32,000 bases of DNA from Archaeoglobus fulgidus DSM 4304 (lineage in GTDB: Archaea > Halobacteriota > Archaeoglobi > Archaeoglobales > Archaeoglobaceae), in assembly GCF_000008665.1 (NCBI RefSeq), contig NC_000917.1, positions 1 through 32,000 on the forward strand. Reading direction: 5' to 3'. The notes below the pieces were generated by a model, which did not search any database, was not told the origin of the DNA, and was given only the letters and a program-made list of their open reading frames with translations. Positions within the stretch are counted from its first letter, which is position 1. Each line of letters starts with the position of its first letter. Positions 1 through 32,000 of the stretch are shown here, one piece after another. The position numbers and the translations under genes were made by a program.

Positions 1-147
1 GAAAATGGTTTAATCGGAAATTGAGTAGGAGGATAAAAGTCGCATGCTATTATAAATGAGATGCACTTTCGACACCTCGCGGAAGTATATAAATGAAAGA
101 AGCCCTCAGAAAACTTTAAATTGGAAATAGAGGGAAAATTACTGATG
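1..147 (+). promoter_or_regulatory. Putative CRISPR leader with TATA-like boxes
   Basis: AT-rich sequence directly abutting repeat 1. TATA-like 'attataaat' at 49-57 and 'tatataaat' at 86-94. The decayed repeats lie at the opposite end of the array, which marks that end as the trailer. The leader may extend left of the window. Confidence 0.5.
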
Positions 148-3100
148 GTTGAAATCAGACCAAAATGGGATTGAAAGAGCCTTTCAGCCCTAGTGTGAGT
201 GTCAGGTTTACTCTTGTTGAAATCAGACCAAAATGGGATTGAAAGGTTTGTTAAGGGCTTTGATTTGCTCCTCGGTGGCTCTGGTTGAAATCAGACCAAA
301 ATGGGATTGAAAGTAAAGCAGTTCACCCCTGTTACTGGTTTAACTGCCTTGTTGAAATCAGACCAAAATGGGATTGAAAGGTATTTGAATCAATGAAAAG
401 AAATCTTACCTCGTCGTTGAAATCAGACCAAAATGGGATTGAAAGAGTCTTCTGGATGGGTCACAAGGGAGACATCGAGGCGTTGAAATCAGACCAAAAT
501 GGGATTGAAAGTCAGCAAGGTTACGTCGGAGATCCTCGAAGAGGGTATCAGTTGAAATCAGACCAAAATGGGATTGAAAGCGAGGATTGCTGCCAAAGAG
601 AGCGCCTCGTTCTTCGGTTGAAATCAGACCAAAATGGGATTGAAAGAAAGTGAACATGCTTAAAGAAATGCTGACAGAAATTGAGTTGAAATCAGACCAA
701 AATGGGATTGAAAGAGCGAGGAAGAGCTTGACGAATTCTTCAAAAGCGGAGTTGAAATCAGACCAAAATGGGATTGAAAGTTGCATTTACATCGGCAGAA
801 TTGGTCTCGTCGGAAGGCATGTTGAAATCAGACCAAAATGGGATTGAAAGCGGTTCTCTTACGTACTCATGCGAGAAGTGAGACTCGCGTTGGTTGAAAT
901 CAGACCAAAATGGGATTGAAAGAGCAAGTCGTGAAACTGAGCAGTCAAAACAGATCGTTAGTTGAAATCAGACCAAAATGGGATTGAAAGTTTTCCCATA
1001 CAATTACGACTTCGCCGGAAAAAAAGTTGAAATCAGACCAAAATGGGATTGAAAGAGCGAGTTCGACCACGTCGTAGGTCTGCTGTCGGCAAGTTGAAAT
1101 CAGACCAAAATGGGATTGAAAGTGTTTGAAGTAGTTGAATACACCGTTGTGCTGTTTGTTGTTGAAATCAGACCAAAATGGGATTGAAAGAGAGGGAGTA
1201 TTAGGGCCATACTGGCCGGAGTTGTGGTTGTTGAAATCAGACCAAAATGGGATTGAAAGATTCCAAATTGCGGAAAAAGATTCGAGGGCAGTTACTTCCC
1301 GTTGAAATCAGACCAAAATGGGATTGAAAGACGTCGTTTATTGCCGTAACGCTAACACCATACTCAAGAGTTGAAATCAGACCAAAATGGGATTGAAAGA
1401 AAGCCGTCCAGCGATTGTTTTCATCCGCACCGATAATAGGTTGAAATCAGACCAAAATGGGATTGAAAGGGTTTAGACTTCCAGCAGGTAAGACATTCAA
1501 GGTTCGTTGAAATCAGACCAAAATGGGATTGAAAGGAGGTAATAGCTGCGAGGGTCAAGCAGGTTTACGAGAAGTTGAAATCAGACCAAAATGGGATTGA
1601 AAGGAGCAATATTAGAAGAACTCATGGCCACTGGCGACTTCAGTTGAAATCAGACCAAAATGGGATTGAAAGTTACATATCCATTCACAGCACCTATGGC
1701 TGCCATCAAAATGTTGAAATCAGACCAAAATGGGATTGAAAGCTTCACAACCAGCCTGACCTCAATCTCTCCTCTCTCTTCGAGTTGAAATCAGACCAAA
1801 ATGGGATTGAAAGCATGGACATTCAGGCACAGCCAGAGCAAAAGACCTTCGTTGAAATCAGACCAAAATGGGATTGAAAGTTCGTTAAGCTTTTCTCTAA
1901 TTAGATTAACCGTTTTCGTAGTTGAAATCAGACCAAAATGGGATTGAAAGTTTGATGTGAAAACCGCCCCTAAGCTTCCCGTTCGTGTTGAAATCAGACC
2001 AAAATGGGATTGAAAGATCCTCACCGTCGGCGTGTCTTTCCCATTCAATTTCGGCGTTGAAATCAGACCAAAATGGGATTGAAAGCATCAGCTTATGCAT
2101 GTAATAAGCGAAGCTACATAACTGCACGTTGAAATCAGACCAAAATGGGATTGAAAGATCTATGTAGAGAAGGTATCCGATTTCATAGACTGGAGAGTTG
2201 AAATCAGACCAAAATGGGATTGAAAGTATTTTTTTAAAAAAATATATAAAAAAGGAGGTGATGCGTTGAAATCAGACCAAAATGGGATTGAAAGCTGTTC
2301 ATCCTGTTCGGAGTGTTGATTTACGCAATTCTCAGTTGAAATCAGACCAAAATGGGATTGAAAGTCGCTCTCTTGGTAGGTTACTTTGTCTTTACGGAGG
2401 TTGTTGAAATCAGACCAAAATGGGATTGAAAGCGGTTTCCTCGCTGATCCGACTCTTCAGCCATCGCTGTTGAAATCAGACCAAAATGGGATTGAAAGTA
2501 AGCGTCGCTGGGCGTCGCTCGGTGGTGGAACGGGTTAGTTGAAATCAGACCAAAATGGGATTGAAAGGCCAGGATAATTGAGCGTGTTGTAGAGTCTGCC
2601 GCTGTGTTGAAATCAGACCAAAATGGGATTGAAAGATTTCTGGTCGTGTTTACAAACTTAACGAACGCTACGAGTTGAAATCAGACCAAAATGGGATTGA
2701 AAGCCAGCATTGTTCCAGCCGCAGCCAAACCGAGAAGGGGTTGAAATCAGACCAAAATGGGATTGAAAGGCCGTTTTTCAGCCTCTTTGCCTTCATCCAG
2801 CATTTGTTGAAATCAGACCAAAATGGGATTGAAAGCCTCCTTTGGGTGGAGTTCCAATCAGGAACGTGATTGGGTTGAAATCAGACCAAAATGGGATTGA
2901 AAGAAAGAATGACCGAACACCTTAACCTCTCTATAACCCCACGTTGAAATCAGACCAAAATGGGATTGAAAGCTCTTCCCAACGTCACCCACAGATAACT
3001 ATCTGGAGATGGTTGAAATCAGACCAAAATGGGATTGAAAGGTAACCATAACCTACAAGTGCGGAGTGCCCTTGCAGTTGAAATCAGACCAAAATGGGAT

Positions 3101-4213
3101 TGAAAGTACTGCTCCCAGCACAAGGCAGCGCAGGCGTCGTGGTCTTCGTTGAAATCAGACCAAAATGGGATTGAAAGCCTACGGCCGCAAATCGGACAGA
3201 GCTTATCCATCCTGGTTGAAATCAGACCAAAATGGGATTGAAAGTTTGCATCTTCACCGGCATTGTCAGCTGCGAACTCTGAGTTGAAATCAGACCAAAA
3301 TGGGATTGAAAGATAGCTCTCTGTAACTCACTTCTTCCCCATACCATGTTTCTAGTTGAAATCAGACCAAAATGGGATTGAAAGAGCATCTTCGTCTTCT
3401 TTATCCTCTTCAGGAGCTCTAAGTTGAAATCAGACCAAAATGGGATTGAAAGGAAGTTTGCGTTTGTTCCAGAAGTTTGTAGAGTGCCAGTTGAAATCAG
3501 ACCAAAATGGGATTGAAAGAATGCTAATCGGATTCTCTGGTCCATCTGCAAGTGGCAGTTGAAATCAGACCAAAATGGGATTGAAAGTGCTTCATCTTTC
3601 TCCAACACTTCTACAATCTTGACTGTTGAAATCAGACCAAAATGGGATTGAAAGAAGACTACGACTCTTGGTAATCCATCGTTGCCTCTAATCGTTGAAA
3701 TCAGACCAAAATGGGATTGAAAGGGAACCCCGTAACTGGCTGCCTTCACGGCTGCGATTACTGCTACGTTGAAATCAGACCAAAATGGGATTGAAAGATC
3801 AAGAGCCCATGCCGTCAGAGAATGCGTTGAGGAGTGTTGAAATCAGACCAAAATGGGATTGAAAGTCTGATTTTTCGGCAACAACAAACCTGAACTCAGA
3901 ATTGCGTTGAAATCAGACCAAAATGGGATTGAAAGCCTTATCTCATCCTCAGCACCATAAGGCATTTGACCCTTGTTGAAATCAGACCAAAATGGGATTG
4001 AAAGCGAGACATTAACACAATTTATTGGGCATGTCCTGACGGGTTGAAATCAGACCAAAATGGGATTGAAAGGCAGACGACGTACACTACTGGGGCGTTG
4101 TCAAGGAACAGTTGAAATCAGACCAAAATGGGATTGAAAGTAAGAACATCTCATAAACTTGTGTTGGACTCGGTAGCTCCCAAGTTGAAATCAGACCAAA
4201 ATGGGATTGAAAG
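148..4213 (+). CRISPR. CRISPR array: 60 identical 30-bp repeats (GTTGAAATCAGACCAAAATGGGATTGAAAG) and 59 unique spacers of 35-44 bp
   Basis: I located each repeat start by hand (148, 216, 284, 351, 416 ... 4111, 4184) and saw no repeat variant. The + orientation puts ATTGAAAG at the repeat 3' end, the usual 8-nt crRNA 5' handle left by Cas6 processing. The repeat has no strong hairpin but carries TTGAAA at both ends. It matches the repeat I remember from Archaeoglobus fulgidus. Confidence 0.99.
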
Positions 4214-4289
4214 GCAATGGCGACTTTTGCATAGGTGGCAAGCGTGGCAAGAGGAAAAAGATTTTCTAATTTTTTTATGAATGTAGATT

Positions 4290-4784
4290 ATGAAAGAGAC
4301 GATTCAGCTTGCTATAGGGGTGATGCTGTTGGCCATGCTCGGTTGCTACATCTACATTACTGAGTTCTATCACTACGAATCAACTGAAGAGAGCTCAAAA
4401 GCTGCGATTGAATATTTGAATCAGCTTAGAGCTCAGAATGGCCTGCCTCCTGTAAAGTGGAATAAAACTCTTTACGAGTTTGCGCTGGAAAGGCTTGAAG
4501 ATATGCATGAAAGAGGCTATTACAGTCATTATGACCCTGTTACGCATGAGACGCTGATTTACAGATATGTTGAGGGGTATGTTGGAGAGTGTATCTTGAA
4601 TGGTGTAAGAGGTACAAATCTTCTCTCCAATGGGCTTCAGTCATTATTTGGCTATGAAGAAGAAGCTATAGATATCTGGTCTAAAAGCACCATGCACAAA
4701 CTCATTCTCACTGATAAACGCTTCACAGATGCCGCTGTAGCCTGCAAGTACGACATGTGTGTTTTGATTATGACGGGTGGTTGA
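4290..4784 (+). CDS. Membrane-anchored CAP/SCP (YkwD-like) domain protein
   Basis: One N-terminal hydrophobic helix (IQLAIGVMLLAMLGCYIYI). Then YkwD/CAP-like motifs: LNQLRAQNGLPPVKWNKTL...ALERLEDMHERGYYSHYDP...GECI...IDIWSKSTMHKLILTDKRFTDAAVA. The assignment rests on motif recognition only. Confidence 0.7.
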   Translation: MKETIQLAIGVMLLAMLGCYIYITEFYHYESTEESSKAAIEYLNQLRAQNGLPPVKWNKTLYEFALERLEDMHERGYYSHYDPVTHETLIYRYVEGYVGECILNGVRGTNLLSNGLQSLFGYEEEAIDIWSKSTMHKLILTDKRFTDAAVACKYDMCVLIMTGG

Positions 4785-4848
4785 GGTGTTCAGAAAAAAG
4801 AGGAAAAGTAAAAAACAATTGCTGCGATAATCGTTTTTGCCGGCGTTT

Positions 4849-4878
4849 TTTGAAATCAGACTAAAGTGGGATTACGTA
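4849..4878 (+). repeat. Degenerate (trailer) CRISPR repeat, about 22/30 matches to consensus
   Basis: tttgaaatcagactaaagtgggattacgta aligned against gttgaaatcagaccaaaatgggattgaaag. The 5' 25 nt are well conserved and the 3' handle is lost. It lies 635 bp beyond the last perfect repeat. Confidence 0.75.
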
Positions 4879-4907
4879 AATTTATTTGTGGAAAGTGTGA
4901 CAAGGAA

Positions 4908-4937
4908 ACAAAACTCAGACCGACGAGAGTTTAAAAC
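4908..4937 (+). repeat. Possible second, more decayed CRISPR repeat relic (about 17/30 matches)
   Basis: acaaaactcagaccgacgagagtttaaaac shares the TCAGACC core and the TT.AAA tail with the repeat. It sits 29 nt after the first relic. This is weak evidence. Confidence 0.3.
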
Positions 4938-5050
4938 CGCCTAAAGCTCTTCTCCAGCAAATCCACCACCAAATTTATTCATTAAGCTTTAACCGTTTAA
5001 AAATCCCCAAACGCCCAAACCTTAAATACCAAACCGCCCATCGAGAACCA

Positions 5051-6811
5051 ATGCCCCTCAGAATTGCAGTTGTGGACAGAGAACGCTGCCAGCCGAAGAA
5101 GTGCGGACAGGAGTGCGTGAAATACTGTCCTCGCGTCAGAACGGGAGACGAGACGGTAAAGATAGAAGACAAGGCCGTCATATCCGAGAATCTCTGCGTT
5201 GGATGCGGAATATGCGTCAAGAAGTGCCCGATGCACGCCATCTGGATTGTTGGTCTGCCAGAGGAGCTTGAGGGCAGGGAGGTGCACCGCTACGGCAAGA
5301 ACGGCTTCGTCCTCTACAACCTCCCCGTTCCGAGAAAGGGCTATGTGGTCGGAATTCTAGGCCCAAACGGGACGGGAAAGAGCACGGCAATCAAAATCCT
5401 TTCGGGGCAGCTCAAGCCCAACCTTGGGAAGGAGGAGGCAAGCTGGGAAGAGATATTTGACAGGTTTGCTGGAACAGAGCTTCTGGACTATCTGAAGGGG
5501 ATAAAGGAGGGGGCAATAAGAGTTAGCCAGAAACCGCAGTACATCGAAGCTATCCCTAAGGTTTACAGCGGTAAGGCGATTGAGCTGCTGAAGAGAGTTG
5601 ACGAGAGAGGGATGCTCGATGCTGTGGTTGAAAAGCTCGGCCTTGCGGAGGCAATAAAGAGAGATGTGAAGGATTTGAGCGGCGGAGAGCTTCAGAGGCT
5701 TGCTATAGCAGCCTGCATCCTCAGGGATGCAGACTTCTACTTCTTCGACGAGGTTACGAGCTACCTCGACATATACCAGCGCATTGCCGTTGCGGGAGTG
5801 ATAAGGGAGCTTGCTGCTGAAAAGACTGTTATGATAGTGGAGCACGACCTCGCCATCCTGGACATGCTTGCCGACTTCGTCCACATCACCTACGGTACTC
5901 CGGGCGTTTTTGGTGTCGTCACCAACGCGAAGGGAGCGAGAGTTGGCATAAACCAGTATCTGAGGGGCTATCTGGCTGAGGAGAACATCAGAATAAGGGA
6001 CAAGCCCATCGAGTTCGAGGTTTTCCAGCCGAGGGAAAGTGTGGGGGAGAATATCCTTGTTGAATATCCATCCTTCACCAAATCCTACGAGGGCTTCAGG
6101 CTTGAAGTTGAGGGGGGAGAGATTTATCAGGGAGAGGTTTTGGGAGTTGTAGGTTCAAACGCAACAGGCAAATCAACCTTCGTGAAGGTTCTTGCGGGAG
6201 TAATTGAGGATGACGAGAAGAAGGTTGAGCTGGATGTTAAGGTCAGCTACAAGCCCCAGTATGTTAAGGCTGATGTAAACATGCAGGTTGGGATGTTTCT
6301 GCGAAGAATAAACCCCATGATTGACAGCTCCTACTACAAAACCGAGTTTCTCAAGCCCCTGATGCTGGAAAACCTCATGGACCGCTACCTAGACGATTTG
6401 AGCGGGGGAGAGTTGCAGAGAGTCGCCATCGTCGCCTGCTTGCTGAGGGAAGCTGACCTCTACCTCCTTGACGAGCCCTCAGCCCACCTCGACGTGGAGC
6501 AGAGGACTGAGGCTGCGAGGGTCATAAGGAGGTTTGCACTAAACACGGGCAAGAGCGTTCTGGTTGTTGACCACGACATCTACCTCATTGACATGGTGAG
6601 TGACAGGTTGCTGGTCTTCGAGGGGCAGCCGGGAAAGCACGGCATAGCGAGAAGGCCGAGGGGAATGAGGGAGGGAATGAACCTCTTTCTATCGAAGCTG
6701 GGCATAACCTTCAGGAGAGACGAGGAGACAAAGAGGCCGAGAGTCAACAAGCCCGATTCGAGGCTGGACAGGGAGCAGAAGGCTGCTGGGGAGTATTACT
6801 ACTATTTCTGA
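5051..6811 (+). CDS. abcE1: ABCE1 / RNase L inhibitor homolog (ribosome-recycling ATPase)
   Basis: N-terminal di-cluster ferredoxin domain (CQPKKCGQECVKYCP; CVGCGICVKKCP). Two ABC cassettes with Walker A motifs GPNGTGKST and GSNATGKST, and two LSGGELQR signatures. Confidence 0.95.
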   Translation: MPLRIAVVDRERCQPKKCGQECVKYCPRVRTGDETVKIEDKAVISENLCVGCGICVKKCPMHAIWIVGLPEELEGREVHRYGKNGFVLYNLPVPRKGYVVGILGPNGTGKSTAIKILSGQLKPNLGKEEASWEEIFDRFAGTELLDYLKGIKEGAIRVSQKPQYIEAIPKVYSGKAIELLKRVDERGMLDAVVEKLGLAEAIKRDVKDLSGGELQRLAIAACILRDADFYFFDEVTSYLDIYQRIAVAGVIRELAAEKTVMIVEHDLAILDMLADFVHITYGTPGVFGVVTNAKGARVGINQYLRGYLAEENIRIRDKPIEFEVFQPRESVGENILVEYPSFTKSYEGFRLEVEGGEIYQGEVLGVVGSNATGKSTFVKVLAGVIEDDEKKVELDVKVSYKPQYVKADVNMQVGMFLRRINPMIDSSYYKTEFLKPLMLENLMDRYLDDLSGGELQRVAIVACLLREADLYLLDEPSAHLDVEQRTEAARVIRRFALNTGKSVLVVDHDIYLIDMVSDRLLVFEGQPGKHGIARRPRGMREGMNLFLSKLGITFRRDEETKRPRVNKPDSRLDREQKAAGEYYYYF

Positions 6812-6849
6812 ATCAGAAAATCTTATAAGGATTGTCAAAAATTTTTTAC

Positions 6850-7443
6850 ATGAAACTTTTCCACAGAATCACCATCTCCCTCTCGGAAGACGACATGAAG
6901 CTCATCGAGGAGCTGAGGAGAGATAGCGGCGACAGCCTGAGCAAGATTTTCAGGGAGGCGATTCAGCTTTACTACAACCTGCTTAAGGCTTCGAAGGCTG
7001 CAGGGGTGGATTTCAGAAAGTATTTCGCAAACGCAACACGCCTTGCCTTTCACATTAACGGAGTTGAGCAGAAGCAGTTTGCGGTCATAGACAGGGAAAT
7101 TTACAGAGTTATGCTGAAAAAGCTTCAGGAGAAGGTGCCGCCTGAGAGCATTGAAAGCGATGAGGAGTTCAGGTCTGCCGTTGCCGGGGTGGTGAAGCTT
7201 TTCGAGATTACGAGGGACAGGTGGAGTGAGTACACGGACGAGCAGAAGCTTGAGGAAATACTCACAACTATGGAGTTTGCCGGAGCCGGCACATTTGCCA
7301 GAGTGGGAGATAAAGAGTACATCTTCAACACCTATGCTGAGTCAACGGCCATAACCAAGCTTATAATTTCGTCGGTTTTGGCTTCCGCAGGCTTAAAGGT
7401 CGAGATAGACCACACTCCCGGCAAGATTTTCATAAGACTTTAG
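6850..7443 (+). CDS. Ribbon-helix-helix (CopG/Arc-like) transcriptional regulator with an uncharacterised C-terminal domain
   Basis: The N-terminus RITISLSEDDMKLIEELRRDSGDSLSKIFREAIQLYY fits a beta-strand/helix/helix RHH pattern. The start is moved to ATG 6850 (the ORF track uses TTG 6832). A TATA-like 'cttataag' at 6822-6829 lies about 25 nt upstream, which fits a leaderless mRNA. Confidence 0.6.
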   Translation: MKLFHRITISLSEDDMKLIEELRRDSGDSLSKIFREAIQLYYNLLKASKAAGVDFRKYFANATRLAFHINGVEQKQFAVIDREIYRVMLKKLQEKVPPESIESDEEFRSAVAGVVKLFEITRDRWSEYTDEQKLEEILTTMEFAGAGTFARVGDKEYIFNTYAESTAITKLIISSVLASAGLKVEIDHTPGKIFIRL

Positions 7444-7481
7444 CCAAATCAAGTTATTTTAATCAAAAGTCAGATAATTTT

Positions 7482-7516
7482 GTTATGAACTGATTCATAA
7501 CAGCTTTTATCTTTAG
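7482..7516 (+). promoter_or_regulatory. Palindromic operator (GTTATGAA-N4-TTCATAAC) fused to a TATA-like box, upstream of corrinoid protein gene 1
   Basis: Perfect 8-bp inverted repeat at 7482-7489 / 7494-7501, followed by CAGC and 'ttttatcttta' (7505-7515). SD GGAGGTG at 7536-7542, ATG at 7548. Nearly the same 35-nt element recurs at 9445-9477. Confidence 0.55.
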
Positions 7517-7547
7517 AAGGCCTATTTTCTAATTTGGAGGTGTTTAG

Positions 7548-8180
7548 ATGGCGGATGTTAGAAAGGAGTTCGTTCAGGCCTTGGCAGACCTCGACGAGGC
7601 AAAGACCGTAGAGCTGACAAAGAAGAGAGTTGAGAGCGGAGAGGATCCATTCACCATTCTTGAGGACGTCAGAAAGGCTACGGACATCATTGGAAAGCGC
7701 TTTGAGGAGGGAAGGTACTTCGTCTCAGACCTGATAATGGCGGGAGAAATTCTCAAGCAGGTAATGGAAATCCTAAGACCGCTGCTGGGAGAGAAGAAGG
7801 CTGAAAGCAAGGGAAAGGTCGTAATAGGAACAGTTGAAGGAGACGTCCACGACATAGGCAAGAACATTGTCATTGCGCTGCTTGAGGCTGAGGGCTTTGA
7901 AGTTGTTGATATAGGTGTTGACCAGCCCCCTGAAGCCTTTGTTGAGGCTGCAAATCAGCACAATCCGGATGTTGTTGGTCTCTCAGGCCTGCTTACCGAA
8001 GCTATAGAGAGCATGAAGAGGACGGTTGAGGCCTTAAGAAAAGCTGGCTACAAGGGCAAGATAATCATAGGAGGAGGAAGGACGAGCGAGGAGGCAAAGG
8101 AGTACACGGGAGCAGATGACTGGGCGGACGATGCCGCTGTCGGTGTGAGGAAGATCAAGGCTCTTGTGGGGGTGGAGTAG
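7548..8180 (+). CDS. mtoC: Cobalamin-binding corrinoid protein, copy 1 (MtaC/MtoC-type)
   Basis: B12-binding signature DxHxxG (GDVHDIGKNIV), followed by SGLL and IIGGG, after an N-terminal helical cap domain. The symbol is given by analogy to the Mto O-demethylase system. Confidence 0.9.
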   Translation: MADVRKEFVQALADLDEAKTVELTKKRVESGEDPFTILEDVRKATDIIGKRFEEGRYFVSDLIMAGEILKQVMEILRPLLGEKKAESKGKVVIGTVEGDVHDIGKNIVIALLEAEGFEVVDIGVDQPPEAFVEAANQHNPDVVGLSGLLTEAIESMKRTVEALRKAGYKGKIIIGGGRTSEEAKEYTGADDWADDAAVGVRKIKALVGVE

Positions 8181-8257
8181 ATGAACGCTGAGCAGCTCAT
8201 GGAGGAGAGAAGGCAGAGAATTGAGGACGTGGTAAAGGGGAAGGAGCCTGATAGGGT
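7566..8257 (+). repeat. Duplicated block A, copy 1 (partner 13511-14202, offset 5945 bp), about 98% identical
   Basis: Hand alignment found about 15 mismatches in 692 bp and no indels. The block covers almost all of the corrinoid protein gene plus the first 77 nt of the downstream methyltransferase gene. Confidence 0.9.
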
Positions 8258-9434
8258 TCCAGTGACGGGTGCAACGACCGTCTGGCATGGAAGCTACGCT
8301 GGCTACACAGCCAAAGAGGTTCTCTTCGACTACGAAAAGTGCAAGGACGCATGGCTCAAGGTTGCAAAAGATTTCGACTTCGACTCATTCACCGTCGTTG
8401 GCGGCTTGGAGGGGATGATATACACCGTTGCGTTGCTTGAGCAGCCAGACATGTCTGCAGCAGCAAGATTCATCCTCGGCCCCACTCACCTCGTCTTGCA
8501 GGATGTGTACACCAGATGGCCGGGATACGAGCTCGAAGAAAACGCCCATCCGCAGTTCATCGGCAAGGAGATAATGAAGGTTGAGGAGTACGACCAGCTA
8601 ATCGAAAACCCGCTTGAGTTCATAAACAAGGTAGCGATGCCGAGGATAAACAGAAAGCTCGCCAACGTTGGATCTGCAGAATACAACGCAGCACTTGCGA
8701 AGTATGGGGCTGAGCTGGCAAGATTCGGTGCGTTCATGGCCGATGTTTCGATGGAGCTCGCCAAGCTCGGCTATCCAACAATTCCCATGTCCTGGGCCTA
8801 CGCCCCCCTCGACCTCATCAGCGACTTTCTGAGGGACATAAAGAACATGGTCATGGACCTCTACCGCTATCCCGACAAGGTCAAGGAGGCTGTTGAAGCG
8901 GTAAAACCCCTCATAATCAAAGCGGCCGAAGTATCAGCTCCTCCAAAAGAAATCAGAAAGCAGGTCTTCGGCACTGACGTTGTGGAGTGCTTCTACCCGC
9001 TCCACCTGAACGAGTATCTGAGTCCGAAGCTGTACAACGAGTTCTACTGGCCCTACCTCAACGAGGTTCTTCACAAGGTTGCCGACATGGGACAGGTGAA
9101 CTTCGTGCTCTTTGAGGGCAGACACGATGCACACCTCGAAACGCTGTTAGAAGCTCCGAAGAAGAAGGTCGTCGGAGTTTTCGAGAAAACAGACCCAAGA
9201 AAGGTGAGAGAGGTTCTGGGAGACCACGTAATCCTCGTCTCAGGGCCTCCGAACTCTCTGCTGATAGGAGGCACACCGCAGAAGGTGGAGGAGTACATGA
9301 AGAGCCTTCTGGAGGACTGCAAGGAAGGCGGAATGATGATATGGCCGGGAGTTGATGGAGGTATTTCGAGGGATGCAAGGCCTGAGAATGTAAAGGCTGT
9401 GATCGAAGCCGTGAAGAAGTACGGAACTTACTAA
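8181..9434 (+). CDS. mtoB: UroD-fold (MtaA/CmuA superfamily) methyltransferase, copy 1; candidate aryl-methyl-ether:corrinoid O-demethylase
   Basis: The start ATG abuts the corrinoid gene stop codon. The length (417 aa) and the ...SPKLYNEFYWPYLNEVL...VLFEGRHDAH... region resemble the uroporphyrinogen-decarboxylase-like methyltransferase fold. Genomic pairing with a corrinoid protein supports the call. The symbol is by analogy. Confidence 0.75.
   Translation: MNAEQLMEERRQRIEDVVKGKEPDRVPVTGATTVWHGSYAGYTAKEVLFDYEKCKDAWLKVAKDFDFDSFTVVGGLEGMIYTVALLEQPDMSAAARFILGPTHLVLQDVYTRWPGYELEENAHPQFIGKEIMKVEEYDQLIENPLEFINKVAMPRINRKLANVGSAEYNAALAKYGAELARFGAFMADVSMELAKLGYPTIPMSWAYAPLDLISDFLRDIKNMVMDLYRYPDKVKEAVEAVKPLIIKAAEVSAPPKEIRKQVFGTDVVECFYPLHLNEYLSPKLYNEFYWPYLNEVLHKVADMGQVNFVLFEGRHDAHLETLLEAPKKKVVGVFEKTDPRKVREVLGDHVILVSGPPNSLLIGGTPQKVEEYMKSLLEDCKEGGMMIWPGVDGGISRDARPENVKAVIEAVKKYGTY
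8988..9434 (+). repeat. Duplicated block B, copy 1 (partner 14930-15376, offset 5942 bp), about 93% identical
   Basis: Hand alignment found about 32 mismatches in 447 bp, mostly at third-codon positions. The block covers the C-terminal ~148 codons of both UroD-fold genes. Confidence 0.85.
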
Positions 9435-9440
9435 TTTTTT
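9435..9440 (+). terminator. Oligo-T tract immediately after the mtoB-1 stop codon
   Basis: T6 directly follows TAA (9432-9434). Archaeal termination commonly uses oligo-T. A new promoter-like element follows within 10 nt. Confidence 0.35.
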
Positions 9441-9444
9441 CTTA

Positions 9445-9477
9445 TTTATGAACCAGTTCATAACAGCCTTTATTTAG
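9445..9477 (+). promoter_or_regulatory. Second copy of the palindromic operator (TTATGAAC-N2-GTTCATAA) plus TATA-like box, upstream of MFS transporter 1
   Basis: tttatgaaccagttcataacagcctttatttag compared with gttatgaactgattcataacagcttttatctttag at 7482-7516. Half-sites, the CAGC linker and the TTTAT box are the same. The distance to the start codon is also similar (about 62 versus 65 nt). Confidence 0.55.
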
Positions 9478-9507
9478 CACTCATCTCTGCTTAAGAGGGG
9501 ATTCGCG

Positions 9508-10770
9508 GTGGTAGAGCGAAGGCTGGTGTATCCGGTTTCAGCAGCAATACTGGCGATGTTTGCAATGTTCTCCCTCATCTGGAGCCAGTTCTACCCCTTC
9601 ATAATGAAAACCTATTCGCTGGATGCAGTTTCTCCCGTTGCTCTTGCAGCGTCCTTCTCCGCTGCTGGAAACCTTCTGACACAGGTTCTGGCAGGTTTCA
9701 TCGCAGACAGGCGCGGACCGAAGCCCACAATGGCTGTTGCAGGATTGCTCTACCTCGCAGGAACAACGATAATCTCCATGATGTTCTCCCACGCGTCCTG
9801 GGAGAATGCGAGGCTCTACTGGTATGCGGGGGCCCTCACAATAGGTGCCGGAATAGGGATGTACATCGGTACTCTTCCGGTGGTTATAAGCAGGTGGTAT
9901 CCTGACGCTCCGGGAAAAGCTTACGGTATCGCCCTCTTCGGGCAGTACCTTTCTCCAGTTCTCATTTCGCCTCTTGCGGCCTACCTCATAACCAGCTACG
10001 GGCTGAAAGAGGCCTTCACTTTTCTTGGAGCTGCGATTTTCACAGTGATTTACATAATCGGTGTTGGAGTGTGGAGAACCCCGCCCAGAGAGATGGCAGC
10101 CACCTTCGCCAACGGTGGAAAGACCGTTTCCCTCAAGGAGTCAATAAGGGATTTAAGATTCTGGATTCTTTTCACTGTAATGTTCTCCACGGCTATCGGA
10201 TGGTTTCTGATTATGATGAACATCGCAACTATAGTTGTGGAGGGGCTCGGAAAGGCAGGTCTGGATGTTGAGTACGTTGCCTCATCCTTCGTTCCGCTTT
10301 TCATGTCCGTAGCGGCGGTTGGAAACGCCCTTGGGGCTTACTTCTGGGGAGTTGTGAACGACAGGATGGGCGGGCCGCTGAGAACGCTCCCAATCGTTTA
10401 CGCTCTCGCGGGAGTGATGATCTTTGCTTTTTACCTCAGCTACACCAGCCCCTCGCTCATTCTTCTGACGGGATGCCTGCTTTACTTCTCGCTCGCTGGG
10501 GAGCCTACAGTCCACTTTGCCGCTGTCCCGACCTTCTTCGGGAACGAGCACGTTGCAAAGCTAACCTCAATCCTTAACACTTCCGTGGCCTCTTCGGCCA
10601 TAATCGGGCCGTTCATCGGTGCATTCATCAGAGATGTTTTAGGGTCATACTTCTTTTCGCTTGCAATTGCGGCAGTACTTCACTTCTTTGCTGTCGGCAT
10701 TGTGTTGGCTGGAAGAAAATACGCAGGAGGTGGTGTTAATGTTCAGGTTCGAGAACCAGAAGGTGTTTGA
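9508..10770 (+). CDS. MFS transporter 1 (12-TM type, OFA-like)
   Basis: Highly hydrophobic 420-aa product. MFS loop motif GFIADRRGPK. GTG start. Confidence 0.85.
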   Translation: MVERRLVYPVSAAILAMFAMFSLIWSQFYPFIMKTYSLDAVSPVALAASFSAAGNLLTQVLAGFIADRRGPKPTMAVAGLLYLAGTTIISMMFSHASWENARLYWYAGALTIGAGIGMYIGTLPVVISRWYPDAPGKAYGIALFGQYLSPVLISPLAAYLITSYGLKEAFTFLGAAIFTVIYIIGVGVWRTPPREMAATFANGGKTVSLKESIRDLRFWILFTVMFSTAIGWFLIMMNIATIVVEGLGKAGLDVEYVASSFVPLFMSVAAVGNALGAYFWGVVNDRMGGPLRTLPIVYALAGVMIFAFYLSYTSPSLILLTGCLLYFSLAGEPTVHFAAVPTFFGNEHVAKLTSILNTSVASSAIIGPFIGAFIRDVLGSYFFSLAIAAVLHFFAVGIVLAGRKYAGGGVNVQVREPEGV

Positions 10771-11611
10771 GATAGGAGGAGTAAAAATAGGCGGAGAGGT
10801 TGGAGAGAATCCGACGGTGCTGATTGGAAGCATCTTTTACGGAAAGCACAAAATCGTAGAGGACGAGAAGAGGGGAATATTTGACAGAGAGGGGGCTGAG
10901 GCGCTAATCAGGGAAATGGAGGATCTGAGCGACAAAACAGGCAATCCGGGATTGCTTGATGTTGTGGGGATGAGCGAGGAGGCGATGATAAAGTACATCG
11001 ACTTCGTTGCTGACGTCACCGACAGCCCCTTCCTCATCGATTCTGCCATCGCGGACATAAAGCTCGCAGGAGTTAAGCATGCAGATGAGGTGGGGCTTTC
11101 CGACAGGGTAATCTACAACTCAATCTCGCCCGAATCGAAAGACGCCGAGATAGAAGCGCTTGCTAACAGCAAAGTTGAAGCGGCAGTGGTGCTCGCATAC
11201 ACCTACAACGTTATCAGCAGCGCTGCAAGGCTTCAGGCTCTGGAAAAGGCCATGGCGAAGGTTGAAAAGGCGGGGATAACCAAGCCAATCGTTGACACGT
11301 TTGTAATGGACGTTCCGAGCCTTCCCGCTGCGGCGAAGGCGGCAATTGACATAAAGAGGAAATACGGGCTTCCAACGGGCTCCGGTGCGCACAACGCGAT
11401 AGGAAGCTGGAAAGGATTTAAGAACATGTTCGGGAAGGAGGCGGAGAAGGCGGCGACAATCGTTGCTGTTACGATGCAGATCATCCTCGGCTCGGACTTC
11501 GTGCTCTACGGCCCAATTGAGGACTGCAGAGAGGTGTTCCCGGCGATGTACACAATAGACACAGCATACAAGTACTTCAGGCGCACGAAGGACTGGATAG
11601 AGATGGTCTGA
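10739..11611 (+). CDS. mtoA: MtrH-family methyl-corrinoid:pterin (H4MPT/H4F) methyltransferase
   Basis: MFRFENQKVFEIGGVKIGGEVGENPTVLIGSIFY is the typical MtrH-domain N-terminus. The start is moved to ATG 10739, with SD GGAGGTG at 10727-10733. The ORF-track N-terminal extension is a hydrophobic read-through of the MFS gene. The gene overlaps the MFS 3' end by 32 nt. Confidence 0.85.
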   Translation: MFRFENQKVFEIGGVKIGGEVGENPTVLIGSIFYGKHKIVEDEKRGIFDREGAEALIREMEDLSDKTGNPGLLDVVGMSEEAMIKYIDFVADVTDSPFLIDSAIADIKLAGVKHADEVGLSDRVIYNSISPESKDAEIEALANSKVEAAVVLAYTYNVISSAARLQALEKAMAKVEKAGITKPIVDTFVMDVPSLPAAAKAAIDIKRKYGLPTGSGAHNAIGSWKGFKNMFGKEAEKAATIVAVTMQIILGSDFVLYGPIEDCREVFPAMYTIDTAYKYFRRTKDWIEMV

Positions 11612-11612
11612 A

Positions 11613-13406
11613 ATGGTGTCGGTGACCTTCGAGCCGGTCGGAAAGAAGGTTGAGGATGAGCCGGACACAATACTCGAAATAGCGAGGAGGAACGGAGTTC
11701 TCATCAGGTCCGACTGCGGAGGCAAGGGAGTTTGCGGGAAGTGCAAGGTTGTCGTGGTTGACTACAGGGGAAGTTTGAGCGATATTACCGATCATGAGAG
11801 AAAGCACCTGATCGAGGAGGAGATAAGCAAAGGATACAGGCTTGCCTGTCAGGCGAGGGTTGAGGAGGGCAGGGCGACGATTTTCATACCACCGGAAAGC
11901 AGGCTCGAAAGGAGGAAGGTTGCGGGGCTTACGATAGAAAAAGAAGTCGAGCTGAATCCTGCGGTCAGAAAGGTTTACGCGGAAATTCAGCCTCCGAGCA
12001 TTGAAGACCAGCTTCCCGACTACGACAGGTTGACGAGGGCTCTGGGAGACTTCAGCCTCGATTTGGAAACGCTATCCGAAATGCCGAAGCTTTTGAGGGA
12101 GGCTGAGTGGAGGGTAACGGCCACCTTCTGGAATGGCAGACTCATTGACCTTGAGAAGGGAGACGTTAGCGACAGGTGTTACGGCGTGGCCGTTGACGTC
12201 GGATCGTCCAAAATCATCTGCCACCTCGTCGATTTGAAGAGCGGTGAGACCATCGCAACTGGCTACTCCGACAATCCGCAGGTTGCGTACGGAGAGGACA
12301 TAGTTTCGAGAATAACCTACGCCTCGAAGTCCGCTGAAAACAGAAAGAGGCTCCAGACGGTTGTCGTTGAGACCGTGAACCAGATAATAGCTGAGCTCTG
12401 CAACGAAAGCGGTGTTGACTTACGGCACGTTTACGAGGTGATGATTGTTGGCAACTCCGTGATGCACCACCTGTTTTTCGGCATCGAACCGAGGTTCATC
12501 GGTGTCTCTCCCTTCACTCCCGCCGTCAGGAGGGGTGTGAGCTTTCCAGCAGAAGATGTTGGGCTGAGAATCAACAGGAAGGGATACGTGAGCTCACTGC
12601 CTCTCGTAGCGGGATTTGTCGGTGCGGATGCGGTTGCAAACATTGCCATAACAGGAATACACAAAGCTGAGGAGATTTCGATGGTTATCGACATCGGAAC
12701 GAACACCGAGATTGTCATCGGCAACAGAGAGAAGCTTGGTGTGTGCTCTGCCCCTTCTGGTCCAGCTTTTGAGGGAGCCCACATCACCTTCGGCATGAAG
12801 GCCATTAGCGGGGCGATAGACAGCGTGAGAATTGAGAGGGATGAGGTCATATACACCACCATCGACAACGCCAAGGCGAAGGGGCTGTGCGGAACGGGGC
12901 TTATCGACCTCATCGCAGAGCTCTACAGGAACGGAATAATCAACAGAAACGGCAAATTCGTAAAGGACCACAGCAGAATAATCGTTGATGGGGTTCCTAA
13001 GTTCGTCGTTGCCAAGGCGGAAGAGACTGAGTTCGGAAAGCCGATAACGGTGAGCGAGAAGGACATAAACGAGCTTCTGATGGCCAAAGGGGCGATAAAG
13101 TCGGGATGGATGATTCTTTCGGAAAGGTTGGGGATTGAGCCCGACAAAATCGAGAGAATTTACCTTGCCGGATCCTTCGGAAGGCACATTAACGTCGAAA
13201 ATGCGAAGGTCATCGGGTTGCTGCCCGACATACCTTCGGAGAAGATAACCTTCGCCGGCGACACGGCAGTTGGCGGAGCGAAGATGGCTCTGAAATCGGT
13301 CAGAGTGAGGGATGAGATGGAAGACGTTGTCAGCAGGCTGAATTACGTAGAGCTTTCGGTTGAGAAGAACTTTTACAGCGTTTTTGTTCGTGCAATACCA
13401 ATTTAA
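11613..13406 (+). CDS. mtoD: RACo-type ATP-dependent reductive activator of corrinoid proteins (2Fe-2S ferredoxin + ASKHA/DUF4445 domain)
   Basis: N-terminal plant-type ferredoxin motif CGGKGVCGKCKV...ACQARV. A large C-terminal part has ASKHA-like glycine motifs (VDVGSSKI, IDIGTNTE, GSFG). It starts 1 nt after the mtoA stop codon. Confidence 0.85.
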   Translation: MVSVTFEPVGKKVEDEPDTILEIARRNGVLIRSDCGGKGVCGKCKVVVVDYRGSLSDITDHERKHLIEEEISKGYRLACQARVEEGRATIFIPPESRLERRKVAGLTIEKEVELNPAVRKVYAEIQPPSIEDQLPDYDRLTRALGDFSLDLETLSEMPKLLREAEWRVTATFWNGRLIDLEKGDVSDRCYGVAVDVGSSKIICHLVDLKSGETIATGYSDNPQVAYGEDIVSRITYASKSAENRKRLQTVVVETVNQIIAELCNESGVDLRHVYEVMIVGNSVMHHLFFGIEPRFIGVSPFTPAVRRGVSFPAEDVGLRINRKGYVSSLPLVAGFVGADAVANIAITGIHKAEEISMVIDIGTNTEIVIGNREKLGVCSAPSGPAFEGAHITFGMKAISGAIDSVRIERDEVIYTTIDNAKAKGLCGTGLIDLIAELYRNGIINRNGKFVKDHSRIIVDGVPKFVVAKAEETEFGKPITVSEKDINELLMAKGAIKSGWMILSERLGIEPDKIERIYLAGSFGRHINVENAKVIGLLPDIPSEKITFAGDTAVGGAKMALKSVRVRDEMEDVVSRLNYVELSVEKNFYSVFVRAIPI

Positions 13407-13504
13407 TGTCAAATTTGTTTTACATCAAATCATTTATTTTTTTGAGTCAATTAACCTTAATAGAGTCATTTTTCATCTTCTCCAAGCTTCACGGAGGTGA
13501 TACC

Positions 13505-14125
13505 TTGGAAGAGTTCGTTCAGGCCTTGGCAGACCTCGACGAGGCAAAGACCGTAGATCTGACAAAGAAGAGAGTTGATAGCGGAGAGGATCCATTCACC
13601 ATTCTTGAGGACGTCAGAAAGGCAACTGACATCATTGGAAAGCGCTTTGAGGAGGGAAGGTACTTCGTCTCAGACCTGATAATGGCGGGAGAAATTCTCA
13701 AGCAGGTAATGGAAATCCTAAGACCGCTGCTGGGAGAGAAGAAGGCTGAAAGCAAGGGAAAGGTTGTGATAGGCTCGGTGGAGGGTGATGTCCACGACAT
13801 AGGCAAGAACATTGTCATTGCGCTGCTTGAGGCTGAGGGCTTTGAAGTTGTTGATATAGGTGTTGACCAGCCCCCTGAAGCCTTTGTTGAGGCTGCAAAT
13901 CAGCACAATCCGGATGTTGTTGGTCTCTCAGGCCTGCTTACCGAAGCTATAGAGAGCATGAAGAGGACGGTTGAGGCCTTAAGAAAAGCTGGCTACAAGG
14001 GCAAGATAATCATAGGCGGTGGAAGGACGAGCGAGGAGGCAAAGGAGTACACGGGAGCAGATGACTGGGCGGACGATGCCGCTGTCGGTGTGAGGAAGAT
14101 CAAGGCTCTTGTGGGGGTGGAGTAG
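13505..14125 (+). CDS. mtoC: Cobalamin-binding corrinoid protein, copy 2
   Basis: Only 3 aa differ from copy 1 over the ~204 aligned aa. Same DxHxxG motif. The start is reassigned to TTG 13505, with SD GGAGGTGA at 13493-13500. The ORF-track start at 13406 adds an AT-rich, Phe/Ile/Ser-rich extension that has no counterpart in copy 1. Confidence 0.85.
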   Translation: MEEFVQALADLDEAKTVDLTKKRVDSGEDPFTILEDVRKATDIIGKRFEEGRYFVSDLIMAGEILKQVMEILRPLLGEKKAESKGKVVIGSVEGDVHDIGKNIVIALLEAEGFEVVDIGVDQPPEAFVEAANQHNPDVVGLSGLLTEAIESMKRTVEALRKAGYKGKIIIGGGRTSEEAKEYTGADDWADDAAVGVRKIKALVGVE

Positions 14126-14202
14126 ATGAACGCTGAGCAGCTCATGGAGGAGAGAAGGCAGAGAATTGAGGACGTGGTAAAGGGGAAGGAGCCTGATAGG
14201 GT
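13511..14202 (+). repeat. Duplicated block A, copy 2 (partner 7566-8257)
   Basis: See copy 1. Identity ends abruptly after gatagggt (8257 / 14202). Confidence 0.9.
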
Positions 14203-15376
14203 GCCAATATACGCTTCCACTTCTCTGCTTTTTCACGTAAGGTACGCTGGCTACAAGGCGAAAGAGGCTCTGTTCGACTACGGAAAGTTCAAGGAGAGTG
14301 TTATAAAGACGGCAAAAGACTTCGACTTCGACATTATGAGGGCTTCATACGGCCTTGAGGGCATACTCTTCGTTCTTGCCTTCCACAACGCTCCGGAAAT
14401 AGCCAAAGGTATGAGGTTTCTCACCGCCCACTACCACAAAATTCTTGGCGACGTTTACACCAAGTGGCCGGGAATGGAGCTCAGCGACGACGCGCATCCG
14501 CAGTTCATTGGAAAGCCCGTCATGAACGTTGACGAATACGATGCATTTACAGAAAATCCGCTTGAGTTCATAAACGAGGTTGCCCTTCCGAGAGCCTGTC
14601 AGAACATGAAAAGCGCCGCTGACAGAAACGCGGTGATAGCGAGGCTTGGAGCGGAGGTTGTTAGATACACAAACACCATACAGGAGCTGGGAAGGGAGCT
14701 TGCAGAGCTTGGCTATCCTTCTTTCGCCACATCCTGGAGCTACGCTCCGCTCGACCTCATCGGCGATTATCTGAGGGATATCAAAAACGTGGCCATCGAC
14801 CTTTACAGAGTTCCAGAGAAGGTTAAATCCGCCACAGAGGCCGTAACGCCGCTTTTCATCGAGATGGCGGAGAGGACGGGCATGCCGCCAAAGGTGGCAA
14901 GAGAAATCTTCGGCAGCGATGTCGTGCTCTGCTTCTACCCCCTCCACCTCACCGAGTACCTGAATCCGAAGCTGTACAACGAGTACTACTGGCCCTACCT
15001 CAACGAGGTTCTTCACAAGGTTGCCGATATGGGGCAGGTGAACTTCGTGCTCTTTGAGGGCAGACACGATGCGCACCTCGAAACGCTGTTAGAAGCTCCA
15101 AAGAAGAAGGTCGTTGGAGTTTTCGAGAAAACCGACCCAAGAAAGGTGAGAGAGGTTCTCGGAGACCACGTAATCCTCGTGTCAGGTCCTCCGAACTCTC
15201 TGCTGATAGGAGGCACACCTCAGAAGGTGGAGGAGTACATGAAGAGCCTTCTGGAGGACTGCAAGGAGGGCGGGATGATGGTCTATCCGGGTGTGGACGG
15301 AGGTATTTCGAGGGACGCAAGGCCTGAGAACGTTAAGGCTGTGATCGAAGCCGTGAAGAAGTACGGAAGGTACTGA
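14126..15376 (+). CDS. mtoB: UroD-fold methyltransferase, copy 2 (mosaic paralog of 8181-9434)
   Basis: The first 27 aa are identical to copy 1. Roughly residues 28-270 are only about half identical. The last ~148 aa are nearly identical. Confidence 0.75.
   Translation: MNAEQLMEERRQRIEDVVKGKEPDRVPIYASTSLLFHVRYAGYKAKEALFDYGKFKESVIKTAKDFDFDIMRASYGLEGILFVLAFHNAPEIAKGMRFLTAHYHKILGDVYTKWPGMELSDDAHPQFIGKPVMNVDEYDAFTENPLEFINEVALPRACQNMKSAADRNAVIARLGAEVVRYTNTIQELGRELAELGYPSFATSWSYAPLDLIGDYLRDIKNVAIDLYRVPEKVKSATEAVTPLFIEMAERTGMPPKVAREIFGSDVVLCFYPLHLTEYLNPKLYNEYYWPYLNEVLHKVADMGQVNFVLFEGRHDAHLETLLEAPKKKVVGVFEKTDPRKVREVLGDHVILVSGPPNSLLIGGTPQKVEEYMKSLLEDCKEGGMMVYPGVDGGISRDARPENVKAVIEAVKKYGRY
14930..15376 (+). 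repeat. Duplicated block B, copy 2 (partner 8988-9434)
   Basis: See copy 1. Confidence 0.85.
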
Positions 15377-15395
15377 AGCTGTTGGAGGTGAAACA

Positions 15396-16595
15396 ATGGG
15401 TGAAAATTCGAAGTTTCTTCCCTGGATGGTTGCAACTGGAGCGATGCTGGCTTTCACGGTGAGGTGGCTGCACTATCTCTATTCCTTCACCGCTCCGCAG
15501 ATTATGGACGAGTTCGGTGTTCCTGCTGCGACCGCCTCGCTGATGGTTACCGCGAACTCCATAGGTATGGTTGTTGGAGGGTTTTTGATAGGCGTTCTCT
15601 GCGACAAAATAGGTGTGAGGGTAACTCTGAGCATTGCCGCAGTTGTGGTGGGTGTTTTCACGATTTTCGTCGGTTACGCCCAGAGCATATACATGGCCAT
15701 TGTGATGTTCGGAATTGCGGGGCTTTTCTCCTGGCTTAGCTCCGCATTTCCGAAAATTGCGAGAGCTTGGTTCCCGCCTTCGCTGTATTCCACCGCAAAC
15801 AGCTACATGTTTCTCGGCTTCAGGCTGTCGGCTCTGTTCATGGGGCCTGTGGTTGCATCAATAGTAATCACAAGCGGATGGAGGAGCGCCTGGATTGACA
15901 TGGGTATTCTGTGCATTCTGATGGGTGTTCTCGCCTTTGCGCTCATAAGGGACAAGAAGGATGTCCAGGTTGAGCAGAGCAAAGTTTCGGTAGGGGAGGT
16001 TTTCAAATACAGGGACGCGTGGATTCTCTTCGGAGCCTACTCGATGTGGCTTATAGGCTGCGTCATGTACGTGGTCTTCACCATAACCTACCTGCAGAAG
16101 GGACTTCAGCTCGACCCGATGACATCGGGCTGGCTCTGGAGCCTGCTTCAGCTCGTCGGAATAATCTCCATGTACACCCTGCTGCCCCTCTCCGACCTGC
16201 TCGCTTCCAAGGGCATAATCAGCAGAAAGAACTTTGCGGGGATAATGTTCCTTGTGGCATCCGTGGCGTTCTTCATCTTTGGATCGCTGAAGCCCGGAAT
16301 GCCGATAACCTACTACGCAGCTTCCATCGTGCTGGTGGGGCTTGGAGCGCTGCTATTAACCACGATACCAGCACCGCTTATTTCCGAGCGCTTCCCGCCG
16401 AACATCGCAGGAACGGCTACGGGCTTCATAACAGCAGTTGGGCAGTGGCCCTTCATAGTGATGCCGCCCATCGCGGGAATGCTTGCAGCCACCTACGGAT
16501 GGGGCTTCATCTACCAGGTTTCGGCTCCCTTCATAGCCATAGGCGGGATGATTCTGATACTCCTCATGAAGCCCCCGCAGAAGGTCTCAGCTTAA
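15396..16595 (+). CDS. MFS transporter 2
   Basis: Hydrophobic 399-aa product with SD GGAGGTGA 4 nt before the ATG. It shares the AWFPP loop motif and N-terminal pattern with the MFS gene at 28539-29720. Confidence 0.85.
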   Translation: MGENSKFLPWMVATGAMLAFTVRWLHYLYSFTAPQIMDEFGVPAATASLMVTANSIGMVVGGFLIGVLCDKIGVRVTLSIAAVVVGVFTIFVGYAQSIYMAIVMFGIAGLFSWLSSAFPKIARAWFPPSLYSTANSYMFLGFRLSALFMGPVVASIVITSGWRSAWIDMGILCILMGVLAFALIRDKKDVQVEQSKVSVGEVFKYRDAWILFGAYSMWLIGCVMYVVFTITYLQKGLQLDPMTSGWLWSLLQLVGIISMYTLLPLSDLLASKGIISRKNFAGIMFLVASVAFFIFGSLKPGMPITYYAASIVLVGLGALLLTTIPAPLISERFPPNIAGTATGFITAVGQWPFIVMPPIAGMLAATYGWGFIYQVSAPFIAIGGMILILLMKPPQKVSA

Positions 16596-16618
16596 TCACG
16601 ACAAATCATTTTATAAAA

Positions 16619-16626
16619 TTTTTTTT
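16619..16626 (+). terminator. Oligo-T (T8) tract after MFS transporter 2
   Basis: A T8 run lies 24 nt after the stop codon, in a very AT-rich intergenic region. Confidence 0.35.
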
Positions 16627-16690
16627 AATTAACTTTTTGTTGTTAATTAATTATTTATCAGGATATTTTTTCTGAACAAATGGTGGTTGT

Positions 16691-17104
16691 ATGGAGGCGA
16701 GGGATTCGGTAATCTATTTGCAGACGGCCATTGTGGGAGCGATGCTTTTCGCGGCGTTTGCGAACAGCTGGAGAGCTTTTCTGTACCTCGCTGCTGTGAA
16801 CATCTCTCTTTGGCTGTTTCTCGGACTCTATCGAGAGGACAGGGCGAGGTTTGCGGCGGTGTTCAGTCTGATCGTTCTGGCAATCATGCTCGTAGGAAAG
16901 ACGCTGATTCTTTACTACTACGACGTTTACTACGGCAGCATTCCAGAGTTCGTGGCCGGAATGCATCCGGGGATGTTCGTGATGGTGGTGATGTTCTTCG
17001 TGCTCTACATAGTACCAGTGGGATACGCTCTGTTCTTCGACAGGATTCTGCCGGAGGACGACTGGAAGAAATTCGTTGAAAGGTATCGGTACGAGGAGGG
17101 GTAG
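16691..17104 (+). CDS. Small 4-TM membrane protein, translationally coupled to the downstream symporter
   Basis: Four hydrophobic segments. The stop TAG (17102-17104) lies 1 nt before the symporter ATG. I prefer it over the two overlapping ORFs (16687-17079 + and 16658-17191 -), whose products are Arg/Gly/His-rich and non-protein-like. I recognise no family. Confidence 0.55.
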   Translation: MEARDSVIYLQTAIVGAMLFAAFANSWRAFLYLAAVNISLWLFLGLYREDRARFAAVFSLIVLAIMLVGKTLILYYYDVYYGSIPEFVAGMHPGMFVMVVMFFVLYIVPVGYALFFDRILPEDDWKKFVERYRYEEG

Positions 17105-17105
17105 A

Positions 17106-18581
17106 ATGGCGGACACGATTACGGTTTCGATAGTTCTGGCATACTTCGTCGTAACGCTTGCCCTCGGATTCTTTGCTGCGAGAAAAATCAAAACGGCGGA
17201 GCACTACTACGGTGCGAGAAAGCTCTTCGGGATGTTCGTCACAGCCGTTGCGGTTTTCTCAGGAATTGCGAGTGCGTTCACCTTCATCGGCGGTCCGGGA
17301 CTGGTTTATCCCATGGGCGGGACGGTCAACTGGGTGATATGGACTCCGGTAATCTCCATGCCGCTGATATGGTACCTGCTTGGCAAGAGAATCAAGCTGA
17401 TAACCGAAGCGAGGCCGGTGGCAACTCTCCCGGACTTAACTGCAGCGAGATTCAAAAGCGATGCTGTGAGGTTCCTAACAGCCGTCGCCCTGATTTTCGG
17501 CATAATCACCTACCTCGCCGGAAACGTGATGGGCGCGGGTCTTGTCCTAACAGACATGCTCGGAACTCCGCTTGAGCTTTCGATTGCCATTGTTTTCGGC
17601 ATAATAATGCTCTACACGGCCTTCGGAGGAATGGTCGCGAGCATTCTGACGGACTTCTTTCAGGGGCTCGTGATGATGGTTGCTGCCATTATCTTCGTGG
17701 TCTTCATCCTGATCATGACGGGTGGGGTGGAGAACCTCTTTGCAACCATAGCTGAGAGCAATCCGAGACACATCGACCCGATTGGAGTCGGCCCGATATG
17801 GCTGGGAATCATGGGATGGTGGTGGGCCCTCAACATCGGCTCATCTGTCCAGCCCCATGCAGTGACGAAGTTCTTCGCTCTGAAGGACTACAGAGACCTG
17901 AAGTGGGGAGCGCTCGTTACGACAATAGCATGGACACTCGCCTGCCTCATGTGGTTCTTCGGCGGCTACGCTTCCGTCTGGGTCGTGATAAAGGGGCTTG
18001 CAGAAGCTCCGGCGAGAAGTGATCAGGCGATTTTCGGAGTTATCGCCCAGATGCCCGTCGTTCTCAAAGCCGTAATCTACGCCGGCGTCCTTGCTGCGAT
18101 AATGTCAACGGTGAGCGGCTTCATATCCATGGGCACTGCAGCAGTTGTGAGAGACATCCCGACGGCGATAGGAAAATCGCTGAGCCAGAGGGGGCAGATT
18201 CTCTGGGGTAGAGTCGTGACCGTGATTCTCACCGTTGTGGCGGCGCTTTTCGGCTACTACGGCGGCTACGTTGTGGGCATACTCGTAACGCTGGGTCTCG
18301 GCTACTTCGCATCTATGCTCTTCCCGCTGCTGGTGATAGGTCTTAACTGGAAGAGGGCAACGAAGGAGGCTGCGATAATCACAACCGCCCTGACAGTTGC
18401 GATGAACCTTGGATTTCTGGTTTATGAGAAGGTCCTGAGCATGTCTCTGCCCTACGGACTGCCGGGATACGGTGTAACCTTTGCTGTCGGGATAATTACG
18501 ATGGTTCTGGTCTCGTTAATCACGAAAGGCGCTGCACTCGATGACATGGATGAGGACATAAGGGCTGCAATGAGCCTTTAA
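17106..18581 (+). CDS. Sodium:solute symporter (SSS family) transporter
   Basis: The ~490-aa polytopic protein has an SSS-like N-terminus (ILAYFVVTLALGFFAARKIKTAEHYYGARK). The start is moved to ATG 17106, with GGAGG upstream. Confidence 0.8.
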   Translation: MADTITVSIVLAYFVVTLALGFFAARKIKTAEHYYGARKLFGMFVTAVAVFSGIASAFTFIGGPGLVYPMGGTVNWVIWTPVISMPLIWYLLGKRIKLITEARPVATLPDLTAARFKSDAVRFLTAVALIFGIITYLAGNVMGAGLVLTDMLGTPLELSIAIVFGIIMLYTAFGGMVASILTDFFQGLVMMVAAIIFVVFILIMTGGVENLFATIAESNPRHIDPIGVGPIWLGIMGWWWALNIGSSVQPHAVTKFFALKDYRDLKWGALVTTIAWTLACLMWFFGGYASVWVVIKGLAEAPARSDQAIFGVIAQMPVVLKAVIYAGVLAAIMSTVSGFISMGTAAVVRDIPTAIGKSLSQRGQILWGRVVTVILTVVAALFGYYGGYVVGILVTLGLGYFASMLFPLLVIGLNWKRATKEAAIITTALTVAMNLGFLVYEKVLSMSLPYGLPGYGVTFAVGIITMVLVSLITKGAALDDMDEDIRAAMSL

Positions 18582-18635
18582 TTTTTAACTTTTCTTTGTC
18601 AATTATCGTTATTAAAAAGAGAACTTACTGGTATT

Positions 18636-19283
18636 ATGGAGTCTTTTGAAAAGCTCCCCTGGCCGTATGAAAGGCTTGACCCGCAAAAAATTGCGGACAG
18701 GGCATACGAGAGCGCTTTTGAAGGATACTGCATGTATGGTCTTGTGAACGCCGTCGTCGAGGGGCTTTCGGAGAGTGTCGGTGAGCCTTGGAAGAGCTTC
18801 CCATCGAAAGTTACCTTCTACGGGCGTGGGGGAGTTATAGGATGGGGGTCAACCTGCGGACCGCTGAACGGAGCCGCGTTGATCAGCTACCTTGTTCTTG
18901 AGCAGACGGATGCTGATGAGGTGATAAACGAGCTCTACATGTGGTACTCCACCACACCGCTGCCCAGCTACACTCCGAAGGAGGCTCTGATTCTCGACAT
19001 TGAGAACAGGCCCGTAATCTCCGCCGCTCCGCTCTGCTACACCAGGTCGATGAACTTCAGCCTAAATACCGGCTACAAGGTTCTCTCGCCAGAGTTCTTC
19101 GAGCTTGAGAACAGGGTTGTTGCCGATGTGGCGAAAAAATTCGTAGAACTCCTTAACGCAAAGTTCGACGGCTCTTTCAGGCTAAGCTTTGAGGTTACGG
19201 AGCTGAAAGGCTCTGCGAACGTTTTGAGGGCTGCGGAGTTCGTAATGTACCGCTCCCTCCCTCAGCTTGAGATTCCGAAGTAG
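18636..19283 (+). CDS. C_GCAxxG_C_C-family putative redox protein
   Basis: Pattern GYCMYGLVNAV ... GRGGVIGWGSTCGPLNGAALI ... PLCYTRSM resembles the C / GCAxxG / C / C arrangement of that family. TATA-like 'ttattaaaaa' about 23 nt upstream of the ATG suggests it is the first gene of its own, possibly leaderless, transcription unit. Confidence 0.5.
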   Translation: MESFEKLPWPYERLDPQKIADRAYESAFEGYCMYGLVNAVVEGLSESVGEPWKSFPSKVTFYGRGGVIGWGSTCGPLNGAALISYLVLEQTDADEVINELYMWYSTTPLPSYTPKEALILDIENRPVISAAPLCYTRSMNFSLNTGYKVLSPEFFELENRVVADVAKKFVELLNAKFDGSFRLSFEVTELKGSANVLRAAEFVMYRSLPQLEIPK

Positions 19284-19286
19284 GAG

Positions 19287-21272
19287 GTGATGGTTTTGGA
19301 GATAAGGAACGTTGCCGTTATAGGCGCCGGCTCGATGGGGCATGCAATTGCCGAGGTTGTTGCAATACACGGATTCAACGTGAAACTGATGGACGTGAGC
19401 GAGGATCAGCTGAAGAGGGCGATGGAAAAAATTGAGGAGGGGCTCAGGAAGAGCTACGAGAGAGGCTACATTTCAGAAGATCCTGAAAAGGTGCTGAAAA
19501 GAATTGAGGCCACAGCTGATCTAATAGAGGTTGCAAAGGATGCGGACCTCGTCATCGAAGCAATTCCGGAGATATTCGACCTCAAAAAGAAGGTTTTCAG
19601 CGAGATAGAGCAGTACTGCCCTGACCACACAATATTCGCCACCAACACATCCTCTCTGAGCATAACGAAGCTCGCCGAAGCCACCAAGAGACCGGAGAAG
19701 TTTATAGGAATGCACTTCTTCAACCCTCCTAAGATTCTGAAGCTCCTCGAAATAGTGTGGGGAGAGAAGACGAGCGAGGAAACAATAAGGATTGTGGAGG
19801 ACTTTGCAAGAAAAATCGACAGAATAATCATACACGTCAGGAAGGACGTTCCGGGATTCATTGTAAACAGAATCTTCGTCACGATGTCCAACGAGGCTTC
19901 TTGGGCTGTTGAGATGGGTGAGGGAACAATCGAGGAGATCGACTCGGCGGTCAAGTACAGACTCGGCCTTCCCATGGGACTTTTCGAGCTTCACGACGTT
20001 CTTGGTGGGGGCAGCGTTGATGTGAGCTACCACGTCCTTGAGTACTACCGCCAGACTCTTGGAGAATCATACCGCCCGTCTCCACTATTCGAGAGGCTTT
20101 TCAAGGCCGGCCATTACGGAAAGAAAACCGGTAAGGGCTTCTACGACTGGAGCGAGGGTAAAACAAATGAAGTTCCCCTGAGGGCGGGAGCAAACTTCGA
20201 TTTGCTCAGGCTCGTTGCTCCAGCAGTAAACGAGGCGGCATGGCTGATAGAGAAGGGCGTTGCGAGTGCGGAGGAGATAGACCTCGCCGTTCTGCACGGG
20301 CTAAACTATCCGAGGGGATTGCTGAGGATGGCAGATGATTTCGGCATAGACAGCATCGTGAAGAAGCTGAATGAGCTTTACGAAAAGTACAACGGGGAGG
20401 AGAGGTACAAAGTCAATCCGGTTCTGCAGAAAATGGTTGAAGAGGGGAAGCTTGGCAGGACGACTGGCGAGGGATTCTACAAGTATGGTGACGGCAACTA
20501 CGAGTTCGTAAAGGTTGAGAAGGAAGGGAAAGTAGGGGTTCTGAAGCTCAACAGACCGAGGAGAGCCAACGCGCTCAATCCAACCTTCCTGAAGGAGGTG
20601 GAGGACGCTCTTGACCTGCTGGAAAGAGATGAGGAGGTCAGGGCAATCGTGATTGCTGGAGAGGGTAAGAACTTCTGCGCAGGAGCGGACATAGCGATGT
20701 TCGCTTCAGGAAGACCTGAGATGGTCACGGAGTTCAGCCAGCTCGGACATAAAGTATTCAGGAAGATTGAGATGCTCTCCAAGCCCGTAATCGCCGCAAT
20801 TCACGGTGCTGCGGTTGGTGGGGGATTTGAGCTGGCGATGGCTTGCGACCTAAGGGTGATGAGCGAAAGGGCGTTTCTCGGCTTACCGGAGCTTAACCTC
20901 GGAATCATTCCGGGGTGGGGAGGAACGCAGAGGCTGGCCTACTACGTCGGAGTTTCGAAGCTGAAAGAGGTCATTATGCTGAAGAGGAACATAAAGCCTG
21001 AGGAGGCGAAGAACCTCGGTCTGGTTGCCGAGGTCTTCCCGCAGGAAAGATTCTGGGATGAAGTGATGAAACTCGCCAGGGAGGTTGCGGAGCTGCCGCC
21101 GCTTGCAGTGAAGTACCTCAAGAAGGTAATAGCTCTCGGCACGATGCCGGCACTTGAGACGGGCAACCTTGCCGAGTCGGAAGCTGGTGCGGTCATTGCC
21201 CTGACAGACGACGTTGCTGAGGGAATACAGGCCTTTAACTACCGCAGAAAGCCTAATTTCAGGGGGAGGTGA
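19287..21272 (+). CDS. Fused 3-hydroxyacyl-CoA dehydrogenase (N-terminal) / enoyl-CoA hydratase (C-terminal)
   Basis: N-terminal Rossmann motif VAVIGAGSMGHAIA plus an HBD-like body. C-terminal crotonase motif VIAGEGKNFCAGADI...GGGFELAMACD. The exact start is ambiguous (GTG 19287, ATG 19290 or TTG 19296 after SD GGAGGTGA at 19283-19290). Confidence 0.9.
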   Translation: MMVLEIRNVAVIGAGSMGHAIAEVVAIHGFNVKLMDVSEDQLKRAMEKIEEGLRKSYERGYISEDPEKVLKRIEATADLIEVAKDADLVIEAIPEIFDLKKKVFSEIEQYCPDHTIFATNTSSLSITKLAEATKRPEKFIGMHFFNPPKILKLLEIVWGEKTSEETIRIVEDFARKIDRIIIHVRKDVPGFIVNRIFVTMSNEASWAVEMGEGTIEEIDSAVKYRLGLPMGLFELHDVLGGGSVDVSYHVLEYYRQTLGESYRPSPLFERLFKAGHYGKKTGKGFYDWSEGKTNEVPLRAGANFDLLRLVAPAVNEAAWLIEKGVASAEEIDLAVLHGLNYPRGLLRMADDFGIDSIVKKLNELYEKYNGEERYKVNPVLQKMVEEGKLGRTTGEGFYKYGDGNYEFVKVEKEGKVGVLKLNRPRRANALNPTFLKEVEDALDLLERDEEVRAIVIAGEGKNFCAGADIAMFASGRPEMVTEFSQLGHKVFRKIEMLSKPVIAAIHGAAVGGGFELAMACDLRVMSERAFLGLPELNLGIIPGWGGTQRLAYYVGVSKLKEVIMLKRNIKPEEAKNLGLVAEVFPQERFWDEVMKLAREVAELPPLAVKYLKKVIALGTMPALETGNLAESEAGAVIALTDDVAEGIQAFNYRRKPNFRGR

Positions 21273-21276
21273 GATT

Positions 21277-22470
21277 TTGAGGAATGTTGCAATAGTGGGA
21301 GCAGGGATAACGAACTTTGGCAGAAGGGAGGCAAGCTGGAAGGACCTTGTGGTTGAGGCTGGCAAAGCGCTGTTCGACGACGTTCCGAACCTCGACAAAA
21401 AAGACGTTGATTCATTTTTCATAGGTGCAGCCCAGCCCGAAAGGTGGACATACCAGACTCACGTCGCGCCGCTTGCTGCTGAGCTGCTCGGAATAAAGCC
21501 GAGGAGAGTTGTTGCCAGAACCGAATCAGCCTGCGCGAGCGGTCAGATTGCAATAAGGTACGCATGGCTCGCAGTCGCTTCTGGGCTGAGTGACGTTGCC
21601 GTGGTAGTCGGGGTTGAGAAGATGAACACCAAGTTCATGAATCTAAGCCAGACCAGCATGATGAACGTCGGAAACAGGGAGTTCGATACTGCAATGGGTC
21701 TGACGGCCCCACCATACTTCGCAATGGTCGCCCAGAGGCACATGCACCTCTACGGCACGACTGAGGATCAGATGGCTTTGGTAAGGGAGAAGGCTGGAGA
21801 GTATGCTTCGGCCAATCCCTACGCACAGTTTCAGAAAAAAATCAGCAAGGAGGACGTTCTTAACAGCAGGATGGTTGCCCCGCCTCTCAAGCTCCTCGAC
21901 TGCAGCGGAATTACCGACGGTGCTGCTGCTCTGCTCATAACCACCGAGGAGAAAGCGAGAAAGTTCACCGACACGCCCGTATGGATTCTCGGAGGGATTC
22001 AGAGAACGATGGCCAACTCAATCAACGAGATGGGTGAGATGAGCGACTGGCTGTCGCTGCGATACCTGGCGAAGGACGTTTACGATCTCTTCAACATCAC
22101 TCCCGACGACATAGACGTTGCAGAGGTGCACGACTGCTTCACCATCAGCGAAATCATGGAGTACGAGGAGCTCGGATTCTGCAAGAAAGGAGAGGGCGGA
22201 AAGTTCATTGAAGAGGGGCAGAGCTACATCGGGGGAAAGGTGGCGGTGAATCCCAGCGGAGGACTGCTGGCCAACGGCCATCCTCTCGGCGCCACGGGAG
22301 TGAGGCAGGCGTGGGAGATGGTCATGCAGTTCAGAGGAGAGGTGCCTGATAAGAGATACGTCAGCGGTGCGGAGCTTGGCCTTGCCCACAACCTCAGCGG
22401 AATGGCGCAGTTCCACCACATAATGCTGTACAGCCTGAACAGGCCGAGAGAGGTTAAGTTCGGGAGGTGA
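21277..22470 (+). CDS. Archaeal thiolase (SCP-x-like acetyl-CoA C-acyltransferase)
   Basis: Active-site region ESACASGQ, C-terminal HDCFTISE and NPSGGLLANGHPLGATG. The start is moved to TTG 21277, after SD GGAGGTGA at 21265-21272. This removes the overlap with the upstream gene. Confidence 0.9.
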   Translation: MRNVAIVGAGITNFGRREASWKDLVVEAGKALFDDVPNLDKKDVDSFFIGAAQPERWTYQTHVAPLAAELLGIKPRRVVARTESACASGQIAIRYAWLAVASGLSDVAVVVGVEKMNTKFMNLSQTSMMNVGNREFDTAMGLTAPPYFAMVAQRHMHLYGTTEDQMALVREKAGEYASANPYAQFQKKISKEDVLNSRMVAPPLKLLDCSGITDGAAALLITTEEKARKFTDTPVWILGGIQRTMANSINEMGEMSDWLSLRYLAKDVYDLFNITPDDIDVAEVHDCFTISEIMEYEELGFCKKGEGGKFIEEGQSYIGGKVAVNPSGGLLANGHPLGATGVRQAWEMVMQFRGEVPDKRYVSGAELGLAHNLSGMAQFHHIMLYSLNRPREVKFGR

Positions 22471-22474
22471 TAGG

Positions 22475-22957
22475 GTGAAGGAGCTAACAGTTCCTGACAC
22501 AACTCCCCTGCTGCCCATCGTTGACCCCTTCGAGCAGCAGGATTCTGAAGGTCCCGACTCGACAAAGGTTTACCCCTTCTACAGGAACCTCGCTGAGGGG
22601 AAGCTCACCATGCAGCGCTGCAAGAGCTGTGGCAGAATCTTCTATCCACCTCAGGCAATGTGCAAGCACTGCAACAGCACCGATTACGAGTGGGTAGAGG
22701 TGCCGAAGAGGGGTAAAATCCACGCCTTCAGCGCTCTGCTGCTTGGATTTCCGATGGTAATTGAGGAGTTCGCTCCTTTCGTAATTGCAGTGGCGAGGTT
22801 TGGGGACTATCCTGAAAACGGAGTGCAGATTGTCGGAGCCATGTTCGACGTTGATTACAGCGAGCTGAGCATCGGCGACGAAGTTGAGTGGGAAATTCTC
22901 AAGATAAAAGGGCCTGGAGATAAGGTCAGATACTGGTACCACTTCAGGAAGGTGTAA
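22475..22957 (+). CDS. DUF35 OB-fold / zinc-ribbon protein (thiolase partner)
   Basis: Zinc ribbon CKSCGRIFYPPQAMCKHCNS followed by an OB-fold-sized C-terminus. GTG start after SD GGAGGTGA. Its position directly after the thiolase is typical of archaea. Confidence 0.85.
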   Translation: MKELTVPDTTPLLPIVDPFEQQDSEGPDSTKVYPFYRNLAEGKLTMQRCKSCGRIFYPPQAMCKHCNSTDYEWVEVPKRGKIHAFSALLLGFPMVIEEFAPFVIAVARFGDYPENGVQIVGAMFDVDYSELSIGDEVEWEILKIKGPGDKVRYWYHFRKV

Positions 22958-22959
22958 CA

Positions 22960-24222
22960 ATGCCCAATTTTTTCACTCCTGAGTTCGGGCCGCTGAGAGG
23001 TGTCAGAGTTATAACAACGGGAAGCATCATAGCCGGCCCCACCGCAGGTACAATTCTTGCCGACCTCGGTGCGGAGGTCATTCATGTGGAGAGGCCAAAA
23101 GTTGGCGACACGCTAAGAGTTGTGCCACCTTACTTTGAAGCGGACGGCAAAAGGATTGGCGGCGAGTTCGTATGCGTTACGAGAAACAAGCTCAGCGTTG
23201 CACTCGACATAAAAAGCGAGGAAGGAAGGAAAATATTCTACGAGCTGCTGAAGCATGCGGACATCTTCATCGAAAACCTCGTATGGCTTGAGGAGAGGTA
23301 CGGCATTACGGACAAGGATATGCTCGAAGCAAATCCGAGGCTCGTTATAGTCCACGTCAGCGGTTTTGGGAGGTCTGAGTTTGGAGGGGAGGATGAGAAG
23401 TGCGGGAGGGGAAGCTACGACATAATCTCCCAGGCTTACTCAGGCTGGTGCAAGCTTGCAGCCCCTCCCGGGATGGAGGTTCACAGGCTCCCTCTCTACA
23501 TTGGAGACTACGTCACGGCCCTCTTTGGAGTAATAGGGGCTTTGTCTGCCTACGTTTACGCAAAGGAGACAGGTAGGGGACAGGTTGTGGACGTTGCACA
23601 GTTCGAGGCGATTGCGAGAGTTATAGAGATGTATTACACGATGTACCACAACCTCGGAATAAACAGGGAGGGAGAGGGGCTGAGGGTTTTCAACACACAG
23701 CCTTACGGACTGTACAGGGTGAAGGACGGCTGGATAGCCATAGGTGCTATTGGGCCGGGGCTCTATCAGAGGTTCATTCAGGCTCTGGCCAAGGCCACGG
23801 GAATAAATCCTGCCGACTATCCCTACGAGGAGTGCGCAGCATCGCCAGAGGCTGTTAACAGCGAGAAGGGAAGGGAGCTTGACAGAATATTCAACGAGTA
23901 CCTGATGAGCCACACCAAGGAGGAGGTTGAAAAGCTTTTCAACGCCTTCAGAGTGCCGTGTTCGAGGGTTTCGACGCCTGAGGATGTCGTCAGGGACAGG
24001 CACTGGATAGAGAGAGGAGATATAATCGAGGTTCTGGACGAAACCACCGGAAGGCTGGTGAAGCAGGTCGGAATAGTGCCCAAGTTCTCCGAAACTCCCG
24101 GCAGAATCTGGCGCGGCCCCCCTAAGCTTGGTTCTGACACCAAAAAAGTCCTGAAAGGTTTGCTGAATCTGTCCGATGAGCAAATTGACGAACTGAAGGC
24201 GAAGGGAGTTGTCGATTTTTGA
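22960..24222 (+). CDS. Family III CoA-transferase (CaiB/BaiF/Frc type)
   Basis: Hallmark N-terminus LRGVRVITTGSIIAGPTAGTILADLGAEVIHVERPKVGD. Length 420 aa. Confidence 0.9.
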   Translation: MPNFFTPEFGPLRGVRVITTGSIIAGPTAGTILADLGAEVIHVERPKVGDTLRVVPPYFEADGKRIGGEFVCVTRNKLSVALDIKSEEGRKIFYELLKHADIFIENLVWLEERYGITDKDMLEANPRLVIVHVSGFGRSEFGGEDEKCGRGSYDIISQAYSGWCKLAAPPGMEVHRLPLYIGDYVTALFGVIGALSAYVYAKETGRGQVVDVAQFEAIARVIEMYYTMYHNLGINREGEGLRVFNTQPYGLYRVKDGWIAIGAIGPGLYQRFIQALAKATGINPADYPYEECAASPEAVNSEKGRELDRIFNEYLMSHTKEEVEKLFNAFRVPCSRVSTPEDVVRDRHWIERGDIIEVLDETTGRLVKQVGIVPKFSETPGRIWRGPPKLGSDTKKVLKGLLNLSDEQIDELKAKGVVDF

Positions 24223-24260
24223 GGAAAACTTCTTAAATTTTGCACCACAATCTTTTGTTT

Positions 24261-25232
24261 ATGGATGAATCCTTCGGGCTCCTGCTGGAGAGCATGCCGG
24301 AGGCAGTTGTTGTGGTAAACCGGGAAGGAGAGATTACCTACTGCAACTCGAAGGCAAGAAGAATCCTTGGAAAAGATGTTGTTTCATTGAAAGTCTGGGA
24401 AATTGAGGGACTTGAAAGTGGAGAAAAAATGCGAGATTTCATCAAAAGTCTGGCGAGCGGAAGGTACACCAAAAAAAGAGAAGTTTTTGAGTTCACCGCC
24501 GGCAGGAAGATATTTTACCTCTCAATCTACGCAACAGAGCTTCTTGACGGCTCAGGATTCATACTCACATTCAGAGACATAACCCCAATCGTTGAGTCGA
24601 GCAGAAGAATTGAGGAGCTAAACGATGTGCTGAGGCTCATCAACAAGCTGCTCAGGCACGACATTCTCAACAAGGTGACCATTGCGAGGGCAAACATAGA
24701 AATTCTGTCTGATGAAATAAAATCTGAAAGAATTCCGGTGGCTCTGGAGGCTCTGGATGAGGTGGTTGAGCTTATCGAAAGGGCGAGAGCCTTCGAGCAA
24801 ACGCTGACCAGCGGAGAACTCGTCGAAATCAGGCTGGGAGATGTCGTTAAAGAGGTGGCGGAGGATTTCAGCGTGAGGGGTTTGAAGGTTAGAGTCGAGG
24901 GTGACGCCACCGTTCTCGCGGACAAGGCGATATACTCGGTCCTTACAAACCTCCTTGAGAACTCGCTGAAGCACGGAAAAAGCACGGAGGTTGAGATAAG
25001 GGTGGAAAAGAGGGGAAATTTTGCTGTTATGGTGGTGAGGGACGACGGCAAAGGCCTGCCTGAAGAGGTAATCGACAGGATTTTCGAGGAGGGTTTCACC
25101 CACGGGGACTCGGCAGGAAGTGGTCTTGGACTCTACATCGTGAAGAAGGTAATAGAGAGGTACGGAGGAGAGGTAAGAGCCTGCAACGATGGCGGAGCTG
25201 TTTTCGAAATAAAATTGAAGTTAGCCACCTGA
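24261..25232 (+). CDS. PAS-domain sensor histidine kinase (no transmembrane segment evident)
   Basis: PAS-like N-terminus (MPEAVVVVNREGEITYCNSKA). H-box LRHDILNK, N-box LTNLLENSLKHG, G-boxes VRDDGKGLP and GSGLGLYIVKK. I prefer the start at ATG 24261, with TATA-like 'ttaaattt' about 25 nt upstream, over TTG 24240. Confidence 0.85.
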   Translation: MDESFGLLLESMPEAVVVVNREGEITYCNSKARRILGKDVVSLKVWEIEGLESGEKMRDFIKSLASGRYTKKREVFEFTAGRKIFYLSIYATELLDGSGFILTFRDITPIVESSRRIEELNDVLRLINKLLRHDILNKVTIARANIEILSDEIKSERIPVALEALDEVVELIERARAFEQTLTSGELVEIRLGDVVKEVAEDFSVRGLKVRVEGDATVLADKAIYSVLTNLLENSLKHGKSTEVEIRVEKRGNFAVMVVRDDGKGLPEEVIDRIFEEGFTHGDSAGSGLGLYIVKKVIERYGGEVRACNDGGAVFEIKLKLAT

Positions 25233-25496
25233 AATAGGAGTTATGAAGATTAGCGCATCACCGTCGTTAAGAACTCTGTTCTTCTCCTTCTGATAATCCA
25301 CAAGACTGTTGTTCATCATTATCCTGACGTTTCCCCTCTCCAGCAGGGGCTCTATTTCAGCACTCAGCATCTCCTCAACAGCCCTAACAGCATCTCCGAG
25401 CGTGCTGCCTTCTCCAAGGTCAAGATGGAAGCTCCTGCTCTCGTAATCGACAAGGCTCCTGAACTGAACCGCCGAGAGCGTGACCTTAACCTTCAT
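25221..25496 (-). CDS. MoaD/ThiS-like beta-grasp protein ending in Gly-Gly
   Basis: The 91-aa product ends ...DGDALIFITPISGG. Size and pattern fit the MoaD/SAMP family. It starts 6 nt after the AOR stop codon. Confidence 0.75.
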   Translation of the reverse strand: MKVKVTLSAVQFRSLVDYESRSFHLDLGEGSTLGDAVRAVEEMLSAEIEPLLERGNVRIMMNNSLVDYQKEKNRVLNDGDALIFITPISGG

Positions 25497-25502
25497 AAAA
25501 AA

Positions 25503-27281
25503 TTAGGAAAATTCGGTTAGGCCGAGATCCTCAAGCTTCTCCTTCGTGGGATGGCCATTATCGTCAAGTCCCCTGAGTCTGTAGTATATTTCAAGCATCC
25601 TTTTGACATTGGGCGAGTATCCTCCCGTCCCACCTTTCTTCAGAGGTCTCCTGACTATTTCCGGCAGCTTCTCGTCCTCTTTCTTCATTCCGAGCTTCAG
25701 ATTTATCATTCTCTTCAGCATGTAAGTCCTCTCACCGATTTTTGCCACGTCGCTGGGCGTTACGCTCTCCCCGGTTATGGCGGAGTGGAAGTTTGCAGCA
25801 TCGCTTACCCCTATCAGGCCGAGCATGCAGAGTATGTAGCTGTTCCACATCTCCTTGGCGCTCTGGTGAATTACGTGCATCCTAACCTTCTCCTCGCTTT
25901 CGTCGAATCTGTTTGTCGGGATAACTCCAAGCTCCGGAACAGGAGCGGCGCCGATGTCCACCGTGAAGTAATCGGAGTGGAGGTGGCACGCTCCTCTGGA
26001 GGAGGTGGCGTAGGTCAGCGCCATTCCGCTGAAGGCCCTCGGGTCGTGCATGGGAATCTCCAAACCCTTCACCTGTGCGGTCTCCTCCTCGCTCACACCG
26101 AGCTTTTTCGCCGCAACCTTTGTTCCCTCCGCCAGCAACTCTCCAAGCCCCTCTCTACCCACGATTTTCTTCAGCATCTCAAGAAGCCCCTCAGCATCTC
26201 CGAACCTCACACCGTCTTTAAGCAGGCCCTTTTCAGTCAGGTACATGGCAAAGGCAACGCTGACTCCGGCTGAGATGACGTCCAGTCCTGCCTCGTTGCA
26301 GTACTGCGTAGCATCGAGTACTCCGTCAAGATCGTAGATTCCGCAGAGTGATCCGAGAGACGCAACGCTCTCGTACTCCATCTTTACCCCTCTAACTCTG
26401 TGACCGCAGATGACGGGGCAGTTGGCACAGCCCTCTGGCTTTACCTCGTAGTTTTCAAGCATCGCCTCTCCGGAAATCCTGAATACCGGGAATACGCCCT
26501 CGGTGAAGTACTTTGCTGGCGTGTCGCCAAGCTCGTATCCCTGTGTTGTGTACATCAGCGTTCCGTAAGTGTGCCAGAGCTCCTTGCCGGGATTTGCAGC
26601 AACGCTTTCCAGCAGTGCAGAGTAGTGCTCCTTGAGCTTAGCCTCGTCAGCAACATCCGGTAGGCCAACCTCGCCAACAACTGCAATCGCCTTCAGGTTT
26701 TTGCTGCCCATGACCGCTCCCATTCCCGTTCTCCCTGCAGCCCTGTGAGAATCGTTGATGATGCACGCATACTTGACGAGGTTCTCCCCAGCCGGCCCTA
26801 TGCACGCAATCCTTGCCTTTTTGTCTGTTTCGTTCTGGACGATTTCAATTGTTTTGCTCGTGCTCTTGCCCCAGATATCCCCGGCGTCCCTGAACTCAAC
26901 CTTTCCATCGGACACGAAAAGGTAGGTGGGCTTTTCAGCCCTGCCCGTCAGTATTATTCCGTCAATTCCCGCCTTTTTCATACTCACGGCGAAGAAACCT
27001 CCAGATGTTGACTCGCCCCACAGCCCAGTCAGCGGTGATTTGCCCACAATGACGTGCCTTCCAGAAAATGGAGTCTGGCCGGTAAACATTCCGGTCAGGA
27101 AAGCCAGCGGTGCTTCGGGCGAGAGCGGGTCGAGGTCTGCGGTGAGTCTGCTGTAGAGCATCGCCGCACCAAGTCCCGCCCCACCGACGAACTTCTTTAT
27201 CATCTCCTCTGTAACCTCTATCTCGCTAACGGTCGAGTTTGAAAGGTTCACTTCCAGAATTTTACCATGAAATCCCATCAT
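25503..27281 (-). CDS. aor: Tungsten-type aldehyde:ferredoxin oxidoreductase (AOR family)
   Basis: AOR N-terminus MGFHGKILEVNL...GGAGLGA. 4Fe-4S motif CANCPVIC. Length ~590 aa. I prefer the ATG at 27281 (GGGAGG 8 nt upstream). The alternative GTG at 27287 overlaps the ADH stop codon as GTGA. Confidence 0.92.
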   Translation of the reverse strand: MMGFHGKILEVNLSNSTVSEIEVTEEMIKKFVGGAGLGAAMLYSRLTADLDPLSPEAPLAFLTGMFTGQTPFSGRHVIVGKSPLTGLWGESTSGGFFAVSMKKAGIDGIILTGRAEKPTYLFVSDGKVEFRDAGDIWGKSTSKTIEIVQNETDKKARIACIGPAGENLVKYACIINDSHRAAGRTGMGAVMGSKNLKAIAVVGEVGLPDVADEAKLKEHYSALLESVAANPGKELWHTYGTLMYTTQGYELGDTPAKYFTEGVFPVFRISGEAMLENYEVKPEGCANCPVICGHRVRGVKMEYESVASLGSLCGIYDLDGVLDATQYCNEAGLDVISAGVSVAFAMYLTEKGLLKDGVRFGDAEGLLEMLKKIVGREGLGELLAEGTKVAAKKLGVSEEETAQVKGLEIPMHDPRAFSGMALTYATSSRGACHLHSDYFTVDIGAAPVPELGVIPTNRFDESEEKVRMHVIHQSAKEMWNSYILCMLGLIGVSDAANFHSAITGESVTPSDVAKIGERTYMLKRMINLKLGMKKEDEKLPEIVRRPLKKGGTGGYSPNVKRMLEIYYRLRGLDDNGHPTKEKLEDLGLTEFS

Positions 27282-27283
27282 AC

Positions 27284-28525
27284 TCACAACCTCCCATAAT
27301 ACATATCCATCAACAACTCCTTCGCCTCCTCAACAGTAAGCTGCCTCGGAGCGAAGGGCCCTGTTGGGTCTTTAACAACGTACTGTGCGAAGGTGTCGAG
27401 CTTCTCCTTGAAGTCATCCTCTTTTATGCCAAGGTCTCTCATAGTCGTTGGTGCCCCTATTTTCCTGTAGAAGTCCATGAAAATGTCTATGAGCTTTTTC
27501 AGCGTTTCTTCGTTGCTGCCTCCTCTCACGCCAAGCTCCTCGGCAAAGCTGAGGTACTTATCATCCACCTCCGCGTAGAACTTGATGACGTAGGGTATTG
27601 TAACCCCACACGCCATACCGTGGTGAACCTCGAAGAGCGCGCCTATGTTGTGCGCAACTGCGTGGGTCGTTCCTATTCCGCCGTTCGAAAAGGCTGAACC
27701 TGCAATCATGGCGGCAATCTGAGTTTTGAGCCTGATCTGCGGGTTGTCGGGGTACTTCAGGGCTAACGGGAGGTACTTGAAAACGAGCTTTGTCGCTCTC
27801 ACCGCCAGAGCGTCGGAAATTTCGTTGCTCGACCTGCAGAGGTAGCAGTCAACTGCATGCGACAGGGCATCCAGCCCCGTCCCAAGTGTGAGATTCGGAG
27901 GCATTTTCAAAACAAATCGCGGGTCGAGGACGGCGAAGTCAGGATAAAGCTCAGGATGCACAACACCCTCTTTCCTGTGCGGCTCCACAGTGTCATCTGT
28001 AATGACCGCAACGTTTGTTGCCTCGCTTCCCGTTCCGGCAGTTGTTGGGATGCACGCCAGAAACGCCTTTCTCCTCAGCCCGATCGGCTGCATCGCATCG
28101 ACGTTTGTCAGGTCTGTCTGCGGAGCCTCGTAGAGAATCCACGAGGCCTTCGCCATGTCCATAACGCTTCCACCACCAACTGCCACAATCAAGTCGGGCT
28201 GGAGGGCTTCCATTTTTTCTGCAGCGGGCTTTATCGAGCTCAACGGCACCTCAGGCTTCGCTTCGTCGAAAATCTCGACTTCAATGCCGACACCCTTAAG
28301 CATTTTTTGCACTGTCAGAGCAAGGGCTCTCACTCCCTTATCGGTGACTATGAAAGCCCTCCTTCTTCCGAACTGCACCATGGCTCCAGCAAACATCTGC
28401 AAACCGGCCAACCCGTAGAAGGTCTTCGGCATGATGAATGAGTTCAGCAGAAGCTTCGACTCTGGAACGCTGTAGGTCGTTATGATGGTTCTCAACTCAG
28501 GTCTGTCCATCGGCCATTCAGCCAT
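27284..28525 (-). CDS. Iron-containing alcohol dehydrogenase
   Basis: Fe-ADH motifs GGGSVMDMAKA and HAVAHNIGALFEVHHG. The start is moved to the ATG at 28525, after SD AAGGAGGTG. This removes the overlap with the upstream MFS gene. Confidence 0.9.
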   Translation of the reverse strand: MAEWPMDRPELRTIITTYSVPESKLLLNSFIMPKTFYGLAGLQMFAGAMVQFGRRRAFIVTDKGVRALALTVQKMLKGVGIEVEIFDEAKPEVPLSSIKPAAEKMEALQPDLIVAVGGGSVMDMAKASWILYEAPQTDLTNVDAMQPIGLRRKAFLACIPTTAGTGSEATNVAVITDDTVEPHRKEGVVHPELYPDFAVLDPRFVLKMPPNLTLGTGLDALSHAVDCYLCRSSNEISDALAVRATKLVFKYLPLALKYPDNPQIRLKTQIAAMIAGSAFSNGGIGTTHAVAHNIGALFEVHHGMACGVTIPYVIKFYAEVDDKYLSFAEELGVRGGSNEETLKKLIDIFMDFYRKIGAPTTMRDLGIKEDDFKEKLDTFAQYVVKDPTGPFAPRQLTVEEAKELLMDMYYGRL

Positions 28526-28538
28526 ACACAACACCTCC

Positions 28539-29720
28539 TTATTTGGGCGGTTCCGGAATAAGGACCGCAAATATGCCCTGAGCGGCGAAGAATATCGCGG
28601 CTACGGTGAAGGCGGTGGTGAAGCCAGAGCTTGCTGCGATTGGGGCGATTATGAAAGGTGTGCTGAGAAAGCCGCCGAGGCAGAGGAAGGTGTTCAACAC
28701 ACCAGTAGCCCCGCCTATGTACTCAGGCTTCATCCTGCTGTCAACGAAGGGGAGGTAAGCGGGCACCGCCATCCAGTGCGGGATGACTCCCGCCGCAACA
28801 AATCCCGCAAGGCCGACAAGAACCCACATGGCGTTGACGTCCCCGCTGAACCATGCTGCAAGCATCAGCGCAGAGAAGAGTATTGAGAGCACGATTATGT
28901 AAAGCCTCACTTTGCCGGTTTTGGCACTCAGGGCGGGGAAAACGAAGGAACCAACCCATCCCGGATTTGTGATGAGCGAGACAATCGCTCCTCCTACGGC
29001 AATGGGTATCCCAAGCTCAACGTAGGCTGCTGTGGCAAACAGAGCCTGCCACGGAACCATTCCGCTCATCGCCAAGAAGGTGCCCAGCGCAGCCCCCCAG
29101 ATTGCCCTGTTGCTGAGCGCCGCCTTCGCCCCTTCGATTACCGGCGCCTTCGGAATCTCCACTCCTGGCGGTGCGTTTTTCACAAAGGCGGCGAAAATCA
29201 GTGTCGCAATGAATATTACACCCCCACCAAGAGTGTTGGCGTACTCCCAGCTTGGGAAGTAGGGTGCAATTACCATTCCCGTCGAGAGGAATATCATCAT
29301 CGAGGTCAGATAGATTCCCGTCGCCAGTCCAACCTGGTGGGGTGGGAACCAGGCGTTTATGAGCTTTGGAAGGTTCACGAACACAATTCCCAGTCCAACT
29401 CCCAGTATTGCCTGAGAGAGTAACAGCGTCTCCACTCCAGGATAGGCTCTTACAAAGGTCCCCAGAGCGGCTATAACCCCTCCGATCGTCGCAGCGGTTC
29501 TCACCCCCACTCTGTCCGCAAACATGCCTGCAGGGAATGAAAGCAAACCTGCTATGAGCCACGGCAGTGTGAAGGCCAGTGAGTAAGTCGTCTGGTCGAT
29601 GCCGTACGTCTCCATCAGCACTGGAGCCAGCGTCCCCATGTCGTACCAGAAGAGAAACAGCGTGCCGAAAAGAAGCCATGCCAACCCCAAAACCACCCAT
29701 CTGTAACCCGAATACTCCAT
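28539..29720 (-). CDS. MFS transporter 3 (first gene of the minus-strand operon)
   Basis: Hydrophobic 393-aa product with loop motif GMFADRVGVR. AWFPP is shared with MFS transporter 2. An AT-rich promoter region lies upstream (29721-29790). Confidence 0.85.
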   Translation of the reverse strand: MEYSGYRWVVLGLAWLLFGTLFLFWYDMGTLAPVLMETYGIDQTTYSLAFTLPWLIAGLLSFPAGMFADRVGVRTAATIGGVIAALGTFVRAYPGVETLLLSQAILGVGLGIVFVNLPKLINAWFPPHQVGLATGIYLTSMMIFLSTGMVIAPYFPSWEYANTLGGGVIFIATLIFAAFVKNAPPGVEIPKAPVIEGAKAALSNRAIWGAALGTFLAMSGMVPWQALFATAAYVELGIPIAVGGAIVSLITNPGWVGSFVFPALSAKTGKVRLYIIVLSILFSALMLAAWFSGDVNAMWVLVGLAGFVAAGVIPHWMAVPAYLPFVDSRMKPEYIGGATGVLNTFLCLGGFLSTPFIIAPIAASSGFTTAFTVAAIFFAAQGIFAVLIPEPPK

Positions 29721-29969
29721 GGAGAATCGTTTGATTAAATATTGATAAAAGTTATTGACTTACTGAAGTTAAATCTATCTTTATCAAAAAGCGGTTTTTA
29801 TGGTAGTGGTCATTTCCGAAGAATGCCTGAACTTTTGGCCAATGCCCCTTTAAGTTAAATTGCATTCGCACTATGTGCAATCTAATTTGTTTTTAAATCC
29901 TGTAATACGTCAGTGAAATAAAACCGCAGTCCGACAATAAAAAAGATATACTGCTGAGTGTAACTAATT

Positions 29970-30732
29970 ATGTTGACAAGTTCCATCGAAGATGTAACGG
30001 AGTACCTCGGAAAGCTTGGACTGACAAAAAAAAGAGTCTGAAATTTATGTCGCCCTCCTCAGCTCCGGGCCAAAGACGGGGATGGAGCTGTCCAAATTAA
30101 CCGGTGACCCTGCACCCTTCGTCTACAGAGTTTTGAAGAGGCTTGAGGGTAAGAAAGTGGTTTTCAGGATATCTGAGAGCCCAATGATATTCAAAGCCTA
30201 TCCTCTCGACATCGTTTTATCTTCTCTGATCCACGAGAGGGAGAAAGAGCTAAAAATGCTGTCATCGACCAAAGATACTATTATCAAGCTCTATGAAACC
30301 AGCCTGATGAGAAATCAGGGTGAGAAGGGGCTCGACTTCATTGTGGTAAACGGCATCACGGACACAATAAATCTGATTGGGGACATGATAGACAGGGCGG
30401 AGTGGGAGGTCAAGAACATGGTCGGAGTTGAGGGGGTTGAGAGAATTAAGTACTGGCATATCATCGAGTACGAAAGGGCGATTTCGAGAGGTGTTAGCGT
30501 GAAGCTGATAACATCCATGGACTCCGCAAGCATACCCTCTGAAATAACCGAGATTGCCGAGGTGAAGTACTTGAAGATACCGATGAACGCCCGCTTCGTC
30601 ATTTCTGACGATAAAGAAATACTGATTATCACAACAGATGAGGAAAGAGACATGGTATCGATATACTCAAAAAACAGAGGTCTTGTGAAGACTCTCAACG
30701 AAATTTACGAGTACATCTGGGCATCAATCTGA
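29970..30732 (+). pseudogene. TrmB-family transcriptional regulator interrupted by a +1 frameshift in an A8 tract (30026-30033)
   Basis: ATG 29970 opens MLTSSIEDVTEYLGKLGLTKKRV*, with the stop at 30039-30041. The frame shifted by one reads ESEIYVALLSSGPKTGMELSKLTGDPAPFVYRVLKRLEGKKVV and continues into the 30082-30732 ORF. Deleting one A restores LGLTKKESEIYVALLSSGP..., a canonical TrmB wHTH N-terminus, and gives a 253-aa protein. Confidence 0.75.
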
Positions 30733-30811
30733 TTTTTCATAACTTCTCAGGGACTCTGCCGGGAATTCACAAAATTTATTAGGATAAATGTACACTACTT
30801 GTGGTGAGAGC

Positions 30812-32000
<1,189 letters not shown>

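Follow-up and report, generated by a model that had tools for sequence, protein, structure and literature searches.

The Mto methoxydotrophy cluster of Archaeoglobus fulgidus: two juxtaposed cassettes probably kept alike by gene conversion

Bacterial O-demethylases are three- and four-component systems, and several paralogues of their methyltransferase I (MT1), differing in substrate range, occur per genome. MtvABC of Moorella thermoacetica, Odm/Vdm of Acetobacterium dehalogenans and the systems of Desulfitobacterium resemble the Mto system of A. fulgidus in combining a UroD-fold MT1, a small B12-binding corrinoid protein, a methyltransferase II (MT2) and a RACo-like activating enzyme. The bacterial MT2 usually belongs to another pterin-binding family and acts on tetrahydrofolate, whereas that of A. 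fulgidus is of the MtrH type, with tetrahydromethanopterin as its presumed partner. The nearest solved relative of MtoB is CdmB, the MT1 of the chloromethane dehalogenase CdmBCA of Acetobacterium dehalogenans (PDB 9rui), which aligns over MtoB residues 8-417 (E 4e-62; ~31% identity) but acts on haloalkanes, not methoxy-aromatics. CdmB is a TIM barrel in which extensions between the first strands form a poorly conserved substrate tunnel (PMC13222342).

The closest described system is MtoABCD of Methermicoccus shengliensis (Kurth et al. 2021, ISME J, PMC8630106), which shares its five protein types and an upstream ribbon-helix-helix (RHH) gene with the A. fulgidus cluster (identities between the two: MtoC 82%, MtoB 83%, MtoA 76%, MtoD 67%), and whose proteins are the only Mto proteins for which the enzyme steps have been followed in vitro. 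There, too, two MT1s work on one MT2 and one activase. However, a single mtoC is followed by two adjacent mtoB genes (mtoC-mtoB1-mtoB2-mtoA-mtoD) without homogenised ends (C-segment identity 61%, dS saturated), MFS1 is only a 55-residue remnant, with MatE and another MFS protein used downstream, and the methyl groups end in methane, whereas in A. fulgidus they are converted to CO2 with sulfate.

Growth of A. fulgidus on methoxylated aromatics has been published, together with the names MtoC, MtoB, MFS, MtoA, MtoD, MtoC2, MtoB2 and MFS for AF_0006-AF_0013 (Welte et al. 2021, Environ Microbiol, PMC8359953). MtoC2 and MtoB2 were named in that paper without analysis, and the mosaic identity of the duplicates, a separate origin of the cassettes, AF_0005 (the RHH gene) and operators are not discussed there. 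An earlier note, made from the DNA alone, read the region as the parts list of a three-component O-demethylase and named a link, dated to about 2021, to methoxylated aromatics in both archaea. Both points are borne out (PMC8630106, PMC8359953), since all eight proteins match the A. fulgidus DSM 4304 entries AAB91217-AAB91225 exactly: the region is the published Mto cluster, and its recognition is a correct rediscovery of a known, transcriptome-validated system. The co-directional order and domains given in the note also hold for the plus-strand open reading frames at 7548-16595; its count of nine genes does not, as there are eight (its own gene list likewise holds eight items). More than 12 archaeal genomes share this gene order, and the arrangement is thus not due to chance. 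In the window (the whole 32-kb stretch of DNA analysed) the cluster comprises, all on the plus strand:

7548-8180: mtoC1 (AF_0006), corrinoid protein, 210 aa; Pfam B12-binding_2 and B12-binding; exact match to AAB91221
8181-9434: mtoB1 (AF_0007), UroD-fold MT1 (aryl methyl ether:corrinoid O-demethylase), 417 aa; Pfam URO-D
9508-10770: MFS1 (AF_0008), Pfam MFS_1; resembles oxalate/formate-antiporter and lactate-transporter families
10739-11611: mtoA (AF_0009), MtrH-family MT2 (methyl-corrinoid:pterin), 290 aa; Pfam MtrH, E 9e-133
11613-13406: mtoD (AF_0010), RACo-type ATP-dependent reductive activase with [2Fe-2S] and ASKHA domains; Pfam Fer2, RACo_linker, Raco_middle and RACo_C_ter
13505-14125: mtoC2 (AF_0011), second corrinoid protein, 206 aa from TTG; B12-binding_2 and B12-binding
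14126-15376: mtoB2 (AF_0012), second UroD-fold MT1, 416 aa; URO-D
15396-16595: MFS2 (AF_0013), Pfam MFS_1 and an NCBIfam match; resembles the D-galactonate (anion:cation symporter) family
16596-16675: AT-rich stretch with several oligo-T runs, read from the sequence

Domain content and sequence identities were established in this analysis, while induction and growth are taken from the literature. Of the profiles proposed in the note, B12-binding, URO-D, MtrH, Fer2 (with the RACo domains) and MFS_1 were matched. MtoC1 carries the DxHxxG motif as GDVHDIG (closest PDB entry 4jgi, E 2e-45), and the AlphaFold model of MtoB1 (pLDDT 97) is a TIM barrel of the UroD fold. The UroD-fold proteins do not fall with the CoM methyltransferases, a grouping that would have told against the note's reading: MtoB1 is ~83% identical to MtoB2 (BP07_RS03250) of the M. 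shengliensis Mto system, and MtaA/HemE models give only 27-53 bits against cut-offs of 235-400. MtoA scores 417 bits with NF002142 (cut-off 287) and matches 8z9u_B (E 9e-146) and 6sj8, the methylcorrinoid:tetrahydrofolate methyltransferase of D. hafniense; MtoD matches RACo 3zyy (E 5e-117). All NCBIfam matches of MFS1 lie under cut-off. Two gene starts differ from earlier calls: the TTG at 10661 in the open reading frame list makes mtoA too long, the ATG at 10739 giving the 290 aa of RefSeq, and mtoC2, placed at the ATG at 13406 by that list and by the original annotation (239 aa), probably begins at the TTG at 13505, after the ribosome-binding site GGAGGTGA (206 aa, as in WP_048064581).

In the proposed reaction sequence, MtoB would demethylate an aryl methyl ether and load the methyl group onto the Co(I) of MtoC, and MtoA, a soluble MtrH-family protein, would pass it on to tetrahydromethanopterin, the likely methyl acceptor. 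Oxidation of the group via the reverse acetyl-CoA pathway would follow, the electrons going to sulfate; MtoD would use ATP to return Co(II) to Co(I), and the MFS proteins may transport substrate or product.

Comparison with other genomes suggests that two cassettes lie side by side in the locus: a complete one (cassette 1, RHH-mtoC-mtoB-MFS1-mtoA-mtoD) and an incomplete one (cassette 2, mtoC-mtoB2-MFS2). The two sit apart in other Archaeoglobales. Loci such as L002 and L007 have only the former (MFS1 is kept at 52-63% identity in cassette 1 of other Archaeoglobales), and three others (L001, L021 and L022) read mtoC-mtoB2like-MFS2-GCAxxG-FadB-thiolase-OB-CoA transferase, the same order as at 18636-24222 of the window. 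Cassette 2 appears to have retained its ancestral place beside these beta-oxidation-type genes. The note was right that each substrate-side module has its own transporter; MFS1 and MFS2 (21% identity) are, judged by their sequences, members of unrelated MFS families.

The note's two front-end pairs on a single MtoA and MtoD were likewise found, but not as independent pairs, since the ends of the two copies are near-identical, and the sharing of one MT2 and activase by several MT1s, which it took to be under-explored, is the pattern already present in M. shengliensis. Two homogenised tracts were delimited on the plus strand:

7566-8257: 5' tract, mtoC and the first 26 mtoB codons; partner 13511-14202
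9023-9434: 3' tract, approximately the last 132 mtoB codons (beta5-beta8); partner ~14965-15376

The 5' tract has 15 mismatches in 692 nt, with identical runs of 227, 182 and 137 nt (maximum 68 in 2000 column shuffles). From 7566/13511 mtoC1 and mtoC2 are 97.5% identical in nucleotides, and beyond the N-terminus their products differ at three residues. Nucleotide identity is 94% in the 3' tract, a value to be read with the 75-90% protein identity of the MtoB C-terminal third across the whole family, owing to which part of the similarity is ordinary constraint. Between the tracts, the MtoB2 core (codons 27-285) is only 53% identical to that of MtoB1. The dS is 0.09 for mtoC1/mtoC2, 0.07 for the mtoB N part, ~1.5 for the core and 0.26 for the C part. 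Trees of the segments disagree: the core places MtoB2 with its cassette-2 orthologues in one clade (bootstrap 100), whereas the C-terminal segment (132 residues, support 22-45 and thus low) places it beside MtoB1 of its own genome. Paralogue-specific C-terminal variants of mtoB are also shuffled among A. fulgidus strains. In two other Archaeoglobales metagenome-assembled genomes (MAGs) the within-genome dS of the C segment is 0.39-0.59, between-genome orthologues being saturated, and contig pairs share their first 127 nt or 55 nt, which lie at the mtoC/mtoB junction. We infer that the cassettes undergo repeated gene conversion, by which their mtoC genes and the two ends of mtoB stay near-identical. 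From the low flank dS and the discordant trees it follows that the front ends share essentially one corrinoid protein, and they would therefore differ only in MtoB core and transporter.

On 2-methoxyphenol versus lactate all eight genes are up 12- to 60-fold (log2 fold change 3.6-5.9), as the note had anticipated for a methoxylated compound, with RPKM of 13461, 4719, 314, 1061, 862, 309, 113 and 28.5 for AF_0006-AF_0013 (PMC8359953); the gradient is split between AF_0007 and AF_0008. The 150-nt reads, mapped at 95% similarity, are not assignable within the homogenised tracts, so that reads of cassette 1, which is 40-fold more abundant, may account for the AF_0011 value and for part of that of AF_0012. 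In cassette 2 only the mtoB2 core and AF_0013 map unambiguously, and both are low on 2-methoxyphenol. The transcription unit probably ends in the AT-rich stretch, RPKM falling from 28.5 (AF_0013) to 5.3 (AF_0015; PMC8359953).

Three further features concern control of the cluster:

6850-7443, plus strand: AF_0005, RHH (CopG-type) protein, 197 aa; Pfam RHH_1 at residues 6-43
7482-7501, no strand: operator-like palindrome O1, GTTATGAACTGATTCATAAC, 65 nt 5' of the mtoC1 start; TATA-like TTTAT at 7506-7510
9445-9464, no strand: operator-like palindrome O2, TTTATGAACCAGTTCATAAC, 62 nt 5' of MFS1; TTTAT at 9469-9473

The pattern GTTATGAA-N4-TTCATAAC, with a TATA-like box after it, stands upstream of mtoC1 and MFS1 and has two matches in 32 kb (0.01 expected); the same search found none upstream of mtoC2. 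Position 7482, given in the note as the start of the cluster, marks the first base of this palindrome in the mtoC1 promoter rather than the beginning of a gene. A T6 run (9435-9440) stands before O2. Twelve related loci have kept the palindrome, at -58 to -65 relative to mtoC and beside a narrow RHH regulator family, and an equivalent of O2 occurs only in M. shengliensis (L004, 11265), which likewise has one operator-plus-TATA unit 5' of mtoC and a second 3' of mtoB. In loci from Archaeoglobales, Jordarchaeales and M. shengliensis, a homologue of AF_0005 stands immediately 5' of mtoC. This protein family is very small, with six representatives in 1.84 billion proteins, and the C-terminal ~150 aa of AF_0005 have no Pfam match, no significant fold match and a weak model (pLDDT 66). 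Its start in the open reading frame list is the TTG at 6832. AF_0005 is a putative cluster regulator: two operator-plus-TATA units, 5' of mtoC1 and of MFS1, would drive the locus, both probably under control of the RHH protein, and cassette 2, which in A. fulgidus has no separate operator, is probably read through from the second.

The near-identical flanks and sharp tract boundaries (e.g. 8258) would also be expected from a recent tandem mtoC-mtoB duplication in which a foreign allele subsequently took the place of the central mtoB segment, with no conversion of the flanks; the donor could be unsampled, as outside A. fulgidus no protein among 5.8 billion exceeds 59% identity to the MtoB2 core. 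We regard this history as unlikely. The core clusters with cassette-2 MtoB at the syntenic position beside MFS2 and the FadB gene, which makes it the resident, orthologous part, while the C-terminal tract of MtoB2 is nested among Archaeoglobus MtoB1 sequences. Moreover, the lowered flank dS and shared contig ends recur in two other lineages with non-adjacent cassettes, and the MFS genes are not part of the duplication.

The role of cassette 2 can also be read in other ways. It might be a redundant or decaying spare, methoxydotrophy depending on cassette 1 only; its transcripts amount to ~1-2% of those of mtoC1/mtoB1 on 2-methoxyphenol, mis-mapped reads may contribute to them, and it has no operator of its own. 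Such redundancy or decay seems improbable given three intact reading frames, a core dN/dS of ~0.25, 19 of 19 family-invariant residues retained in MtoB2, conservation of the cassette at one chromosomal position in three or more Archaeoglobales assemblies (MFS2 being 87% identical) and the 16-fold induction of the uniquely mapping AF_0013. Nor do we find it probable that MtoB2 serves another methyl donor (a halomethane, a methylthio compound or an aliphatic ether) through the same MtoC/MtoA/MtoD back end. CdmB, despite its tree position, uses chloromethane, the MtoB2 core forms a deep, separate clade and, A. fulgidus aside, its relatives are at most 59% identical, and the transporters are of different families; however, this core is 50-60% identical to MtoB proteins (MtoB versus CdmB, 31%), both MtoBs of M. 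shengliensis (57% similar) are up-regulated on methoxy-aromatics, and 2-methoxyphenol co-induces cassette 2.

The explanation that we favour, and hold to be very likely, is that the Mto locus consists of two juxtaposed cassettes, homogenised by conversion and served by two operator-plus-TATA units. What is added to the published system is the separate nature of the cassettes, apparently kept alike by gene conversion, and the conserved operator-like palindrome at the cluster promoters. In the AlphaFold model the divergent MtoB core comprises beta1-beta4 with long insertions, and the homogenised part beta5-beta8, a half that may be the docking surface for MtoC. MtoB1 and MtoB2 differ over the N-terminal two thirds of their barrel, a region that would correspond to the substrate-tunnel part of CdmB, and the two enzymes probably differ in substrate range. 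In effect, the cell would contain one species of corrinoid protein, compatible with a single MtoA and a single MtoD.

The interval 7548-16595 contains eight co-directional + strand ORFs (ORF list and Pfam), whose order and domains are exactly those listed by the earlier note on this sequence. That note spoke of nine genes, although its own list also names eight, and the start that it gave, 7482, marks where a promoter palindrome begins, with no gene start there.

Genes of the mto locus: coordinates, strand, gene, Pfam domains, and published log2 fold change and RPKM on 2-methoxyphenol (PMC8359953)
7548-8180, +, mtoC1 (AF_0006), B12-binding_2 and B12-binding; 5.7, RPKM 13461
8181-9434, +, mtoB1 (AF_0007), URO-D; 5.9, RPKM 4719
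9508-10770, +, MFS1 (AF_0008), MFS_1; 5.1, RPKM 314
within ORF 10661-11611, +, mtoA (AF_0009), MtrH (E 9e-133); 4.5, RPKM 1061
11613-13406, +, mtoD (AF_0010), Fer2, RACo_linker, Raco_middle and RACo_C_ter; 4.0, RPKM 862
within ORF 13406-14125, +, mtoC2 (AF_0011), B12-binding_2 and B12-binding; 4.0, RPKM 309
14126-15376, +, mtoB2 (AF_0012), URO-D; 3.6, RPKM 113
15396-16595, +, MFS2 (AF_0013), MFS_1; 4.0, RPKM 28.5

Two of the mechanical ORF calls begin too early: mtoA starts at ATG 10739 (290 aa, in agreement with RefSeq) and not at 10661, while mtoC2 most likely starts at TTG 13505, behind GGAGGTGA, giving the 206 aa of WP_048064581, and not at 13406. Annotations disagree on the starts at 6832, 10661 and 13406: the lengths are 203 or 197 aa for the ribbon-helix-helix (RHH) protein encoded upstream, 316/293 or 290 aa for MtoA, and 239 or 206 aa for MtoC2. 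All eight proteins match A. fulgidus DSM 4304 exactly (AAB91217-AAB91225), which bears out the sulfate-reducing, non-methanogenic archaeal host proposed from the sequence; strain DSM 8774 encodes the same eight under consecutive accessions (AIG96850-57).

The locus is already known and experimentally supported, and its reading as an O-demethylase system is correct. Welte et al. (2021; PMC8359953) defined the cluster as AF_0006-AF_0013 and assigned MtoC, MtoB, MFS, MtoA, MtoD, MtoC2, MtoB2 and MFS. With M. shengliensis proteins in vitro, Kurth et al. (2021; PMC8630106) obtained reduction of MtoC to Co(I) by MtoD with ATP and Ti(III), formation of methyl-Co(III) by MtoB with a methoxy-aromatic, and demethylation of methyl-Co(III) onto a pterin by MtoA. 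Methyl transfer from an aryl methyl ether to the corrinoid protein in vitro is reported only for these M. shengliensis proteins (PMC8630106), and a literature search for assays of AF_0007 or AF_0012 found none. MtoB1 shares ~83% identity with M. shengliensis MtoB2 (BP07_RS03250), and A. fulgidus MtoB2 shares 70% with MtoB1 over the full length. What the locus is was thus established in 2021, and our analysis adds nothing new at that level.

The individual components conform to this assignment. Both MtoC copies contain PF02607 and PF02310, with the DxHxxG motif present as GDVHDIG in both translations. MtoA (PF02007, E 9e-133; NF002142, 417 bits for a cut-off of 287) finds its matches in the soluble MtrH family and in the methylcorrinoid:tetrahydrofolate methyltransferase of D. 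hafniense, and no mtrA-G genes adjoin mtoA in the window; the literature searched does not mention its close relative PDB 8z9u. MtoD has all four Pfam domains of a [2Fe-2S] ferredoxin and ASKHA ATPase activase and matches RACo (PDB 3zyy, E 5e-117). No NCBIfam model reaches its cut-off for MtoB, MtoC, MtoD, MFS1 or MFS2.

The UroD fold of MtoB1 (AlphaFold model, pLDDT 97) is shared with methylcobamide:CoM methyltransferases and with uroporphyrinogen decarboxylase, and a Foldseek search of the model against a PDB set older than the CdmB entries returned UroD and MtaA folds only. With the MtaA, MtaA/CmuA and HemE models the scores are 27-53 bits (cut-offs 235-400). An MtaA/MtbA identity is rejected by TIGR01463 (34 bits vs 235), NF040654 (27.5 vs 400) and PRK06252 (53 vs 244), and a HemE identity by TIGR01464 (35 bits vs 303) and by a PDB UroD alignment that covers the C-terminal half only (E ~1e-6). 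The nearest solved structure is the haloalkane MT1 CdmB (E 4e-62; identity only ~31%), which a 2026 phylogeny groups with MtoB, MtvB, OdmB and VdmB (PMC13222342). In addition, all eight genes are up on 2-methoxyphenol versus lactate, and this very strain is reported to grow on methoxylated aromatic compounds (PMC8359953). The two outcomes that would have spoken against an O-demethylase, kinship with CoM methyltransferases and lack of induction by a methoxylated compound, are therefore contradicted by the MtoB1 kinship and model scores and by the induction on 2-methoxyphenol. The arrangement of two MT1 modules on one back end, considered under-explored in the earlier note, is the norm for such systems. 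Functionally, A. fulgidus would resemble M. shengliensis in working with a single corrinoid protein species (from two genes here), a pair of MT1s, one MT2 and one activase.

The duplicated genes themselves have an uneven history. From 7566/13511 onwards mtoC2 and mtoC1 share 97.5% DNA identity, and past the N-terminus their products differ at 3 residues. This near-identity runs through mtoB codons 1-26, stops sharply at 8258, and returns (~94% DNA identity) over the last 132 codons of mtoB.

Divergence between the two mtoC-mtoB copies, by segment
mtoC1/mtoC2: dS 0.09
mtoB codons 1-26: dS 0.07
mtoB core, codons 27-285: dS 1.5, dN 0.38
mtoB codons 286-417: dS 0.26

Identical runs reach 227, 182 and 137 nt; the longest in 2000 column shuffles is 68. 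Constraint acting on the protein was rejected as the cause of the uneven identity, since dS changes 6- to 20-fold between segments. In the core tree MtoB2 branches with a metagenomic relative and with MtoB from cassette 2 of another Archaeoglobales lineage (bootstrap 100), outside the group of MtoB1, Jordarchaeales and Methanomicrobiales proteins; in the C-terminal tree it stands beside the MtoB1 of its own genome, inside the Archaeoglobus MtoB1 group, with the low supports expected from 132 well-conserved residues. In two MAGs whose cassettes are not adjacent, the within-genome dS of the C-terminal segment is 0.39-0.59 and between-genome orthologues are saturated, and among A. fulgidus strains MtoB1- and MtoB2-specific residues are swapped at 292/297, 387/388 and 416. 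Judged from these sequence patterns, the A. fulgidus mtoC/mtoB duplicates are mosaics whose similarity is maintained by gene conversion. No such pattern is seen in M. shengliensis, which has only one mtoC and two mtoB genes side by side. Within the mtoC copies, 9 mismatches, 8 of them synonymous, are clustered in 25 nt just before DxHxxG (7820-7844/13765-13789), either as a small unconverted patch or as a short tract from a third source.

The similarity of the copies has practical consequences. In the two MAGs with non-adjacent cassettes, the contigs with cassette 1 (RHH-mtoC-mtoB-MFS1-mtoA-mtoD) and cassette 2 (mtoC-mtoB2-MFS2) share their first bases (L011/L021, 1-127, 127 nt; L013/L022, 1-55, 55 nt; compare L006, 1-88), which comprise the 3' end of mtoC and the first codons of mtoB. 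These assemblies break at the duplicated mtoC and probably collapse it, as assemblers do with repeats, and MAG-based Mto gene counts may therefore be too low. The published A. fulgidus RNA-seq used 150-nt single-end reads mapped at 95% similarity (PMC8359953), so that identical runs of up to 227 nt between mtoC1 and mtoC2 make spill-over into AF_0011 and AF_0012 possible. Within cassette 2, only the mtoB2 core and AF_0013 permit unambiguous read assignment; reads from AF_0006/AF_0011 and the ends of AF_0007/AF_0012 are unassignable, which renders the reported MtoC2 and MtoB2 expression uncertain. Spill-over from cassette 1 may account for the AF_0011 value and for part of that of AF_0012.

Strands of the MtoB1 model (AlphaFold, pLDDT 97) lie at 28-32, 69-72, 203-205, 269-274, 306-311, 330-334, 351-354 and 385-387, so the divergent core corresponds to beta1-beta4 with the long insertions between them, and the homogenised tail to beta5-beta8. 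Across the MtoB family the C-terminal third keeps 75-90% identity and the core falls to ~50%. In CdmB, extensions between the first three strands build the dimer interface and the poorly conserved substrate tunnel, and the Rossmann domain of the corrinoid protein was modelled entering the central cavity (PMC13222342). The MtoB core presumably sets the substrate range and the conserved part would serve docking of cobalamin and MtoC; even CdmB homologues show little conservation of the tunnel residues, and MtoB specificity is unreadable from sequence. Among 5.8 billion proteins no relative of the MtoB2 core outside A. fulgidus exceeds 59% identity, yet the core keeps all family-invariant residues, and its dN/dS of ~0.25 indicates purifying selection. 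Between A. fulgidus and the JZ/JAVYNT lineage (L021, L001) this core (14204-14977) is only 60% identical, compared with 87% for MFS2, 93% for the thiolase, 83% for the FadB-type protein and 83% for the MtoB1 core, which points to unusually fast evolution or replacement.

Cassette contexts were obtained by looking up contigs encoding homologues and by scanning one genome per species; A. fulgidus and M. shengliensis are absent from that scan, and their contexts come from exact-protein look-ups. Cassette 1 stands alone in some twelve MAGs of Archaeoglobales, as it does in Jordarchaeales, and L011 and L013 have no mtoC after mtoD. Cassette 2 is followed by C_GCAxxG, FadB-type, thiolase, DUF35-type OB-fold and family III CoA-transferase genes, and in L001, L021 and L022 (MFS2 identity 87%) the downstream order matches window 18636-24222; L001 carries ribosomal protein genes upstream. 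In genomes with this type of cassette 2 the cassettes are non-adjacent, and the A. fulgidus "supercluster" is thus a derived juxtaposition. The two carriers are unrelated (21% identity), MFS1 resembling oxalate/formate-type and MFS2 D-galactonate-type carriers, which rules them out as part of the duplication. In A. fulgidus alone, a sodium:solute symporter gene (17076-18581), preceded by a hydrophobic 137-aa ORF (16691-17104), is inserted downstream of cassette 2; published induction fades across the genes after the cassette (log2 fold change 3.3, 2.6, 1.8, 1.4). The PAS/HATPase kinase encoded at 24240-25232, with another in L002, was dismissed as a conserved mto partner because the two are only 28% identical.

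In M. shengliensis (L004), cassette 1 differs by an additional mtoB and by the apparent reduction of MFS1 to a 55-residue remnant, a small ORF in the mtoB2-mtoA gap (11330-11497). This ORF is preceded by the conserved second operator and is 73% identical to A. fulgidus MFS1 residues 3-55; from this similarity it seems to be what is left of an MFS1 gene that the cassette has lost. In the core tree M. shengliensis MtoB2 (L004 10001-11254) falls inside the Archaeoglobales MtoB1 clade. This nesting, together with the two-operator layout common to both organisms, suggests that cassette 1 has passed between Archaeoglobales and Methermicoccus.

Two operator-like palindromes are the only matches in the 32 kb (0.01 expected):

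7482-7501, O1, GTTATGAACTGATTCATAAC
9445-9464, O2, in the mtoB1-MFS1 spacer, TTTATGAACCAGTTCATAAC

They lie 62-65 nt ahead of a start codon, each with a TATA-like TTTAT 4-5 nt further on, in a unit of consensus tTT-GTTATGAAc-N3-TTCaTAAc-Aa-N2-TTTAT. Twelve related loci, belonging to Archaeoglobales, Jordarchaeales and M. shengliensis, have the unit 58-65 nt ahead of mtoC, among them the stand-alone cassette 2 of L001; the L012 copy carries an indel. Only A. fulgidus and M. shengliensis have another copy behind mtoB. Upstream of A. fulgidus cassette 2 the palindrome is absent, and a T-rich 98-nt spacer alone separates mtoD from mtoC2. An RHH (CopG-type) gene adjoins cassette 1 in most operator-bearing loci, and its family has six representatives only among 1.84 billion proteins. 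The literature searched shows a "transcriptional regulator" box in one figure and mentions no operator. A model of the RHH protein built from seven sequences (pLDDT 66) has no PDB match at E<1e-3; sub-threshold matches to an H-NOX-like fold (E 0.2-1) were not used.

A scan of 6800-17200 for bacterial-type promoters and terminators gave no more sites than shuffled sequence and is uninformative for an archaeal host, so promoters were read from comparative alignment. We infer two transcription units: a very strong P1 would drive mtoC1-mtoB1 and a weaker P2 MFS1-mtoA-mtoD, with cassette 2 expressed by decaying read-through from P2 and transcription ending at the oligo-T stretch 16596-16675. This model is the simplest in view of the lack of a palindrome at cassette 2, the T6 run after mtoB1 and the steps in published RPKM.

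Elsewhere in the window, a CRISPR array at 148-4213 (60 perfectly identical 30-nt repeats, GTTGAAATCAGACCAAAATGGGATTGAAAG; spacers ~36-44 nt) explains why the first 4.2 kb are low in G+C (~41%) and have no long ORFs. The minus strand encodes an aldehyde:ferredoxin oxidoreductase, an Fe-alcohol dehydrogenase and a third MFS protein (25503-29720), followed by genes for a TrmB-like regulator (30082-30732) and a SepSecS-family PLP enzyme cut by the window end (31091-31996, -).

Taken together, recurrent gene conversion may hold the two cassettes in register, so that one corrinoid species and one MtoC-facing half of MtoB would go on fitting the one MtoA and the one MtoD, and the substrate-tunnel half of MtoB2 would be free to diverge as a specificity slot. 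The substrates of cassette 2 may be methoxylated aromatic acids that bear side chains, e.g. phenylpropanoids, in view of its synteny, in several Archaeoglobales, with FadB, thiolase, DUF35-type OB-fold and family III CoA-transferase genes. The RHH family, with a GTTATGAA-N4-TTCATAAC operator over the BRE/TATA region, may constitute a methoxy-aromatic-responsive switch common to Archaeoglobales, Methermicoccus and Jordarchaeales. That all three parts (the conversion-kept interface, the side-chain acid substrates of cassette 2 and the shared switch) hold jointly is a tentative and rather doubtful proposition. What is new here, namely that the cassettes evolve in concert, that they originated separately and that the RHH/operator unit is conserved, is modest and would leave the identity of the system unchanged; it is of specialist-level interest and worth a note.

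With the Mto cluster, a hyperthermophile that reduces sulfate and is no methanogen can live on methoxy groups derived from lignin. Published MtoC2 and MtoB2 expression needs a caveat, as reads are ambiguous between the cassettes. With identical ends and divergent cores, MtoB1 and MtoB2 are ready-made chimeras for mapping the substrate specificity of corrinoid MT1 proteins, and the RHH protein with its operator represents a candidate, testable route to archaeal sensing of methoxylated aromatics.

What the first reader, a model, noticed from the sequence alone, without database searches (positions are those of the whole stretch)
7566..15376. Mosaic paralogs: near-identical ends and a diverged centre in the two corrinoid-protein/methyltransferase pairs
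**The pattern.** The two mtoC-mtoB pairs lie about 5.94 kb apart and have three zones.
- Block A (7566-8257 vs 13511-14202) is about 98% identical at the DNA level. It ends abruptly 77 nt into mtoB.
- The next ~730 bp (8258-8987 vs 14203-14929) are so diverged that the proteins are only about half identical, and copy 2 is one codon shorter.
- Block B (8988-9434 vs 14930-15376) returns to about 93% identity, with mostly synonymous differences.

**Interpretation.** Such sharp transitions are the signature of gene conversion or recombination around a cassette that is kept different. The conserved parts probably contact shared partners: the corrinoid protein, and through it MtoA and MtoD. The variable centre is the obvious candidate for a substrate-specificity region.

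**Two levels of identity.** Blocks at 98% and 93% imply at least two conversion events of different age.
Basis: seen in the sequence. Interest (0 to 1): 0.7.

Follow-up and report, generated by a model that had tools for sequence, protein, structure and literature searches.

The report
Gene conversion between duplicated demethylase genes
Two neighbouring copies of a corrinoid-protein/O-demethylase gene pair in Archaeoglobus fulgidus keep overwriting each other's ends by gene conversion while their middle stays very different; the process is well supported and still going on, but it is a known kind of process.

Summary
Block A (7566-8257 vs 13511-14202) is 97.8% identical. The centre is 51% identical at protein level, with dS about 1.7. 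Block B is 93.1% identical, with dS 0.27.

The window is the A. fulgidus VC-16 mto cluster (AF_0006-13). Low synonymous divergence, four-fold-site tests, permutation tests and conflicting trees all point to gene conversion, not protein constraint alone.

- **Strain evidence.** VC-16 mtoB1 carries a 7-site patch copied from mtoB2. A metagenome strain's mtoB2 carries a tract of at least 160 nt in the mtoB1 state.
- **Other genomes.** Two other Archaeoglobales MAGs show the same end-homogenised, centre-diverged pattern, with different breakpoints.
- **Structure.** The centre covers barrel strands β1-β3 and the large insertion between them. In the solved homologue CdmB, extensions in this part of the barrel form poorly conserved substrate tunnels.

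So the centre is a reasonable candidate for substrate specificity, but this is untested. The claim that the conserved ends contact shared partners is also untested, and a Methermicoccus control weakens it.

Concerted evolution of corrinoid methyltransferase pairs is already described in Methanosarcinales. This is a new, clean member of a known kind.

The parts
7548..8180 (+). mtoC1 (AF_0006), corrinoid protein, 210 aa
   Evidence: Pfam B12-binding and B12-binding_2; named in PMC8359953
8181..9434 (+). mtoB1 (AF_0007), O-demethylase methyltransferase of the UroD family, 417 aa
   Evidence: Pfam URO-D. 100% identical to AAB91225.1. Its centre groups with the B1 clade at 100% bootstrap.
7566..8257 (+). 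Block A, copy 1: homogenised tract covering mtoC1 from codon 7 and the first 77 nt of mtoB1
   Evidence: 97.8% identical to 13511-14202, with identical runs of 227, 182 and 137 nt. mtoC dS is 0.09.
7820..7844 (+). 25-nt patch holding 9 of block A's 15 differences (partner 13765-13789), just upstream of the DxHxxG cobalamin-binding motif
   Evidence: The same in VC-16 and DSM 8774. Its origin could not be polarised with orthologues.
8258..8987 (+). Diverged centre of mtoB1 (codons 27-269): barrel strands β1-β3, the insertion between β2 and β3, and the helices before β4
   Evidence: 51% aa identity to copy 2, dS about 1.7. Secondary structure from the AF2 model, pLDDT 96.6. No variable nucleotide among the eight A. 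fulgidus-type mtoB1 DNA sequences compared.
8988..9431 (+). Block B, copy 1: homogenised 3' third of mtoB1 (codons 270-417, strands β4-β8)
   Evidence: 93.1% identical to 14930-15373/6, dS 0.27. pS to orthologues is at least 0.61.
9055..9071 (+). VC-16-specific short conversion patch, mtoB2 to mtoB1: 7 sites, causing S292Y and F297L
   Evidence: VC-16 mtoB1 matches all mtoB2 copies here. DSM 8774, strain X, L052 and L053 mtoB1 carry the other state. The nearest orthologue P0125 also has S/F.
9508..10770 (+). MFS transporter 1 (AF_0008), lies between the repeats
   Evidence: Pfam MFS_1
10739..11611 (+). mtoA (AF_0009), MtrH-type methyltransferase
   Evidence: Pfam MtrH, E 9e-133
11613..13406 (+). 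mtoD (AF_0010), RACo-type corrinoid activase
   Evidence: Pfam RACo domains and Fer2
13505..14125 (+). mtoC2 (AF_0011). Most likely a 206-aa product from TTG 13505, preceded by a GGAGGTGA ribosome-binding site.
   Evidence: Sequence. A 206-aa RefSeq form exists in the cluster. Pfam.
13511..14202 (+). Block A, copy 2
14126..15376 (+). mtoB2 (AF_0012), paralogous O-demethylase methyltransferase, 416 aa
   Evidence: Pfam URO-D. Its centre groups with the B2 clade (L011, L012, P0023, P0020) at 98% bootstrap.
14203..14929 (+). Diverged centre of mtoB2
   Evidence: No closer relative than 58% among 5.8 billion proteins. Only 2 variable sites among three strains.
14930..15373 (+). Block B, copy 2
15028..15187 (+). 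Segment of mtoB2 that carries the mtoB1 state at 9 consecutive informative sites in a 99.6%-identical metagenome strain (L043). This is a polymorphic conversion tract of 160-234 nt.
   Evidence: mtoB1 of the same sample (L051) has the ordinary B1 states.
15396..16595 (+). MFS transporter 2 (AF_0013). Linked to B2-type mtoB in other genomes, where it is 87% identical.

Best explanation
**What it is.** The window holds the A. fulgidus methoxydotrophy (mto) cluster, with two anciently diverged mtoC-mtoB modules as direct repeats 5.9 kb apart.

**Mechanism.**
- Non-reciprocal homologous recombination (gene conversion) repeatedly copies short to medium tracts, from 17 nt to several hundred nt, between the two modules, in both directions.
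- Tracts stop outward where homology ends: the first codons of mtoC and the stop codon of mtoB.
- Tracts stop inward at the middle of mtoB. Identity there is about 60%, with no identical run longer than 18 nt, so strand exchange cannot start or continue.
- High identity favours further conversion, so the ends stay homogenised (block A dS 0.09, block B dS 0.27). The centre keeps the old B1/B2 divergence (dS saturated).
- The centre encodes barrel strands β1-β3 and the large insertion. It most likely gives the two enzymes different methoxy-aromatic substrate ranges, while both use nearly identical MtoC proteins plus one MtoA and one MtoD.

**Shown:** the mosaic, the low synonymous divergence of the ends, the tree conflict, tracts that are polymorphic between strains, and recurrence in other genomes.

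**Inferred:** the recombination machinery, divergence as the barrier, and the functional meaning of the centre.
For: 1. **Zones.** dS is 0.09 in mtoC, 0.07 in the mtoB N-terminus, 1.7 in the centre and 0.27 in the C-terminal zone.
2. **Four-fold sites.** 31/54 differ in the centre against 15/66 in the C-terminal zone, p=1.4e-4. Between-genome orthologue pairs show no such contrast, p=0.5-0.86.
3. **Formal tests.** The permutation fragment test gives p<0.0005 for within-genome pairs and is not significant for orthologues. Max chi-square breakpoints fall at codons 26 and 271.
4. **Closer in-genome than to orthologues.** In the C-terminal zone AfB1-AfB2 pS is 0.23, against at least 0.61 to every orthologue.
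5. **Tree conflict.** In the centre tree the B1 clade excluding AfB2 has 100% bootstrap and the B2 clade 98%. In the C-terminal tree AfB1 and AfB2 are sisters (63%) and the B1 clade collapses.
6. **Strains.** VC-16 mtoB1 has the B2 state at 7 sites (9055-9071). Strain X mtoB2 has the B1 state at 9 consecutive sites (15028-15187), plus 15331/15334. Protein variants P0126 and P0128 swap residues 387-388 in opposite directions.
7. **Independent lineages.** In MAGs JASFYJ01 and CAYZIW01 the B1-type and B2-type contigs share an identical mtoC 3' end plus the first 27-33 nt of mtoB. The last 188 nt of mtoB are 100% identical in CAYZIW01 and nearly so in JASFYJ01, up to the stop codon.
8. **Negative control.** Methermicoccus mtoB1 and mtoB2 show no homogenised ends.
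9. **Ancestral linkage.** B2-MFS2 linkage is conserved in L011, L012 and L046, so module 2 is not a recent copy of module 1.
10. **Structure.** An AF2 model (pLDDT 96.6) places β1, β2, a 130-residue insertion and β3 in the centre, and β4-β8 in block B. The CdmB structure and paper cover the tunnels.
Against: - The C-terminal third is also the best conserved part across the whole family: majority-residue frequency 0.71 against 0.57 in the centre. Methanomicrobiales homologues are about 78% identical there against about 50% in the centre. So part of the protein-level mosaic is ordinary constraint.
- The strain X and MAG sequences come from short-read metagenome assemblies, which can make chimeras at repeats. 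L047 and L049 are such hybrids. However, the VC-16 vs DSM 8774 difference rests on two finished genomes. Identical runs in block B are at most 47 nt.
- No test separates selection from sequence divergence as the reason the centre escapes conversion.
- Substrate ranges of MtoB1 and MtoB2 are unknown.
Confidence: 0.88

Rival explanations
1. Purifying selection alone. The ends are near-identical because MtoC, the MtoB N-terminal helix and the C-terminal half-barrel are under extreme constraint, for example from shared partners. No DNA exchange is involved.
For: The C-terminal third is the most conserved part of the family. MtoC is 77-94% identical across Archaeoglobaceae.
Against: - Selection on the protein does not preserve four-fold degenerate sites. 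These differ at 10-23% in the ends against 57% in the centre.
- Orthologues are saturated at synonymous sites in the same zones.
- B1 orthologues evolve equally fast in the centre and the C-terminal zone.
- Methermicoccus paralogues that share one MtoC are only 63% identical in the C-terminal zone.
Confidence: 0.03
2. Recent duplication plus cassette replacement. The whole mtoC-mtoB pair was duplicated recently. The middle of one copy was then replaced by recombination with a foreign, diverged mtoB allele, using the conserved ends as homology arms.
For: - No homologue closer than 58% to the AfB2 centre exists in the protein database.
- Several distinct centre types (B1, AfB2, L011-type, P0020) sit between similar ends in Archaeoglobaceae.
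Against: - B2-type mtoB is linked to the same MFS2 (87% aa) and the same downstream hbd/thiolase genes in other genomes. The centre plus its 3' neighbour is therefore the resident, ancestral part, and identity stops exactly at the stop codon.
- The AfB2 centre belongs to a B2 clade with 98% support.
- Small tracts in both directions are still polymorphic among strains. One replacement event does not explain this.
- Block A and block B have different ages.
Confidence: 0.06
3. Selection-maintained mosaic. Conversion could spread through the centre, but convertants are removed because losing one specificity is costly. Homogenised ends are favoured because they keep both MtoB enzymes compatible with one MtoC/MtoA/MtoD set.
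For: - The centre is invariant or nearly so among strains.
- Type-specific fixed residues lie at or near the C-terminal ends of β1-β4: W35F, T71R, M203T, N277T.
- T277 of B2 survives inside the fuzzy edge of block B.
- The W/Y388 patch is retained in L006/L011.
Against: - Inner breakpoints differ between lineages: codons 26/271 against about 10/356.
- The centre lacks identical runs longer than 18 nt, which is enough by itself to block recombination.
- No dN/dS or population test was possible with so few B2-type sequences.
Confidence: 0.3

Closest known systems
Concerted evolution of methyltransferase/corrinoid-protein paralogue pairs (mtmB-mtmC, mtbB-mtbC) in Methanosarcinales (PMC6053082), and partial long-lasting conversion of mtrA (PMC4632066)
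   Same: Paralogous MT1 plus corrinoid-protein gene pairs of a C1 methyl-transfer pathway in Euryarchaeota. They are homogenised within genomes by recurrent gene conversion.
   Different: - A different enzyme family: UroD-fold O-demethylase, not pyrrolysine methylamine methyltransferases.
- A different order: Archaeoglobales.
- Conversion here covers only the two ends and leaves a 730-bp centre at about 50% aa identity.
- Tracts are caught as polymorphisms between strains.
Mto methoxydotrophy system of Methermicoccus shengliensis and A. fulgidus (PMC8630106, PMC8359953)
   Same: This is that cluster (AF_0006-AF_0013): MtoB O-demethylase, MtoC corrinoid protein, MtoA (MtrH-like), MtoD (RACo activase) and MFS transporters.
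   Different: - The A. fulgidus paper names only AF_0006/0007 as MtoC/MtoB. A text search of it for duplicat-, paralog- or identical finds nothing.
- Methermicoccus has one mtoC followed by two mtoB genes, with no homogenised ends.
CdmB chloromethane methyltransferase of Acetobacterium dehalogenans (PDB 9rui; PMC13222342)
   Same: Closest solved homologue (E 4e-62 over residues 8-417). It is a TIM barrel with extensions between the first three strands. These form the dimer interface and poorly conserved substrate tunnels. That region corresponds to the variable centre here.
   Different: CdmB acts on haloalkanes and does not convert methoxy-aromatics. No structure of an MtoB or of an MtoB-MtoC complex is held.
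Short-patch, discontinuous conversion tracts in hyperthermophilic archaea (Sulfolobus acidocaldarius genetics; recalled from my own knowledge, not checked here)
   Same: Very short and discontinuous tracts: a 17-nt patch with 7 changes, and several separate patches in strain X.
   Different: Those are laboratory marker-exchange experiments in a crenarchaeon. This is natural paralogue conversion in a euryarchaeon.

Membership tests
Interparalogue gene conversion / concerted evolution | Paralogues within a genome are more similar to each other than to orthologues in related genomes, in the affected region only | tested here: met
   C-terminal zone pS is 0.23 within the genome and at least 0.61 to all orthologues. 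In the centre it is 0.67 against 0.70-0.89.
Interparalogue gene conversion / concerted evolution | Reduced divergence at neutral (synonymous, four-fold) sites, not only at the protein level | tested here: met
   Four-fold sites differ at 9/93 (mtoC) and 15/66 (C-terminal zone) against 31/54 (centre), p=1.4e-4
Interparalogue gene conversion / concerted evolution | Statistically significant shared fragments and breakpoints (GENECONV or max chi-square type tests) | tested here: met
   Own implementation: p<0.0005, breakpoints at codons 26 and 271. Orthologue controls are not significant.
Interparalogue gene conversion / concerted evolution | Phylogenetic conflict between converted and unconverted segments | tested here: met
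   Centre: B1 clade 100%, B2 clade 98%. C-terminal zone: AfB1+AfB2 sisters at 63% and B1 clade at 0%. The C-terminal protein tree is weakly resolved.
Interparalogue gene conversion / concerted evolution | Individual tracts visible as donor-state polymorphisms among close strains | tested here: met
   VC-16 patch 9055-9071, strain X tract 15028-15187, and variants P0126 and P0128
Mto corrinoid-dependent O-demethylase system | UroD-family MT1, B12-binding corrinoid protein, MtrH-type MT2 and RACo activase encoded together | tested here: met
   Pfam hits; AF2 model with UroD fold
Mto corrinoid-dependent O-demethylase system | Induced on, and active with, methoxylated aromatics | not testable with these tools
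   The literature reports AF_0006-13 upregulated on 2-methoxyphenol (PMC8359953). Activity of MtoB2 has not been reported. Reads in blocks A and B would map to both copies.
Programmed diversity-generating cassette systems (DGR, antigenic-variation cassettes) | The variable region is hypervariable among close strains and is served by a dedicated template or enzyme | tested here: not met
   The centre has 0 variable nucleotides among eight mtoB1 DNA sequences and 2 among three mtoB2 sequences. None of the ten cluster genes scanned against Pfam gave a reverse-transcriptase or recombinase hit, and no template-like extra copy of the centre appears in the repeat scan.

The most novel reading that the evidence does not exclude
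The homogenised ends are not just a by-product. They act as standing homology arms that let Archaeoglobaceae shuffle or import specificity-determining centres, and conversion keeps every MtoB variant compatible with a single MtoC/MtoA/MtoD set. This would be a natural modular system for evolving new O-demethylase substrate ranges. At least four centre types (B1, AfB2, L011-type, P0020) sit between similar ends, and the hybrid contigs L047 and L049 might reflect real amplification of the 5.9-kb unit.
Probability: 0.12. Interest if true: 0.65.

Novelty: new member of a known kind. Interest (0 to 1): 0.4.

Why it matters
- **A natural chimera experiment.** MtoB1 and MtoB2 differ almost only in residues 27-269. 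Any difference in substrate range therefore maps to that segment, which gives clear borders for engineering anaerobic O-demethylases.
- **Live conversion in a hyperthermophilic archaeon.** The tracts are short, patchy, bidirectional and polymorphic among strains.
- **Practical consequences.**
  - RNA-seq reads cannot be assigned uniquely between AF_0006 and AF_0011, or between the ends of AF_0007 and AF_0012.
  - Metagenome assemblies break or mis-join at block A.
  - Trees built from whole MtoB or MtoC sequences mix two histories.

Tried and rejected
- **Constraint-only explanation:** rejected by the four-fold sites, the orthologue controls and the Methermicoccus control.
- **Recent duplication plus foreign cassette:** judged unlikely from B2-MFS2 synteny, the B2 clade and the polymorphic tracts.
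- **Search for a donor of the AfB2 centre:** nothing closer than 58%.
- **Hypervariable or programmed cassette:** the centre is stable among strains.
- **GC-biased conversion:** GC3 of the blocks is not elevated.
- **Polarising block A's 15 differences with orthologues:** uninformative, because the sites are saturated.
- **MtoC phylogeny to see which copy was overwritten:** MtoC is too conserved (77-94%) to tell.
- **Foldseek against PDB:** only UroD-level matches, because 9rui post-dates that library. The sequence search found it.
- **Kreher et al. 2010** (N-terminus controls MT I substrate spectrum): not held, so only its title could be used.
- **3-D distances of variable residues to the active-site cleft:** not possible, because the structure tool returns no coordinates. 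Mapping is at the level of secondary-structure elements only.

Full report
**What the window is.** The region is the methoxydotrophy (mto) cluster of Archaeoglobus fulgidus VC-16, AF_0006-AF_0013. MtoB1 is 100% identical to AAB91225.1 on the 2,178,400-bp genome. The gene order, from Pfam, is:
- ABCE1-like ATPase, 5051-6811
- RHH regulator, 6832-7443
- mtoC1, 7548-8180
- mtoB1, 8181-9434
- MFS1, 9508-10770
- mtoA (MtrH type), about 10739-11611
- mtoD (RACo activase), 11613-13406
- mtoC2, most likely from TTG 13505 to 14125
- mtoB2, 14126-15376
- MFS2, 15396-16595

Welte et al. showed that this cluster is induced on 2-methoxyphenol. A text search of their paper for duplicat-, paralog- or identical found nothing on the relationship of the two pairs (PMC8359953).

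- Block A is 97.8% identical over 692 nt. It ends 77 nt into mtoB after a 182-nt identical run.
- The centre is 51% identical at protein level.
- Block B is 93.1% identical.

Nei-Gojobori estimates are:

| Zone | dS | dN |
|---|---|---|
| mtoC | 0.09 | 0.006 |
| mtoB codons 1-26 | 0.07 | 0 |
| mtoB codons 27-269 | about 1.7 | 0.41 |
| mtoB codons 270-417 | 0.27 | 0.02 |

The outer limits coincide with the coding unit. Block A starts at codon 7 of mtoC1 and codon 3 of mtoC2. Block B ends at the last sense codon, with stop TAA in one copy and TGA in the other. The flanks beyond are unrelated.

**Conversion, not constraint.** Across the whole MtoB family the C-terminal third is the best conserved part. 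Methanomicrobiales homologues are about 78% identical there and about 50% in the centre. Column conservation is 0.71 against 0.57. Protein-level mosaicism alone therefore proves nothing. Neutral sites decide the question.
- **Four-fold sites.** In codons with the same amino acid, 31/54 differ in the centre, 15/66 in the C-terminal zone (p=1.4e-4) and 9/93 in mtoC.
- **Orthologue controls.** Between-genome pairs (AfB1-L001, AfB1-L006, AfB2-L011) show no centre vs C-terminal contrast, p=0.5-0.86.
- **Equal rates among B1 orthologues.** Non-synonymous divergence is the same in the centre (0.09-0.14) and the C-terminal zone (0.05-0.13). The centre is therefore not intrinsically loose.
- **Closer in-genome than to orthologues.** AfB1-AfB2 pS in the C-terminal zone is 0.23, against at least 0.61 to every orthologue.
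- **Formal tests.** A GENECONV-like permutation test gives p<0.0005. Max chi-square puts the breakpoints at codons 26 and 271. Orthologue controls are not significant.
- **Tree conflict.** In the centre, the B1 clade without AfB2 has 100% bootstrap, and AfB2 joins L011/L012/P0023/P0020 at 98%. In the C-terminal zone, AfB1 and AfB2 are sisters (63%) and the B1 clade disappears.
- **Negative control.** The adjacent mtoB1 and mtoB2 of Methermicoccus share a single mtoC. They are only 63% identical in the C-terminal zone, with low third-position identity throughout.

**Conversion caught in progress.** Three A. fulgidus-type genomes could be compared: VC-16, DSM 8774 (L050, CP006577, 99.7% identical), and a metagenome strain X represented by L051 (mtoB1) and L043 (mtoB2) from one JGI sample.
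- VC-16 mtoB1 differs from all other mtoB1 copies at seven sites within 17 nt (9055-9071). At all seven it carries the state of every mtoB2. This is a short B2-to-B1 tract that changed two residues, S292Y and F297L. The nearest orthologue keeps S/F.
- Strain X mtoB2 carries the B1 state at nine consecutive informative sites (15028-15187), at 15331/15334, and at three isolated positions. Its own mtoB1 is ordinary.
- Protein variants from other data sets swap residues 387-388. P0126 is a B1 with VY, and P0128 is a B2 with IW.
- Block A's 15 differences are the same in VC-16 and DSM 8774. Its last full homogenisation therefore predates their split.

Several events of different age, in both directions, are thus documented.

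**The pattern recurs elsewhere.** In two Archaeoglobales MAGs, the B1-type and B2-type mtoB lie at the starts of different contigs (JASFYJ01: L006 and L011; CAYZIW01: L008 and L012).
- The contigs begin with 127 nt and 55 nt, respectively, of identical sequence. This covers the mtoC 3' end plus the first 27-33 nt of mtoB, after which they diverge sharply. That is the signature of an assembly break at a collapsed repeat.
- The last 188 nt of mtoB are 100% identical in L008/L012 and nearly so in L006/L011. Identity again ends at the stop codon, TAA vs TGA.
- Breakpoints there fall at codons about 10 and 356, not 26 and 271.

The phenomenon is therefore recurrent, but the borders are not fixed.

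**History of the two modules.**
- Most Archaeoglobaceae loci carry only RHH-mtoC-mtoB1-MFS1-mtoA-mtoD.
- The B2-type gene is linked to MFS2 (87% identical) in L011 and L012.
- In L046 it forms a stand-alone mtoC-mtoB-MFS module next to the same hbd/thiolase genes that follow it in A. fulgidus.
- Module 2 is therefore old and resident. Its ends, and its mtoC, have been overwritten.
- No closer relative of the AfB2 centre than 58% exists in the protein collection.

**Why the centre escapes.** The longest identical run in the centre is 18 nt. Block A has runs of 137-227 nt and block B has runs of 32-47 nt. Divergence alone can therefore stop strand exchange. Selection against loss of a specificity may add to this, but it was not testable. 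GC3 shows no sign of biased conversion.

**What the centre encodes.**
- An AlphaFold2 model of MtoB1 (pLDDT 96.6) is a UroD-type barrel. β1 is at residues 28-32, β2 at 69-72 and β3 at 203-205, with a 130-residue helical insertion between β2 and β3. β4-β8 lie at 269-387.
- The centre therefore equals β1-β3 plus the insertion, and block B equals β4-β8.
- The closest solved homologue, CdmB (9rui, E 4e-62), is described as a dimeric TIM barrel. Its extensions between the first three strands form the dimer interface and hydrophobic substrate tunnels with poorly conserved lining (PMC13222342).
- Nine residues are fixed differently between the B1 and B2 clades, and eight lie in the centre. W35F, T71R, M203T and N277T sit at or just after barrel strands. 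That is where TIM-barrel active sites lie (general knowledge).

Even so, substrate specificity remains an inference.

**Comparison with what is known.** Recurrent concerted evolution of MT1/corrinoid pairs (mtmBC, mtbBC) in Methanosarcinales and partial conversion of mtrA have been published (PMC6053082, PMC4632066). The present case is a new member of that kind. It involves a different enzyme family and order, conversion is confined to both ends, and tracts are visible between strains.

**Verdict.** The gene-conversion reading is supported, and the functional readings are plausible but untested. Interest is moderate.

Noticed in passing
window 148-4213: CRISPR array with 60 exact copies of the 30-nt repeat GTTGAAATCAGACCAAAATGGGATTGAAAG. 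The same region in DSM 8774 (L050) aligns at only about 75%, so spacer content differs between the two strains.
   Followed up: partly
window 7483-7501 and 9446-9464; also L002 9298-9313, L017 9298-9313, L010 2610-2625, L046 7070-7085, L054 5866-5881: A 19-bp palindrome, TTATGAAC-N3-GTTCATAAC, lies about 60 nt upstream of mtoC1 and again upstream of MFS1 (0.01 matches expected by chance). The same core lies upstream of mtoC in other Archaeoglobaceae, in a Jordarchaeales locus, and in front of the stand-alone B2-type module of L046. It is absent upstream of mtoC2 and MFS2 here. It is probably the operator of the adjacent RHH regulator, which suggests pair 2 lost its own control region when it was placed after mtoD.
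   Followed up: partly
L047 1-2615 and L049 1-2534 (equivalent to window 12765-13510, then block A, then 8258 onward): Two metagenome contigs read mtoD 3' end, then mtoC2 5' flank, then mtoB1. Inside block A they switch from C2 to C1 states at different points (between 7682 and 7820, and between 7844 and 8072). This is either chimeric assembly across the repeat or a real tandem amplification or circle of the 5945-bp unit.
   Followed up: partly
L043, L048, L051, L052, L053, L006, L008, L011, L012 (contig ends): Nearly all short-read metagenome contigs of this locus start or stop inside block A. The 5.4-5.5-kb contigs L051-L053 span exactly from one repeat to the other.
   Followed up: yes
window 13406-13510: The 239-aa ORF annotated for mtoC2 (AF_0011) starts at the mtoD stop codon. 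A GGAGGTGA ribosome-binding site at about 13490-13500 and a TTG at 13505 give a 206-aa product that lines up with mtoC1. A 206-aa RefSeq form exists.
   Followed up: partly
window 10661-10770: The longest mtoA ORF starts at TTG 10661, but the MtrH match and the orthologues begin at ATG 10739. This overlaps the end of MFS1 by 32 nt.
   Followed up: no
L057 6049-9254 (Methermicoccus shengliensis): One mtoC is followed by two mtoB genes that show no homogenised 3' end (C-terminal zone 63% aa, low third-position identity). The first 26 residues are 85% identical, which may reflect constraint or an old small tract.
   Followed up: partly
window 9326-9356 / 15268-15298 (MtoB residues 382-392): A patch around I387-W388 (B1) vs V387-Y388 (B2) stays type-specific in VC-16, DSM 8774 and L006/L011. 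It is swapped in P0126 and P0128 and erased in L008/L012. It may be a functionally relevant residue pair just after strand β8.
   Followed up: partly
window 7548-8180 vs 13505-14125, and PMC8359953: Because mtoC1/mtoC2 and the ends of mtoB1/mtoB2 are near-identical, short RNA-seq reads map to both copies. Published expression values for AF_0006/0007 against AF_0011/0012 may be distorted.
   Followed up: no
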